Positions 1 through 64,000 of a stretch of 64,000 nt of DNA are shown here, piece after piece. The notes under the pieces are model-generated. The model was not told where the DNA came from. It made no database searches and saw only the letters and a program-made list of their open reading frames with translations. The position numbers and the translations under genes were made by a program. This DNA comes from Giardia intestinalis (taxonomy: Eukaryota), in NCBI GenBank assembly GCA_000002435.2, contig CM018790.1; one strand, 5' to 3'. Numbering within the stretch: position 1 is the first letter of the stretch; each line of letters starts with the position of its first letter.

Positions 1-577
1 TCAGGATCCTCAATGGTGTGATGTGCTGCACATTCCCCAGCAGCAATGCAGTCATTAAGATCCCCAAGGTTTTAGAGGATTTGAAGACCATAGAGGTTGT
101 GTAAGAGACGTATTTCAGTGCCAGAAGAGAGAATACCTTGCCTAGAGCGAGCAGAATCTCGCAGACGATCAGAGACTGCGCCCATTTTAGCTCCGAATCC
201 GGATGCGCAAGAGCGTGGAAAAACTCGTGCACACGTAGGGTTTTGCGCGTGGTTTTGCTCGTGGTGTGTTCGACAACTCCTGAGACATTAACGCTGTTGC
301 TATTAGATGGCGCAGGTTCACCTCTGGCACCATCCTTCGCACTGTCTTCAACTCCACCCTCGGTCTTTTTAGCCCCATAGCCGTCGTATGCTTTACTGAC
401 CATGCGATACACCTCTGCAAAGATAATGCTCCAGACACCCTCAAAGATCAGCCCGATCCATCGGACGTCAATTTTGTGGGGAGGAGACGTATAGAGCGTC
501 TCTGCCAAGTAAGAGTTAGCAACATGGCAGACATAGATGCTCCCGACTATCAGAAGGAAACGGACAGTCTCGTTCAT
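1..577 (-). CDS. Partial gene with its 5' end in the window; ATG at 575-577 on the minus strand, open to position 1 and beyond. Multi-pass membrane protein, probably a UAA/SLC35B-type nucleotide-sugar transporter.
   Basis: Hand translation of the minus strand gives MNETVRFLLIVGSIYVCHVANSYLAETLYTSPPHKIDVRWIGLIFEGVWSIIF...MVFKSSKTLGILMTALLLGN with no stop down to nt 2. The hydrophobic helices and a KSxK(x)IPVM-like motif (FKSSKTLGILM) are typical of SLC35B/UAA transporters. It is absent from the ORF track because no stop codon falls in the window. Confidence 0.45.
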   Translation of the reverse strand, partial: MNETVRFLLIVGSIYVCHVANSYLAETLYTSPPHKIDVRWIGLIFEGVWSIIFAEVYRMVSKAYDGYGAKKTEGGVEDSAKDGARGEPAPSNSNSVNVSGVVEHTTSKTTRKTLRVHEFFHALAHPDSELKWAQSLIVCEILLALGKVFSLLALKYVSYTTSMVFKSSKTLGILMTALLLGNVQHITPLRIL

Positions 578-722
578 TTCCTATCTCTCTGCCAATTTTA
601 TAAGTCGGGCCTGTTTACTTTTAAGCTTTTACTTTTAAGCTTTTGTCAAATCAACTTTAAATGGCAAAGTTCTTTCAATTGCGGATTCAAAAGCTAAAAA
701 ACAAAAAGATAAAAATTAAAAA
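578..722. promoter_or_regulatory. Divergent AT-rich intergenic/promoter region between the transporter gene (minus) and the ankyrin gene (plus). A-rich initiator ...AAAAAGATAAAAATTAAAAAATG directly abuts the ATG at 723.
   Basis: AT-rich tract immediately 5' of both start codons. Giardia promoters are short AT-rich initiators. Confidence 0.45.
617..644. repeat. Tandem duplication of a 14-nt unit (ACTTTTAAGCTTTT x2) inside the divergent promoter region.
   Basis: Read directly: ttACTTTTAAGCTTTTACTTTTAAGCTTTTgtc. Confidence 0.6.
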
Positions 723-2051
723 ATGTGTTGCGGTGGGAAGAAGGACGACCTCGCCAACTGGATAAAGGCGGCGTCCACCGGCAACTTGACTGTTATAAAC
801 AAACAACTCTCGAAGATGAAGGGGAAGCGTGATACAAGGGCAACCAACACGGATGGTAGCATCTTCAATAGCTTTACCGCCATGCACTACGCTTGCTACT
901 TTAACCATCTGCAGGTTGTCCAGAAGCTTTTTGACTTTGAATATATGATTAAGACTGGGGACACTGTCAGGATTAAGTCCAAGTTCAGTTCTGCAGATGT
1001 AGAGATGAACCTCGGCAAAGATTCTACTCCTCTCATGATTGCCATTGCACGCGGAAGCATCCCGGTCGCGAAGTTCCTCCTTGAAAAGGCCAGTACTAGC
1101 GGCGGCGCCGTCTCCCGACAGATTCTTGGAGTTAGCAATGCATCAGGTCTTACGGCCCTTGGAATGGCCTGCTCTTCAGCAAACAAGGAGATGATCGACC
1201 TCATTCTCTTAAAGGACGCCGTGCTTCTTAAGACGGAACTCCACATGACGGCCGTCACGGGAACGAATGCAATACATCACCTGGCCTTGTTTGCGCGCAC
1301 AGAGGTCTTCGACAAGCTTACTAAATATATCTTTGACTCCGCTGAGACATCTCCGGAGAATAAGAAGCTTCGCATACAGTTCGTGGAGAAGCTCATGAGC
1401 AGGGACTCAAACCAGAACAGTGTCTTCGACATGGTCTATCAGAAAGCCATTGGCAAGAAGTTTGGGGTGACTGATGATCACAAGGATGCTATGTATAAAT
1501 CGCTTAGGACGATGGTGAGACGCGTGTATATCTGGGCGCTTCAGCTTAAGCACAACGAACTGGAGATCGCCAACGGCTTCCTGGGTGCCCCGTATGAAGA
1601 GATCTGCAAAGATGTGAGTCACGAGGTTAGTAAGGAGTTCCTTGAACGGTGCACAAAGGCCAGTACAGACCCAGAGACAGACGACACGTTGTATTTGATG
1701 CAGCAGCTGATTGATCAGTACTCTTCCAGCGTTAGCGTCAAGACTACGTCCCCTGTGCAGGAGGCCATGGAGTCTAGCCAGATATCGAGGAAGAGCGTGA
1801 GCAACAAGCCCATATCTACCACGGCCTCAGCTGTCGAATCTACGCGTGCGTCCCAGGCGCTTGAGGAGGGCTCGAAGACTGTTACGGGCCAAGCTTCCTC
1901 TGGAGATTACGAGAATATCCTCGTTGATAGTGCAGAAATTCCGTCGCACACCCCACAGGTAACTGGTACTGTTGAGACCGCTCAGCCCACCGAGACGATC
2001 GAAGATTCACTAGTCATCGATCCAACCGTGCTACCGCCGAGCCTAGCTTAG
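723..2051 (+). CDS. Ankyrin-repeat protein (Giardia 'protein 21.1'-like), 442 aa, with a Ser/Thr-rich low-complexity C-terminal half. N-terminus is MCCGG.
   Basis: Repeated ankyrin signatures: TAMHYACYFNHLQVVQKLF, TPLMIAIARGSIPVAKFLLEK, GLTALGMACSSANKEMIDLIL. ATG at 723 follows an A-rich initiator. Confidence 0.7.
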   Translation: MCCGGKKDDLANWIKAASTGNLTVINKQLSKMKGKRDTRATNTDGSIFNSFTAMHYACYFNHLQVVQKLFDFEYMIKTGDTVRIKSKFSSADVEMNLGKDSTPLMIAIARGSIPVAKFLLEKASTSGGAVSRQILGVSNASGLTALGMACSSANKEMIDLILLKDAVLLKTELHMTAVTGTNAIHHLALFARTEVFDKLTKYIFDSAETSPENKKLRIQFVEKLMSRDSNQNSVFDMVYQKAIGKKFGVTDDHKDAMYKSLRTMVRRVYIWALQLKHNELEIANGFLGAPYEEICKDVSHEVSKEFLERCTKASTDPETDDTLYLMQQLIDQYSSSVSVKTTSPVQEAMESSQISRKSVSNKPISTTASAVESTRASQALEEGSKTVTGQASSGDYENILVDSAEIPSHTPQVTGTVETAQPTETIEDSLVIDPTVLPPSLA

Positions 2052-2138
2052 CTTACTAGTTCCACATTGTAAATTGATTCATATCCATCTATTCCTTTGC
2101 TTGCTGTTGGGTTGCTCTTCTGATTTTCGATTTGGAAA

Positions 2139-4982
2139 ATGTCTGCGCAGCAGGACGAGGCGTGGTTTGCGGCAATAGAGCACGGTGACATTGAGACCGT
2201 GCGTTCATATGCTGCTGCTATGTCCAAAGTCACCGACGAGCAGGGCGTCACGTCTCTGATGAAGGCTGCTACAAAAGGCAATGTTACTATCATTCAGCTT
2301 TTACTTTCTGATGGGGTCAAGCGAAGAGACAGATGGGGACGCACCGCGCTCATGTTCGCCGCCATGAGTGGCTGTGCTGTCGCAGTGGAGATTCTCATTC
2401 CACACGAAGCTACACTCACTGATAGCGACGGCATGACAGGGTTAATGTATGCAGCCTTTCACGGTAACACAGATATTGTCCGCTTGCTCCTGCCCCACGA
2501 GCGTGGATATGCGACGCGTCACGAATCAGTCTTGCAGCTAGGCACCCAGACCTATGAAATAGGCGTCTCTGTCACAGCACTAATGATTTCTGTGCTTACA
2601 AAGCACGCGGAATGTGTTGAACTTCTCGTCGATAGTGAGGCAGGAAAAGTAGATTGTAAAGGCGAAACGGCACTGTACAAGGCTGTTGCATCTAACTTCC
2701 TGCCCGCTGTCAAGGTTCTTGCAGTCTTAGAGGCTGAACATAGAACGATAAGCGGCCAGTCGCCTATCTACTTGGCTGTGAAGACAGGTTTTCTGGATGC
2801 TATAGAGTGTCTAGTAACATATGAAGACGATGATAAGCGATACGGAAACGCTAAGGAGACCGTCCTGATGGCTGCTGTTGCTCAAAGAGACGCTCGAGCT
2901 GTGTCTATACTTGCCCCAACCTTGCACTCGGAGTTTTCTAAAGAAGGGATGACTGCGCTTATTCTTGCGGCACAGGACAACTTGGTAGAAATATGTAGCA
3001 TACTTATTTCATACGAATTTGGACTGACAACTCACCACGGTAAAAAGACGGCGTTAATGTTTGCAGCAGAGCTGGGAAACGTGGAATGTGTTCGATTGCT
3101 CGCCAATAAGGAGGCTGGCATGCGCACAGATGCTGGTGAGACGGCTCTCATGCTTGCCGCTCGAAGAGGCCAGCTTGAGTGTGTGGCCGAACTTATACCT
3201 TATGAAAAGTGTGCCGTTAGCAAGAACTATCACACTGCGCTTATGCTGGCGGTTATGAATGACCACATCTCTTTAGCTTCGCTTTTAGTCGAGCACGAGC
3301 AACGGATCCAGAACGAGAAAGGACAGACGTCGCTCATGCTTGCAGTACTCCGCCGGAACGCACCGCTTGTCACTGTACTTGCACCCTATGAGGCCGGGGT
3401 CTTCGATGCACAGCATCAAACGGCCCTCATCTTGGCAACAATAGACAATGAATACGACTTGGTTGAGATCCTTGTCAACTACGAAGCATGCTTAGCAGAC
3501 TGTGACGCCAGAACGTCTCTGATGCTGGCTGCCGAGAAAAACTATATGAGTCTTATTCCTCTCCTCTGTGAGAAGGAGTTCGGAAGGCTAGATCGCTTCG
3601 GAAGAAGTGCTCTATTCATAGCAGCACAGAATGGTAATGCTCACATTGTCAAGGAGCTGGTCTGTAAAGAAAAGAAGATGATTACGACCCGCAGGTTCCG
3701 TGTCGAGCACAATACACAAATATACATTGAGTTGGGCTCCACTGCTCTCATATATGCCACTCTATATGATAAGTTAGAAATAGTCCAGCTTCTTGCAGCC
3801 CACGAGTCAGGACTGCTTGACAATACAGGTCACTGTGCGCTGCACTATGCCATCCGTAGAAAGAATGCAGATCTCACCAGAATATTGCTTCAATATGAGC
3901 ACTACATTACTGATAAAGATGGGAACACGCCGCTAATGCTTCTAATAAAAGCTGGCATGGACCAGTTCATACCAGGGTTAGTACAGAGGTTATTAGGAGA
4001 AAGCTCTCAAGACACAAGCTCTATTATTGCCCAAAATAACAATGGAGACACTGCACTCTCTATCGCCTTGATACATAAGTCCTACTTAGCCGTGTGTGCA
4101 TTGTATAGCAACCCGCAGTTATCTTTTCAATTCTACGATAATACCGGAGCTTCACTTCTTGAGCAGTGCGAGGCCGTCGGAGATGACCCCATGATGCAAG
4201 TATTTTTGACATACTTTGTTGCAAGGCTGGCGTTTTCATCTGATCTAGTGAGCACGTTTTACCACGGGCTATCATCTGCTCTGCTAAATGAATATAGTGA
4301 TGCTGAGGATTGCAACTTCATCCTGCATTTTCTTGATTGTGTTTTCAATTATATTTTTATCAACGACCCTACTTGTGTCCATCTCCACAATCCGCTGAGC
4401 TCTCCAGGCTTCGAGGAAATATCAACTATGATAAGCGAGCAGATAGACCTGCAAGAAGGGGCGTGTAATATATGTTACAGTGATCTGGCAGTAGTGCTCT
4501 GCTTCCCATGCAAGCATGTGGTAACCTGCAAATCTTGTTGGAAGCAGCTTAATAATACACGACACAAGCGAGACGCCCTGCGCTGTCCTGTGTGCCGCGA
4601 GGCTATAAGCCACAATATAGTTCTCACCCAACTGGATGACTGTATCCTATCCCAGAAGGGCAAGCATGGTACAGGCTCCTTGAGTCTCCAGAGCGCGACA
4701 GAGCTAGTCTCCAAAAGATCGTTAGCTGCACAGATAGGACCAGGTGAGGATGGCGGGAACTCTAGTGCACTAACGTACCAGTTGATACCGACCTATGCAT
4801 CTGTCTCCGGTGTTCCCTCGGGCCAGATCATATGCCGGAATGTCTTACAATACGCAGAGTCTTTTGCTGAGATAGACGAGAGTAGTGAGGTTCCAGAGTT
4901 GGCAGACATGTACGAGAATGGGGAAGGTACAGCATGGAATGAAGACATTGATAATATTGAAGTAGAAGCGTTCTACAAGTAA
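2139..4982 (+). CDS. Ankyrin-repeat protein, 947 aa, with about 20 ankyrin repeats and a C-terminal C3HC4 RING finger of the IAP/MIB type; a putative E3 ubiquitin ligase.
   Basis: Many G-TALM-AA...V-LL repeats. The C-terminus CNICYSDLAVVLCFPCKHVVTCKSCWKQLNNTRHKRDALRCPVCRE fits C-x2-C-x(n)-PC-x-H-x3-C-x2-C-x(n)-CPxCR. Confidence 0.75.
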   Translation: MSAQQDEAWFAAIEHGDIETVRSYAAAMSKVTDEQGVTSLMKAATKGNVTIIQLLLSDGVKRRDRWGRTALMFAAMSGCAVAVEILIPHEATLTDSDGMTGLMYAAFHGNTDIVRLLLPHERGYATRHESVLQLGTQTYEIGVSVTALMISVLTKHAECVELLVDSEAGKVDCKGETALYKAVASNFLPAVKVLAVLEAEHRTISGQSPIYLAVKTGFLDAIECLVTYEDDDKRYGNAKETVLMAAVAQRDARAVSILAPTLHSEFSKEGMTALILAAQDNLVEICSILISYEFGLTTHHGKKTALMFAAELGNVECVRLLANKEAGMRTDAGETALMLAARRGQLECVAELIPYEKCAVSKNYHTALMLAVMNDHISLASLLVEHEQRIQNEKGQTSLMLAVLRRNAPLVTVLAPYEAGVFDAQHQTALILATIDNEYDLVEILVNYEACLADCDARTSLMLAAEKNYMSLIPLLCEKEFGRLDRFGRSALFIAAQNGNAHIVKELVCKEKKMITTRRFRVEHNTQIYIELGSTALIYATLYDKLEIVQLLAAHESGLLDNTGHCALHYAIRRKNADLTRILLQYEHYITDKDGNTPLMLLIKAGMDQFIPGLVQRLLGESSQDTSSIIAQNNNGDTALSIALIHKSYLAVCALYSNPQLSFQFYDNTGASLLEQCEAVGDDPMMQVFLTYFVARLAFSSDLVSTFYHGLSSALLNEYSDAEDCNFILHFLDCVFNYIFINDPTCVHLHNPLSSPGFEEISTMISEQIDLQEGACNICYSDLAVVLCFPCKHVVTCKSCWKQLNNTRHKRDALRCPVCREAISHNIVLTQLDDCILSQKGKHGTGSLSLQSATELVSKRSLAAQIGPGEDGGNSSALTYQLIPTYASVSGVPSGQIICRNVLQYAESFAEIDESSEVPELADMYENGEGTAWNEDIDNIEVEAFYK

Positions 4983-5100
4983 TACTAGATTTATACGCCT
5001 TATATGGGTCGCCCGCATATTTTTTTATTCTGCATTTTTCAATTGTTATTTTTTAATTTCAAAAAATTGATTTGATTGAAATTGTTATAACCAAGGATTG

Positions 5101-5703
5101 ATGCACTTGAGTTTCCGGGGTTTTCTTTACTTAACAGTCACACTTATTATTGCGCTTCAGATATACTTTCGATTGCTGGCTACAGACAAAGTTTTGGTCG
5201 TCCTTGGAAGTGGAGGCCACACAGCAGAAATGACTTACGTTCTCAACATGCCGGGCGTACTTGAACGTTTACAGCCTGCCCACTACCTTATTGCCAGGGG
5301 TGACGGTCATTCTAGAGCCGCTGCACTTCGACTTCCTGCCTCATCCCAGGCCAACATCCATTGTGTGACAAGGGCGCGCCGAGTACACCAGCCCTATCAC
5401 ACAGCTATTTTCACCACTCTTCTCGCCTCGTTAGAGACTGCGTGGCTACTCATTTGTCTCCGCCCACGACTTGTGCTTGCAAATGGTCCTGGGACCGCTT
5501 TCCCACCTCTTTGCCTGGCCTACCTATTTCGATCTCTGTTTGGGCTATCCGTTACTACTGTGTATATTGAATCATTCACTCGTGTCAGGCGTCTCTCTGC
5601 TACAGCGCGGTTATCTTCATGGGCGATAGACGCTCTAATCGTCAATTGGGAGCAGCTTGCAACGCAGAAGAATATGCTCCACATTCCTCTATATCATTTG
5701 TAG
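5101..5703 (+). CDS. ALG14: ALG14-like UDP-GlcNAc transferase membrane-anchoring subunit, 200 aa. The ORF track begins at a TTG (5098); the first ATG is at 5101.
   Basis: N-terminal transmembrane helix followed by the hallmark VLGSGGHTAEM motif of the ALG14 family. Confidence 0.65.
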   Translation: MHLSFRGFLYLTVTLIIALQIYFRLLATDKVLVVLGSGGHTAEMTYVLNMPGVLERLQPAHYLIARGDGHSRAAALRLPASSQANIHCVTRARRVHQPYHTAIFTTLLASLETAWLLICLRPRLVLANGPGTAFPPLCLAYLFRSLFGLSVTTVYIESFTRVRRLSATARLSSWAIDALIVNWEQLATQKNMLHIPLYHL

Positions 5704-5735
5704 CTTGATGCTTCGGTTTATCAGTAGAGGTATTA

Positions 5736-8700
5736 TCAGTAGAGATAGCCTGTACTGCAGTATGCCCCCTTAATGGAGACGTCAAGAGGTTGGAGGCCTG
5801 TTTTGTTTCTTAGGAACAACTGCATCCCACTGATGGTGCCCTCGATGATTACTGGAATGGACACGAAGCACGTTGCATGCTCATTTTCTTCTGCTGAGCA
5901 GTACGATGCTCCATCTATCCCTATCAGATCGTCAATCCCGTCTTCTGCGTCCAATGCATCGCCTGTCTTATTTGCATCTCCCATTTCAGTAGTTGTTCCA
6001 ACTAGGCCAGATTTATACATGTCCAGTGCTGTTTTGAGGTCGCTTCTATTCAGGCAACTGTTGTTATGCTCACAGTAATCAGTGTCTACCAAGACAGCGT
6101 AGAAAGTATATGATTGAGTATAGCCAAGAACAGACTCTGGTGTAGCGTCAGCGACGGTGTCCTCTATAGGGTCGTAAGCGATATTGAACAGTCGGAAGCC
6201 AGTTAGCTTTATCATGAATAAATCGGTGCTTGGTTTCTCACGCGCTTTCTTATCAAGTTTTTTCTTTTTGGCAACGTTAATTGAAAAGACAAGATTATTC
6301 TGGCAATCTATTTTATATTGTTGGATTGCGGTTGGTCTGCTGGCCAGTAGCACAAAGGTCTTCCGTTCTCTGTCCCTGCCTTTCCCAGTTGACTGGTGGA
6401 GGAGCATTGCCCATTTGAGAATGTTCCCTAACACGGATTGGTAGATATCTACCCTAAGCTCCCAATACATGTCGCTATATATCTTAAAGACGGGCGCACG
6501 CTCTGTGAGGGATGTTCTGAAGTAGGGAAGGGTGGTTCTCCTGGTCTGACAGTAGCCATCTGAAAGATACAAGATTGTCCTAATGCTCTTCAGCAAGTCT
6601 GCCTCTTCTTGTTGAATAGTAGTGTCTGCAAACATATTCTTATACACGGGATGGCCATCTAGGTATGTCATTACCTCCTGGGAAAGACCAATAGTAAAGA
6701 TCTCCCGGTACATTCTATTACAGAGGGAATTGTCGTATGTGATAGGCACCATATTAAAGACTTGGTATTTGAGCGCTTCAAGAGATGAAAGATCGCTAGC
6801 CGTTAGTTGCGTTAGCCGCTCTGCCTCAGCTGGGGACCTTTCCTTCTGAGAACTGTCCTTTAAAATGATGTTATGCTCATACCGCTTAATCGTCTTCAAT
6901 ATGCGCTCGATGGCCAATGCCCCCTCTTCATTGGGAAGCCTAAGGAAGGACGCTGTCTTGCTATCACAGGACACCTTTTCAATCTGCCTGGTTCTAGGTA
7001 CAATCTTCGTCAGCTCGGTGGCAGTAACTTCAAGCCTATTCTCCAGCAGTGTGGCATCATCGTTTAAGGCCTGTCTGGTAAGAACACTTGTCCCCTCGCT
7101 TGTATGCGTGTTTTGAGTTGATAGTGCAGAGCTGGTACTACCTACGCTTGACATAGACAGGGAGCTAAGGGCCTCTGATGATTCATCGCACTGTGCGTTT
7201 CTAATATCTAGAAGGATGTCCTCGATCTCACTGGTGTCAGCCTCAACTGATGCCCGTCCTAACCTAGCCCTGGCAATAGTCAATGCAAGCGATGCCTGGT
7301 CAAATTTGCCATCTAGTATGAGATGCACAGAGGACGCATCTGCAAGCCACTTACAGGGCATACCGAAGAGCATTTTAGGAACATTGTGACTGTAGTAAGT
7401 GCTTAAAAATGCCACTGTTGGGCCCGAGATTGCTGGATGCGGGCCAAAAAAGTTGCAATATATGGATAGGTGGGCTTCCCGATCTGACTGATGAATGTCC
7501 AAAGCCGGTGACACATTACCAGCTTTCTTTGCGCTGATAGAGGCTTCATCTTGGCTCCTAGCAGCAAGTATATACTCTGATATAAGCTGCGATGACAAGG
7601 AAAGCATTCCTTCAGCCTTTTTCATCCCAATAAGATGTAGCAGAGACGTTAGAAATCTTGAGTCTGAATACATACGTCCACGATCGCTTTTCAGCAGTGC
7701 ATTCTGAAGTAGTAGCGAGCAGTATAGCGCAAAACTCTTGCTATTTAGGCTGGAAAGGTCCAAATCGTGCTTTTTAAAGACGCACAGGGAGATTGTCACT
7801 AGATACACCACAGCGTCTGAAAGTGTCTTTGGGCCTTCTATATAGTAACGAGAGCCATTAGATATAGACATAAATACTCCCAACGAATAGCTGAGACTAT
7901 TGTATTGCACCTGGGGATTGCTGGCGGCCATATGGTGGGTGTCTGCTTCATTTTCTAAGAGCCTTGAGCGCTGCTCCTTACGAGATATAGCTTCCTCGGC
8001 ATAGAATTGGCCTACGTGGACGGGAATCAGCACAATCAGTAGGCTTGCTGCCCTCCATCCTTTGTTATACATCGTTATGAGCCTGTCAATTGTTTCCTTT
8101 GTGTCAATAGAAGCATCAACAATAACCGTTTTTGTTCGGAAATCATCCTCGGTCGGCCTAGACGTTATTACGCATGGAGCCAACTTGAGCTCATCGAAGA
8201 GACTACGTTCCAACCTGTCAATGACAAGGTCCAGTATGCTCATACCTTCCTCATAGAAGATAACAAGAGTGCAAGAGCCTATTCCATCGGCATAACTCCT
8301 TGACGACATCTTCCGCTCGTAGCGTGTGTCTGTAGTGAGCATAGGCTTAATGCAATGAGCGGGATCGTAGGTGTGGGAACTTTTCCCTATGGTTGCTATA
8401 TCGGGAATGTATCCACACACCATTATGATGTACCAGACTATCCCTATCACTGCTGGATACGTCAATTCAGGAATGAGGTTTTGGTTTTTACAATATGCTT
8501 CGTGTGCTTCTTTGAGGATGGTATCTCTATGTTGTATTTCGTTTCTGAAGCTACATAACCTATTGGCTGTGCCAAAAAGCTTGAAGTTTTGAGACAAATG
8601 TAACTGTGTGATTGATAAGCTAAAGACCAACGACTGGAGCACGTTATTATAGCATGGAACCTGCAAGTCAGTAGGAAGAGGGAGCTCCGCATTGCTATGG

Positions 8701-11700
8701 TATATATTCTCACACTCTTCCGTAAACAGAGGCGTGATGTAGGACTGCTCGGATACATTACCAGTCTTATCTGTGGTGGATGCATGAGCCTTCTGAGATT
8801 CCTTGAAGATGTAATGGCCAAGTATCATTTTGTATGGATCTAAGCTTGTCACTAGACTGACAAACATAAAGTTGTTGCTTGTGAAGTAGTCCAGCCACGA
8901 GAGTACTCGCTCTGAATGGGGGTAAAGTAGTGAGATGTTCCTCCATGTATAATTAGTTGCTATGGATGCCTGAAATGAAAATGGTGCTGTATCCATGAGG
9001 TCTCTGGCTCGCTGACACCGCTCGTCGTGGATGTTATAGAATGGGCTAACTCGAATAGCCTTTTCTCGCAAATCCGAGCTTAAAATGAACCTGAGAAGAA
9101 ATAGGTTATCTATGGAACATTCGCTGAGAGCACACGAAAAGATAAGGCTCATCAAGTCGCAGACAGGCATTCCCCAGGCCTTTGGAACCATTCGGTATAC
9201 TCTGGCGTTAATATAAGGAAGAAGAATATGGGATATTACGTGGGAAAGAGGTACACCCTTCCACTGAGGCGTTTCCAGTTGCTCATCTAGGTACAGGAAG
9301 AAGTGCGCAAAGAAATGATCGGTGAAGATTCGTGCTAAGGTAGGCATCACACAGCTCAGCTTCTGGCATATGATGAGAATGGAAACCATGCCCCTTGCAC
9401 AATGCTTGGCAAACTCTGCTTTAGATGCTAGTTCAGTCGCCTCATGCTCAAGCTGTAGCCGAAAGTTTGCAAGAGCAATAGATCGCTCACAGAGGCGCAT
9501 AGCCAACTCTAAGTCAAAATATGAAACGGGTGTGGTCAGAAGGAACGTCATCTCATCACAAGTATCGTGGTTCAGACAGTTTCTTCGCTGCTTGCCTAAC
9601 CTTTGACCGGAGGAGACATCGTCTTCATTCTCATCCAGCAGGTGAACGAATGTCCCTGGATTCATGATTGCCTTTTTCAGATGGGTCCCATGCTTCTCAA
9701 TGACAAACTTACTGTTGATTTCACTGCTTCTCTTCAGCAATCTCATGAGATCAGCTGTGGAAAAAAGAAGACGATGTCCCATCATTGGTCGCGTCTTCTC
9801 CAGTGGAGTGGTGAGATACAAGAGAACGTTCTGCAGGTGAGCTTCTGTAAAACTGTATGTTTGTACCACTTGTAGTTCAAGAGCACTTGGAGTCTGTAGT
9901 TCTAAATATTTTAGATATAGATTGATATTGGAATACTTTGGCTGGATCAAGATAGAAGAGTTAATCACTTCAAAGCTCATGATCCCAGAGGCCACAATTG
10001 AGCTGAACTTTGTCCCCTGAGATAGACCAATATAGTACCTGTATTCATGAAGAGGACGCACGGGGGTGATAGATATGCCGTTCAATTTAATGGGGGACTT
10101 CTTGTCTGACACACGAGATCCAACTAACTTGAAGAGCGCCATGAGAGTGCGCATGTTGAGGACGGAGATTTCGCTTTCATGGGCGTTCGTCTGATGCACG
10201 TTAATTTGAGTGATATTTTCAAAGAGCACGTTTGTAAACCCTATCGCCTTGTCTTGGGAGAAGGCCTTGGCCAGCTCCAAGTTGAATGTGGCAACGTTCT
10301 GTGCTGCATTTATCCAATAAATGATCCCGACAAGGCTTTCCAGAGTGTACCGCCCATCGTTTCCGCGGCATGCTGCTAGCTCTTCCTTGCGCTCTTCATA
10401 TTCCTGAGGAGTCGTTGTAATGAAGTGGAGCTCAGAAGCGATAGCAAGCGGAAGTGCGAGAGCCTTTTCAATGAAACACAAACGTGTCCCCAGAGAAATT
10501 GCAAGGATCAGGCTTAGTATTTCTTGTAGCACCGTAGCGTTTGCAAAGAAGATGAACCGCGTCAAGTAGCATGCTGCGCCCACATCCCATTGCGGATAGA
10601 AGGAGTCTAGACAGATCCCTAAAAAGGCAGATGGAAAGGCGGTGAGGTTAAAGGGCAGTGTACTGTTGCGGGCCATGAGTATCTCTGAATAATTCTTTCC
10701 TGGTGGAGGAGCGTTTGCCTTAAACACTTCGCTTGATTGGTGAGCCTCAGCAAACGGTACATCACAATCATCGAACATACACGTGATAGTATCTATGATG
10801 TCACGTAGATACGTATCTGTGATGACATCTAGACCCGCTTTGCTAGACCCAAACAAGGTATCTGCAAAGCCCCCAGTTCCTGCATTATGAATAATTGATA
10901 GCCTATCAAATCCAGTTGTCTTAAGATGTTGAGAAAGAGCTGTTTCAAATGCTTCATCAGAGGCGATTGCGTCCTTACGGAGTGATCCGGCATATACACG
11001 TGCTACAGCTGCAGGGCAGTCACAGGGGGCGTTGCGAAGTAACACAAGTGCACGTTTGTAATAAGGATAGAGATAGTTCTTCAGAAGTGTTAAATTATCT
11101 TTGTACGCTATGATATTTTCGCGTATCGTTGGAGAAAACATTTGGCAATAGATTCCCGTGTTTAGCAACTTGATTGTTTGCAAAAGAATATCACAAGAAT
11201 GTAGAAATGCAGTGTAGTATCTCACACGCTGCTCGTACAGTAGTTTTGAGAGCTCTGCGAACCTTTCAAAGGTCAGAAAAATCGAGTCCGGAAGAAGATT
11301 GGCGGTGACAAATAAATAGACATGCAGTGTAGCTGCTGCGACCGCCTCTGTAGTAGCTAGAATATGAATGTAGCGGACTCCTCGATACCTCTTGCCCTGT
11401 GCATCGAGGCCGGCAATGTCCTGTTTGTATCCAGCTGCTAGTGTAAAATAGTTGCGATTTAGCGAAAAGTAGCGCTGATTCTCCGAGAGTAAGAGCAGGG
11501 GAATACTACTCAAGACAGACTTCCGTACCAAAGATGTGTTAGCAATAGAGAAGCTCACTGCACGAGACATAGACGAAGAACCATGAGCAGCAGCCGTGTC
11601 TTCTGTCCCAGACTGCATTGAGATAGCACTGATGTCTGTTGCAAAGTGCCTTAGCACCGGGCTTTCCGGGAGCTTCATACCAATTGGGGTAGGCATGTCC

Positions 11701-14700
11701 GCAATAAGGAGGATGGCTAAATTGCGAGACGCTATACTAATTAGTGTACTAGTATCTATGACGACACCCAATTTGTGACGCTCGCTAGCTAAAAGGCAGA
11801 GAGTAACTAGCTCAGCTGGTGTAAATAACCGTAAAGAAATGTTTCCAGCATGGCCCAAGGACGACAAGCCATGAATGACCTTAAGAGAGTCTACGTGCTG
11901 CAGATGCGCAAGGGAACTGACCACGAAGAAGGAGTATGTTGGTTCAATCCAGACATGCTCGAGAGACGAGATGTTATAAATGGCGAAGAACTCACGCAAA
12001 TGGGCATCAAGTATATTGCTGGAGATTATGTCTGGGTTCACCCCGTTGTTGACCTTGCAAAACTGCAGGGCCTCCATGAACGTTATTGACTTTAGCGCGA
12101 GTATGGGATTGATCTGTAAGGCCAATAAGAAGACTCCTCGAAGAAGGTAGTATACCATCTGCGACTCTCCGCGACGACCTACATTGCTTATCAAGGATTT
12201 GATGAACTCATCAAATATACTGGACGGTACTTGGGAGGGGGTTAACTTTTCTGTAGAGATGCTCAGCCCCGAAGAAGAGTTTTTGGCAGCCTGTACTACA
12301 TCATCGCTCAAGTCCAGGTTTTGCTGAGTCAAGAACACGTCTACACTCAGAATAATCTTGTATGTTTTTCTATCAAGAGACTCGTCTGCTGATTGTGTCT
12401 GTGTCGTATCATCTATATCAAAAGCAGAATACTTCTCTAGTTGACGCTCTATTTCTAAGCTATCGCGGACCTTTATATCTAGGTGTTGCGCCAGCTTAGT
12501 TTTAGTGATCAATGTAGAAGATGACGACTGCGTCCGGTCCTTGCTTGCAGCGTCCTTTTTCACAGAGCCTAGGGCTGCAGCTATAGCGGCACGTGTACTG
12601 TCATCATTAACCTCCTTGGCACCTGTTGAAGCAGTGCTTTCTTTGTAAACCTGAGTGTCTAGCGTTGCCGGACCAAGGGTGTATTCCATTCCACTAGATG
12701 GAACGCGGAGAAGGAGCTTGATGAGCGCTCTACCGCCGTACAGCTTGTAGCCCCCAAACGAAGCCAGCATAAGAACAATATCTAGTAGAGAGCTGCTAAT
12801 ATCTTGCTTTCGAAGAATTGTGGTAATTATATCCAGCTGTAGCCGGGAGAAGTATTCCAGTGCACTATCTCCATGCTGCTTTCGGAACCCGTGTGGATTG
12901 CGCAGGCTTTGGAGCATCATTAAGACGCTTTTCTCACGCAGCTCTAGATCATATTGAATGGTTAGGTGCACGGTGAAAATTCTGTTGGCCAAGCCTGGTG
13001 AACACCTTGTCACTACATACTTGGTGAAGGCGTGAATATACGCCTTGAAGACTTCACTACTACTCTGTCTTAATCCTAGAGATGTCTGGGAGCTTATTTT
13101 CACGCCTCTGAAAGCTTTTAATCCGAGAAGAATCTTTAGCTTCTTCCGCATTTCTATGTAGCCCCGCATCTGCACACACAGAGATGGCACAACGCAGCTC
13201 TCCTCAAACTTTGTTAAGGACGGATCTGTTGCGGTTTTTTGTGACTGTTTTTCTGGTTTGGGGCCATCTACTCGTAAAATTGCTGGAGGCTGACGAAGGT
13301 GAGGTTTAAAGGAAGAATAGGACCCTGCCACCTCCGAAAGACTTTGATCGTTGCTTGCTTCAGATGTATCACAGGTACCATCTATGACTGTGTCACTGTC
13401 AGACGCTTCTGAGTCTTCCAGGATCTGCGAGTTTTCGCGCGCAATTCGAAGAGTTTCGGTTTCCCATGACAGCTCCATTTGTAACTTTGTTACCCCGCAG
13501 AGTTCTAATAGCTTATTAGCCTTTGCAAAAGCAGCCGTATCAGAGCTAGTAAGAATACCCCAGGGACCGATTGGACTCAGCTTGCCCATAGCGAGTGATC
13601 CACGTAGGGCATCTATAATGTTGATTATGGTTGGGGCTGTGATTTCAGAAATGAAACGAAGCGCCAAGAAGACAGAAGACGCAGTAAAAAGCCGCATTTG
13701 GATGTCCTGGACTTGATCTGTGGAGAAAATGCTGAGCCGTTTCATCTCTGCAAGCAGGCGAAGAAGGCTTACAGGTATTTGATCTTTTACGAGCAAGAGA
13801 CCGTCAATGAGTTGCTTGATCCATGTGGCAGAAAGCTCATTTAATGAAGTTATGGCTTGATCTGTGGTCAAGTTGAATCCAGGAGCTATCTTCGTAGTTT
13901 CATTAGCACTAGCTTCTTCTTGGCAATTTAATCCGGGATACACTCTAGTAAGTATGGAGGAGATGTCGAGATATCGTCTTTGGTTTAGCAAGAGATCAAT
14001 CAGGAAAGCGCGTCCAGTGTCAGGAACCACTATGTTAATTAGTTGGCTGCACTGGAGTTGCGGTGGATAAAATTCGCTCTCAAAGGTAATAGAAAGGGTT
14101 GGTGCGTCAACGGTTCCTAAGAGGGATTGGTGACTATCGCCCTCTGGAGATATTGATATATTGCCGGGAGAATTGAGAGAGAGAACACGTTCTCCCAGGA
14201 AAAGAGCGACTATATCTAGACCGGCGTGCTTTGTAAGCTCGTCGAGCACACTTTCTTGGGCCTGCTCAAACTTGCCATTGTCTAGAAAAAGAACGGTAAA
14301 GTGCATATGGAGGATCTGTCGGCCTGGAAACCTGAGTTCGTTGCCGTTGGTCAGATACAATTCACGGGCTGCATCTGCCAAAAAGATCTTATTTTCCTCA
14401 CAACTGCTGGGTAGGTAGAGCTGCATCACAGAATATTCATGGATGAGAGCATGTGCAGCTTGAATCAGCGTTGTCTTTCCAGAATAACGAGGACCGAGCA
14501 GGTGGACGGAGACACCGCCCAGAATGCAGATTGCAATGAAGAAAATAAGCTGAGAGCGAAGCATGTCAAAGTGTAGAGCAAGCTTGTGTACAGATGTCGG
14601 CTTCAGATAGTTGTCCGTCTGAGAGCTGGTCATCAAACTCTGGCCAAACTTGTAAGGAAGAAACTTTAGATAAGTGTAGTGGTTTGTCTGCTCTTTTATA

Positions 14701-17700
14701 GCTGAAGATGTGCGAGAGGATTGCTTAGCAAGAGGGCCTGTCGTCAACGGAGGAACTACAGCCCCGGCACTTGCATTGCCATCACGTTTGTGCTTTGCTG
14801 ACTTCAGTATAGGGTTTGTTGATCGCTTGTTAGGCATATTTCCATGTGCCCTGTTTGCAGAGGTGTACTGCATGTATGATCCTTTCTCAGTTACAACCGC
14901 CAAGTATGCATACTTATGTTGCTCGTAAGGATACTCTGGCGGTAGCGTCTCTTCAATGTGCGTAAGACACACCTCCAGGCTCTTCTGAAGAAGCTTGTCA
15001 TTAGAGAACCTACTGAGAAGAAGGGGGATGGTATGCTTGCTGTGAAAGCTAAGGTACTTCATCCAGAGTTTAGAGAGCCTGTGCACTTTCCCTCTTATGT
15101 ACTGAACGTATGCCAAAGACACGCTAGTCCAGACAGCAGCGAAGACAGGACATAGGAGATTGAAACATGCCTGCTCATAAGATTCGGCCCTATAAACATA
15201 CTCTATAAGGAACTCATCCGACAGAGAAATATCAAAGAAGGTAAATCGGCGCTCTCCAAACATGGCCAAAGCGCTGGAGAATGAGCCAATATGCTCGGCA
15301 CACCAAACATGCGACAGATTGATCGTTGTATGTGCCGAAAACTGAAGCTCAGCCTCTGGTTTTAGACTATTCATCAGATCCATGTTGGTCCCTTTTGGAG
15401 TCTTTGAAGGGTCTGTTTGCGTAGTTGGGCTCTTCATGCTAGGTGTCCTTGGGATAATGGTAAGGTCATGTCGTGTGGATAACGAGGATAAGGAAGGATT
15501 GATCAGGTTGGTTAATCGCGCAGTTCTGTTAGTATTGCAGCTGGCGACAGTACCTGCATCTCCACGTCTTGAACTGATGCCTCCGAGGCCCTTGCTTGAC
15601 GGGCTTTGAAGGGCTGGCGGTTTGCTTTGAGTAGTAATAGAAGACTGGTGCTGAGGCTTACGTGTTAGCTGCTGATTGGTAGCCACCAATCGTTCTGCTA
15701 GTTGCTCTGCTGTGAACGAGCGCACATCTGGGGGCTTGAACACACATACCTTGCAGCAAACAAGATAGTAGTAGAATGTGCTGCGAAGGATCCTCCAGCC
15801 CCGCAGGTCTGGCGCCATCGAAAAGACCGCTGTTGCTTGGTCGAAATAATGTAATACTAAGATATAGAACAAACTGCTAATAAATCGTAGTCGTCGCAGG
15901 CCCATCTGCAGGGCCGACGCCTCATCTGTACACGGTGGTGTGCACATCTTACGGAAGTACTCCTTTGCCGTGTCTAGGTTTTCAATATTGTCTATGGTGC
16001 ATTGAGTCATCTTTTCGTGAATATAGTCAAGCATGTGATTGGCAGTAGCAGAAGATAGCTTAAAAGAGTTTAGCACAAGCAATTTAATAAGGGCCTCTGT
16101 ACGCATGACGGACGAGTCTATGACGATTCGGTGAGGGATCAACCCCATTGGTGTGGCCAACATTTTGTCCTCCAAAAATGATCCTGTGGTGATAACTAGA
16201 ACCTTAGGGCGTCCATACTTACTGACAAGAGAGTCTCCAGTGTGAGAAGCATTGAACATTGCCGACAACTCGCAATCTAGCTCTACTCCATTCGTCATCG
16301 AGAGGTGTGGTACTGGGTTCATAAACGCTAACAAGGCGCCATACAGGCTCGGTCCCAGATTCCCTGTTGTATCATTGATAAGAAGAACAACAAGAGCAGA
16401 TGACCCCAAACGGCGAATAGTATCACTGTGGTGATGTAAGTCGTTGATGGAATGGACAAAGAAGGGCTGCAAGCGTCCAAATTTGGAGAGTATTGTTGCA
16501 TAACACTCTAGCACTTGTACGCTCTGATTGTTTGAGAAAAGGGCGCAAGGTCCTAATTGTAGAAACTCCAGGCAGACGAGAAGCAGATCTGTGCCCAGAG
16601 GACCTATTATATTGACCTGCTCTGATGCTGCCTCGCAGAACTGTACATACTGTGATGATAATGTTTGCTTGATGCAAGCCCAGATGTTCTGGCTCAATGA
16701 GGCAGTTGGGCTTCTGGTATAATTTATCTTAAAAGTGTCTGCTTCAGCCTGAACATTAGTAAGTTGGTTATCTTCCTGCTCACTATCATGCTGCTTATCT
16801 TGCTTCTGCGCGGTACTGTGGTCTGCTGAAGTATCATATACATGTGACCGAGATGCAGGTATATCACGCGCTAGAGCCTTCTTGAGGACGGGTTCTTCAG
16901 TACTAAGATTAAGTAACTTGTTTAGGCTAGCGACTATCTTGTGAATGTGGCTGACTTGAGCACTTGTGAGTCGAAAGGCAAAGGCAACTACCTTGATAAG
17001 AAAATCCCTTATTGAGAGGGAATAGACCTGTCCAATCAGCAAAAGAGCAGTAGTAATGGCCACACTGAAAGTGTTTGTCGTGTCACGAGCTCGTTTATAT
17101 ATGATATCAATATCGTCTGGATACAGTTTTGGACACGCGCTCTGCATGGCATTGAGAAGGAGAGATATCTCATAGAAGGACTCTGCGTGAGCTTCCCCCT
17201 TCTTCTTAAAGAGGTGGTAAAGAACGTGGTTGCTTGGGATAGGCATCAAGACCTCAGCGTTAGGAAGACACTTGAAGGTAGTCCGCACAAGTGTAGGGTC
17301 AAAGTGTACAATTCCGAGAAAATCCGTAAGAATGGCCCCATACAGCTGCGCCATAATCTTACAGCGGGGCTTTCCTTCCGGTAAGTCACCGCGTTCATTA
17401 GTCAACCGCGTACCTGGGGGCTGCCTGCTGCCAGTTGGTAAAGACACGGAAAGATTGCAAAGAGCCCCTGTAAGGAGGGTGTTCAATTTGGTGGCAGAAG
17501 TGGCCAAACTAGAACCAAAACTGTCAAGAAAAGCTTCTATTTTTGCCTGGTTGAATAGGCTATTCATATTACGACCAGTTGTCGAGAGGCTAATCGATCC
17601 ATCTTCATGATATATGAGTTCAGGAAGGATGATGACGATGTACCCTGTGAACATGCATGTTGAAAAGTCATTCAGAGCAAGCTCTCCTGGTACCGATCCA

Positions 17701-20700
17701 CCGCTCTGGTACTTGACAATCGGAAAGCTCCCCCGAGCAAGGTATATGGTGTTGAAGCAGTCAATCAAGCGCGCATGGTGCTCTGTTGATAAAAACTCCA
17801 GGCCATGCAGGTAGACCCCGTATCCAGCCATGAAATAGGAGATAATCTGAAGAATTATAAGGTTCGCTGGGGAATAACTGGTCAGCGAGAGAAAGATGTG
17901 CCGCGTACAGAGTAATCGACTGGTGTATTGTGCTATGATCTTAGTATCTAGAAGGTTGTATCCACGCAGCTTGTCAGAGTAGATGAATATAGGCTTGCGC
18001 TGAACAAACCCCACTATTATCTTAGCAACGACGGCTAGCTGCTTATAGTTAAGCGGCAAAGAATCCAAGATAGTCGCCTTTCCCAGATAGTGTGGGCCCA
18101 GATTGACCATGGATGACCCCACAAAGAGCTTGCAATCCTGTGTAAATGTTATAGACCCTGTAGTCCTGTGAGAATCCACGGAGACCTTTTCTTCTGAATC
18201 TCTTGCTCTAGAAGCACTGGCGGCAGAGTTAACAATATTGACTGCTGCCTTTCCAAAGCCCCGTGTCGCACACCGAAGAGTGGCATCCTCTGCAGTCATC
18301 ATTACCCTTGTCGGAGGAGCAGAAGACATCTGGGATGGTTTGATGAATGCATCTGTAGTGTCGTCTCTTAGCACGGAGGAAGAAATGAACCCATAAGCAA
18401 GGCTACTTAAAATCTTATTTGTCTCCACATTAAGACTGCATCCAGCGCTCGTTAGTATGGACCGATGTATTTTTGAGTGATGGATCTGCACAAAGATCTC
18501 TCGAAGTTTGGAAATTGTTTCCATCGATAACGCCTTTGCAAAGTCCGGCTGTGAGATGGCCTCAATCCTTATACTCTTTGCCTTCTTGCGAGATCCCTTT
18601 AACGCAGCAATCTCTGCATCTGCATAGTGGTCATTATAGTATTCTATTGTTTGGTGTATAATGAGGTTTAAAAGCTGATCGTATTCGAAGACACGGGCAG
18701 CAATTGCCTTGAAGCAAAGGTATCTTTGACAGCGCCGCTGTTTGTAGTACTGTATTTTGGCAACCTTCTCTACGCTCTTTGCCAATAGCTCATCATCATT
18801 AGACATCGGCCCTGTCAACCCGAAAAGCTCTCGGCGGATGGTATTGATATAAGTCTCGGGTATTTTGTAATCTGACGAAAGCAAGGTATAGTCAACCTTT
18901 TGCTCTAAGCTGTCGTGGAGTTCTGGGCTTACCAAGTGACGCTTTAGCTGCTCGAAAATGGTAAACTTCAAAGTAAAGAAGTGGTCAACATTCCCATCCA
19001 GGTGTAGGCAAAAGACAACAGTCAGTGCATAGATTATGCTCTGGTAGAGACACTGGCAGAGAAGCTCAGAGATCCTGAGAGATATAAGAAGAAGAACCGC
19101 TCGCTTGTGTTCGCGAAGCAGACCCTCTCGATGGAGCCGCATATCATTTAGCATTCCAGAAAGAAGGAAAAGTTCTTGCGGTGCTCTGAGTCCATACTCA
19201 AAATACAGACGCTCAAAACCTGATTCTAAACCAACAATGATGATATCGGAAGGGCTAAGATGAGGAAGCGCGTGCATACTAGACTTCTTATTGAATCCTA
19301 CCTCACAGTAGCTCATATTCCTGGGGTTGCCCAGGAGTACGCGATCAAAGTTAGGGAGCACTGACTGATAGACTGCAGGGCAGTAGTATAGTGTGTTGAG
19401 ATTTTCTTGGAGAGAAAAGATGCTATAGAAGATGGAGGGAATCTTTGGAAGAAGAAGGGCACAGGCCACAGGCTTACCGTTGTAATGAGGAATCATCGGA
19501 ATAGATAACACATGCGTGTATACATTTTCTAGAATGCTACTTAAGTCATGTGTGCAGTGGGCAAGCTGTGTGAATAACTGAGGCTTGCCAGTGATCAACG
19601 CCAGAAACGATCCCGGACCAGGGTTCACACTAGATAGCTTGTTTGCTTCACGGAGGACGTTTAGGGTGTTAAAAATGGTCCGTTTGTAGTCTCCAAAATC
19701 ATTATACAAGCTAAGAAAGGACATATCTTGAACCCCGTTCCTGACAATGGTTAGTCGAGGTAGAATATATAGGAGTTCAGGGAGCAGCATAGAAACCCGA
19801 CTAATAGAGATAAGTGCGCTGCGCAAGAGAAGAAGCTGTACCTCCAGTTGGCGAGCTCTTGCCTGGACTGTATGAGGGTGCTTACGAGAAAGGATGTCAG
19901 CCACGAAAAAAAGGGCCTCCCGAATGACTTTCAGCAACCCCGAGTGTACCTGGATGAAAGGTAGCACAGTTTTGCTTGCGTGCGAGAGCATACTATTAGG
20001 TGTCATGGAGCCTGCAGTGGAGGTCGGGGCACCGGAGGTACTTGCAAGCAAATTTTCCTTTGAGCCCGAACTCCAGTGGGATATTATAATACCAGATGTT
20101 TCAGGTGTTTCTTCCGCAGTTGATAATTCGTCCACATTTAGTTTGAGAGAACTAAGACGTGAAAATGCACGGGCTTTGGGACCTTTTGGCGCATTGGAGG
20201 AAGAACTGGAGGCATTCTGCTTATTCTTATCATCAGGCTCGTTGTTGGGCTGAGCCGACAGAGCCAGACTTAGCTTGCTTCCACGACGACTGGTCCCACG
20301 AGGTGGAACAGCAGATAGCTGAATTGGTGCCGTCTGGGGCTCGTCTAAGTCCTGATTCTGTTGATCCTCTTCTAGAGTAGCCATGGAGTCGGAGTTCTGC
20401 CATTTATTAAACAGTACCCCTAGCTCATTAGACAGATTGATGTGGATAACAAGTTCGCAGGGGAAGATCTGAAGGTTCTGAAGAAAGGTATCGATTTCGG
20501 CCAGCTGCAGAAGCGTCTGTGTGCTCTTTTCCGCTCGAGTAAAGATCATTCTGGCCAAACGAAGTGCATAATCAAAATCAGAAATGTCGAGAAGTTGGGC
20601 ATTTGGAATCAACTTATCTTCTGTGAGGGGAAGCGAAAGTTCCTCAGCCAGCTGTTTGAAGTCAGCAGCCATGAGGGTAGGGGAACTAAGGCAGTGCAAG

Positions 20701-23700
20701 TAGAAAACCTTGGGGCCCAGCGTTAGTAAGTCTGCCTCAGCGGCTTGAATGGTGTCTGCCCAGAGACGAAAAGAGGGATTCTGCTTTCCTATAACGATGG
20801 CCTGAGCGGCTTCAGACAAAAGGGTCATGAAATCTTGAACGTTGGTATCTTTCAGGAGGATTGTTTGCAGATGTAAGTACCGCTGCTTTATGCTATACAG
20901 TGAAGTAATGAGTACAGATGCGGGATGAATGATGGATACAATCTCATTCGGATTGTCCGCCAAATTAAGTGTCACTCCGAGGCAGTCGGCCCAGCGGAGA
21001 GCCACTTGATGGATTTGATGCAGCACGTCGCTTATGTACAGTAGCTCATTGAAAATTTCAAATACGTTATAGAATAGATTCGGACATTCTGCTAGGGAAG
21101 TTGCGTTTTCTTCAGTATCGCATGCGGTTCTTAAATCTGCAATTTTAAGAGGTGCCGAAGATGCTGAGAGAGGGCGTGTGTCGCAAGTGCTTTCTGTTAA
21201 TGCTTGAGCCAGTTCATTAGCAGAGGAACTGGATGGTCCTCCTTCTTGATTAAAAGTTAGTTTGAATAACTCTGCATCATTTATGTCAAGAGTAGACTCG
21301 TCGCTGCTTGTAACGTTACGGATAAGCATAGCTTCGGCTGGGCGAAAGTATTGAGCCATAAATCGACGACTATGGGGGCCAGAATGCAGAGAGTCCTGGA
21401 TAGCAGCTGTGCGAATGGTTGCACGTGTCAATGGTTGTGTCATGCGGAGACGAGACCGCTCAACTGGGGAACGGAGCAGCTGAAACCCTTTAACGTAAGC
21501 CTGGATTGACTCAAGAAATTCCATAACAAGCTCATCTTCTAAAACCTCGAAGTTATCGTCGAGGAAGGATATATTCAAATCTTTTGTAAGGAAGAAAAAG
21601 GACTGCTTGAATTGGCGAGGGTAGAACCGTGCTATGAAGATGTCCCGATAGCTCATCCGCAGTACCTCCTTGCAGTATTCATGTAGCAGTACTGTTGTAT
21701 CAGAGACCCAATCACTTAACTTTAGTAGGTGCCTTGCAAATGTACGTGTGTGAGATTTTATTATGTGCCGTGCAATCTTCTGAAGACCTGTTATCTTAAA
21801 AATTTTAACTAATAGAGCGTGTACATTGAACGATCGGTGGGGAGCATTGTTGAAGTAGTCTAGTGTGACAGCAAACTCAGAATCGTTAGTAGCATCAGAG
21901 GCGGGTGCAGAAGGGTCAACCGCTGCGAAGCAAGAAAGCAGATCTGCAGACAGTGGAGGCAGAACATCGTTAGGAACATTATCTGGTGTATTAGTGCATA
22001 CTTGCTCTGTATGGGGATTACAGTCCGCTCGAATAGATTGCACATCTGTGCCTGAGCCATCTTCTAGTGTGTTATTCTGTACAGGTGCGCTGCTCTCACT
22101 ACTGTATAAAGCCGAAAAGGATCCCCATACACAAGAAGCATCGGGAGCAGGCTTAGCCACTTGAACAGAAAGAAAGTCCAAATACCCGCTTTCTAGAAGA
22201 CGCATTTCCATAAGCAGATCCACCAATACTAGACCTGTTGGTATCCACGACTTTACAAAATTGTCGTAACATTCGAGGCCATTGATCATTAAGGCAAGGT
22301 CATCCGGAGACTTGGGTTCTTTCCCCATGATAGACTCTGTCAAAACGACTATTCGAAAGAGATGCGAAGTAACCGTTCTCACTATGAGATGGGTATGATC
22401 AGCTACAGTCCTGCGAAGGGTACACATGGCCTTGATGACTGCTGCCTTGAACTGCAGGTTGTTAAATCGAATAACCTTATTCCCAATTAGCGAAGGAAGC
22501 GATATAATATGATTGAGAAGAAAATTATCTATTTTAGATGTTAGGATAGTAGCATTGTGAACGAGCTTCATTAGAACCGAGGGCTTCTGATGTAGTAATA
22601 TTTCAACATCGTTGAACGTCAATAGCCGAGGCTGCAAGGAATCGGCACTAGGATCAGTAGTACTTTCTACACCTTCTACACTATATACCACTAATGCGTC
22701 TTCCGAACTGTCTTGGATTTCAGTCTTAAGACTGACTCCTTGGGTCTTTGAAACATCTATAGCGGCAACATCATCTCTGGACAAAAATAGCAAATTATAA
22801 CCACCAATATCTAAATTAAATATAATCTGTGGTGGAAGAGATATTGGTTGCGGGGCTTCGAGGATAGGGCAGGTCTGCTGAAGAACGGTTTTATCTGCAA
22901 GCTTCCGCAACTCTTTAAGCCCAACCTCATCAATAAGAATATCACATGCTAGCCGTATGACGCCAATAAGCGAGTCGAATAGATCTCCAAAAAGTCCTTT
23001 AGTAGGCTCTGAAGCTGGAGACACAGAAATCTTATGATCACACTCCGAGCACATATCTAGAAACGGCTTGCATCCATAGATGTCATCATTAGTCAGGGCT
23101 ACCTTTTGGTAGGATTGGTTTTCGTGATCTAGTTGATATTGGAAGATTGTCTCTACCCACTCAGCAAGAAGAGCCTTTCGGCGAGCCAAGAGCCCAGCAA
23201 TTAACTGGGAGTCTGTCTTGCTAAGTCGTGTATACTCCAACATATCTGTCTCTGAAATAAGCCCAGAATATGCAGAGAAAATCTCCTTAGCCAGATCTAC
23301 ATCGTTTGTAGAACGTGGTCTTTGCTGAGAGACACTAACCATATTGGCACCATGTGCGCCTTTCCAACCTGGAGCACTTATGAACGGCGTCTTCTTGGCC
23401 TGGGCCTCTTGCTGCACTTTCGTGAGTGTGCTTGAGATAATCTTATCTAGTGGTGCACTCCTCAATGGAGCTAAAATCTGTGCCTCAAGCGCCCTATATT
23501 CTTCAAGCACCTTTGTGGAACCCACATCTGCTGATAAGAAGACCAGATCGTCCCTAGGGATAATGCCTCTTGCAACGTAGGTTTTAAAGAACTCCTTGAT
23601 AATTATGTAGAGATAGTTTGAGCTATCGAGTGCACAGAAAAATAGCTCACGGAGAGAATCGATAATTGCCTCAGGAGGCGGATTGGTGTACAATCCCGTT

Positions 23701-25955
23701 ATGTCTGTCTTACTCTGGTTGATATCTGCTACAAAATCCAGTTCAATTTGCAGTACGTTGGCAAGGGTGTCCTGCTCCTCATCAACTGGAAATAATCCTA
23801 GTGTTTCAAGGCGCTCCAGAAGTGAACTCTTGACGAGCCCATCGGGATGAGCCAAAGGTCGTTGATCGGAAACTGCTCTGCCGCTCATGACGTCCATGTA
23901 TTCGAGCATGTCTGTCTGCCACTTCAATGCTGCATCTGCGTATTCATCTGCGCAAATATTGGCTAGGATGCGCACAAAGAGCATATAGACCTTTATGATA
24001 TCCTCCGGGCATCTCAATGTGGACTGCTGTGCTTCGTTTGCTCGCATCGTTCGAACGTACTCCTCACACATGATGCAGGCAACAGAGGACAAGAGCCGCT
24101 CTACAAGGAACTTATTCAGATGTGTGTAGAACTGAGCCTTCCTGAGCTTCACTCCTCTCTTTTGTCTATTTCTAGACGATACCACTGCCTTTTTTAATCG
24201 CACAATCAGTTCTGTTTTGTAAGTGGGTAGCTGCTCTTCCTTAATCAATGAGGCAATAGCACTTGCAATCCTGGAATTAGACGATAAATCTTTAGTAGTA
24301 CATATTAGATTGTAAAGGTTAGACCCTAGAACAAAGTGTATAAAGTCCACATAGGTGGATGGTACCAAGCAGTCTGAGAATAGAACCACTAGATCCACTA
24401 CTTCTTCCCGAAGACTATCTAGGAAAGGAACGATATTATAAAACGGATGTGTCTGTAGCGAGTTAGTCTCAAGGAACTGGAATATACAAATGAGGGCATC
24501 GATCAGGGTGTGAAGGTCGGTGTCTCCGATGGATCCCAAAGACAATACAAATAGATGTATCTTTGGAAGAAGAACTGCAAGGTATTTGTTTAGAATTCTC
24601 TGGAATTGCTTTTCAAACTTGGTGGACGAAGTTAGGGCAGCGTAACAAGTTCTGAATCGTTCTCTACTATTAGATTTGTTGATTGCACGGTCATAATCAT
24701 CTTCAAGATGCTTCAGGAGTGCATCGCAATTACAGGATACTCGTTGATAGAGGTCTCCGATGTCCACAAGATTATCTTGAGCGCAGGTTGCAAACAGGCT
24801 AAGACCTGATTGTAATAAGAGCGTATCACAGACAAATGCATTCTTCGTTGTTGACATGTCCAAAGCGTTTTTCACTGCCGTCAACGAAAGAAGGTATTCC
24901 TCTGAAAGGTTCTTCAAGAGACGTTTCTTCAGTCCCACCAGATCAGAGCCATCAGGGAATCTCAGTCGCCTGAGCTCACGGTCTACGAGGTCACTTAAGC
25001 ATGTATAAGCTTTGTGGTGGAAAAGAGGATTGTACCGTGAAAAGTAAAGATCACCTATGCAAATAACCAGTGGCTTCCTTGCATGATTCTTAGCACCGCC
25101 ACTAAGGGAAGCCGATACTTCTGAAACCACATCGCTGTACTCTGTGTCAAGTATTCCCGAAGCTTCTGTGGGCTCATCGTCTGCGACATCGTATCCTGGC
25201 TGCCTTATGCCCATGTGTGACAGCTCAGTCGGTGTCAAGGCGCCCAGAAACGCCTGATTGCATCGCGGTGGAACAACCAGCTTCTGGACCAGATTCGTTT
25301 CTGCGGTCTGAAGAGTCTGGCATATGGTCTTCGCAGCAGACTCTGTTTCCTCTACAATTCTGACTGCCATGCCACTATCAGCAGCCACGGAGGATTGCAG
25401 CAAGTCACGAGGGAGCTTGGTCTCCTTCAAATAGGCAGAGTAGGCCAGCGTCCCAAGTGTCCCGACGAGGCCACCCTGTCGAAAGTGAGGCACAAGCATC
25501 AACGCGCTCGTCGGAACAGTCACAAAGAGCTCCAGCAACTCTGCATTATACGCCGACGGGACTCGAACGACGGCTTGCCTCGTTCGTGGGCTGATGGAAA
25601 GGAGATAAGCAGGCAGAATACCATGCGCGCTGTAACGATAGAGAACCGGCAGGCCACCACAGAGCCTGTCCATGTCTGCCACGAATATGGAGCACACGTG
25701 CGGAGAGGGGGCCACAGCATTGCTCTTGTCCCATTGTGTGCATGAACTATTCAATGGAATCGCTGACGAGCTCGATCTGTGCTCTCCGACTGGGCGGGCC
25801 TGCGGTGGCAACTCGACGTTAACACCTGACCCACCTGCGCTAGAAGCTGTCTTGCTCGGCGCTTTATGCAGTTCTTTATGTTCTGGCTTAATATGTTCAC
25901 TCTTCTTAAGGGATTCGCCACCCAGCATCGCTGGTACACGAAGTGGCTGGGTCAT
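5736..25955 (-). CDS. Giant uninterrupted ORF of 6,739 aa (20.2 kb). Function unknown. It carries a single Walker-A P-loop, LLGPRYSGKTTL, at about aa 3815 (nt ~14468-14500), with a possible Walker-B a short distance downstream.
   Basis: One continuous frame with ATG at 25953-25955 and an AT-rich initiator upstream (gttaaaatagaATG). No other recognisable motifs by eye: no repeated dynein/midasin P-loops, no FATC tail, no RING or UBR. Confidence 0.6.
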   Translation of the reverse strand: MTQPLRVPAMLGGESLKKSEHIKPEHKELHKAPSKTASSAGGSGVNVELPPQARPVGEHRSSSSAIPLNSSCTQWDKSNAVAPSPHVCSIFVADMDRLCGGLPVLYRYSAHGILPAYLLSISPRTRQAVVRVPSAYNAELLELFVTVPTSALMLVPHFRQGGLVGTLGTLAYSAYLKETKLPRDLLQSSVAADSGMAVRIVEETESAAKTICQTLQTAETNLVQKLVVPPRCNQAFLGALTPTELSHMGIRQPGYDVADDEPTEASGILDTEYSDVVSEVSASLSGGAKNHARKPLVICIGDLYFSRYNPLFHHKAYTCLSDLVDRELRRLRFPDGSDLVGLKKRLLKNLSEEYLLSLTAVKNALDMSTTKNAFVCDTLLLQSGLSLFATCAQDNLVDIGDLYQRVSCNCDALLKHLEDDYDRAINKSNSRERFRTCYAALTSSTKFEKQFQRILNKYLAVLLPKIHLFVLSLGSIGDTDLHTLIDALICIFQFLETNSLQTHPFYNIVPFLDSLREEVVDLVVLFSDCLVPSTYVDFIHFVLGSNLYNLICTTKDLSSNSRIASAIASLIKEEQLPTYKTELIVRLKKAVVSSRNRQKRGVKLRKAQFYTHLNKFLVERLLSSVACIMCEEYVRTMRANEAQQSTLRCPEDIIKVYMLFVRILANICADEYADAALKWQTDMLEYMDVMSGRAVSDQRPLAHPDGLVKSSLLERLETLGLFPVDEEQDTLANVLQIELDFVADINQSKTDITGLYTNPPPEAIIDSLRELFFCALDSSNYLYIIIKEFFKTYVARGIIPRDDLVFLSADVGSTKVLEEYRALEAQILAPLRSAPLDKIISSTLTKVQQEAQAKKTPFISAPGWKGAHGANMVSVSQQRPRSTNDVDLAKEIFSAYSGLISETDMLEYTRLSKTDSQLIAGLLARRKALLAEWVETIFQYQLDHENQSYQKVALTNDDIYGCKPFLDMCSECDHKISVSPASEPTKGLFGDLFDSLIGVIRLACDILIDEVGLKELRKLADKTVLQQTCPILEAPQPISLPPQIIFNLDIGGYNLLFLSRDDVAAIDVSKTQGVSLKTEIQDSSEDALVVYSVEGVESTTDPSADSLQPRLLTFNDVEILLHQKPSVLMKLVHNATILTSKIDNFLLNHIISLPSLIGNKVIRFNNLQFKAAVIKAMCTLRRTVADHTHLIVRTVTSHLFRIVVLTESIMGKEPKSPDDLALMINGLECYDNFVKSWIPTGLVLVDLLMEMRLLESGYLDFLSVQVAKPAPDASCVWGSFSALYSSESSAPVQNNTLEDGSGTDVQSIRADCNPHTEQVCTNTPDNVPNDVLPPLSADLLSCFAAVDPSAPASDATNDSEFAVTLDYFNNAPHRSFNVHALLVKIFKITGLQKIARHIIKSHTRTFARHLLKLSDWVSDTTVLLHEYCKEVLRMSYRDIFIARFYPRQFKQSFFFLTKDLNISFLDDNFEVLEDELVMEFLESIQAYVKGFQLLRSPVERSRLRMTQPLTRATIRTAAIQDSLHSGPHSRRFMAQYFRPAEAMLIRNVTSSDESTLDINDAELFKLTFNQEGGPSSSSANELAQALTESTCDTRPLSASSAPLKIADLRTACDTEENATSLAECPNLFYNVFEIFNELLYISDVLHQIHQVALRWADCLGVTLNLADNPNEIVSIIHPASVLITSLYSIKQRYLHLQTILLKDTNVQDFMTLLSEAAQAIVIGKQNPSFRLWADTIQAAEADLLTLGPKVFYLHCLSSPTLMAADFKQLAEELSLPLTEDKLIPNAQLLDISDFDYALRLARMIFTRAEKSTQTLLQLAEIDTFLQNLQIFPCELVIHINLSNELGVLFNKWQNSDSMATLEEDQQNQDLDEPQTAPIQLSAVPPRGTSRRGSKLSLALSAQPNNEPDDKNKQNASSSSSNAPKGPKARAFSRLSSLKLNVDELSTAEETPETSGIIISHWSSGSKENLLASTSGAPTSTAGSMTPNSMLSHASKTVLPFIQVHSGLLKVIREALFFVADILSRKHPHTVQARARQLEVQLLLLRSALISISRVSMLLPELLYILPRLTIVRNGVQDMSFLSLYNDFGDYKRTIFNTLNVLREANKLSSVNPGPGSFLALITGKPQLFTQLAHCTHDLSSILENVYTHVLSIPMIPHYNGKPVACALLLPKIPSIFYSIFSLQENLNTLYYCPAVYQSVLPNFDRVLLGNPRNMSYCEVGFNKKSSMHALPHLSPSDIIIVGLESGFERLYFEYGLRAPQELFLLSGMLNDMRLHREGLLREHKRAVLLLISLRISELLCQCLYQSIIYALTVVFCLHLDGNVDHFFTLKFTIFEQLKRHLVSPELHDSLEQKVDYTLLSSDYKIPETYINTIRRELFGLTGPMSNDDELLAKSVEKVAKIQYYKQRRCQRYLCFKAIAARVFEYDQLLNLIIHQTIEYYNDHYADAEIAALKGSRKKAKSIRIEAISQPDFAKALSMETISKLREIFVQIHHSKIHRSILTSAGCSLNVETNKILSSLAYGFISSSVLRDDTTDAFIKPSQMSSAPPTRVMMTAEDATLRCATRGFGKAAVNIVNSAASASRARDSEEKVSVDSHRTTGSITFTQDCKLFVGSSMVNLGPHYLGKATILDSLPLNYKQLAVVAKIIVGFVQRKPIFIYSDKLRGYNLLDTKIIAQYTSRLLCTRHIFLSLTSYSPANLIILQIISYFMAGYGVYLHGLEFLSTEHHARLIDCFNTIYLARGSFPIVKYQSGGSVPGELALNDFSTCMFTGYIVIILPELIYHEDGSISLSTTGRNMNSLFNQAKIEAFLDSFGSSLATSATKLNTLLTGALCNLSVSLPTGSRQPPGTRLTNERGDLPEGKPRCKIMAQLYGAILTDFLGIVHFDPTLVRTTFKCLPNAEVLMPIPSNHVLYHLFKKKGEAHAESFYEISLLLNAMQSACPKLYPDDIDIIYKRARDTTNTFSVAITTALLLIGQVYSLSIRDFLIKVVAFAFRLTSAQVSHIHKIVASLNKLLNLSTEEPVLKKALARDIPASRSHVYDTSADHSTAQKQDKQHDSEQEDNQLTNVQAEADTFKINYTRSPTASLSQNIWACIKQTLSSQYVQFCEAASEQVNIIGPLGTDLLLVCLEFLQLGPCALFSNNQSVQVLECYATILSKFGRLQPFFVHSINDLHHHSDTIRRLGSSALVVLLINDTTGNLGPSLYGALLAFMNPVPHLSMTNGVELDCELSAMFNASHTGDSLVSKYGRPKVLVITTGSFLEDKMLATPMGLIPHRIVIDSSVMRTEALIKLLVLNSFKLSSATANHMLDYIHEKMTQCTIDNIENLDTAKEYFRKMCTPPCTDEASALQMGLRRLRFISSLFYILVLHYFDQATAVFSMAPDLRGWRILRSTFYYYLVCCKVCVFKPPDVRSFTAEQLAERLVATNQQLTRKPQHQSSITTQSKPPALQSPSSKGLGGISSRRGDAGTVASCNTNRTARLTNLINPSLSSLSTRHDLTIIPRTPSMKSPTTQTDPSKTPKGTNMDLMNSLKPEAELQFSAHTTINLSHVWCAEHIGSFSSALAMFGERRFTFFDISLSDEFLIEYVYRAESYEQACFNLLCPVFAAVWTSVSLAYVQYIRGKVHRLSKLWMKYLSFHSKHTIPLLLSRFSNDKLLQKSLEVCLTHIEETLPPEYPYEQHKYAYLAVVTEKGSYMQYTSANRAHGNMPNKRSTNPILKSAKHKRDGNASAGAVVPPLTTGPLAKQSSRTSSAIKEQTNHYTYLKFLPYKFGQSLMTSSQTDNYLKPTSVHKLALHFDMLRSQLIFFIAICILGGVSVHLLGPRYSGKTTLIQAAHALIHEYSVMQLYLPSSCEENKIFLADAARELYLTNGNELRFPGRQILHMHFTVLFLDNGKFEQAQESVLDELTKHAGLDIVALFLGERVLSLNSPGNISISPEGDSHQSLLGTVDAPTLSITFESEFYPPQLQCSQLINIVVPDTGRAFLIDLLLNQRRYLDISSILTRVYPGLNCQEEASANETTKIAPGFNLTTDQAITSLNELSATWIKQLIDGLLLVKDQIPVSLLRLLAEMKRLSIFSTDQVQDIQMRLFTASSVFLALRFISEITAPTIINIIDALRGSLAMGKLSPIGPWGILTSSDTAAFAKANKLLELCGVTKLQMELSWETETLRIARENSQILEDSEASDSDTVIDGTCDTSEASNDQSLSEVAGSYSSFKPHLRQPPAILRVDGPKPEKQSQKTATDPSLTKFEESCVVPSLCVQMRGYIEMRKKLKILLGLKAFRGVKISSQTSLGLRQSSSEVFKAYIHAFTKYVVTRCSPGLANRIFTVHLTIQYDLELREKSVLMMLQSLRNPHGFRKQHGDSALEYFSRLQLDIITTILRKQDISSSLLDIVLMLASFGGYKLYGGRALIKLLLRVPSSGMEYTLGPATLDTQVYKESTASTGAKEVNDDSTRAAIAAALGSVKKDAASKDRTQSSSSTLITKTKLAQHLDIKVRDSLEIERQLEKYSAFDIDDTTQTQSADESLDRKTYKIILSVDVFLTQQNLDLSDDVVQAAKNSSSGLSISTEKLTPSQVPSSIFDEFIKSLISNVGRRGESQMVYYLLRGVFLLALQINPILALKSITFMEALQFCKVNNGVNPDIISSNILDAHLREFFAIYNISSLEHVWIEPTYSFFVVSSLAHLQHVDSLKVIHGLSSLGHAGNISLRLFTPAELVTLCLLASERHKLGVVIDTSTLISIASRNLAILLIADMPTPIGMKLPESPVLRHFATDISAISMQSGTEDTAAAHGSSSMSRAVSFSIANTSLVRKSVLSSIPLLLLSENQRYFSLNRNYFTLAAGYKQDIAGLDAQGKRYRGVRYIHILATTEAVAAATLHVYLFVTANLLPDSIFLTFERFAELSKLLYEQRVRYYTAFLHSCDILLQTIKLLNTGIYCQMFSPTIRENIIAYKDNLTLLKNYLYPYYKRALVLLRNAPCDCPAAVARVYAGSLRKDAIASDEAFETALSQHLKTTGFDRLSIIHNAGTGGFADTLFGSSKAGLDVITDTYLRDIIDTITCMFDDCDVPFAEAHQSSEVFKANAPPPGKNYSEILMARNSTLPFNLTAFPSAFLGICLDSFYPQWDVGAACYLTRFIFFANATVLQEILSLILAISLGTRLCFIEKALALPLAIASELHFITTTPQEYEERKEELAACRGNDGRYTLESLVGIIYWINAAQNVATFNLELAKAFSQDKAIGFTNVLFENITQINVHQTNAHESEISVLNMRTLMALFKLVGSRVSDKKSPIKLNGISITPVRPLHEYRYYIGLSQGTKFSSIVASGIMSFEVINSSILIQPKYSNINLYLKYLELQTPSALELQVVQTYSFTEAHLQNVLLYLTTPLEKTRPMMGHRLLFSTADLMRLLKRSSEINSKFVIEKHGTHLKKAIMNPGTFVHLLDENEDDVSSGQRLGKQRRNCLNHDTCDEMTFLLTTPVSYFDLELAMRLCERSIALANFRLQLEHEATELASKAEFAKHCARGMVSILIICQKLSCVMPTLARIFTDHFFAHFFLYLDEQLETPQWKGVPLSHVISHILLPYINARVYRMVPKAWGMPVCDLMSLIFSCALSECSIDNLFLLRFILSSDLREKAIRVSPFYNIHDERCQRARDLMDTAPFSFQASIATNYTWRNISLLYPHSERVLSWLDYFTSNNFMFVSLVTSLDPYKMILGHYIFKESQKAHASTTDKTGNVSEQSYITPLFTEECENIYHSNAELPLPTDLQVPCYNNVLQSLVFSLSITQLHLSQNFKLFGTANRLCSFRNEIQHRDTILKEAHEAYCKNQNLIPELTYPAVIGIVWYIIMVCGYIPDIATIGKSSHTYDPAHCIKPMLTTDTRYERKMSSRSYADGIGSCTLVIFYEEGMSILDLVIDRLERSLFDELKLAPCVITSRPTEDDFRTKTVIVDASIDTKETIDRLITMYNKGWRAASLLIVLIPVHVGQFYAEEAISRKEQRSRLLENEADTHHMAASNPQVQYNSLSYSLGVFMSISNGSRYYIEGPKTLSDAVVYLVTISLCVFKKHDLDLSSLNSKSFALYCSLLLQNALLKSDRGRMYSDSRFLTSLLHLIGMKKAEGMLSLSSQLISEYILAARSQDEASISAKKAGNVSPALDIHQSDREAHLSIYCNFFGPHPAISGPTVAFLSTYYSHNVPKMLFGMPCKWLADASSVHLILDGKFDQASLALTIARARLGRASVEADTSEIEDILLDIRNAQCDESSEALSSLSMSSVGSTSSALSTQNTHTSEGTSVLTRQALNDDATLLENRLEVTATELTKIVPRTRQIEKVSCDSKTASFLRLPNEEGALAIERILKTIKRYEHNIILKDSSQKERSPAEAERLTQLTASDLSSLEALKYQVFNMVPITYDNSLCNRMYREIFTIGLSQEVMTYLDGHPVYKNMFADTTIQQEEADLLKSIRTILYLSDGYCQTRRTTLPYFRTSLTERAPVFKIYSDMYWELRVDIYQSVLGNILKWAMLLHQSTGKGRDRERKTFVLLASRPTAIQQYKIDCQNNLVFSINVAKKKKLDKKAREKPSTDLFMIKLTGFRLFNIAYDPIEDTVADATPESVLGYTQSYTFYAVLVDTDYCEHNNSCLNRSDLKTALDMYKSGLVGTTTEMGDANKTGDALDAEDGIDDLIGIDGASYCSAEENEHATCFVSIPVIIEGTISGMQLFLRNKTGLQPLDVSIKGAYCSTGYLY
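14466..14500 (-). other. P-loop (Walker A) coding segment within the giant ORF.
   Basis: The reverse complement reads ctg ctc ggt cct cgt tat tct gga aag aca acg ctg, giving LLGPRYSGKTTL. Confidence 0.7.
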
Positions 25956-26381
25956 TCTATTTTAACTCTGCCTTGAGGATGCCCAGGTATCAGAAAGACC
26001 GCCTTCAGAACGCAGCCACAAGGCAGCAGGGCCTCCATGGCGGCATTCCTGGGCTCTCTGGCTGTCTGTCCAAATCCATCCTTTTTGAAATCGGTTGATC
26101 GGGCACCCCACATGAATCTCAGAGACCTGCCACCTCAGCATAACGAAGGACAGAGGGGTCTTGGAAGTCTCATGCATTCAGCGCAGTAACAGAGTTGCGA
26201 AAACAGAACTTCATTCTCAGCACAATGCCACGGGCAGCACTTACATGCTCTGCGCACCGTGGCGTTCCAAAGCACTCAATGGGTTCTGTAACTATTAAAC
26301 TAATCCTTTTATGCACCTTATGATATTCGTAAGTATCTTTAGTATTTTTGAAAAATCAATTCGGCAGGAAATCAATTCCAG

Positions 26382-29300
26382 ATGTCCGCTTCCGAGACAC
26401 TTTCGTCAGGTGCCGTGCAGGACGGGCAGAAGCAGGCAGCAGGGCACGTCAGGAAGGGGTGTTGCACTAAGAATTACCCTCCTCCACCATCAGACTTTGA
26501 CAAGGCCAACTTCAGCACCAAGCGTCCGCTGCAGAGCCTGTACTGCAGCTGCCTGAACCCCTTTTTCACGTTCATGTCCCCGATAATCAAGAGGTCCGGC
26601 CGCCAGGGAACCCTCTACCTGTCCGACCTCCACCCTCCGGTTGACCGGCACTGCCCTCAGATCGCTGCGACAGACTTTGTACGGGAGTGGAATAAAAAGG
26701 TATACAAGGGGAAGCAGCCCAGCATCATACTGTCGGTCATCAGGGCCTCCATGGGCAGGTTTATTACTGCCTGCATCATGATCCTGTTCTTCGTCGCTGC
26801 ACAGATGGTCGCCCCGTTCACAATCCAACGGATTAGCAATCACCTCATTACAACTGTTCCTGGCAGCATCGGTCAGCAGAAAAATACCTGGGACGCCATT
26901 GTCGCCGTTTTGCAGATTACATACCCATACATTCTAGCCGTGTTCTTTGGGCAGCTCATTTACGCTCTTTCCGACTCGATCCTGTGGTATTTGCTATCAG
27001 ACATGGTGTCGCGCTTCCTGGGCGGGACCCTGGACATCCTGTACAACAAGATGCTGTCTCTTTCGGACATCACCCGCCAAAATTCTGCCGCCGGCAACCT
27101 GGTCAACCTCCTCTTCGCAGACACGATGAGGATCTCGAACTTTATGCTTTTGCTCATCTTCGTGATGACGATGCCGCTGATGTTTGTCTGCTACCTGGTC
27201 TACATGGCCATCGAGATCGACCCCAAAGGGATTGGAGGCCTGATTGCTCTCTTCATCATCCTGCCGATTGTTGGACTGATCCTGTTTGCCTTTACCCGGC
27301 TCCTCTTTTCCTTGCTCAGCATGACAGACCTGCGTGTCAAGAAGATCTCTGAGGTCCTCAACGGAATGAAGGTCGTCAAGCTCTTCGGAATGGAGGATGT
27401 CCAAGAGGCGCGAGTGATGAACATCCGCAACAAGGAGATAGGGATGATTTTCCGCTTTGGCATCATTCTCTCCGGCTTTGGTCTTGTCGTCAACGGCGCT
27501 GCACCGTTGATGTCCCTCTTTGGGTTCCTCTTCTTCATGACCAGCTCAAGCTTTGACGTTGCCAACGCATACACCGCGGTGTTCGTATACAACATGCTGG
27601 GCCTGGTGTTTGTCTTCATGCCACTGATGATGTCCGGGATTTCCGAGTCGAAGATAAGCTCCAAGCGCATCCTGACCTTTATAACGCTTCCGCAGCCGGA
27701 CTACGGGGTCGTCACCCGCGAGAGGTCCTATACCCTTACCAAGGGCGAGACGGTGCCCTACGCAATCAAAACGTCCAACCAGCCCAGCTTCTGCTGGGGC
27801 CTGAGGGAGGACTCCATTATACCGCCGCTCCTGGACCCGATGTTCAAGGACAACATGAAGAAGCAGAGGCAGGTCTTGCAGCTCTATCCCCGATTTAAGA
27901 AGCACTACGAGAAAAAGGTCAAGGAGTACAAGGCGTGGAAGACAAAGAACCCCTCCGTATCCGTGGACGCCACCGAGGAAGACATCCTGCTGAATCGATT
28001 CGACTCTATCGATGTTACCGACAAGGAGGCCGATGCGATGCGCTACATCGACTCGTGGGTCATTGAGTTCGGCCTCCTACCGCCCGACAAGGTGACGTCG
28101 TTCGGCGCCTACATTCCCCAGGCCTACCAGGCGTCCCCGGACGATAACCCCTACCAGGTGCTGAAGAAGACGTTCCTGCACCGGATTGTGGTACGGGGTC
28201 TCTACGACCTGGCCGCCGAGCAGAACCAAGTGTCGCGCGACCTCAAGAAGTACAGGAAAGACCCTGCCAGGTGCAAGCAGATCATTGACGCGCAGCTCGA
28301 CAAGAACCCCAACCACGTTGATCTGCCTCCACGCATCAAGAACCTCGACCTCAGCATACCGAAGGGCTACCTCGTGGGGATCTGCGGGCCTGTTGGCGCC
28401 GGCAAGACCACGCTGTTCTCTGCTCTGCTGGGCGAGCTGCGCCTGGTGAGAGAGCAGCGTGCAAAGCTGGACTCCTACAAGTTTAACAACCTGGAGATCA
28501 AGTTCGACTACCAGACCGGCTTAACGCCTCCTACCTCGTTCGTCGAGAAGTACTCGACGGAGGACCCCAGGTTCGACCCACAGATCCCCCACGTCCACAT
28601 CTACGGGTCCGTCGCGTACTTTGCCCAGTCGTCCTGCATCTTCTCTGGCACCCTGCGTGACAACATCGTCTTCTACCGGCCCTTCGACCGTGCTCGCTAC
28701 GAAAAGGTGCTCGACATCTGCTGCCTGATACCCGACCTCAAGCTCTTCAAGGCGGGCGACCTGACAGAGATCGGTGAAAAGGGCGTCTCTCTGTCGGGCG
28801 GGCAGAAGGCGCGCGTCGCTCTGGCCCGGGCCGTGTACTCGGGCTGTGACATCCTGCTCCTTGACGACCCCCTCTCCGCCGTCGACTCGCACGTCGGGCA
28901 GAGGCTGTGGAACGAGGTCATTTGTGGATTCCTGAAGGAGCAGGGGACCACCGTCTTGATAGCGTCCCACCAGACGCAGTACTTCGGAAACTGCGACCTT
29001 GTCATCAGGATCGAGGACGGGGAGATCGTCCACAGCGACACGCCGGACAACCTGATGAACAAGGGCATCGACTTCGGATTTTCCCGCACCACGTCCGTGG
29101 CCAGCGGGCTAAACAATGCCGGACGCATCGAGAGCGTGGCGAGCCAGCTCGTTATTCCAACCCAGACCGACGAGGAGAAGAGGCGCGACCTGGCGCTGGT
29201 GACCGATGACGGCAACGAGGCCAAGGGGAAGCTCATGCTTGCAGAGGCCTTTGCTCAGCAGGGGTCCGTCTCAGGGACGTTCTACAAGCGCTGGTTCAGG

Positions 29301-31178
29301 TCCGGGTCTCGCTGCAGCCTCCTCTGCTACCTCGTGTTTGTCTTGCTATGGCAGGGATCCACCCAATACCAGGGCGTGTTGATCAATCACTGGGTTAAGG
29401 ACCAGTATCATTTCAAACTGTCTGACACCGATAAGTCGTACAACTACAAGTACATCGGGATTTACGCCGGAATGACCGTGTCTACGATGCTTATGGCCTA
29501 CCTGTCGTCTGTCTTCCTCGTCTCGTTCATTAATTCTGCCGCGCGCGCACTCTTCAAGAAGATGCTCCGATCTATCTTCAGATCGCCGATGTCGTTCTTT
29601 GACACAACTCCGACGGGGCGGATCCTCAACCGCTTCAGCAAGGACACAGACTCCATGGACATCCAGGTGATGCGGTTCATAAACCAGGCGCTGGGGAATG
29701 GCGCGTCGCTGGTAGGGATGCTCGTAATGATATGCGTCCTGGCCTGGCCGGCCCTTATAGTCGTCATCCCGACGATCATCCTCTACGCTGTCATCTTCTT
29801 CATGTTCCGCCGCGTTGCCCCGCAGGTGAAGCGACTGGAGAGCATAACCAAGTCCCCGGTCATCAACATCTGCACAGAGAGCCTTGGGGCTCTGCCGTCG
29901 ATTCGTGCGTACAGCTTCGAGTCCCACTTCATCGCCAAGGCCCGGGAACAGATAACGATCAACTCGTCGGCATACTGGATGCAGATCTCTCTCCCCCGCT
30001 GGCTGAGCTTCCGACTGAACGTCATTGGGGCCTTCTTTTGCGGCTTCATCGCTCTTATCAGCTGCGTCATTGCGCCTGTCAACATCGGCGGGATACAGTT
30101 CATTCAGTATGCGGGCCTGATACTGTCGTACTCCTTCAACATCCAAATGATACTCAGTCAATTCGTCACGGCGTGGGTCCAGGCGGAGGCCGAGGTCACA
30201 TCCATAGAGCGCGTCATGGAGTACGGCGACCTGCCTGCAGAGGACTTGAGCGATAGGGCTAACAAGATCATTGAGTCATGCACGCTGGCGAGCGAACTTT
30301 GGCCCCGTGCTCCAGAGGCGGGAATCAAGGTCAAAAATCTCAACTTCCGCTACCGCCCCGATCTGGATCTAACGCTCAGGGACTGCAACTTTGAGATCCT
30401 GCCCGGCGAGCACGTCGGGGTGGTCGGGCGCACAGGGGCAGGGAAATCGTCGCTGACCGTCGCGTTCTTCCGCCTTGCAGAGCCGGACGCCGGCAGCTCC
30501 ATCGTCATCGACAACGTCAACCTGCTGGCGGATGTTGGCCTTCACCAGGCCCGCCAAGCGATCGCCATCATTCCCCAGGAGCCCTTCCTGTTTTCAGGCA
30601 CGCTGCGCCAGTCCCTCTGTGCTTACTCTGCTTCCGTTGCAGAGGGACTGCAGCCGGGGCCTGGCGTTGAGAAAGTTCCGGACGAGAAGCTCTGGCGGGT
30701 GCTCGAGCAGGTCCGCATGCGCGAGTACTTCGAGAAGCAACCCGGCGGACTCGACGCCAAGATCGCAGCCAATGGGGACAACCTCTCTGCAGGTCAGCGT
30801 CAGCTTGTCTGCGTGGCTCGCGCACTGGTTCGAGAGCCCCGCTGCGTCGTGCTCGACGAGGCCACCGCCCAGGTCGACCGGGAAAACGACCGACTCATCC
30901 AGGACGCTATTCGGGAAAACCTGGCCGACACGACAATCTTCTCGATTGCTCACCGCCTCGACACTATCATAGACTTCGACCGCATTCTCGTCGTTGACGC
31001 AGGTAGAATTGCTGAGTACGACACTCCTGCCAACCTCCTCCGCAGGGAAAACTCCATCTTCAGTCACCTTGTCGCCAAGACGGGGGAGGAGACCGCTGGG
31101 AAGCTCAGAGCCGCGGCCTTCTTGGCGGAGCAGCAACGTGCGAAGGGCGAGAAGGTGGACATCTCTGCGTACTTTTAG
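26382..31178 (+). CDS. ABC transporter of the ABCC/MRP subfamily, 1,598 aa, 'short' type: TMD1-NBD1-TMD2-NBD2 with no TMD0. A ~230-aa lysine-rich insertion sits between TMD1 and Walker A of NBD1, and a ~50-aa insertion lies between Walker A and the Q-loop of NBD1.
   Basis: NBD1 has GICGPVGAGKTTLFSALLGE, LSGGQKARVALARAVY and ILLLDDPLSAVD. NBD2 has GVVGRTGAGKSSL, LSAGQRQLVCVARAL and VVLDEATAQVD. The N-terminus carries the ABCC-type motif (FDKANFSTKRPLQSLYCSCLNPFFTFMSPIIKRS). GC3 is high. Confidence 0.85.
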   Translation: MSASETLSSGAVQDGQKQAAGHVRKGCCTKNYPPPPSDFDKANFSTKRPLQSLYCSCLNPFFTFMSPIIKRSGRQGTLYLSDLHPPVDRHCPQIAATDFVREWNKKVYKGKQPSIILSVIRASMGRFITACIMILFFVAAQMVAPFTIQRISNHLITTVPGSIGQQKNTWDAIVAVLQITYPYILAVFFGQLIYALSDSILWYLLSDMVSRFLGGTLDILYNKMLSLSDITRQNSAAGNLVNLLFADTMRISNFMLLLIFVMTMPLMFVCYLVYMAIEIDPKGIGGLIALFIILPIVGLILFAFTRLLFSLLSMTDLRVKKISEVLNGMKVVKLFGMEDVQEARVMNIRNKEIGMIFRFGIILSGFGLVVNGAAPLMSLFGFLFFMTSSSFDVANAYTAVFVYNMLGLVFVFMPLMMSGISESKISSKRILTFITLPQPDYGVVTRERSYTLTKGETVPYAIKTSNQPSFCWGLREDSIIPPLLDPMFKDNMKKQRQVLQLYPRFKKHYEKKVKEYKAWKTKNPSVSVDATEEDILLNRFDSIDVTDKEADAMRYIDSWVIEFGLLPPDKVTSFGAYIPQAYQASPDDNPYQVLKKTFLHRIVVRGLYDLAAEQNQVSRDLKKYRKDPARCKQIIDAQLDKNPNHVDLPPRIKNLDLSIPKGYLVGICGPVGAGKTTLFSALLGELRLVREQRAKLDSYKFNNLEIKFDYQTGLTPPTSFVEKYSTEDPRFDPQIPHVHIYGSVAYFAQSSCIFSGTLRDNIVFYRPFDRARYEKVLDICCLIPDLKLFKAGDLTEIGEKGVSLSGGQKARVALARAVYSGCDILLLDDPLSAVDSHVGQRLWNEVICGFLKEQGTTVLIASHQTQYFGNCDLVIRIEDGEIVHSDTPDNLMNKGIDFGFSRTTSVASGLNNAGRIESVASQLVIPTQTDEEKRRDLALVTDDGNEAKGKLMLAEAFAQQGSVSGTFYKRWFRSGSRCSLLCYLVFVLLWQGSTQYQGVLINHWVKDQYHFKLSDTDKSYNYKYIGIYAGMTVSTMLMAYLSSVFLVSFINSAARALFKKMLRSIFRSPMSFFDTTPTGRILNRFSKDTDSMDIQVMRFINQALGNGASLVGMLVMICVLAWPALIVVIPTIILYAVIFFMFRRVAPQVKRLESITKSPVINICTESLGALPSIRAYSFESHFIAKAREQITINSSAYWMQISLPRWLSFRLNVIGAFFCGFIALISCVIAPVNIGGIQFIQYAGLILSYSFNIQMILSQFVTAWVQAEAEVTSIERVMEYGDLPAEDLSDRANKIIESCTLASELWPRAPEAGIKVKNLNFRYRPDLDLTLRDCNFEILPGEHVGVVGRTGAGKSSLTVAFFRLAEPDAGSSIVIDNVNLLADVGLHQARQAIAIIPQEPFLFSGTLRQSLCAYSASVAEGLQPGPGVEKVPDEKLWRVLEQVRMREYFEKQPGGLDAKIAANGDNLSAGQRQLVCVARALVREPRCVVLDEATAQVDRENDRLIQDAIRENLADTTIFSIAHRLDTIIDFDRILVVDAGRIAEYDTPANLLRRENSIFSHLVAKTGEETAGKLRAAAFLAEQQRAKGEKVDISAYF

Positions 31179-31194
31179 TCCGAGTGCACCCGTG

Positions 31195-31212
31195 TTTACT
31201 TACTGAGTAAAC
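31195..31212. terminator. Overlapping convergent polyadenylation signals: AGTAAAC on the plus strand (31206-31212) for the ABCC gene, and AGTAAAC on the minus strand (31195-31201) overlapping the WD40 stop codon.
   Basis: Read directly: ...gtttacttactgagtaaac... The Giardia polyA consensus is AGTRAAY. Confidence 0.6.
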
Positions 31213-34082
31213 GAGAAGTAGCTATAGCTCATGTCGATTAGGGCACAGTCTGCGCGAAGGAGCTGGATCTTCCTCAGGTAGTTACTCATGAGCCGGGCCA
31301 GCTCCTCGACTGTGCTGGCGATGCGATCCCCATATGCAGAGACGATGGCACCTACCGGATAAGCACGGAATGTCGCTAGCAAGAGGATGGAGCCTAGCCT
31401 CGAGAGACGTCCGTTACGCATCCAAATCTGTGCCAGATGAAGCAGCTCTGGTACACGAATAAGACCTGTGGCCTCGATAGCCTCCGCCAGAAATCTCATT
31501 TGGTCCTCAGAATCGCATACCTTTGCTATGATCTTTTGCAAGTAAATGTCTGCATCTCTGACAGATCGTGCTGTATGTGGGACCGTGTCTATTCGATTCT
31601 TTGATGTATAAATGTTGAGAGCTAATCGAAAAGCCTTGACAACAGCATCTCGGTCTAATGAGGAGCCAACAAGTACGCTTTCAACCTCTTCCTTCTGGAG
31701 GATACAGAGGCTTTCCGCTTCTTTCTCCTTTTGTCGCACCTCCTCTGTGTTATCGACATACCAGCGTATAATACCGTCGCTATCTCCGGTAATACAAGCG
31801 CGGCCATCATCTAAAACTATGAGGCCCCACATTTTCCTGAGACTCTCTGTGCCATACAGATGGTCAACTTCAAGACCGAGGTCGCGGATCTTCCGTGCAT
31901 TTTGTAAGGACAACACACAGTCTGCTGTCTCCAAATTCCAGACCTTTATTAAACCGTCTGCTCCAACAGATACAAGCTGCTGCCCATGAGACATGAAGCA
32001 CGCCCGCATAACCGCGTTGCCATGTCCCTCTAATGTTTTGAAAAGAGAGAGCTTCGTGTCACCACTATTACCCCTCCCAGTTATCTGCACTAAACGAATA
32101 CGCTTATCTCCGCAGGCAAGAGCGAGCAGCTTTTCATGCAGTGAGTACTCAACAGACCAAATGGTGCGCTTAGCAGCCTTTTGCATTTCTACGATAAATT
32201 GAGGATGCGATAGATCATCAACGCCCCACAACTTCAAGCTAAGATCTGCTGAAACAGTGGCTAACTGCCGTTGATTCGGAGATAGAGCAATATGGTTGAT
32301 AGAATCAAGGTGAGCCAAAACCGTTGCAGTAGGATGGAGCGTCCTGGGCGTAAGGACACTGTCATCACTTAGTTGAGCAAATGCAGATAAATCGTAGATT
32401 CGTAAGCATTTATCCGCTGCACCTGTTGCGGCAAACCACCGTTTGCCCGCACATAGCACTACACAGTCTATATCAGAAGCAGCATCCTCTAGTATGGCTG
32501 TGCATACCCACGGTGTAATTGCCAACTGAAGGGGGTAGGCCAGAACATTCTGTTCATTGCCAGCAGAGTGAGAGACCTGCAGTGAGGCATAAAGGTCAGT
32601 GGTGCTGATATCTACCTCTAAAGGAAGGCGCTGCCAAAGCCGAACAGTCCCATCCTTTGATGCAGTGCAAAAGGCGCTCGACTCAGCAGATGCCCCAATG
32701 CACGTCACGTAGTCGCTGTGGCCATAGCACGAATAGTTTTGCACAACAGTTACTGCCCCCGACTCTTCACTGCTCTCGAGGTAACGAATGACACGGACCT
32801 GATTGGAACTAGTTCCTATAGCCAGCTCGTTGCTTGAAACCTTCTTAATGTCAAGCACTTCCCCGCTATCAGAGCAGATGGTAGAGACGACCAGCATGCG
32901 AAAACGTGGAAGCTGACTGTACTCTGAAATGGAAAGGGGGTCTGGTAACTGCTTACCTGGGGGACAGATGTATTCCATGGTTGTAGCATCAAAGAGGAGA
33001 ATAAGTAGATCCGACGTCGTTGATAGAAGAAAGTGGTGCACGGCAGCATCGGATGGTCTGCTCGAACCCACCGAATAAGGAATCTTGTAGGAAAAGCTGC
33101 AGATGCCGACATAGCTGTTATGCTTACGGCTCCCCGGAGGGTCGGAAACGAAGTCCTCGGCAAACGGACGGCCCAAGTACTTTGAACAGTAGTGGTGATT
33201 GGTACTCATAAGATCTTTGCTGTAGTTGAGATCCATTCCTGTCGAGGCATAGTGATTGACGTAGTTCTCTGTGGTCTTTGTGTTGAAGACCTCAGACAGC
33301 ACAAATCGCAACATGTCACCATCGCTTGTAGAAGGGCCGACAAGAGCATCTCCGCAGACGACCATATCAACAAACGTGCTGTGAATGTTGACAATGCGCT
33401 TCTGAATAAGTGATCCTGCAGCTATTTGTGTAATAACTAGGACCTTGTCTTCACCGGACGAAATTAGGTAGTCATCCAGCAAGGTAAATGCAAAAATGGT
33501 GCTTAGATGTGCAGTAATTTTCCCAATGCATTGCTTTGAATGCAACTCGTGGACGAGTAGCTCAGAGCGTGATAGAGTAATGAGATACAAGTATTGATTT
33601 GGGGACTCCATGTCATAGAGAAACATGGACTTAACACACAGTGTTGAAAAATCTCTGAAGCAGTGAGTGTCGTAGAGACCATCGTAGTTACACACACGAA
33701 CGCTTTTATCCGCAGATGTAGTGGCAAAAAGTGACCCGGTTGCGTCGAAGACTATGCAGGTTATTACAGCCTGGTGACTGGATTTACGGGTCCGGAGGAC
33801 CAAACCCTTTTCCAGGTCGACAACATAAATGACTCCAGATTTGCTCGCAACTACGGCCTCATCCCTCGTGGGGTGTATTACCATGGCAGTGAGCATATCC
33901 CCCTCGTCGCTAACTGAGATGGAGGCATCGTAGCGGCCATGTGGTACGGTCAGGAGGGACAGACGATTGTCGTAAAAACAGACTAATCTAGCCCCATCCT
34001 TCGTTGGTAGAACGGGACCACCTGTATAGAACTTTTCTAACGATAGTACTTGGTTAAAGCTCGTGCGAAGATGCCATGCCAT
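31200..34082 (-). CDS. WD40-repeat protein, ~960 aa, with a C-terminal helical domain; probably a small-subunit processome UTP-type protein (Utp12/Utp13/PWP2-like). The ORF track start at 34085 is a TTG; the first ATG is at 34080-34082.
   Basis: Multiple WD repeats (e.g. SLFATTSADKSVRVCNYDG, DGTVRLWQ, DLSLKLWGVDD, DGLIKVWNLET) followed by a ~200-aa alpha-helical tail, as in Utp12-domain proteins. Confidence 0.6.
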   Translation of the reverse strand: MAWHLRTSFNQVLSLEKFYTGGPVLPTKDGARLVCFYDNRLSLLTVPHGRYDASISVSDEGDMLTAMVIHPTRDEAVVASKSGVIYVVDLEKGLVLRTRKSSHQAVITCIVFDATGSLFATTSADKSVRVCNYDGLYDTHCFRDFSTLCVKSMFLYDMESPNQYLYLITLSRSELLVHELHSKQCIGKITAHLSTIFAFTLLDDYLISSGEDKVLVITQIAAGSLIQKRIVNIHSTFVDMVVCGDALVGPSTSDGDMLRFVLSEVFNTKTTENYVNHYASTGMDLNYSKDLMSTNHHYCSKYLGRPFAEDFVSDPPGSRKHNSYVGICSFSYKIPYSVGSSRPSDAAVHHFLLSTTSDLLILLFDATTMEYICPPGKQLPDPLSISEYSQLPRFRMLVVSTICSDSGEVLDIKKVSSNELAIGTSSNQVRVIRYLESSEESGAVTVVQNYSCYGHSDYVTCIGASAESSAFCTASKDGTVRLWQRLPLEVDISTTDLYASLQVSHSAGNEQNVLAYPLQLAITPWVCTAILEDAASDIDCVVLCAGKRWFAATGAADKCLRIYDLSAFAQLSDDSVLTPRTLHPTATVLAHLDSINHIALSPNQRQLATVSADLSLKLWGVDDLSHPQFIVEMQKAAKRTIWSVEYSLHEKLLALACGDKRIRLVQITGRGNSGDTKLSLFKTLEGHGNAVMRACFMSHGQQLVSVGADGLIKVWNLETADCVLSLQNARKIRDLGLEVDHLYGTESLRKMWGLIVLDDGRACITGDSDGIIRWYVDNTEEVRQKEKEAESLCILQKEEVESVLVGSSLDRDAVVKAFRLALNIYTSKNRIDTVPHTARSVRDADIYLQKIIAKVCDSEDQMRFLAEAIEATGLIRVPELLHLAQIWMRNGRLSRLGSILLLATFRAYPVGAIVSAYGDRIASTVEELARLMSNYLRKIQLLRADCALIDMSYSYFSFTQ

Positions 34083-35095
34083 CAAACCTTAAAAATACAA
34101 TTATTTCTTTTTTAATGCCCGCTACACTCCATGTTGTCACGCCTGGCAAGCTTCCTTTGGGGTCTGTAGCACGCGCAGCCTATGGAATTCGTCGCAGCCC
34201 CATTTATGAAGTCGTAGTTGCGGATAGCCTTGATTACCTCCTTGAGTCTAATTCGACTGCCGAGCAGGTAGACGCCCGAGGGCTACTTTGTCGAGCGGCC
34301 ATAGATTCTCTTACTAAGGTCACTGATGGTCAGCATGTGCGATGCCTATCTGAGCTCCTTCTGCCCTGTACCAGTTGCGATCTTTTATGGCCGGTAACCT
34401 TTGAAGTGTCGCGGCTGATGACGCTTGAGCATGCTTCCGCCGTTTTTGACAAGAAGGTAAAGAACCTCCTGGCCTCGGAAACGCTTCTGCCATGCATTAT
34501 CTCCGCTCTGGCAAAGACCCACCAACGCTATCCTATCCGGGTCTGTGTCAGCGAATACCCTACCTTGGATGGCTTTCTGAATGCTCCTACAAAGCCATGT
34601 CTCCTTCCAACGGGGCAATTGTTTAGGACAACTCGGGGGAGGATAGTTAGCAAAACACTAACACCCCTTCCATATCTTAGACAGAATCCCGTGACAGAAG
34701 TGGACAAGGAGCACTCAACCATATACTGCACAGATACACCGGCAGAGATAGCAAAGAAGATCGCAAAAGCTTATTGCCAGCCCACAGACATAGAGAACAA
34801 CCCTCTTTTGGCATACCTAGAGGAGATTGTATTCCCGTATAGCAAACTAGTCACAGGGAAACCTATACACATAAATGCCGTAGTTTATAATGATATGGAA
34901 GAAGTCCGAAGAGCGTTCCGTGAGGATAAGATCACGCCCCAGTGTCTGAAGAAGGTTATGGCAGAGAAATTAGGGGAGATCGTCTCGCGTATCCAGGGCT
35001 TCCCACAGTATGCTGAGGCTGAGGCACTACTGAAGACCGTGCTCGATAAGGAGAAGCAGGAAAAGAAGAGTAAGAAAGACAAGAAGCAAAAGTGA
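34076..35095 (+). CDS. Hypothetical protein, 339 aa (326 aa if it starts at the second ATG, 34115, which directly follows the AT-rich initiator). It has a Lys-rich C-terminal tail (KEKQEKKSKKDKKQK) and no recognisable domain.
   Basis: Clean ORF. The ATG at 34076 overlaps the 5' end of the divergent WD40 gene by 7 nt. The ATG at 34115 is preceded by cttaaaaatacaattatttcttttttaATG. Confidence 0.5.
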   Translation: MPSNLKNTIISFLMPATLHVVTPGKLPLGSVARAAYGIRRSPIYEVVVADSLDYLLESNSTAEQVDARGLLCRAAIDSLTKVTDGQHVRCLSELLLPCTSCDLLWPVTFEVSRLMTLEHASAVFDKKVKNLLASETLLPCIISALAKTHQRYPIRVCVSEYPTLDGFLNAPTKPCLLPTGQLFRTTRGRIVSKTLTPLPYLRQNPVTEVDKEHSTIYCTDTPAEIAKKIAKAYCQPTDIENNPLLAYLEEIVFPYSKLVTGKPIHINAVVYNDMEEVRRAFREDKITPQCLKKVMAEKLGEIVSRIQGFPQYAEAEALLKTVLDKEKQEKKSKKDKKQK

Positions 35096-35097
35096 AT
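35091..35097 (+). terminator. AGTGAAT polyadenylation signal overlapping the TGA stop (35093-35095) of the 34076-35095 gene.
   Basis: Sequence ...caaaAGTGAATcact... The minus-strand gene's stop codon starts 1 nt later, at 35097. Confidence 0.55.
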
Positions 35098-36527
35098 CAC
35101 TCGTTGAAGATGGCCCACAAGGACCGAGATTCTTGCTCGTGCTCGTACTCATAGTCCACCTCGCTACTGACAGCGTTGTGGAGGCTCGACTCGCTCCGGA
35201 AAGAGTCTAGTGCCCCTCCTTCCAAGTGGCTAGCGAGGTCTTCACGAATACTGGCAGGCAATCCGCGATCGTTGCGCACGCTTTCTGCAGCAGTGAGCCC
35301 GCTATGCTCAGCTCGCTGTCTTTTACGTTGCACAGAAGCATCCTCTTCTGGATCGACAGTTCCCTCTCTTGCTGCTTGAAGAGCGCGATAAAAGTCTCCG
35401 TGCTGAGCATCAAATAACTGAAGCTTTGCTTGCCTGACACCTGCAGGAGCAATATATTCCTGAATAGAGATGTCGCTTGCCAGACTCAAATCAATTGGTA
35501 TGGACATTGCAGTCGCCTGTGCGCCCTGAGCTAAAAGCGATCCTAGACTTGCCAACTGTTCGTGTGCTGCAGATTCTGCATAGTGCCGATGGTAAAGATG
35601 TCTGCGTACAAGAGATGGGGGCCGTACGTCTACGCCCTCAAGGTCGAGGTCTACATTACGAAGAACATCACCAATGGTTAGCTTGGCGAATAGCTCTGAT
35701 GATTGCATTTCTTGGAGACGGCGCGCAATGGTGTCTGGAGAACAAAAGACACAGCGGGAAATGCGATGAATGGGTATCCCATAGTTTAGTAACTTAAGCG
35801 CAACAAAAATACTGGCGCCTAACAAGCCTGATGGAAGCCTGCCGGTGTGAATATTAATAGCGGTAGAGGCCTTAAGAATGTACTTAGATACAACAAGAGT
35901 ATGCTCACGGAGCTGATCCACAGATGTTATGTGGATATTAGCGAAAAGCATACAATCTCTGTTGTCTTGAAATGCAGTCGTGAACTCTTCTTTCAGAATA
36001 CTATCCACAAACCGTGGTAACAGTGATTCAAGATCCTGGTAAGGTAGCTTGATATTATATTGACGCAGAAATGGCTGTATGTACTTGTTGAGCGTGAAAA
36101 CAGAAACGTTAAGAGCATCTGCATAGTCTATCAGAAGATGGGAGAGGTTGTGCTGTCGCCCCACAATGTAAAGAAGAGCTGCTGCCAAGAGATTGTTTCT
36201 CCGTCCTCTCGTTGCTTTGTCGCGCAGACAATTGGCATAGTAGTCGCTGGCTTTCCGAACAAGCTCCATTGGTAAATTTAGAATCATTGCAATTGTCTCT
36301 AGCTCCTTGGAAAAGTGTTTGATTGCAAGACTGCGAGCCGTGGAGGAGGTGTTAGCGCTTATGAAGTTCCCCATCACGGTGGACACACCATTTTGATCTT
36401 GGTAGATTAGATCATTGACAATGAGAGTGTCCATGATTACAAGCCCACAGTTACCACAGAACACTTTTGCTTGGCCCTCGTCAGTTATCGTGCTATTGGA
36501 AAGGCAAAATGGACATGAAATGGACAT
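35097..36527 (-). CDS. TFIIB-related transcription factor, 476 aa: an N-terminal zinc ribbon and two cyclin-like repeats plus a ~150-aa C-terminal extension. BRF1/TFIIIB-like or TFIIB.
   Basis: MSISCPFCLSNSTITDEGQAKVFCGNCGLV is a C-x2-C...C-x2-C zinc ribbon. Two cyclin-fold repeats follow (…LLAAALLYIVGRQHN…; …GLLGASIFVALKLLNYGIPI…). ATG at 36525-36527 with an AT-rich initiator. Confidence 0.65.
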   Translation of the reverse strand: MSISCPFCLSNSTITDEGQAKVFCGNCGLVIMDTLIVNDLIYQDQNGVSTVMGNFISANTSSTARSLAIKHFSKELETIAMILNLPMELVRKASDYYANCLRDKATRGRRNNLLAAALLYIVGRQHNLSHLLIDYADALNVSVFTLNKYIQPFLRQYNIKLPYQDLESLLPRFVDSILKEEFTTAFQDNRDCMLFANIHITSVDQLREHTLVVSKYILKASTAINIHTGRLPSGLLGASIFVALKLLNYGIPIHRISRCVFCSPDTIARRLQEMQSSELFAKLTIGDVLRNVDLDLEGVDVRPPSLVRRHLYHRHYAESAAHEQLASLGSLLAQGAQATAMSIPIDLSLASDISIQEYIAPAGVRQAKLQLFDAQHGDFYRALQAAREGTVDPEEDASVQRKRQRAEHSGLTAAESVRNDRGLPASIREDLASHLEGGALDSFRSESSLHNAVSSEVDYEYEHEQESRSLWAIFNE

Positions 36528-36589
36528 TCTTTTTTGATTGTTTACTCTGTCCCAGCAGATGATGATTCACTCCACCCAGCGGTTGCTCC

Positions 36590-36875
36590 CAGTGCTGTGC
36601 TGCCAGATTTACCTGCGGGTATGGTCTAGCAATCTTGTGGGTAAATTGTCGCTTAATTCCTAGCCAATCCGGAGACGACTGTTGGTCATTGATAACATAA
36701 CAAGAGGGTCCTCTCCAGTGATACATCCAGGGCCCGGTACATTTCTCTTCCGTTTCATGGGCGTGTGCTCTGTCTGGATGTGCACGTCAGCCTACCTAGG
36801 ATTCAACTTACTTGCCCATCTGCGTCGTCCACCAGTGATTTCTCTCCTTGGTCTACCGCTCTGATGGTGGAGGGT
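36590..36875 (+). repeat. Copy A of a diverged direct repeat of ~285 bp, roughly 65-75% identical by eye to copy B at 42062-42350.
   Basis: Matching blocks: GTGCTGCCAG/GTGCTACCGG; ccGGAGACgActgTTGGTcaTTGATaACATAACaAGaGG vs ccGGAGACaAaggTTGGTtgTGGATgATATAACgAGgAG; GTGTGCTCtGtCTGgaTGTGCAC vs GTGTGCTCaGCTGAgTGTGCAC; CaTCtgCGTCGTCCACCAGTG...CTCTCCTTGGTCT vs CATCGTCCACCAGTG...CTCTCCTTGGTCT. Confidence 0.55.
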
Positions 36876-37495
36876 CTTAACAGTTGATGTTCCTGGACCG
36901 ACGCCTCGACAGACCGAAGCATCACCCAAGTGTGCTGTGCAGATGGACCAGCCCACACGTCACCGAGCCAGACGCACTGCACAGGGTGAGCGTCGACATG
37001 ATCTCGCGCTGGATGGTGGAGCACCTCTGCGATCCGTGAGCAGAGGGTCATACTTCTCCCCCGACACCACCGCATAGGAGCTGTCCACTGGCATCCACGA
37101 ATGCGTACTATGACTCCAAGATAGAGGCGCACGGGGAGCGCACCTCCGATCATACTCGGGACCGATGCTCGCTTCATGAGAAGACGAAGAGGCACCCGAG
37201 GAACGGGGTAGATACCCGGGGTCGCGGTGTGCAATCTCCGTCGTAGAGCATCAGCACCACAAAGCTACTCCGGAGTGCATGGCCAGAGTCAACTGCTCTG
37301 AGGCCAGATCGCCGCGACAGACGCAAGGCCCGAGACAGCGGGTGCTCAATAGATGTCAGACGATAGCTGACCCAAGCCAGTCAGAGAGAAGAGACGCCCC
37401 GGAGCGCATAGTGGAGCACCCAACGGCTCCCAGGCGGGATGCACAAGGCTCTTCTCCAGAGTGGGCGGCATCCGAGCTTCGGACTCTGGACGGGT

Positions 37496-39633
37496 TTACT
37501 CGGACAGGAGCTGGCAAGCCGACATTGTTGAAACAGAGTAGATCTCGTTTGGGAGGATGCCTACTATCTCCATGCGATCCTTCTTCTTAGCGATATTGAG
37601 GGCAGTGGTACCGGGCGAGTGACCATGGCAGCTGCAGGTTGTCTTCAGATCTTTCTCGTTTTCCTTAAGAAGTCTTGCACACTCCACGGTGTTACTATAT
37701 GCCGCACTCATAAGGGCGATCTCCCTTGGTCGTTTGCATGCCGCCTTCCTCCTTCATTAGGAGCCTGACGCACTCTGGATGATCATTGCACACCGTCCAT
37801 GTGAGGACAGTCTGATGCTCGTTGTTCCTTATGCCAGTCTCCTGCTCGAGTAGCTCTACGATTCCTTCGTGCCCTCGTGCTGCTGCATACATGAGCTCCG
37901 TCCACCCTGAGATACTGCTCTCATACTCCATCAAAAGCTCAACGTGCCCAATATAGTCCACCAGGGGGTCATTGGAACGGTCGCACCGTGCCGCGAATAC
38001 GAGAGCGGCCCAACCGCCTACTTTCTCTCCCTTTTCGTGCTCTGCTAGCAGTTCTACTATTTCTGCGTATCCATTGCCGCAGCCATCATCAGAGCTGTTC
38101 CTTTGCGCATGTACCATCCGCTTCTTGTGACCTCTTTGTATGTTTTCCTCCCCCTCTGGATGGGTAAGAGTGCTTTTACAGCCCCCGCGTCGTTTCTATT
38201 GACAGCTCGCATGAGCGCCGTGACGCCGTTCTCATCGGTTGGGTCGATGGCCTCCACCACGGTTCCATGTCCTGCCTCTGCCGCAATCACCAAGGCCGTC
38301 TTGCCTTCGCTGCCGATCCGGTCCTTCTCATATGGGACCAGAAGGGAGGCAGCTCTTGCATAGTCCTCCTCTGTGGCGATCATCAGGTAGTCCAGCCATT
38401 CTTGTCCTGGAGACCGTTCTCCTCCCCAACAAGCAACTCGACGGGACTGATGCGCCCCTGCTCGTCGCGCTGACCAACACCGAGTCTTTCTTCAAGCAGC
38501 ATCCAGACGGTCTCCGTGCTATTCGTATGCGCGGCACGCATCAGCCCGGGCAACAAAAAGAGGCTGGACTGAGGGTCAGTCGTGTTCATCCTGTCATCGA
38601 ACTGTGCAAGCTTATTCTCCAGTGCCTTAATCATAGCTAGATGTTCCTTGCACTGATCTTCAAGTGCGTCGATCTAGTGGATTTAGTCTTAACATCCTCT
38701 TCCAGCAGCGCGATCCTGGCGTTAGCGCCATTCAGCGCAGCCTCCAAGGATCTGCACCTGTACCTCAGCATCACGCACTGACCCCCCAGCTCACTAACTG
38801 GGATGTCGAATGTAGCGAGCGTCTCGTGCAGCTCCCTGGCCGTCGGCCTCCTTCCAGGATCCAGCACGAATATCCCCTCCAGAACATTCTGCATGAAGCC
38901 ATCAGTGACACCGCTCAGGTCCGGCCTCCATCCATCAACGAAGACCTCTGCTGGCTCCTTGCCCCCCAAGAAGTTTGGTCTCCTCAGAGTAGTAAGTTCA
39001 TAAATGATGACCCCGAGGCTCCACACGTCGGAAGCATGGCTGGTCTCATTACGGAGGAGAATCTCGGGGGCCATGTATACTGCCGTGCCTGCAATGGTGC
39101 TCCCGCATCTCAGGGCGTCCTTACAGAGGCCGAAGTCGGCGATGATGAAGTGTTCACCATCTGCGCTGACGAGGACGTTCGCAAGCTTGAGGTCGCGGTG
39201 GACGAGGCCCTTGTAGGGGCGACCGTCGGCACCCACTCCGCTGAGGCCGTGGAGGTAGGCGAGGGCGGCGGCGACCTGCTTCATGACAGAGAGGATCACA
39301 GCGATAGGGACGGGGATCTTCCTTCGTTTGTGCTCGGTGAGGAGGCGCTCAAGGGTCTTGTCGTGCCGGTCCGTGACGACGTAGATGAGGCCCTCGTCTT
39401 CAATCACTTGATGATACTTGAGGACCCGGGTGAAAGATGTTAAGAAGGGCGGCCAGCCTACGCTTAATAGCATCCACACCGTGCTGATCCAGACCGTCGA
39501 GCCGGATCTCCTTCACAGTGAGGTGGGGGCATCCCTTGGGAGAGTAGATAACACTGAAGGCCCCCGCTGAGCACGGGGATGCCACCAGCGCCCATCGGCT
39601 CTGCAAAGCCGCTAACTGCACTGTTACTAGCAA
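37496..39633 (-). pseudogene. Disrupted NEK-type protein kinase plus ankyrin-repeat gene. The kinase N-lobe, the catalytic core with a coiled coil, and at least four ankyrin-repeat segments lie in six different ORF fragments separated by at least five frameshifts or stops.
   Basis: Fragments 39400-39633 (…SAGAFSVIYS…VKEIRLDG…LNIFHP), 38637-39479 (VLKYHQVIEDEGLIYVVTDRH…HRDLKLANVLV…DFGLCK…YMAPE…coiled coil), and 38383-38634, 38057-38383, 37695-38117, 37496-37711 (ankyrin repeats). The frame changes at ~39425-39430 (a CCCGGG run), ~38640-38675, 38383, ~38057-38117 and ~37700. Confidence 0.55.
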
Positions 39634-40263
39634 CTCCTAGGGCGCCCTCTGCGGTGGCTGGGACAGGGAGTGGAGTCAACAGCCATCGCTAATCTTAACG
39701 CAATCCGGAGCCACCCTTTGGAGTGGCCTTGGCTACTGCCCGAGCAAGGCGCCCAGTGTGAGCTGCCGATGACAGGCCAAGGAGGGCATACTCGCGGCTC
39801 GTATGGTCCTAAGCAGGTCGGATTCTGGAGGCTAACACGGAGCGCCCCGACAAAACACGCCGACTGGGGACCACACTGAGCTCTGGATGCATCAATAGAG
39901 AGAAGCTCTTAGTATGTTATCCACAACCAGACCTCGTCTCCGGACGGCTGGGAAGTGAGCGCGGCTTACCCGTGGGACCTCTGAGCGCACCTGCAGGCGG
40001 CCCCAGCGATACAGTGACGGCAATGTACAGGAGTGCACCCCGAGCAATCACTCCACAAGAGAGGTGCGATTTGAGTCTGGCCCTCACTGGTCCTGTTCCT
40101 ATGGAAGTCAGAGAGAACTACACTATCAGCTGGCCTCCAGTGAGCGTGCTCCTATCTTGTCCTTCTTCAGTCCAACTGGTTAAGGGAGCAAGAGCAGCTG
40201 TCTCTCACTGCTCGCGGCAACACATCAGCCTGACAGAAGAGCAGTGGCATACTAACCCGGCTA

Positions 40264-42027
40264 ATGTTGGTAGGATTTCTCCTAGTTTGTGCAACAGTGC
40301 TGGCAAAGGACAGCGGGAAGGACACATGCTTCCCGGGATACACCCTCAACCCCACCACGAAGAAGTGCGACAGGAACTCCGCGCCGTGCGAGGTCGAGGG
40401 CTGTGATGTCTGCGAGGAAAGCAACCCCCAGCAGTGCAAGACGTGCGGCTCAGGCTACACCCTCAACCCCACCACGAAGAAGTGCGACAGGAACTCCGCG
40501 CCGTGCGAGGTCGAGGGCTGTGATGTCTGCGAGGAAAGCAACCCCCAGCAGTGCAAGACGTGCGGCTCAGGCTACACCCTCAACCCCACCACGAAGAAGT
40601 GCGACAGGAACTCCGCGCCGTGCGAGGTCGAGGGCTGTGATGTCTGCGAGGAAAGCAACCCCCAGCAGTGCAAGACGTGCGGCTCAGGCTACACCCTCAA
40701 CCCCACCACGAAGAAGTGCGACAGGAACTCCGCGCCGTGCGAGGTCGAGGGCTGTGATGTCTGCGAGGAAAGCAACCCCCAGCAGTGCAAGACGTGCGGC
40801 TCAGGCTACACCCTCAACCCCACCACGAAGAAGTGCGACAGGAACTCCGCGCCGTGCGAGGTCGAGGGCTGTGATGTCTGCGAGGAAAGCAACCCCCAGC
40901 AGTGCAAGACGTGCGGCTCAGGCTACACCCTCAACCCCACCACGAAGAAGTGCGACAGGAACTCCGCGCCGTGCGAGGTCGAGGGCTGTGATGTCTGCGA
41001 GGAAAGCAACCCCCAGCAGTGCAAGACGTGCGGCTCAGGCTACACCCTCAACCCCACCACGAAGAAGTGCGACAGGAACTCCGCGCCGTGCGATACTCCC
41101 AACTGCAAGGCCTGCGACAACCCCAAAACAGACAACGAAATCTGCACTGAATGTAATGATAACAATTATCTCACTCCAACCAGTCAGTGCGTATCTGACT
41201 GCACGACCCTCAAGGGCTACTACGGAGACGATAGTGGCAAAAAGACATGCAAGAGGTGCAACGATGCGTGCGCAGAGTGTAAGGGTGAGGGTGCTGATAA
41301 GTGTACGGCCTGCCCTGCTGGGAAGATGCTTCAGTATACAGATGCTGATACTCCTGCCAATGGGGGCACGTGCATGAACCAGTGCAGCGTGAGCCCTGCA
41401 AACGATGGATGCGCAGAGTGTGGGGCCCAAATAGGAGGAACTGCATATTGCTCAAAGTGCAAGAACACTCAACAGGCACCACTGGATGGCAACTGTGCGG
41501 CCAATACGCGAACACGATTTTGCACTACGGTGAGTAATGGAGCATGCACTCAATGTGAAAATAACTACTTCCTCAAAGATGGCGGTTGCTATCAAACAAA
41601 TAGACAGCCTGGTAAACAAGTGTGCACCCAAGCTAACGGAGGAAAGTGTCAGACATGTGCCAATGGCTTAGCAGCAACTGATGGCAACTGTGCAGAATGT
41701 CATCCTACTTGTGCTACGTGCTCGACTGCAGGTACGGCTGACAAGTGTAAGACCTGTGCCACTGGGTATTACAAGGAAAACGGTAGCGATACCACTACTG
41801 GGTTATGCAAGAAGTGCTCAGAGAAGATCTCTGGATGCAAGCAATGTGTGTCATCATCTGGCAGTTCAGTCATATGTTTAGAATCAGAAGTAGGCACTGG
41901 TGGAAGCGTCAACAAGAGCGGCCTCTCCACGGGGGCCATCGCGGGGATCTCCGTTGCTGTGATTGTTGTCGTCGGAGGGCTTGTCGGATTCCTTTGCTGG
42001 TGGTTCCTCTGCCGCGGGAAGGCGTAG
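40264..42027 (+). CDS. vsp: Variant-specific surface protein (VSP), 587 aa: signal peptide, six and a half identical 39-aa Cys-rich tandem repeats, a unique CXXC-rich region, a transmembrane helix and the invariant CRGKA tail.
   Basis: MLVGFLLVCATVLA signal peptide; many CXXC motifs; C-terminus …IAGISVAVIVVVGGLVGFLCWWFLCRGKA*. Confidence 0.9.
   Translation: MLVGFLLVCATVLAKDSGKDTCFPGYTLNPTTKKCDRNSAPCEVEGCDVCEESNPQQCKTCGSGYTLNPTTKKCDRNSAPCEVEGCDVCEESNPQQCKTCGSGYTLNPTTKKCDRNSAPCEVEGCDVCEESNPQQCKTCGSGYTLNPTTKKCDRNSAPCEVEGCDVCEESNPQQCKTCGSGYTLNPTTKKCDRNSAPCEVEGCDVCEESNPQQCKTCGSGYTLNPTTKKCDRNSAPCEVEGCDVCEESNPQQCKTCGSGYTLNPTTKKCDRNSAPCDTPNCKACDNPKTDNEICTECNDNNYLTPTSQCVSDCTTLKGYYGDDSGKKTCKRCNDACAECKGEGADKCTACPAGKMLQYTDADTPANGGTCMNQCSVSPANDGCAECGAQIGGTAYCSKCKNTQQAPLDGNCAANTRTRFCTTVSNGACTQCENNYFLKDGGCYQTNRQPGKQVCTQANGGKCQTCANGLAATDGNCAECHPTCATCSTAGTADKCKTCATGYYKENGSDTTTGLCKKCSEKISGCKQCVSSSGSSVICLESEVGTGGSVNKSGLSTGAIAGISVAVIVVVGGLVGFLCWWFLCRGKA
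40336..41091 (+). repeat. Perfect tandem repeat inside the VSP: a 117-bp unit (39 aa, GYTLNPTTKKCDRNSAPCEVEGCDVCEESNPQQCKTCGS) in six full copies plus a 54-bp partial seventh. Copies begin at 40336, 40453, 40570, 40687, 40804, 40921 and 41038.
   Basis: Read directly; the copies appear nucleotide-identical. Confidence 0.9.
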
Positions 42028-42042
42028 ACTTAGGTAGTAAAC
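42028..42042 (+). terminator. VSP extended polyadenylation element ACTTAGGTAGTAAAC, containing AGTAAAC at 42036-42042, immediately after the TAG stop.
   Basis: Sequence ...ggcgTAGACTTAGGTAGTAAACgcatt... matches the conserved VSP 3' motif ACTYAGRTAGTRAAY. Confidence 0.75.
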
Positions 42043-42061
42043 GCATTACTTTATGTAGCTT

Positions 42062-42350
42062 ATGTGGATGTGCTACCGGGTGCTTGTAGGTACGATCCAG
42101 AAATCTCACGAATAAATTCTCGCTCCTTTGGCCGTGTCCGGAGACAAAGGTTGGTTGTGGATGATATAACGAGGAGCTCCTCTCTTTTAGTATATCTAAA
42201 ACCTGGCACCTTCCCTGGTCGCTCCGCAGGGGTGTGCTCAGCTGAGTGTGCACACCCGGGAATGCTTGCTCAGTCGGCCTGGGATTCCGCTTACTCACCA
42301 TGTACATCGTCCACCAGTGGCGCCTCTCCTTGGTCTTCCTTCACGGTGGG
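42062..42350 (+). repeat. Copy B of the diverged direct repeat (see 36590-36875). It starts ~35 bp after the VSP polyA signal and is followed by ~430 bp of very GC-rich sequence with no ORF.
   Basis: Alignment blocks listed under copy A. Confidence 0.55.
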
Positions 42351-42977
42351 TGAAGCCCGGGTCGCCGTCTTTTTTAGATGCCCCGTCTGTCAGGGGCTGC
42401 CACCGGGCTCTCCGCTGGCTGGGCCCTCGGTGTCCGTCCGGCTGTGTCCCGGTCCAACTGGTGGGTAGAGGCAGGGGGATTGCTGGGGCAGTGAGGACCG
42501 AGTGGGTGGTGTCCATCTGTGCCCCTGGGCTCTCGGTGGGCCATTGGGGCGGTGGGTGATTCTCGCTCTGTTTGCTGCAGTGGTTGTGTCTGATCTCCAG
42601 CCCGCGCTGCACGAGATATAAGCCAGGCACCGACGATCACACTAGGTCCCTGGTCGTCCCTCTGCAAGAGTAGAGGGGAGCCCCTGTCTGCTGTCACAAC
42701 TACCCCACCCCCAGGCGGGTCCGGCAGCACCACAATGAAATCTTCAGCATGCACATTTTCTGCTCGTGTCATCGTAGTTTAGATTGTGCATATCTTAGTT
42801 ATACTAAACTCTACTTCATCAGCCACTAGAACTAGCATAGCTTGGAGCAGCGCTTATTTACTAACTATACTGATGTGTGCTTTACAGCTACACAGTAATC
42901 CACATAGAATACTAATCCATGTCAAGTTGCAAACTACTAAGGTTAGCGCTCATACTTCTTACGGTCCCTTCATGGCC

Positions 42978-45900
42978 TTAAATATCAGAACTGCCTGTGC
43001 TACACTGCCCAATTGATGTATTGCTACTTGTGACGCCAGAGGCTTTATTGACATGCATTGTGGATGGAACAGTGGATTGTATTGCTAACAGATTTGCCAA
43101 GGGAGCCGATTGGGCTATATCGGAAGCACTATGAGTGGAAGACGTATCTGAAATACTTGAAGGAGCCTTTGCTTCAACCACGTCTGTAGTTATCTTAATA
43201 GTTGATGTCTTTTTCCGTGAGTCTACATGTGATGGTGTAGACGGTGAGCTGGTATTTGATTCCGCTATGGGGTCGTCTAAATTCGCTGGTCTCTGGTCAG
43301 TACTATTGCCAAGAAAGCACAACTTTGGTATTATGGGGTGTGCACTCATTGTTTTCGACTGAAGATCTGTATCATCGTCGTCTTGGTTAACTAAGCGAAT
43401 GCGTGTGATTGGTGTCTTGATACCTGCGGACTCTTTCGGAAGGGACTGCAAATTTAGTGCAGGAATTACTAGAGGGCTCCGTGGAGAAGTGGGGCGCAGC
43501 TGTGGCTTAGCATCGCTACCCGCTGGAGTCCCTGTCGAAGTGCTACTTTCTCCTTTCACAGTGAAATCATTCCATCGCGTCAGTTCGTACTGGATTGATG
43601 CATTTATCCAATGCAGTGGAAGATTGATGCGCCCTATCAAGAGAGTCCTAAGTCTCCGCAAGAAGAGACCCCTGGGGAAGCTGGATTCCTGTTTGCTAAG
43701 AACACACGGGTCCCATGAAATATGGCGCCCATACCGGTAAAGAAAACAATAGTGTGCGGTTAGTAGTTGAATGCGGCACAGATTGAAGCCTTGCATATCC
43801 ACCTCAGGCCGTGTACACTTGCAACAACAGCACATATATTGTGAGGTCCCATGACCGATATCTGGAAAGATAGTAGGCGGGGGGTATGAGTATCTGTACT
43901 CTGGAGTAGAGCCGACTAACGACTCTTGCATGCTGTTAATAGGCTCGTCTGCAGAAAAGTGGAGCGTAGAAAGAGTAGGAGGACGGGCCTGTTGCTGTTG
44001 ATTGGATGGCGTAATTGTGCTGTTATTAGTAACAATACTTGTTGTGCGTAGCTTGCTTAAGGATCCTGTTGTACGAGTTTGGCGTTTATTACGCATTAGT
44101 ATGATATCTGAAGCATTCTGCTGGTCATCTTCATTGTAGGGCTCATAGTAGAAGCTGTTATTCCTACTCACTATACTATGTTCTCCGTGAGGTTCATCAT
44201 CGACATTGTCGTCATCGATAGTTGTGCAAATCGAGTCATCAAAGATGCTTGTAAGACCTCCTACATCCTTTAGCTCTTTGCGGATCTGAGACGCCACAAT
44301 ACAATCCTCCAAAGAGCGTGTAAACATCCTATCCCGATATAAAAAGCGTTGCTCAGCCCCCATATCCTTGAAAATCTCTGGATTCCCTGTTTCAGTCGAG
44401 CTTTCTCGTTCCTTAAGACTGGTCTGCTTCTGGTGTCCTTCTATTCCTGCGAGTATTTTGCCTATAGCTGTTCTATTGTATAACTTGTTCCGCTGGATAT
44501 ACTTGTCATTCAATGCGGAATCAAGGGGCTTCTCCGGTTGCTCATCAACTACGTCTTGCTCTCTTTCAGGCTTAATACTACCAGAGAGATCAACGCTCTT
44601 CTGAGACATAGCGCTACTTATTGAGGCTTCTTTTGCATCCAGTTCTCGTAGTACCGGCGAGCTCGGCTCTGGCCTGGCATGAAATTGTTGTTGTTGTTGT
44701 TGTTGTTGCTGTTGCTGTTGAGGCGATTGATTTGGTGTGGACTTAGTATTCCGCGTGGGAGAAAGCACGCAGCTTTGTGATGTAGCTAGAGTGGAGAACT
44801 GGAAGGCGTTTCCCGGTAAACTACGTGCAGACGGTCTCTGTGAAAACGCCTTTGACTTCACCTGATTATGATCTGCAAGTGGAGCAGAGGTCATACTGAT
44901 ATGTTCAATTTCAGAAATTTCTTGAATATCCAGTTTGATCCCTGAAAGCGTCTTTGTGGACAGAGGAGGGTTGGAGTACAAGGGGTTAGAGAGCGCCTTA
45001 ATCGGAACCGATGCAGACGATTTGTGTTCTGAGAACCCAGCAGTTAATTGATTGAACGGGGAGCTTGCGCGACTGCTTTCTAATGACTCAGTTAAAGAAG
45101 AGCTAGCACTTTGCGCACTAATGTCAGAGTGCTGAAGCATATGCGGTTGACTTTGCACTTCTGCCACGGGAAAAAGAGGCCCAGGCTGGAAACTATTAAT
45201 ATCATCTTTTAGATAGTATTCTACGTCTCTCTCATTGCCCAGGGTCTCTGAGAAAGACCTGGTAAGCATCTGATACCATAGTCGCGTTCCCAATTCATAA
45301 AAGGACGATCCTACCGTTAGCGTAGTTAATCCATCAATTACGTTTTGCAACTGCATTCGCTTAAGCTTTGCAATGATGCTTCTAAGCGTGGGGCACTTTC
45401 TGATGGTGTTGAGGGTCTCCTGATCATCCAAATCGAAAAACGAGTTGGCATTATGGGCGTTTCCGTGAAGCAGACGAAGAGAAAACTCGACAGCATTCTG
45501 GGAGCTCCCAATATAAACATCCAAAGGGGATATCTTTTCAGACCAATCAAAATTATGAATATGGAGAATATTTTTCTCATCGACAAGGGCGTGAAGTACA
45601 TTTTCAAAGGAGTCGGACAGTATGGAGTCAAGGGTGTTCGACTCAGGTCCCTGTGAGCCATTCCCAGCCACACCATACTCTTGTCTCATAGAGGCATAAG
45701 CGTCGAGAAGAGGATGCTCAAAGCGGGCCGTGCTTTTGCTATCCAGTGAGGACACCCGCAAGTCGGGAGCTGAGAGAGAAACCTTGAGCGGTGGCGCAGA
45801 AGAGATTGGAGCCTGTTCGTGGGTTAGACTGCGCTGATATTTCTTGAGAAGCTTCTTGATGTAGTTGAAAATATGCTTACGACGGGGATAGAGGGATGCA

Positions 45901-48900
45901 GCCGACGACGCTTCAGCGACGAATTTCGAAGAATTAATAATCGACAGCAGTTGCTTGCTCCTTGTTCGTTCATTCAAAACAGGCGACGGAAGCCTGTATA
46001 GTAAGCTATCGGGGCTTCCATCATATAGTGATTCTGAGAGTACCCGTTCCAACAACGTTTTGACATGACGTGCCTCGTCCATTAGAGATACCGAGTTGCG
46101 CCTCACATTATCAGTGTGGAAAGTCGGCGAGGCTTTGGAGACCGTTTTCCGGTGTTCAAATATCCGGTCAACCATACAAATACCTGTGGATTTTCTGACC
46201 ACGTGTGCCTGTGCAATCTCAGGCACAGTAATATATACCGACTTATTAAACTCTGTGTCCGACAATAAATCAGATTGCCCTTCAGAGTCGAGACTAAAGG
46301 ACATGTGCCTGTTCAGAACATCACTGCTACTCATTGGACTCTTCGCTCTATTCTTTGAGCACAGCTCTGTTTTTGTTTTAAGCTTTTCTGAAGCGATGAT
46401 GTGGGCATGAGTATTAATCTTCTCCCCACTGGTAAAGTCATCTATGCGGTAACCTGTATGATTGAGCACATCATGTTTGGACTTTCTAAATAGCTTAGAA
46501 GAGAAGAGGGCCAGTGTGTTAGCCAGCAGAGGAATATCGGTGCACGTATAGATCATACTGTTGTCAATGGTGCTTGCAGTGATACACTTGCTATTATTAG
46601 CCAGCACGTATTGTCTGCGGCGCATAATTATCAGCATGTGAAACCGTCGGAGCTGATGGTAGTCTCTCTTCGCTTCTCTCCACAACGCACGGATGTTCCC
46701 AGACTTACTGGTCGCTACGGAGTGTGCGTGAGACAAAACAGAGTGCATCGTCGTTACACTGATGTCCGAAGTCCCCTTTGCCGGAATGCTCATTGGCAGC
46801 TTAAATTGTCTTGGATTGACAGCAGGATGATACATGCATTCAAACAGCGTGTATCTGTGACTTGGAATCTCGTCTAGAAGACCACACAGCAAGTCGGTAA
46901 TCAGCAATCCAAAGGTTCCACAGAGAGCAAAGGCTTCTTGGCTATACCTGTACAGAGGGGTTCGTCTGACCAAGCCTGTGAGTGAATGAAAAAGCATAAC
47001 TCCTGTTTGCCAAGCGTCTGCATGTACAGCTGAAAACAGGGAATGAGCCCTGTGTGGGTCGTGGTCACTACACGTCTGCATAACAGCGCGAGACTCGGGA
47101 GAAAGAATAGTCGGAGTCCCTGTGGAACTGCTAATAAAGTAGGTATTCCTTGGCATAGCCGGAAACGTGTTGATCTGTCTAATAGATGAGAGGTAGGATT
47201 GTAGTGCCTGCCCAACCTTGTTAGTCTCTATCGTCTCCTGAATGAAGTCTTCAATGCGGCTGATAGTGGAGAGAAGCGCAGCGTCTCGTTGTGACAGTGA
47301 GCTATTTGAAGTCTTAATTGAGCAATCAATGGCTGGCACCAACAAGGAGTTGTCAGCAGGGAAATCTGCGTCTAGATGGGTATGACCTTTGCATGTTTTC
47401 TCTGCAAGTCCAGTTCCATCGGGTGTTAAGTCAGTCAATTTCAAGCTCAGCGCGTCAGTGTGAAAAGCTTTTTGGAAGGTTGCCGCATGCGAATCATCGT
47501 CGAGCAAAGGAATGTCTACACAAGGCTCTAAGTTGCCTAAAAAGGCGTCCTTTTGGTCATCCAAGGAAAGAACCAGAGTAAGGCAAGAAGAGTGAAGCGC
47601 TCTTGTCACAGAACTTTTGTCACTAGTACGTGCAATATGAGCCGTATCAATGCTTGCATTGGGCTTTGCAGCAGTAACTGTTGCTTGTCGTAAGCTGAGA
47701 GTAGTATCCTTGCATGAAGAGTTGTTTGGTTTAATACTTATTTTGTCAAAAATAGGCTCCGACATATCAAATGATTGTGTCTCGTAGATTCCAGACATCC
47801 TGCATATCCCTATACTTCCATTAAGGGTGTCCATATCTATTTGTGAGGGCTTCAAAGACTGCTGTGAGTCGTCCAGCTTAGCTGCCTCAGTGCATATGGC
47901 AGTGCCCTCTTTGACTAAGATGTCAGCATTGAAGCTAAAGGCCGACGAAACTAAGTCGGCCTCTCTCCTAGATGAAGCATGCACACAGTCAGAATCCATA
48001 GAGGCTACTACATCATGACCCAACAAAAGGCTGCCTTCGTCTTCTTGTGGTAAAATACGTTGCCGCACAAGGTCATTAAAAAAGCATGTAAAGCTCTTGC
48101 GAAGAAGAGAAAGGTGTCTATTGTATATGCTTTTTAGTGTCTCTAGGACGGTCTGTGCTGTTGGTAGTCTGACCCCCTCTTCCTCGAGGATGATTGCAGT
48201 ATCAAAGTCACTGATCTTTGCACGGTAGGGTGCAGTATCCGAGTCCCCTAACAGATAGTACGTTATATCTGATGACTCTTTTAGTGATTGAAGTCTGTAC
48301 CGAGATCCGCTTGGAAGCAGCAAAGGAGAAAGAACGTTGTCATTGAGGCGAGAGGATATACGTGTAGGCCCTCTGGGCATAACAGTGGGCGGATTGGCGG
48401 CGGTTGGTAGTGCATTTTGTAAAGGAAGCTTCAAAGAAAGTGGGGGTATATTGTACCTATCTTTAGGGTCCCTCCTCAGCGTATTCTCAATTGGGTTGCT
48501 ATGAGATGGATCACTACTCAGAGCAGTACTTGCCAAGGGAGTGCTGGACTGAGATTGTACGGTCCCAACTGCAAAGTCACCTATTGTGCCTGAGGTGCTA
48601 GTAAAGAACAGGTCGGTCGTTCTGGGGACCTTCCGTGGAAGTAGCTTACTTGCAGGAGGTATCGGTGTCTTGAAATTGCTTTGAAGATCGGTGGTGATGA
48701 TGATGTTCTCTAATTTGATATCTTGGTGTACAACGTTGCAGAAGTGCATGTAGCAGAGAGCATCGACAACCTGATAGAAGAGTATCATGATCTTCTTTAG
48801 ATCTGCTGTGCGTACAACCTCCTGGAGGGTCCCCCCGTCACAGTACTCTATTATGAAAACGAAGTTATCATCATAGTTCATGGTGCACCGACCTGTGTTC

Positions 48901-49715
48901 TGATAGCGTGGAGTCAGGTTGGAGTCCAATTGGGAGCTACGGGCCGAGTATTGTTTGAGCTTACTGCCAGCCGATGGCATACGTCTATGGGCAAGCTCCG
49001 ATCCCTGGGTCAATGGTTTAGCAATACCATTAAGAGCCATCGGATTGTGCAAAAGAGGCTGCAAATCGGAGACAAGCTCTGGTTGTAGCATCCCCTTGGC
49101 GTTTGAGAGTTGATCAATAATAGATTGATACTTGCAGGGAAGCTCACATATCAGGTTGACCTGCTGTGCAATAGACAGGATTGTCTGAACCCACGGGGGC
49201 AAGCTTCCCGGTGTTACGGCGTACTGACCGGCAAACGTAGAACCAGGAATTAGGGACTCCATAGAGTTCTCCACAGAGCAAACATCAGCGTAAATAGGGT
49301 GATGCATCACCTCAATGAGGTTAAGAATAGATGGGTGTGCGGTGGTCAAGAAATCCATGACCCGGGAGCAATTCCAAAGGAATTTGTCCGCAGATTCCTG
49401 GGTTAAGAGCTTACGCCTCAGAGAAGTTCGGTTGATCATGCGCATGGCTGCTTTTTGCTCTGTAAGCGGGTTATGGCATAGTCTCACGTTGGCATAGGCA
49501 CCCCGACCGATTGTTCTCTGTATGATCCACTCGTTAATGCACACGTTCCCCTGGGCTGTCGTTGTAACCCAGATCCGATCCTTGACTGGAACTCGAAGCA
49601 GTCCTGGCAGAAATGGAGCAGAGATGCCTGTCAAAAGGTGGAAGACGCCTGTCGCTGACTCTGACGTACTAGATGTGCTGTCAGTACTTGCATGGTTCAC
49701 TTCATGCAAGGCCAT
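42978..49715 (-). CDS. Large protein of 2,245 aa with an N-terminal protein-kinase-like domain split by long insertions (probable pseudokinase or very divergent kinase), a polyQ tract, and a long low-complexity C-terminus.
   Basis: Subdomains I-II IGRGAYANV…KAAMRMI (the beta-3 Lys is Arg), HPSILNLIEVM, a ~200-aa insert, FVFIIEYCDGGTL, VHQDIKLENIII (HRD replaced by HQD), a ~170-aa insert, ISDFDTAII (DFG replaced by DFD), DAWQTGVMLFHSLTG, and PSHRYTLFECMYHPAV. Confidence 0.6.
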   Translation of the reverse strand: MALHEVNHASTDSTSSTSESATGVFHLLTGISAPFLPGLLRVPVKDRIWVTTTAQGNVCINEWIIQRTIGRGAYANVRLCHNPLTEQKAAMRMINRTSLRRKLLTQESADKFLWNCSRVMDFLTTAHPSILNLIEVMHHPIYADVCSVENSMESLIPGSTFAGQYAVTPGSLPPWVQTILSIAQQVNLICELPCKYQSIIDQLSNAKGMLQPELVSDLQPLLHNPMALNGIAKPLTQGSELAHRRMPSAGSKLKQYSARSSQLDSNLTPRYQNTGRCTMNYDDNFVFIIEYCDGGTLQEVVRTADLKKIMILFYQVVDALCYMHFCNVVHQDIKLENIIITTDLQSNFKTPIPPASKLLPRKVPRTTDLFFTSTSGTIGDFAVGTVQSQSSTPLASTALSSDPSHSNPIENTLRRDPKDRYNIPPLSLKLPLQNALPTAANPPTVMPRGPTRISSRLNDNVLSPLLLPSGSRYRLQSLKESSDITYYLLGDSDTAPYRAKISDFDTAIILEEEGVRLPTAQTVLETLKSIYNRHLSLLRKSFTCFFNDLVRQRILPQEDEGSLLLGHDVVASMDSDCVHASSRREADLVSSAFSFNADILVKEGTAICTEAAKLDDSQQSLKPSQIDMDTLNGSIGICRMSGIYETQSFDMSEPIFDKISIKPNNSSCKDTTLSLRQATVTAAKPNASIDTAHIARTSDKSSVTRALHSSCLTLVLSLDDQKDAFLGNLEPCVDIPLLDDDSHAATFQKAFHTDALSLKLTDLTPDGTGLAEKTCKGHTHLDADFPADNSLLVPAIDCSIKTSNSSLSQRDAALLSTISRIEDFIQETIETNKVGQALQSYLSSIRQINTFPAMPRNTYFISSSTGTPTILSPESRAVMQTCSDHDPHRAHSLFSAVHADAWQTGVMLFHSLTGLVRRTPLYRYSQEAFALCGTFGLLITDLLCGLLDEIPSHRYTLFECMYHPAVNPRQFKLPMSIPAKGTSDISVTTMHSVLSHAHSVATSKSGNIRALWREAKRDYHQLRRFHMLIIMRRRQYVLANNSKCITASTIDNSMIYTCTDIPLLANTLALFSSKLFRKSKHDVLNHTGYRIDDFTSGEKINTHAHIIASEKLKTKTELCSKNRAKSPMSSSDVLNRHMSFSLDSEGQSDLLSDTEFNKSVYITVPEIAQAHVVRKSTGICMVDRIFEHRKTVSKASPTFHTDNVRRNSVSLMDEARHVKTLLERVLSESLYDGSPDSLLYRLPSPVLNERTRSKQLLSIINSSKFVAEASSAASLYPRRKHIFNYIKKLLKKYQRSLTHEQAPISSAPPLKVSLSAPDLRVSSLDSKSTARFEHPLLDAYASMRQEYGVAGNGSQGPESNTLDSILSDSFENVLHALVDEKNILHIHNFDWSEKISPLDVYIGSSQNAVEFSLRLLHGNAHNANSFFDLDDQETLNTIRKCPTLRSIIAKLKRMQLQNVIDGLTTLTVGSSFYELGTRLWYQMLTRSFSETLGNERDVEYYLKDDINSFQPGPLFPVAEVQSQPHMLQHSDISAQSASSSLTESLESSRASSPFNQLTAGFSEHKSSASVPIKALSNPLYSNPPLSTKTLSGIKLDIQEISEIEHISMTSAPLADHNQVKSKAFSQRPSARSLPGNAFQFSTLATSQSCVLSPTRNTKSTPNQSPQQQQQQQQQQQQFHARPEPSSPVLRELDAKEASISSAMSQKSVDLSGSIKPEREQDVVDEQPEKPLDSALNDKYIQRNKLYNRTAIGKILAGIEGHQKQTSLKERESSTETGNPEIFKDMGAEQRFLYRDRMFTRSLEDCIVASQIRKELKDVGGLTSIFDDSICTTIDDDNVDDEPHGEHSIVSRNNSFYYEPYNEDDQQNASDIILMRNKRQTRTTGSLSKLRTTSIVTNNSTITPSNQQQQARPPTLSTLHFSADEPINSMQESLVGSTPEYRYSYPPPTIFPDIGHGTSQYMCCCCKCTRPEVDMQGFNLCRIQLLTAHYCFLYRYGRHISWDPCVLSKQESSFPRGLFLRRLRTLLIGRINLPLHWINASIQYELTRWNDFTVKGESSTSTGTPAGSDAKPQLRPTSPRSPLVIPALNLQSLPKESAGIKTPITRIRLVNQDDDDTDLQSKTMSAHPIIPKLCFLGNSTDQRPANLDDPIAESNTSSPSTPSHVDSRKKTSTIKITTDVVEAKAPSSISDTSSTHSASDIAQSAPLANLLAIQSTVPSTMHVNKASGVTSSNTSIGQCSTGSSDI
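44686..44721 (-). repeat. (CAA/CAG)n microsatellite, read as (TTG)n on the plus strand, encoding a ~12-residue polyglutamine run in the kinase-like protein.
   Basis: ttgttgttgttgttgttgttgctgttgctgttg; the protein has QQQQQQQQQQQQ. Confidence 0.7.
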
Positions 49716-49848
49716 CCTTACCGCAGTTGGGAGACAAGACCAGACGTACTTTTAAAGGTGTACTTTTAAATTGGACGTCCTCCGTCAGTGAGACGGCAGA
49801 AGCCCAAAGAGCCGAGAGAGGCATTCGCCTAGAATCTCTATCGTCGCC

Positions 49849-49855
49849 GTTTACT
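49849..49855 (-). terminator. AGTAAAC polyadenylation signal on the minus strand, ~15 nt downstream of the stop of the TPH coiled-coil gene.
   Basis: The plus strand has gtttact; its reverse complement is AGTAAAC. Confidence 0.55.
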
Positions 49856-49869
49856 TAAGAGTCTTGTGA

Positions 49870-51357
49870 TTACCAGGAAATGCTCCGATCTCTCCTATTA
49901 ATATTACGGATAACTATCGCATACGCTCGCCGGACACGCTCGTCCTCTTCGGCCTCTGCCATCTTTCTGCAACGCTCAACGAGCTCCCTGGCCTCTCGTT
50001 GATCCTTGAGAACTGCGCATTTATCACAGAAACTTTCAAACTCTTTTTCCTTCTCTCTTGCTAACCTCAATTTGGCAATTTCAGCAAGGGTTTCCGTGGC
50101 CATGCGCTTTGCCTCTGCGCGCTTCTCCTCAGCCAGCATCTTCTCATACTCCGCCTCCCGGACATGCTCAAGATGCTGCTTTTGGTTGTACTCTAAATCG
50201 GCCATCTCTTCGACGGCCTTACGTGCAAACTTGTCTGCCACGTTAAACTCGTTTATCTTCCGTGCTTCATCCTCGAGTTTCTTGTATTTTGCTGCACGTG
50301 CTTGACGCGCCTCCTCCGCACGTACGTTAGTGATATCCTGGCCCTCACACCTGAGCATCGAGTTAATGCGCCGTTCCTCATCTGCCTTAATCTGTTTGGC
50401 CACAGCTAGCTGAGCTATTTCCGTGGCAGCAGCCTTCTTCTCTTTCAAGCTCTTCATCCGGGCCTCATGGATGGCGTGTCGTTCGTCAAGTTTTTGTTGA
50501 ACCATCTGGATCTCTAAGTCGGTAGCCATCTCTTCAAGGGCGCGAATGTTGTCCTGTTTCTTCTTTTCTTCAACCTGCTTGTCAAGGATAGATCTGCATG
50601 TCATATTTCGTCTACGAGTGTCTTCGTACTCTTTTCTATGGAGTTCCTCGTCGAGAGCTTTCAGCCTCCGCATTTCCACAAGTTCATTCTCTCGTTCACG
50701 GCGTTCCTCTTCGCGCTGGTATTGGCCCTTCTGCGTCTGGGCCAAGTTCACCCTATCGACACGCTCTCGTGCGGTCCGCTGTGCCAGTGCCTTCTCAGCA
50801 TTGGCATCCACTTCTTCCTTGTAGAGTCTGTACGCTGTCTCCTTTTCCTGCAGCCCCTCCTGAAGTTCGGCTTGTCGGCGCTCTTCCTTGATGCGCTTAG
50901 TCTCTGCAAGGTCCTTGAGGCAATCTGCCGTTATCTTAGCACTGCGGAACATACGCATGTAGTCATTGTCGAGCTCCTTGTGACGCCGGTACTGCTCCTG
51001 GACAGCGTCAGCCTTTTTCTTCTCGCGCTCGAGCCACGCCTGTTCCAGCTCACGGATCTCTTGCTCCTTTGCCGCTTCTTGATCGGCCATCTTTTGCAGA
51101 CGCGCCTGGCGCTGATCCTCGATCGTATTTTTCCAAGTTTTCGTGCGCTCAGCTCCTATCTGCGCCCTGATAATGTTATTTCGGTTAAAGATTGTGTCAT
51201 CGCGGCCAGAGACAGACTCTGTGGGATAAAGTGGGCCAGCACGGTGCCGAATCATGTTCAGATCGTATTGATCCAAAACGATCGGCTTATTGGATTTGGT
51301 CATGCGTTGTGTGATCTTCGGTTTGGTTGCAAACAGCGTGGTATCGGTGTACGGCAT
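49870..51357 (-). CDS. Coiled-coil protein of 495 aa with a trichohyalin-plectin-homology (TPH)-type E/R/K-rich coiled coil; probably axoneme-associated (MNS1/CFAP45/CFAP53-like).
   Basis: Charged coiled-coil heptads along nearly the full length (…EERRERENELVEMRRLKALDEELHRKEYEDTRRRN…). Its size and composition match ciliary TPH proteins. It shares a divergent promoter with IFT46. Confidence 0.5.
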   Translation of the reverse strand: MPYTDTTLFATKPKITQRMTKSNKPIVLDQYDLNMIRHRAGPLYPTESVSGRDDTIFNRNNIIRAQIGAERTKTWKNTIEDQRQARLQKMADQEAAKEQEIRELEQAWLEREKKKADAVQEQYRRHKELDNDYMRMFRSAKITADCLKDLAETKRIKEERRQAELQEGLQEKETAYRLYKEEVDANAEKALAQRTARERVDRVNLAQTQKGQYQREEERRERENELVEMRRLKALDEELHRKEYEDTRRRNMTCRSILDKQVEEKKKQDNIRALEEMATDLEIQMVQQKLDERHAIHEARMKSLKEKKAAATEIAQLAVAKQIKADEERRINSMLRCEGQDITNVRAEEARQARAAKYKKLEDEARKINEFNVADKFARKAVEEMADLEYNQKQHLEHVREAEYEKMLAEEKRAEAKRMATETLAEIAKLRLAREKEKEFESFCDKCAVLKDQREARELVERCRKMAEAEEDERVRRAYAIVIRNINRRDRSISW

Positions 51358-51508
51358 GGCGACAACAACTGCTATGGAGAATTTGTAATTTATGTTTTGT
51401 AAATAAAATTGCTAAAGATTAATTAGGACTTTTAAATTAAATTGCATATAAACTAGCACTTTAAAAGATGGCAAAAAGTTAGCACGCTCTGGGATACAGG
51501 GTTGACAG
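51358..51508. promoter_or_regulatory. AT-rich bidirectional promoter of 151 bp between the TPH-domain gene (minus) and IFT46 (plus).
   Basis: …gtaatttatgttttgtaaataaaattgctaaagattaattaggacttttaaattaaattgcatataaac…. Confidence 0.45.
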
Positions 51509-52468
51509 ATGTTCAAAAACAGGAAAACGAAAAAGGGGAAGGCAGACGAGGTGCTTGAATATGAGGGAGCGACGTCACTTGAGTCTAACCCCGTGGAAGA
51601 TTACGATGACCGTGAGGACTCGAAGGACCAGGACTCTCCTACTGCGGGAAGACACGGCAATCCAGGCCCTATGAGCCTCAGAGAGATCGACGACGCAGGC
51701 TACAATATCCCCCTTCCGCCAGAGCCGGACCACGTTGATCCGTCCATCAAGAAAATGAAAAAGGGACTCGCTAAGATGTCGGAAAAGGAGCTCTTCAACC
51801 TCTTTCACGCATTCCAGCCTGTTGAGCTGAGCCTCGAGACTATATACGTTCCCTTTCTTCCAGACTATACTCCGTCCATCGGTGACGTGGATCCATTTAT
51901 CAAGGTGCCCCGGCCCGACAACAAGGTAGAGGCACTGGGGCTTGTTGTCTTGGATGACCCATGCATCAATCAGTCAGATCCAACAGTCTTAGGGCTTCAA
52001 TTGAAAGACACGACCAAGGCGGTTAATCTGGACCTAGAGGTTGATCTAGGAGCTAGCGGAGGAGACACAAACAATGATCTCCATGTGCGCAAGGATGTGA
52101 TCAAAATGGTTCCTTCTGCAGACGACCCAGTCAAACAAGTTACTAACACAAAACAAAATGTTAATTCATGGATCCAAAAGATAGACGAGCTGCACGACAA
52201 AATAGGCCACAACGCTGAATATGCATATTCCCTGCCTATCCCGGACACAATAATGAACCTTTGGGAGCCCCAATTCATTGAGTTGCTAGAGAAAGTGGAC
52301 CTACCAACTGCCAACATAGAGCTATCTACAGAAGAGTACGCCCGGTTGGTGTGCGCGCTTCTCGATATACCCGTGGGGGAGAGTCTCATCGAGTCTCTTC
52401 ACATGCTGTTTATAAATTATCTGGACGTTCAAGATAATTTGAAGTTAGCACAGCACGGTATCCTATAA
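51509..52468 (+). CDS. IFT46: Intraflagellar transport protein IFT46, 319 aa.
   Basis: PDYTPSIGDVDPFIKVPRPDNKVEALGLVVLDDPCINQSDPTVLGLQL aligns closely with the IFT46 core (PDFIPAVGDIDAFLKVPRPDGKPDNLGLLVLDEPSTKQSDPTVLSLWL), and …LPTANIELSTEEYARLVCALLDIPV matches …LPTAEIDCSLAEYIDMICAILDIPV. Confidence 0.8.
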   Translation: MFKNRKTKKGKADEVLEYEGATSLESNPVEDYDDREDSKDQDSPTAGRHGNPGPMSLREIDDAGYNIPLPPEPDHVDPSIKKMKKGLAKMSEKELFNLFHAFQPVELSLETIYVPFLPDYTPSIGDVDPFIKVPRPDNKVEALGLVVLDDPCINQSDPTVLGLQLKDTTKAVNLDLEVDLGASGGDTNNDLHVRKDVIKMVPSADDPVKQVTNTKQNVNSWIQKIDELHDKIGHNAEYAYSLPIPDTIMNLWEPQFIELLEKVDLPTANIELSTEEYARLVCALLDIPVGESLIESLHMLFINYLDVQDNLKLAQHGIL

Positions 52469-52512
52469 CAAGCGTCCTTGTGGCATCGCTGCCTCTTCTT
52501 CAGCGTATAGAC

Positions 52513-52519
52513 AGTAAAC
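52513..52519 (+). terminator. AGTAAAC polyadenylation signal ~45 nt downstream of the IFT46 stop.
   Basis: …atagacAGTAAACacctt…. Confidence 0.45.
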
Positions 52520-52577
52520 ACCTTGCATATTATGGTCGATTACTCAATGTTCAGCACGCCGATATGAGCAAAAAACA

Positions 52578-54119
52578 ATGGCTCATAATAGTATGAAGCT
52601 ACTTCCCGGAGACTCCCTCTTTGCTGAGACTCCCCAGGGAGAGATTCTGACCGTCAACGTTTTCTCTGGGCTTCTTGAGACACCGGGATGCATTGTCCCT
52701 CTGCGCAGACCTTTGAAACTAACTCACTCTTCGGCACTCCTTTTTTCCTCATCGAACAATACGCGTGTCAATGTAACCTCTGCGCAAAAGCAGAAGGACC
52801 CCTGGACGTGGACAGCTCCATACCCCTGCGCTGAGCTGAAAGCGCTCTTCCAGCACATTATGTCTGTTGCTCACACAGGCCTTGTACCTTGGGTCGGTAT
52901 AGTAGGGCCTCAGTCATCAGGAAGAAAGACCATTCTGTACACTTTGGCTGGCTGGCTTACTCGAGCCGGAGTAACCACCATAGTGGCTGACTATGACCCC
53001 GCTGGAACAGCAGTGGGGTATCCTGGGACCATTTCAGCTGCACACTTCCTTGTAGGAGAGGAGCCCGGGTCCATGCTTTGTACCTGGGGTGTATGCTCCT
53101 TTTGCGACAGTAGAAAGGCCCCCAATTACCTTACAACTACAATTCAAGATCGTATCTTTTCGTTGCTCACCAATCACGATGTTCGCGGGCTCGATAAGCC
53201 AGTAGTTGTCCTTTATCGAATGCGTGCATATCAAAATACAATTGAGGGTCGCCAACAGCTGCATGCCCACTTTTCTAATATGTGGTCGTTCCTAGAAGAT
53301 CGAGTATATACTTACAAGGCGCCAACATTTACTCAGCCCCAAGGCCCCACTGGGGCGACGATGGCCCACTTTAATAGGTTTATGAGCGAACTAAAGGATG
53401 AGATAGGCACATTGACATACCTTCAGGCTATTAAGCACTTTGGAAAGTATATTCCCATTATTATATCCACTAGAAACCCCGTCCAGTTAGGCACATTCAC
53501 CATATCACGGTCCACAGAGGACAAAGCCAAAGACCCTTTGCCCCAAAGCGCCCCGGTGCCAATTGTGCACGTAATGATCGATCCTCTTTTGAAAGATGTA
53601 ACGCCAACAGCACGAATGCAGCAACAACGTATAAAGGAACACTTCTACGGCTACAACTGGCAGCTTGCCCCAATGGTTCTCAGGTTCAAGTACGCTACAC
53701 GTGTCGAGAAGGCCATGCCCGATATCGACAAGGGTGAGCAGCATGAGTTTTGTAGTATCATACAGCTTATGAGAGACGAGGACACAGACTACGCACGCAT
53801 TCTTACCCACCAGGACTTTACTGGCGCTACGCCAATGAACCTGCATGAGCGAGTTTGTTACGTACCAAGATTTCACGATGAAACCCAGGGTGCGGAGATA
53901 CTTGGACAGCACGAGGCAGGTAAGCTATCAGAGTTTTTGGAGAGTGAAGAAGGTGCTATAGTTCTTTTGAATGCAAACATCATAGGTCTTGCTGTGATTA
54001 AGGGGTATGAAGCCCGTGATGACGAGCTATACCTAGAGATCCTTTTGCCAACAAAAACAATTGTTTCTGAGATTATGCTGCTTATTCTCACAGAGCACTA
54101 TGCTGGCGGATCCCTATGA
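52578..54119 (+). CDS. Clp1/Grc3/NOL9-family protein (polynucleotide 5'-kinase / mRNA 3'-end cleavage factor Clp1-like), 513 aa, with a non-canonical Walker A (GPQSSGRKT).
   Basis: IVGPQSSGRKTILYTLAGWLTRAGVTTIVADYDPAGTAVGYPGTISA parallels the Clp1 segment VVGPTDVGKSTxCRxLLNYAVRxGRRPxxVxLDVGQGxxxIPGTxxA. The downstream IKEHFYGY matches Clp1 IREYFYGF. Confidence 0.6.
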   Translation: MAHNSMKLLPGDSLFAETPQGEILTVNVFSGLLETPGCIVPLRRPLKLTHSSALLFSSSNNTRVNVTSAQKQKDPWTWTAPYPCAELKALFQHIMSVAHTGLVPWVGIVGPQSSGRKTILYTLAGWLTRAGVTTIVADYDPAGTAVGYPGTISAAHFLVGEEPGSMLCTWGVCSFCDSRKAPNYLTTTIQDRIFSLLTNHDVRGLDKPVVVLYRMRAYQNTIEGRQQLHAHFSNMWSFLEDRVYTYKAPTFTQPQGPTGATMAHFNRFMSELKDEIGTLTYLQAIKHFGKYIPIIISTRNPVQLGTFTISRSTEDKAKDPLPQSAPVPIVHVMIDPLLKDVTPTARMQQQRIKEHFYGYNWQLAPMVLRFKYATRVEKAMPDIDKGEQHEFCSIIQLMRDEDTDYARILTHQDFTGATPMNLHERVCYVPRFHDETQGAEILGQHEAGKLSEFLESEEGAIVLLNANIIGLAVIKGYEARDDELYLEILLPTKTIVSEIMLLILTEHYAGGSL

Positions 54120-54201
54120 GGCATCTTTGTTCGAGGACAAGGCAGGGCTGGGTAAATAATTAGAAACTTTAAAACAAATCAGGGTGTCGGAGTCGGTCTG
54201 A

Positions 54202-56226
54202 ATGTCCGGAAAGTCAAAGAGCGACGAAGTCACGCGCATTGCAATTGTCAACAAGGACCGGTGCAAGCCGAAGAAGTGCAACCAGGAGTGCAAGCTACTA
54301 TGTCCCGTCAACAAAACAGGGAAGCGCTGCGTTGTTGCGTCCTCAGAGGGCAACAAGACCGCCATGATATCTGAGAAACTGTGCATAGGCTGTGACATCT
54401 GCGTCAAGAAGTGTCCCTTTGATGCTATAAGGATCATCAACTTGCCATCGTCCCTGGACTCACAGGTCTCTTATCGCTACGGCATTAATAGCTTCAAACT
54501 GCACCGCGTACCAATACCTAAGCCTGGGCAGGTCCTGGGGCTGGTTGGAGAAAATGGCATTGGAAAGTCAACTGCGCTTGGGATACTCGCTGGAAACATC
54601 AAGCCCAACTTCGGAGACCTCAAGAATCTTGATCCAGACTGGGAGGAAATCGTCCAGCACTACAGAGGAACGGAGATCCAGGCTTATTTCATGAAGTTGA
54701 AGGACGGCGAAATTAAGGCCGCACATAAAGTCCAGTATGTCGACGCCATCACCAAGACGGATAAGCGCACTGATACCCTGGCCACCATATTCCAGAAGCG
54801 CAAGAAGAAGGCGCCAGAGCTTTACAATCGTGTTGTGCAAATGATGGAGCTTGAAAACCTGCTTGAACGTCAGCTGGGGAACCTCTCTGGCGGGGAACTA
54901 CAGAGGTTTGCCCTCGCTTATGTAGCCATGCAGAACACGGCCATATATCTTATCGATGAGCCTTCGTCCTACCTGGACATCAAGCAACGCCTGACGGCGG
55001 GAAGATTGATACGATCCTTAGTTGAGAAAGACCTGGACAAGTACTGCGTCGTTGTTGAGCATGATCTGGCTGTTCTGGACTATTTGTCAGATTACACCAG
55101 CCTGCTGTATGGTAAGGCGGGTGTTTTTGGGATCATTTCGATGCCATCCTCTGTCCGTGAAGGCATTAACATATTCCTTTCTGGATACCTTCCATCAGAG
55201 AACATGCGCTTTCGTGACGAGGCCCTGAAGTTCCAGGTGACAGACAGTGTAGAGGAAGAGGAACAAAGGGACGCCAAAGGCTCTGAAAAAAGTCGTATTC
55301 AGACGTACCCTGCCATGGAGATATGCTTTAGCATTACTAAGTCTAACGGGTCTAACTCCGACTCGGACTTTGTGGAAGACGACCCAGATGTCGCCAACCG
55401 TGTGCTGGATACCGCTGTTATCCCAACAGATACCAACGACGTGGTTCCTACCTCGACTCTATATGATAAGCAAAAGGCTCGAGACTTTAGTTTCCGTCTG
55501 CGCGTAGAAGCAGGGCACTTTGAGTACAGTAAGATCACGCTGTTGTTAGGCGAGAATGGAACTGGTAAGTCGACCCTTATAAAAGCATTGGTTGGGGCTG
55601 TTCAACCCGTCGCCGTTGAGGGCTTCCTCCCTACCCTACCGTTTTCGCTGAAGCCCCAGACAATAGCTCCCTCGTTCAAGGGAACCGTTCAAGAGCTATT
55701 TCTAAGTCGCATCGCGGAAACGTACAACCACTCTGGCTTCCAGGATGACGTTGTGAAGCCACTAGACATCAAGCACCTCCTAGAAAGGAAGGTCACACAA
55801 TTGTCTGGTGGTGAATTGCAGCGTGTCGCCTTAATCCTGGCTTTGGGGAAGCCTGCAGACGTTTATCTCATTGACGAGCCCAGCGCCTACCTCGATGCAT
55901 CACAACGCCTGGTGTGTGCAAAGGTTATCAAGCGGTTTGTCATAAACACCAAGAAGGCCTGCTTCGTTGTAGAGCACGACTTTCTGATGGCTCTTTATCT
56001 GGCCGATAGCGTAGTAGTTTTCACAGGGACGCCTGGTGTAGATGCCGTGGCCTGTAAGCCCTGTGGTGTGACTCAAGGCTTCAACAAGTTTCTTTCAATC
56101 ATCCAAGTAACGTTTCGCAGGGACCCTGAAAACCTGAGGCCCAGAGTCAACAAGCTCAATAGCGCGAAGGACCGTGAGCAGAAGATCAGCGGCCAGTACT
56201 TTACCAATTTCACTGACGACACATAA
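54202..56226 (+). CDS. ABCE1: ABCE1 (RNase L inhibitor/Rli1) ribosome-recycling ATPase, 674 aa, with an N-terminal Fe-S domain and two NBDs. A ~55-aa acidic insertion precedes NBD2.
   Basis: RIAIVNKDRCKPKKCNQECKLLCPVNKTGKRCV…CIGCDICVKKCPFDAI forms two 4Fe-4S clusters. NBD1 has GLVGENGIGKST, LSGGELQRF and IYLIDEPSSYLD. NBD2 has LLGENGTGKST, LSGGELQRVAL and VYLIDEPSAYLD. Confidence 0.9.
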   Translation: MSGKSKSDEVTRIAIVNKDRCKPKKCNQECKLLCPVNKTGKRCVVASSEGNKTAMISEKLCIGCDICVKKCPFDAIRIINLPSSLDSQVSYRYGINSFKLHRVPIPKPGQVLGLVGENGIGKSTALGILAGNIKPNFGDLKNLDPDWEEIVQHYRGTEIQAYFMKLKDGEIKAAHKVQYVDAITKTDKRTDTLATIFQKRKKKAPELYNRVVQMMELENLLERQLGNLSGGELQRFALAYVAMQNTAIYLIDEPSSYLDIKQRLTAGRLIRSLVEKDLDKYCVVVEHDLAVLDYLSDYTSLLYGKAGVFGIISMPSSVREGINIFLSGYLPSENMRFRDEALKFQVTDSVEEEEQRDAKGSEKSRIQTYPAMEICFSITKSNGSNSDSDFVEDDPDVANRVLDTAVIPTDTNDVVPTSTLYDKQKARDFSFRLRVEAGHFEYSKITLLLGENGTGKSTLIKALVGAVQPVAVEGFLPTLPFSLKPQTIAPSFKGTVQELFLSRIAETYNHSGFQDDVVKPLDIKHLLERKVTQLSGGELQRVALILALGKPADVYLIDEPSAYLDASQRLVCAKVIKRFVINTKKACFVVEHDFLMALYLADSVVVFTGTPGVDAVACKPCGVTQGFNKFLSIIQVTFRRDPENLRPRVNKLNSAKDREQKISGQYFTNFTDDT

Positions 56227-56242
56227 GCCTTGGAAGTATGGA

Positions 56243-56249
56243 AGTAAAT
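56243..56249 (+). terminator. AGTAAAT polyadenylation signal for ABCE1, 8 nt upstream of the next gene's ATG at 56257.
   Basis: …ggaAGTAAATtaaaaatATGgat…; the intergenic gap is 30 nt. Confidence 0.5.
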
Positions 56250-56256
56250 TAAAAAT

Positions 56257-59200
56257 ATGGATTGTGAGCAGGAGCTCCGACCTGCATACAATATTTCTCC
56301 AAGTAAGAAGTGCAACTCGACGGATCCTATGGTATATAAACAATTTCTAGAGGAAAAATCCAGACAAAACGCTCTGAAACGTCGCCAAGAGGAGCTCGAG
56401 AACAGGTCGGCCAAAGCGCAGAGAGAGCAAGGATGGTCCAAGTATGTGAATGGTGAAAATAAGGGGACAGCGCGCAAGGCTAACTCATCAATGTCTAACG
56501 CAAATAACCCTCCTGCGCGACGGAGGTCAAGTCTATTTCCAAATCAGCAAAATACGCAGTGCACATCTTTACCATTATTTCCAGGAGCTCCCATCATGCC
56601 ACGGTCTGGGCCACCACCCATTAGTGATTCACAGCAACACCCTATTAGTAAGTCTATTGCCCAGGGTGGTCAGCAACGACGAGAGGGCGCTCGTGAATCG
56701 TGGGGGTGTCTTAACTATAATGAGTCTCTTAAACCTAGTGATGCCGGTCCTTATCCAACCAATCCGTACTTAAATCAGAGACAAGATTCCATGGAATACA
56801 TGGACAGCCTCCAACCAGGCGTACCATTGATTCACCAAAGCCGCTCGGATACTTTCTTAGATGGGAAGACACAGGAAATCGTGTTCAGTGGCACTGGAAC
56901 CATGTTTGAAGAAACACTTTTCTCATACGATTTTGAGGCCACAGGAGCAGGACTTGCAGACCCAGCTGTTGAGATACGCCTTACTGAACCTCTAGCAAAT
57001 CAAAATTGCAAGTATACTGGAGAGGAACATGAGGCTGATTTGAAGGAGGAGATACATGAGAGCGAAAGGTTTTCTGCTCTAGAAAACACAGGGAAGTTTA
57101 CGCACGAAGAAAGCACTTCTTTGTTTGGGTCATTGCTAAACACGCAAGAAGAACCAGACTCAAATGCAAGCATGAGCATTCCAGATAGCCTAATGATACT
57201 CGTCGAAAAAATGGATCAACTTCCCCCTAGCTGCTTCCAACCCCACGAGAACCTAGCAGCTACTGATAACCAGCCTCCTCCACTTGGCCGTGACGAGCTA
57301 AGAGGCGATTCTCGAAATGGCACTCGGCCACGCTCGTCGTTCCAAGAACTAAGACAGCAAGCACATGATCTCAAGACAGCGTTTACTAAGCTGAGCACCA
57401 ATGATCCTAGCGCTATTGCAGACTACGTTCTTAGTATGCCCCAAGAGTTCCAGATAAAACTGATGCATCTCATCAGGAAGGGAATGAGTGGTGACCAGCA
57501 GTCTTTGGGCGAGCTTCATGTCTCCTTTCAGCAAACGTCACTGATGTCCGAGATGGGTGACTCCCTTGTGACACCCATGTCGTTTTGTGATAAGTCCTTG
57601 GCCTCTACGCCAACTCGTGAAGTAAGACGCGTTAAAGAAGTAGTTACATCATCACCTCAAATAACCTCTACCCCTCTGTTAGCTCATCGCGCCAATCTTC
57701 CTGCTTTTGACGGTGATCTTAGCTTTAACCAATATAGGTCTCCTTCTCCAAAGCAGCCATTTCAGCCTACACCAACTCCTGCGTTCTCCAAATCATTGAG
57801 AGGTACTACCTTCGACAGTCCAGACTCTCCAGAAGAGAAGCCCATTACATCAGTTAATCAGCACACATTGCAACGCGCAACTCTGCGACGTGCCAGCCTA
57901 TCTCCAGTTGACGCCAATGCTCCTGCTGTGGACATCCATATACCAGCGGCGCCATCGGACGAAGTGGCCGTGCAGGACTGTGGAGGTAATATTCAAGAAT
58001 ATTTCGACCAATATGCACAGAGACACAGCCAAGTACCATCTACCGACTATTATAGAAGTATCTCTGACTGTTCCATCCAAGATGATACTGGCTCCAGTGA
58101 TGATGCCGAATCTAAAAGTCCTCTGGATGACATCAATAGAATCCTCCGAATTGAAGAGGCTCTCAGAGATTCTTCTGCAAACAGGCGCTTTTCTGCAAAG
58201 CCCCTTCTTACTGCTTCATCAAAGAGTTTTGCTGTACCGGAGGGAAAGCCCCCCGTTGTGCTTGAGAGTCCTCTACTTGTTGCTGAGTCCCAAAGACCAA
58301 GCAGACCGCATAGCCATTACACGCCCCGCTCCAGCAATACAATGCGGGTCTCCTATGGTCCTCACTACTTGGAAAAGGTGCAAAACGTGGAGCATCACTT
58401 GCCTATCCTGCTCCTTAAGTTTACGTCGACACACCCTAACTTCACTGCCAACCTCCGCGCCACCATGCTTCCAAATATACTGCAAGACGGGAACACAATT
58501 ATATACACAGCAGAGTATTTAAGTCTAAGCCGCGGAGTCTGGAAGACACGACAGCGACAGGGCGACATGTGTGTCGTAGACGCCATTCCATCACAGAAAG
58601 ACCCTATTTATGTATACCTAAGCTGCCTGTACTTGCCAGGAACCCCAAAATACTCTGTTGCCCAAGAGACCAGGAGAACACGGGATCCGACCCTAATTAT
58701 GCACCAGTTCACCGCCAGTGTTTATGCATTCTATCTTTCTGCTGCTGAGAACTATTGCAAAAAGAGTTTACATGGTCACTCTTACGAAAAAACGATTGCA
58801 GATCTGCGCAAGCTCTTTCCCAGTGGACACCGTGCTAATGTAGGAAATTCTCCCACTCTCCGAAAGGTTGTTTTAGACATATCCTCGTTAATAGCCAAGG
58901 ACCAAGATTTCCGAGTTGCAACTTGCATTGAGACACATCGGTGTATAAATGGCCTTCCAGCAACAACATTAGGCTCAGCCACAGATGTACTGATAGATCC
59001 TGCACCGATTCCCTTCACACCTGCCTCGAAGCTCTCGCCACGAGGCCCATCTCAGCACCAGCGGGTGCGGATTGATGGAAGCTCAATAACCCTATCCAAT
59101 AAAGCAGATAGGGCAGTACTCTATGACAAGATAACGATAAATATTCTTTCTAATCACGGAGACATAGGATTCGTGGGACTTGTAGCCCTCCAATTCTACG

Positions 59201-61683
59201 ACTCGGAAGGGGTAGAGATCTCTCCGTTCTATGATGCCATTTCTGGGCCGGACTCTGCCACTGTCGCGGCCTACATCAGTACAGACCCGAAAAAGAGCTC
59301 CATAATACCGCCTGGATCAATATATAATTTGCTCAACTTTGAATGCAGAACCACCGACCCAGATAAGATGTGGGTAGTTCGTCGCAACTTGGCAAAGCAG
59401 ATTGTCATTACTGTTAGTATACCAGTAACCCGACGTGTTTCTGCGGTGCGCTTCTGGAACTATAACAAAAGTCCGACAACAACAGACCAGGGTGTTCGCC
59501 GTGTTATAATTAAGCTGAACGCAGCAACAGTAGCAGACACAGAAATCAAGAAGGCCACTGGAACGCTCTCTGGGTGCTGCTCATGCGCTACCCTAATTGT
59601 ATTGGGGCATCAAAGTAGAGACTACGTAGAAAAAGTCCTCACTAGAGACAGATATAGAGAGATTATTGAAGAGGAGAACCAGGAACGTGAACGGTTAGCA
59701 AAGCTCGGAGAGGTTCCAAAAATAGATTTCTCCACAGCTGCATATAACCAACGAGGAGCTAGGCAATCGTCACACTGTAAGTTTGGTCCTCTTTCTACAA
59801 GCACCCTGTCTCTCATGGTTACTTCCATGTACGGAGACTACTCTAAGACAGTAACACTGGGCAACATAGCCCTAATAGATCATACTAACACCGTTTTACT
59901 GCCACGAAAGGTCCAGGTCCACGGTTCAGATGCAACCCACGTTGTCAGAGGACACTGCATGGGCAGAACAGAGAGAGTTGCAGTACTTACACCAGAGTTT
60001 AACCTCGAGCAGAGCTGTTTCATAGGGACCGCTACAAAGAACATCGCCTCCTATGATGAGTGTGCAAACGGACAGGAGCGAGTTGTAGCAGATGCTGTGA
60101 GCGAACCACTATGGGTCTGTTCGGTCGAAAAACATAATCACGAAGGAGGTACAGATGTAGTACCGCACGTGCAGGACATCCTTGCTAGCAGCTGTGGCGC
60201 AGGAATAACTGTCTGGTTCAAGGCAGCAGGAACTGTGGCAGAGGACGGCCTGATAATGTCCTCCAACAGTCCTGCCACTGCCTCAAGAGTTTCTGATAAG
60301 GCAGATGAATCCGGAGAGGCCGAGGAACCGGTGCGATACATTAAAAATGTTATACTCATTAATACGGCCGGAAATCAATCCTCTAATATACGGTACGTTC
60401 TTCTTTTTGTCAACGGGACGTTGTGGACGCCGTTTCCAGGCGTGTTCGTGCGTCCTAATTGTTACTCTAACTACTTTGCTACTCTCACGTCATCCCTCAA
60501 GAACATTATCAATAAAATTTCAATCATTGTAAAAGCACAACGCCAGCGCAAGGAAGTAGAAGATATAATGGAGGTATCTGTTGACAGAAAGGAGCAGCAG
60601 AGCAGAGGCATGGGCAGTAGCAGCGGCACGTCAACAGACGATGTCTTCGAAAAGCTCTATAAAGACGTGAGCGAAAAGGAAATACTCAATACTCCTGCGT
60701 TTGTAGAACCACAAATGGCCACGTTCATAAGGATTATGCACTCAAACGTTCTGTTTGGCCAATGGATAAGTATGGGACTGAATCAGCCCCGAGGAGCCAT
60801 GGAGATTACTAAAGAGCTAGGCTTGCAGAGCGATTATGACGCCCTCTTCAATTCGATCCATAACGAGCTGATAAAACGCGTAGAGAGAATCCAGGAACTT
60901 CAAGCGGGTACGGGCTATGGTGTAGGAAAGCGATTGGAGCAGGATCTATCTGACAATATCACATGCAATCAGAACCAGGTAGTGTATGTCTCACAGCACC
61001 TGTTACATGGCGGGCAACACCTGTCGTACATGTCTCTGAACTCTCCAAGGGGATACTGCTTAACCATCAACATTCTATCGCGGCATCCAGCCCAAAAAAG
61101 ATCAAAATCAGCGTCTTCTAGGCAATACTCTGATGGCAGTTTTCATAGTGTATTTAGTATTGGCCTCAACTCCATCAAAATATACGATGGAGTACACAAC
61201 CCCATCAACTTTAACACCACCGGGTGCGGAGTTTACTCCACGGCGCTATCCCAGACTTTAGCATACGACCTACAGGCATACAGGAACGTCAGTAGCAGCA
61301 TAGTGGTATCAGATGCAGAGAGCCCGGCAAGCAATCTTCTCAAGGGCCTCCCATGGGAGGTCACCTACAGGCTATCTCTTAATAGCTCTGCGACTTCTGA
61401 AATTGGAGATGAGGTCAAGGAGGCTATGCGCAGGATAGGGATATTTCGATCAGATGGGATCTTGATGGGTATCCACTTCATATCCTCCAGTCCCATGGAC
61501 ATCAGTGCCATTATATTCTGTAACAATAAGATTGCAGAAGTAAGCATTGCTATGGATACTCGCGTAATTTTTGAAGGGTGCCTGACAAATACCACGGACC
61601 CCCAAGTCATCGCTTTCTGCAAGAACCAGCAGCAATACAAGTCACTTGCTTCCGTAGGCATCAATGATAAACAAATGGTATGA
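56257..61683 (+). CDS. Large hypothetical protein of 1,808 aa. A repeated internal motif resembles the DUF4457 repeats of katanin-interacting protein (KATNIP/KIAA0556), a ciliary protein. This assignment is tentative.
   Basis: Clean ORF. Recurring motifs ITINILSNHGDIGFVGLVALQFYDSEGVEI, VILINTAGNQSS…, LTINILSRHPAQ and ALIDHTNTV. From memory, the DUF4457 consensus is …ILSTWGD.YYIGLNG[IL]ELYD..G..I…. Confidence 0.5.
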   Translation: MDCEQELRPAYNISPSKKCNSTDPMVYKQFLEEKSRQNALKRRQEELENRSAKAQREQGWSKYVNGENKGTARKANSSMSNANNPPARRRSSLFPNQQNTQCTSLPLFPGAPIMPRSGPPPISDSQQHPISKSIAQGGQQRREGARESWGCLNYNESLKPSDAGPYPTNPYLNQRQDSMEYMDSLQPGVPLIHQSRSDTFLDGKTQEIVFSGTGTMFEETLFSYDFEATGAGLADPAVEIRLTEPLANQNCKYTGEEHEADLKEEIHESERFSALENTGKFTHEESTSLFGSLLNTQEEPDSNASMSIPDSLMILVEKMDQLPPSCFQPHENLAATDNQPPPLGRDELRGDSRNGTRPRSSFQELRQQAHDLKTAFTKLSTNDPSAIADYVLSMPQEFQIKLMHLIRKGMSGDQQSLGELHVSFQQTSLMSEMGDSLVTPMSFCDKSLASTPTREVRRVKEVVTSSPQITSTPLLAHRANLPAFDGDLSFNQYRSPSPKQPFQPTPTPAFSKSLRGTTFDSPDSPEEKPITSVNQHTLQRATLRRASLSPVDANAPAVDIHIPAAPSDEVAVQDCGGNIQEYFDQYAQRHSQVPSTDYYRSISDCSIQDDTGSSDDAESKSPLDDINRILRIEEALRDSSANRRFSAKPLLTASSKSFAVPEGKPPVVLESPLLVAESQRPSRPHSHYTPRSSNTMRVSYGPHYLEKVQNVEHHLPILLLKFTSTHPNFTANLRATMLPNILQDGNTIIYTAEYLSLSRGVWKTRQRQGDMCVVDAIPSQKDPIYVYLSCLYLPGTPKYSVAQETRRTRDPTLIMHQFTASVYAFYLSAAENYCKKSLHGHSYEKTIADLRKLFPSGHRANVGNSPTLRKVVLDISSLIAKDQDFRVATCIETHRCINGLPATTLGSATDVLIDPAPIPFTPASKLSPRGPSQHQRVRIDGSSITLSNKADRAVLYDKITINILSNHGDIGFVGLVALQFYDSEGVEISPFYDAISGPDSATVAAYISTDPKKSSIIPPGSIYNLLNFECRTTDPDKMWVVRRNLAKQIVITVSIPVTRRVSAVRFWNYNKSPTTTDQGVRRVIIKLNAATVADTEIKKATGTLSGCCSCATLIVLGHQSRDYVEKVLTRDRYREIIEEENQERERLAKLGEVPKIDFSTAAYNQRGARQSSHCKFGPLSTSTLSLMVTSMYGDYSKTVTLGNIALIDHTNTVLLPRKVQVHGSDATHVVRGHCMGRTERVAVLTPEFNLEQSCFIGTATKNIASYDECANGQERVVADAVSEPLWVCSVEKHNHEGGTDVVPHVQDILASSCGAGITVWFKAAGTVAEDGLIMSSNSPATASRVSDKADESGEAEEPVRYIKNVILINTAGNQSSNIRYVLLFVNGTLWTPFPGVFVRPNCYSNYFATLTSSLKNIINKISIIVKAQRQRKEVEDIMEVSVDRKEQQSRGMGSSSGTSTDDVFEKLYKDVSEKEILNTPAFVEPQMATFIRIMHSNVLFGQWISMGLNQPRGAMEITKELGLQSDYDALFNSIHNELIKRVERIQELQAGTGYGVGKRLEQDLSDNITCNQNQVVYVSQHLLHGGQHLSYMSLNSPRGYCLTINILSRHPAQKRSKSASSRQYSDGSFHSVFSIGLNSIKIYDGVHNPINFNTTGCGVYSTALSQTLAYDLQAYRNVSSSIVVSDAESPASNLLKGLPWEVTYRLSLNSSATSEIGDEVKEAMRRIGIFRSDGILMGIHFISSSPMDISAIIFCNNKIAEVSIAMDTRVIFEGCLTNTTDPQVIAFCKNQQQYKSLASVGINDKQMV

Positions 61684-61742
61684 ATGATAAATGGTTAGGA
61701 GCTTATAAGTCAAGCCCGAAGGCTTAATTTTGGCTGTTTGAT

Positions 61743-61994
61743 CTAGCTATTTGATACCACCATAATCACATTGTCTCCGCGGAGCATAAAATTCTTTCGT
61801 TCTTCTGTATACTCGATGCCATTCTCCTCCCACGTCTCTGTGGCTTCTGAAAAGACGAGGTTCAAATGACGGTCGTATGCTTTTAGAACCCCAGTAATAA
61901 AGCGTCCTGAGCGCAGCTGAACGAGGACAGGCTTGCGCAGCGCCAGCACTTCGTCAAAGAACGCGTACGGTGAATCTGAGATCTTGTTTGACAT
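61743..61994 (-). CDS. Sm/LSm-family protein of ~83 aa, starting at the internal ATG at 61992-61994. The longer ORF-track version (to 62186) overlaps the MCM gene and is unlikely.
   Basis: The Sm fold signature VLVQLRSGRFITGVLKAYDRHLNLVFSEATE…RKNFMLRGDNVIMV fits the Sm1 and Sm2 motifs (G…D..MNLVL.D..E … R..G…IRG.N). Confidence 0.55.
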   Translation of the reverse strand: MSNKISDSPYAFFDEVLALRKPVLVQLRSGRFITGVLKAYDRHLNLVFSEATETWEENGIEYTEERKNFMLRGDNVIMVVSNS

Positions 61995-62076
61995 TGTGGT
62001 GACTATCGTGATTTTTTGTGTCTGGAAGTTCACTTTCCCACTTTCATCCACTTGGGCTGCACTAGAGTCTTCAGTG

Positions 62077-64000
62077 CTACTGTATGCCGAATGTTGGGGC
62101 AAGATGGGTAAATACATACTCACCTGGCGCGTCCTCGAGTAGCCAGCGATACTCCATGACCATTTTATCGAAGACCACCTTTGCAATGGCTCGACGTTCT
62201 ATTTCTGTCATCGTAGCATCTAGTGGCAGGTTGAGAACCAGCAGATTGATACTGGTATCATATGTAAGGCGCGAATGGCCTTCAGCAGCCATTATATACC
62301 GCATGCTTTGGCACATGGCCACTAATATAGTATATGATAAATCTATCGTTAGTACATTCGCAGAGGATTGGGATTGGTCTACAGTTCGCTCTGAGCGCCT
62401 CTCTCTGCCTCGTCCGTTGTCTTCATCAATGAGATCATCCGACCCATCCTGATCAATCTGACCCCGTGAGCCAGCTTTTGGCCTATTCAATAGATTGTCC
62501 AACTGTACCCTTCCATCAGTCAGCACTTCTACTTCGAACTTGATAATCTGATCTGCTACGTTAACGCAGGTCGTAGAAACCAGCTCAGCTGCCTTCTTTA
62601 CGTGCTCCTTGGTGATGGCCGTTGCCAAGCAGAGCCTTGCAAATGCCTCTGAGAGTCGCACAAGAGACTCCAGTTGACGTACAGTGATGCGAAAGCTCCT
62701 AGAGGTTGAGCCCACGTCTCTTCTACGAAGCTCAACCCATTGGTGAGAAATCTCGTCGATGGCGTCCTTTTGCAGTATGGGGCGAATAGTACGGCCTAAC
62801 GAAAGGTACAGTTGGATGATTTTGAAGGGGTACGGCACCTGGGGCTCTCCCCCAAGGTTCAGCAAGCTCCCTACGTTCTGGCAGTACTCCATGGCGTACC
62901 TCTCCTCCTGGGTAAGGTGATCAATATTAATCGGCTGAGATAAATTATTCTCCGGGTTGATTTCTTTTGCATATTGATATGCCGTGTTCCGGAGGACCTG
63001 CATGGTTATTATTCTGGATGCAACAAAGTTATCGACCTCCTTGTTGGGCTCATCTAGCAATACAAATGCCAGGTCGAAGCGGCTAAGGATAGGCTGGGAG
63101 ATGTTTATGTTGTTCTTAAGGGACTTGTTGCGTTGGTACCTTGAGCCTATCGGATTCATGGCGGCGAGCACTGGGGTCTTTGCTTTCAGAGTAATTGAGA
63201 TACCTGCCTTATTGATCGACACGCTCTGCTGCTCTAAACACTCATGCAGGGCTGTTTGATCGGTTACGCTTATCTTTTCAAACTCATCTATGAGGCACAG
63301 GCCGCCGTCTGCACGGATTAGAGCCCCTGCTTCCACAGTATATTCTCCTGTATCCGGATCAGTCACAACTGCAGCAGTGAGGCCTGCAGCAGTGCTGGAT
63401 TTCCCACTTGTGTAAACTGCCTTTTGATGAAAGTCTGCGGTATACTGAAGAAGCTGAGATTTAGCAGTGCTGGGGTCGCCAATGAGAAGAATATTGATGT
63501 CGGACCTAATTGAGAGATGCTCTGATCTGGTTATTTTCTTGATACCGCCTAGAAGCTGAAGGAGAATACCTAGCTTGACTGTCTCGTGTCCATAGATATG
63601 TGGGGCGAACGATGCAACCAAGTTAGAAACGATATTGGGGTCGTTGCGCATATTGGATACAGCCTCACGATACTCATCTGATAAGGAATCGAGCATGGCT
63701 GCAAGCGTTTGCTCCACGTCTTCGTTCGCTACCTCATCAGAGTGCTTGGTCAGCTGCTCTTCAAATGCGATCAGGAACGACGGTTTGTGAGCGTTGTAAT
63801 CCATGGGATCGTTATCACTGGCTCCATCTATTGCTTCTGGTTGATTGCCTCCCTCTGGAACTGGTCCAAAGATATCTTTGCTCATCTTGCAATATATGTG
63901 ACTTCCAATTATGACGTTTCTATAGGTAATTTCCCGGAGGCCTACACCTGTTATGCCAGTAACCCCCTCCTCATATCTTCCTCTCTGGATGTTGTCTTGG
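62077..64000 (-). CDS. MCM-family replicative helicase (MCM2-7 type). The C-terminal ~640 aa lie in the window; the ORF stays open past nt 64000, so the N-terminal domain is outside the window.
   Basis: Walker A ILLIGDPSTAKSQLL, Walker B CLIDEFEKI and arginine finger SRFDLAFVLLD. Hand translation upstream of the listed Met (63885) shows no stop to the window edge (…QDNIQRGRYEEGVTGITGVGLREITYRNVIIGSHIYCKMSKD…). Confidence 0.85.
   Translation of the reverse strand, partial: QDNIQRGRYEEGVTGITGVGLREITYRNVIIGSHIYCKMSKDIFGPVPEGGNQPEAIDGASDNDPMDYNAHKPSFLIAFEEQLTKHSDEVANEDVEQTLAAMLDSLSDEYREAVSNMRNDPNIVSNLVASFAPHIYGHETVKLGILLQLLGGIKKITRSEHLSIRSDINILLIGDPSTAKSQLLQYTADFHQKAVYTSGKSSTAAGLTAAVVTDPDTGEYTVEAGALIRADGGLCLIDEFEKISVTDQTALHECLEQQSVSINKAGISITLKAKTPVLAAMNPIGSRYQRNKSLKNNINISQPILSRFDLAFVLLDEPNKEVDNFVASRIITMQVLRNTAYQYAKEINPENNLSQPINIDHLTQEERYAMEYCQNVGSLLNLGGEPQVPYPFKIIQLYLSLGRTIRPILQKDAIDEISHQWVELRRRDVGSTSRSFRITVRQLESLVRLSEAFARLCLATAITKEHVKKAAELVSTTCVNVADQIIKFEVEVLTDGRVQLDNLLNRPKAGSRGQIDQDGSDDLIDEDNGRGRERRSERTVDQSQSSANVLTIDLSYTILVAMCQSMRYIMAAEGHSRLTYDTSINLLVLNLPLDATMTEIERRAIAKVVFDKMVMEYRWLLEDAPGEYVFTHLAPTFGIQ

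Follow-up and report, generated by a model that had tools for sequence, protein, structure and literature searches.

Gene identity and organization of the locus

The window analyzed in this study is a stretch of 64,000 nucleotides of Giardia intestinalis (assembly GCA_000002435.2, contig CM018790.1), and its minus strand carries one very long open reading frame (Table 1). Judged by its match to the N-terminal portions printed in Additional file 1 of the Giardia kinome (Manning 2011), this frame is GL50803_17392 of Giardia lamblia WB (kinome id GK052, entry G280), one of the three genes of the family Other-GL1. The kinome authors filed the gene as "Other-GL1", annotated K72->R, HQDIKLEN and two large inserts, marked the entry 'Active?', tentatively took 'DLF' as its DFG while missing the DFD, and described the three-gene family as 'Giardia-specific, no specific homologs' (Manning 2011). 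A literature search by gene id found GL50803_17392 named nowhere beyond that kinome. The gene, its K72->R, its HQD and its large inserts have been known since the 2011 catalogue, so the observation as first stated, in an earlier note on this DNA, adds little.

Table 1. Features of GL50803_17392 and their nucleotide positions in the window
Feature	Residues (aa)	Nucleotides	Strand	Content
Whole ORF		42978..49715	minus	uninterrupted, 2,245 codons plus stop
Kinase piece 1	44-141	49293..49586	minus	'DRIW' extension, G-loop GRGAYA (aa 70-75), beta-3 AAMR, alpha-C, beta-4 to 'LIEVMHHP'
Beta-3 Lys position	92	49440-49442	minus	Arg, in AAMRMI
Insert 1	142-274	48894..49292	minus	133 aa, between beta-4 and beta-5; translated, mostly disordered
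Kinase piece 2	275-346	48678..48893	minus	beta-5, hinge, alpha-D/E, catalytic loop VHQDIKLEN (aa 329-337)
HRD position	330-332	48720-48728	minus	HQD
Insert 2	347-482	48270..48677	minus	136 aa, beta-7/beta-8 turn; contains 'DLF' (aa 368-370)
Kinase piece 3	483-516	48168..48269	minus	beta-8 and true DFG equivalent, AKISDFDTAIIL
DFG position	503-505	48201-48209	minus	DFD
Insert 3	517-851	47163..48167	minus	335 aa, inside activation segment
Kinase piece 4	852-975	46791..47162	minus	T-loop end FISSSTGTPTILSPE, alpha-F HADAWQTG (D900, W902), alpha-H/I with R954
C-terminal tail	976-2245	42981..46790	minus	1,270 aa, Ser/Thr/Pro/Gln-rich, low-complexity
Post-kinase basic motif	~1010-1060	46536..46688	minus	…LRRFHMLIIMRRRQYVLANN…IDNS…; from tail-profile hmmsearch and local alignment
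PolyQ microsatellite	1666-1677	44685..44720	minus	12 Gln, (CAA CAG)2(CAA)8

A single kinase domain in four pieces

GL50803_17392 holds one real, selectively maintained kinase domain, which is CAMK-like and closest to AMPK/Snf1 and MARK. The domain spans aa ~57-965 in four collinear pieces. When the whole protein was compared with Pfam Pkinase (PF00069), the match scored 62 bits (E 7.5e-17; curated cut-off 31.7) and covered part of the profile, and a phmmer search of the PDB gave matches in three separate pieces (aa 57-138, 285-345 and 892-970). The spliced core (aa 44-141 + 275-346 + 483-516 + 852-975) gave a single Pkinase match of 92.4 bits (E 4e-26), which covered profile positions 3-261 of 263. 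The profile-HMM comparison with subdomain mapping, which the earlier note had proposed, thus supports its description of a 2,245-aa kinase-like frame with intradomain inserts, and its refuting case of an N-terminal region that is not kinase-like is contradicted by the Pkinase and PDB matches. The note was right that the domain is split, and its spread of ~1,000 aa was measured here as about 910 aa; of its insert sizes (~200, ~170 and ~350 aa), the first two were overestimates and the third was about right.

An AF2 model, which rests on a 54-sequence alignment that contains ordinary kinases, folded the four core pieces at pLDDT 80-98 (86-96, 92-97, 96 and 80-98 for pieces 1 to 4) and left the inserts below 50. 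With only six Giardia orthologues as input, the model of aa 40-1000 had a pLDDT of 27.6. In Foldseek searches, the core model matched CDPK, AMPK, SIK3, MARK and CaMKK, and all top PDB matches were kinases, which together with the pLDDT of the core indicates a bilobal kinase fold.

The three inserts, against two in the 2011 catalogue, are translated and largely disordered. Insert 1 (pLDDT below 50 over aa 143-277) has a dN/dS of 0.07 and is present in shorter form in G. muris (110 aa) and Spironucleus. Insert 2 has a pLDDT below 50 and a dN/dS of 0.08, and it is absent from the Spironucleus homologue, in which HCD (aa 210) and DFD (aa 233) stand at canonical spacing. Insert 3 (dN/dS 0.30) begins with a predicted helix after the DFD (aa ~520-551), continues with ~245 disordered residues and ends with helices at aa ~809-849 before the P+1 loop; both helical ends are block-conserved across the family and are more identical than the middle.

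Inserts of such size are unusual, and the raw-ORF Pfam match covers only part of the profile. Both facts would fit a faulty gene model, in which the inserts are introns or products of misassembly and the real protein is an ordinary kinase of ~300 aa or a set of separate genes. We consider this explanation very improbable. All 2,245 codons are open, and the same gene stands in independent assemblies. The inserts are in frame and of near-equal length in assemblages A, E and B and two further lineages, and shorter in G. muris; because five lineages preserve both their frame and their length at dN/dS 0.07-0.30, which indicates selection on protein, we conclude that the inserts are translated. Large kinase-domain inserts have also been reported for other Giardia kinases, for example the NDR kinase GK004, the CAMKK GK045 and many non-core kinases, as well as for Plasmodium kinases. 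These protist kinases likewise carry long disordered inserts, mostly in the activation loop, in an intact fold. They keep K/D/D, however, whereas GL50803_17392 combines three inserts of ~600 aa with an R/DFD site.

Affinity to AMPK/Snf1 and MARK

The AMPK/Snf1 and MARK kinases (CAMKL, CAMK group) were the best matches across the entire domain in both sequence and fold, and they share with GL50803_17392 the '(K/R)I(L/I)NR' after beta-3 and the 'LxEV' at beta-4. A profile of the family aligned over its full length with the kinase domain of AMPK alpha-2 (134 bits, E 5e-38), and its matches ranked AMPK > PLK4 ~ CaMKK2 > MARK, an order too flat for fixing the origin of the family. AMPK and MARK have the canonical K/E/HRD/DFG, a Thr172 T-loop switch and UBA/AID/KA1 modules, whereas GL50803_17392 has R/C/HQD/DFD and three inserts, and Pfam detected no such modules in it. 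Membership in AMPK/Snf1 itself, as defined by the Thr172 switch, the HRD Arg, AID/UBA and the C-terminal regulatory domains, does not apply: the loop is HQD, and Ser863 takes the Thr172 position ahead of SPE (aa 872-874).

Other families were considered. The gene is in the kinome catalogue, where the earlier note had suggested looking for it beside the NEK kinases; it is not a NEK, as its top matches are CAMKL kinases and the catalogue gives Other-GL1. LKB1 was considered from a C-lobe match and was not favored by the family profile; LKB1 is reported as lost in Giardia (Manning 2011). Membership in CAMKK would call for canonical K/HRD/DFG motifs, an N-lobe insert rich in Arg and Pro and, after the kinase domain, a segment that binds calmodulin. 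GL50803_17392 lacks the canonical motifs but has a basic amphipathic motif behind the kinase domain, and CaMKK2 was a good match, not the best. The catalogued CAMKK of Giardia is a different gene, GL50803_96363.

Catalytic motifs

The motif register was taken from the 54-sequence alignment, which includes 42 ordinary kinases and in which AAMR, HQD and DFD line up with VAIK-K, HRD and DFG. The Arg of AAMRMI, the HQD and the DFD reported earlier are all present at these positions. At the beta-3 position, 40 sequences have K and 12 have R; at the DFG Gly, 43 have G and 11 have D. The DFD stands opposite the KIxDFG of about 42-43 ordinary kinases. The pair formed by the beta-3 Lys (PKA K72) and the alpha-C Glu (E91) is replaced by Arg92 and Cys116. 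The catalytic loop HQDIKLEN keeps the Asp, Lys and Asn of HRDxKxxN and has Gln331 for the Arg, that is, it is of the non-RD type. The DFD keeps the metal-binding Asp and the Phe, and Asp505 replaces the Gly, as in every family member covering the site. GL50803_17392 keeps the catalytic Asp332, Lys334 and Asn337, the DFG Asp503, the GT/APE P+1 loop, the DxW and the R280 equivalent.

Other registers were also examined. When a substitute for the VAIK Lys was sought, no register gave a canonical VAIK and the family N-lobe held no invariant Lys; K88 is not kept across the family and was rejected as a stand-in. When the orthologue-only core was used for a profile search of the PDB, 'YYLLGDS' fell opposite 'IADFGFS', a register without a metal-binding Asp. 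This register was rejected on three grounds: 'YYLLGDS' is not kept in G. muris, AKISDFDTA does not vary, and in Spironucleus the DFD is canonically spaced from its HCD. The 'DLF' suggested in 2011 was rejected as DFG on the same grounds. Placing the DFG equivalent at the DFD is an addition to the catalogue.

The operational definition of a pseudokinase is the lack of K72, D166 or D184 (Manning 2011). GL50803_17392 has K72->R, and D166 and D184 are present. One missing residue is enough for this definition, so that the protein is formally a candidate pseudokinase, in agreement with the label in the earlier note.

An old family with a fixed signature

The unusual residues are not private to this gene. 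The signature R / H(Q/H/C)D / DFD-T / DxWQxG was found in both Giardia paralogues (three lineages), in two genes of another organism and in Spironucleus, and the three substitutions are invariant across all Giardia orthologues, G. muris included. The catalytic Asp, Lys and Asn, the DFG-Asp, the APE and the DFDT are invariant in full-length family members. G. muris, the genes of the other organism and Spironucleus all have Glu at the T-loop position. In Kipferlia, represented by an N-lobe fragment only, the beta-3 Arg common to the family stands beside a retained alpha-C Glu. Homologue searches with spliced family cores and family N-lobes otherwise returned unrelated kinases and added no taxa.

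The paralogue GL50803_17378 (GK050, Other-GL1; orthologues P0025 in P15 and P0026 in G. muris) shares the DRIW extension, the GxGxYA G-loop, the beta-3 Arg, an 'ADKFLW' alpha-C without the Glu, H(H/Q)DIK..N, DFDT, DxWQFG and the post-kinase basic motif, and it has inserts at the same three positions. It differs in its length of 2,091 aa, in a core that is only about 40% identical, and in inserts and a tail of unrelated sequence. The Spironucleus salmonicida 'Kinase, CAMKK' (EST47452.1 / KAH0570655.1, P0028) has VAMR, HCDLKSDN, SDFDTS, DIWQFG and the T-loop Glu. It has 838 aa, lacks the beta-7/beta-8 insert and carries the other two in short form (~55 aa and ~25 extra), and so it is a picture of the family without the giant inserts. 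By these shared residues, GL50803_17392 is a member of an old diplomonad kinase family, and Arg92, Cys116, Gln331 and Asp505 are a fixed family signature, not erosion. The homologues in Spironucleus, Kipferlia (N-lobe) and another organism carry the same signature, so the 'Giardia-specific' trio of the catalogue is partly wrong: two of its three genes belong to a strongly constrained family reaching Spironucleus and Kipferlia, with the R/DFD site as its hallmark.

The selection estimates point in the same direction. Compared with P15, dN/dS was 0.023 in the core and 0.008 in the N-lobe (piece 1, aa 44-141, has the same value and 74.5% identity with G. muris), whereas the inserts had 0.19 and the tail 0.12-0.22. 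The comparison with assemblage B ranked the regions in the same order. The N-lobe is 97-99% identical among assemblages, against a genome average of 79-90%. With three or four canonical motif residues changed, the gene might be taken for a former kinase drifting to loss, its motif changes being random damage. Identical changes are fixed, however, in the full-length members from Giardia, Spironucleus and the other organism, the core dN/dS is 0.02, and no stops or frameshifts were found in the orthologue of any lineage, so we regard such decay as scarcely conceivable. The earlier note had called the motifs degenerate. This is the wrong word, because the substitutions are invariant in orthologues and shared with relatives at a core dN/dS of 0.02; the kinase domain is constrained.

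Atypical kinase or scaffold

The conservation pattern suggests that an atypical working nucleotide site is at least as likely as a dead scaffold. As a whole, we see about an even chance that GL50803_17392 is a constrained, split Other-GL1 kinase with a fixed odd site that probably performs non-canonical phosphotransfer. The invariant Asp332, Lys334, Asn337 and Asp503 and the G-loop suggest that the domain still binds ATP and Mg, and the peptide-binding P+1 loop appears to be retained. Phosphate would then probably be transferred by a non-canonical route. By charge bookkeeping, the Glu->Cys change removes a negative charge from alpha-C and the Gly->Asp change at DFG+2 supplies one, and therefore Arg92 could pair with Asp505 and replace the Lys-Glu bridge. 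All three changes may go back to one event in an ancestor, so that their co-occurrence does not count as independent covariation. Together with the non-RD loop and the T-loop Glu of most relatives, an Arg92-Asp505 pair would make an active site without alpha-C switching or T-loop phosphorylation, and control would then fall to the inserts, the tail and the basic helix that follows the kinase domain.

The exchange of the beta-3 Lys for Arg is the classic 'kinase-dead' substitution, and with the alpha-C Glu missing as well, catalysis may be absent. A true pseudokinase scaffold, the reading of the earlier note, would phosphorylate nothing; with ATP bound or free of nucleotide, it would serve as a module for interactions or as an allosteric partner, like KSR, STRAD and ULK4, with the inserts and the tail as docking regions. 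We put its chances somewhat below even. The loss of both the beta-3 Lys and the alpha-C Glu, the replaced DFG Gly and the incomplete K/D/D set all agree with it, about 1,870 of the 2,245 residues are low-complexity or disordered, and the strong constraint would equally fit a conserved binding surface. KSR, which has a beta-3 Arg and whose activity has long been debated, is a precedent for such a scaffold. The scaffold role of KSR has been described (PMC8141879). KSR1/2 resemble GL50803_17392 in the beta-3 Arg, in keeping other catalytic machinery and in being large multi-region proteins. They belong, however, to the RAF/TKL lineage, keep the DFG and the alpha-C Glu and have CA1-CA4 regions, so the likeness is an analogy with homology only in the kinase fold. 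A scaffold also sits less well with D166, K168, N171, D184 and GT..APE, none of which varies in the full-length members from Giardia, Spironucleus and the other organism; pseudokinases that persist for long have usually lost at least two of these. The supposed docking tail, one motif excepted, is not conserved beyond G. intestinalis, and the catalogue authors wrote 'Active?'. Sequence cannot separate an atypical active kinase from an ATP-binding pseudokinase, and we lean slightly to atypical activity.

A wider reading, which we offer tentatively and hold to be rather unlikely, is that the kinases with R / DFD and no alpha-C Glu from Giardia, Spironucleus and Kipferlia form an ancient fornicate AMPK-like clade, active through a rewired site in which an Arg(beta-3)-Asp(DFG+2) ion pair takes the place of the near-universal Lys-Glu pair and makes activity independent of alpha-C movement and T-loop phosphorylation. 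If true, this would be a new working solution in the protein-kinase fold with a parasite-specific ATP pocket. A catalytically competent R/DFD site would extend what kinase chemistry is known to allow, and its pocket, unlike that of any host kinase, would bear on the ongoing hunt for Giardia kinase drug targets.

C-terminal tail and polyQ tract

The tail had no Pfam match and no phmmer match, the G. muris orthologue included. Its only part conserved with G. muris is the post-kinase motif, which is basic and amphipathic and is weakly conserved with other family members.

The tail also contains the 12-Q (CAA/CAG)n tract described in the earlier note, whose position of 44686-44721 was one base off and whose expected length polymorphism was found: the tract is Q12 here and Q10 in three near-identical assemblage-A-like Logan assemblies. 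The site reads QQQ in P15 and QQEQ in assemblage B. The polyQ arose by a microsatellite expansion that is recent and confined to assemblage A, and it has no evident role. Length differences of 5 aa in assemblage B and other clusters were alternative start calls, not repeat polymorphism. Within assemblage A, the repeat is usable as a length marker.

Gene identity and split kinase domain

The window kinase ORF matches the two truncated N-terminal stretches that Manning et al. give for GL50803_17392 (GK052) in Additional file 1 of their Giardia kinome catalogue (PMC3218828); the window is accordingly DNA of Giardia lamblia/duodenalis assemblage A (WB-type). This catalogue already describes the gene and its oddities, so the main points of the earlier note were previously on record; in the literature searched, no other paper names GL50803_17392. 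The present analysis adds the placing of the DFG equivalent at DFD, a third insert, membership of a wider family and its constraint, and the repeat polymorphism. Over the whole protein, the orthologues of P15 and assemblage B were 85% and 69% identical to the window kinase, respectively, those of two more Giardia-like lineages in Logan assemblies were 63-65% identical, and the G. muris orthologue has 1,627 aa.

Features of the window around the kinase gene
Feature	Position (nt)	Strand	Remark
Largest ORF in the window	5736-25955	-	6,739 aa
ABC transporter	26382-31178	+	1,598 aa
TFIIB-like gene	35097-36527	-	
280-aa ORF	38637-39479	-	matches only Pkinase profile positions 58-257
VSP gene	40264-42027	+	Pfam VSP, 293 bits
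Window kinase	42978-49715	-	ORF call, 2,245 codons, uninterrupted
PolyQ tract	44685-44720		(CAA CAG)2(CAA)8, Q12
Conserved basic post-kinase helix-like motif	46536-46688		aa 1010-1060
495-aa ORF	49870-51357	-	no Pfam match; syntenic in P15 and assemblage B
IFT46 homologue	51509-52468	+	

The unspliced protein gave a Pfam Pkinase score of 62 bits, and its PDB matches (MARK, AMPK, LKB1, Chk1) covered three non-contiguous regions, aa 57-138, 285-345 and 892-970. When aa 44-141, 275-346, 483-516 and 852-975 were joined, a single Pkinase match of 92 bits (E 4e-26) spanned profile positions 3-261 of 263. One kinase domain is thus interrupted by inserts, as had been claimed; these are 133, 136 and 335 aa long (110, 60 and 159 aa in G. 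muris). The first separates beta-4 from beta-5, the second lies in the beta-7/beta-8 turn and the third in the activation segment. Large disordered inserts have been described as common in Giardia kinases. AlphaFold2 was unsuccessful from six near-identical sequences; from a 54-row alignment the four pieces folded with pLDDT 80-98, and pLDDT was below 50 for aa 143-277, 349-494 and 563-807. Foldseek with the model returned kinases only, headed by CDPK, AMPK, SIK3, MARK and CaMKK. Introns and misassembly are ruled out because the frame and length of the inserts are conserved across five lineages, with dN/dS of 0.07, 0.08 and 0.30; the inserts are translated.

Catalytic motifs

The window kinase was aligned by MAFFT with 11 family sequences and 42 ordinary kinases. 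As previously proposed, beta-3 Arg, HQD and DFD occupy the catalytic positions: R92 falls in the column of PKA K72, the beta-3 Lys (40 K, 12 R), Q331 in that of the HRD Arg (39 R, 10 Q, 2 H, 1 C) and D505 in that of the DFG Gly (43 G, 11 D). D332, K334, N337, D503 and F504 align with the D166, K168, N171, D184 and F185 columns, P873-E874 with APE, and D900 and W902 with DxW. The E-INS-i alignment agreed and placed Cys116 at the alpha-C Glu position. No invariant Lys was found in the N-lobe of the family, and therefore there is no WNK-style relocated lysine. Two other DFG candidates, "LLG" (aa 488-490) from one profile search and "DLF" (aa 368-370) from the 2011 catalogue (PMC3218828), were rejected because AKISDFDTA is invariant and the Spironucleus homologue, which lacks the beta-7/beta-8 insert, carries HCDLKSDN and DFD at the canonical distance from each other (aa 210 and 233).

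The R/DFD family

An exhaustive profile search and a cluster look-up recovered the paralogue GK050 (also in P15 and G. muris), a tandem pair of genes (3,664 and 3,788 aa; Logan SRR31929897), the 838-aa "Kinase, CAMKK" of Spironucleus salmonicida and a Kipferlia bialata fragment. All full-length members share a GxGxYA G-loop, beta-3 Arg followed by (I/V)(N/D/E)R, H(Q/H/C)D(I/V/L)KxxN, (S/A/G)DFDT, GT..(A/S/P)PE, DxWQxG, the basic post-kinase motif "LRxYHhWh..RRR…NR" and a DRIW-type N-terminal extension, loosely kept in Spironucleus. Because these features are common to all of them, the R/DFD site is a family hallmark older than the Giardia/Spironucleus divergence. The motifs, earlier called degenerate, are instead conserved in Giardia and Spironucleus, and the label "Giardia-specific" no longer holds for two of the three Other-GL1 genes in the catalogue.

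In the diplomonad members, the alpha-C position holds C, A, T or S instead of Glu. The fragment of the free-living fornicate Kipferlia (P0044, GIQ90201.1, partial) has N-lobe features only and ends before DFG; it carries beta-3 Arg (RAMRIINR) beside a retained alpha-C Glu (WREVRIL), which suggests that K->R preceded the loss of Glu.

Over its full length, the spliced family-core profile aligned with the whole kinase domain of AMPK alpha-2 (134 bits, E 5e-38), followed closely by Snf1, PLK4, CaMKK2 and MARK. These scores place the family near CAMKL kinases and leave its origin unfixed. The third catalogued gene, GK051 (GL50803_6624), keeps DFG and lacks beta-3 Arg; GK051 and a Logan look-alike (P0029, 2,996 aa) keep HxD and DFG, have "VSVY" / "YSVYFY" at beta-3, and probably lie outside the R/DFD clade. 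The SRR31929897 pair, from a gene-dense organism, lies on one strand of L004 (10001-20995 and 24083-30995+), and a RING-finger gene sits in the roughly 3 kb that separate the two; the inserts are larger still in both, and in one member (P0024), DFD is at aa 432 while DVWQFG is reached only at aa 1417.

Selection and tail

Compared with P15, dN/dS was 0.023 for the four core pieces together, 0.008 for the N-lobe piece, 0.19 for the combined inserts and 0.12-0.22 for the tail; the comparison with assemblage B ranked the regions identically. N-lobe identity was 97-99% among assemblages and 74.5% to G. muris. The genome average identity is 90% (A vs E) and about 79% (vs B), and the whole protein evolves faster than this average.

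The tail contains no Pfam domain, and its similarity to the G. muris orthologue was undetectable except at aa ~1010-1160. The basic motif there has equivalents in the relatives P0005, P0025, P0026, P0023 and P0024. In relatives it is followed by RRxS (RRNS, RRSS, RRAS), a basophilic phosphorylation or pseudosubstrate-like site; the window kinase has ITAS there, the basic residues being lost.

Atypical activity or pseudokinase

The kinase fold and P+1 loop are intact, the core is under strong purifying selection, and by alignment the predicted Mg-ATP-binding and transfer residues are all present except the Lys. We believe that the R/DFD active site may be functional. In ordinary kinases, the alpha-C Glu side chain adjoins the DFG backbone. 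Loss of the alpha-C charge (Glu->Cys) would be made good two residues past the DFG Asp (Gly->Asp), and because of this proximity we speculated that an Arg92-Asp505 pair could stand in for the Lys-Glu pair. The AMPK Thr172 position is Glu in G. muris, the SRR31929897 genes and Spironucleus, and Ser863 in the window kinase; a non-RD loop and this Glu would fit a site independent of T-loop phosphorylation.

We give atypical kinase activity about an even chance. A nucleotide-binding or inert pseudokinase scaffold, as the earlier note favored, is nearly as likely, since K->R is the classic substitution for inactivating a kinase and such a scaffold has a precedent in KSR. By beta-3 K->R the protein is formally a pseudokinase candidate; its motifs are conserved hallmarks and do not indicate degeneration.

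PolyQ repeat

The CAA/CAG-encoded tract of 12 Gln was found as described, one base away from the coordinates first reported (44686-44721). Its predicted length polymorphism was also observed: Q12 in the window vs Q10 in three assemblage-A-like sequences, namely SRR3177751 (protein 99.9% identical; (CAA CAG)2(CAA)6), SRR3177919 (CAA CAG CAG CAA CAG (CAA)5) and a third protein, P0180. P15 has CGA(CAA)3 (Q3) and assemblage B has CAA CAA GAA CAG (QQEQ). Within assemblage A, the tract has expanded recently and varies in length. A second short run, QQQQ (aa 1906-1909), is also carried by the Q10 alleles. A weak 11-bp tandem repeat (nt 44419-44442, 2.2 copies) is probably due to chance.

Neighborhood of the gene

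About 6.4 kb of GC-rich DNA (0.56-0.58; 36528-42977) separates the TFIIB-like gene from the kinase gene. In P15 the TFIIB-like gene directly follows the kinase, and in assemblage B a VSP gene occupies that place; the segment resembles a VSP insertion site that varies between strains. Given its partial Pkinase match, the 280-aa ORF either encodes a truncated kinase or had its start called wrongly.
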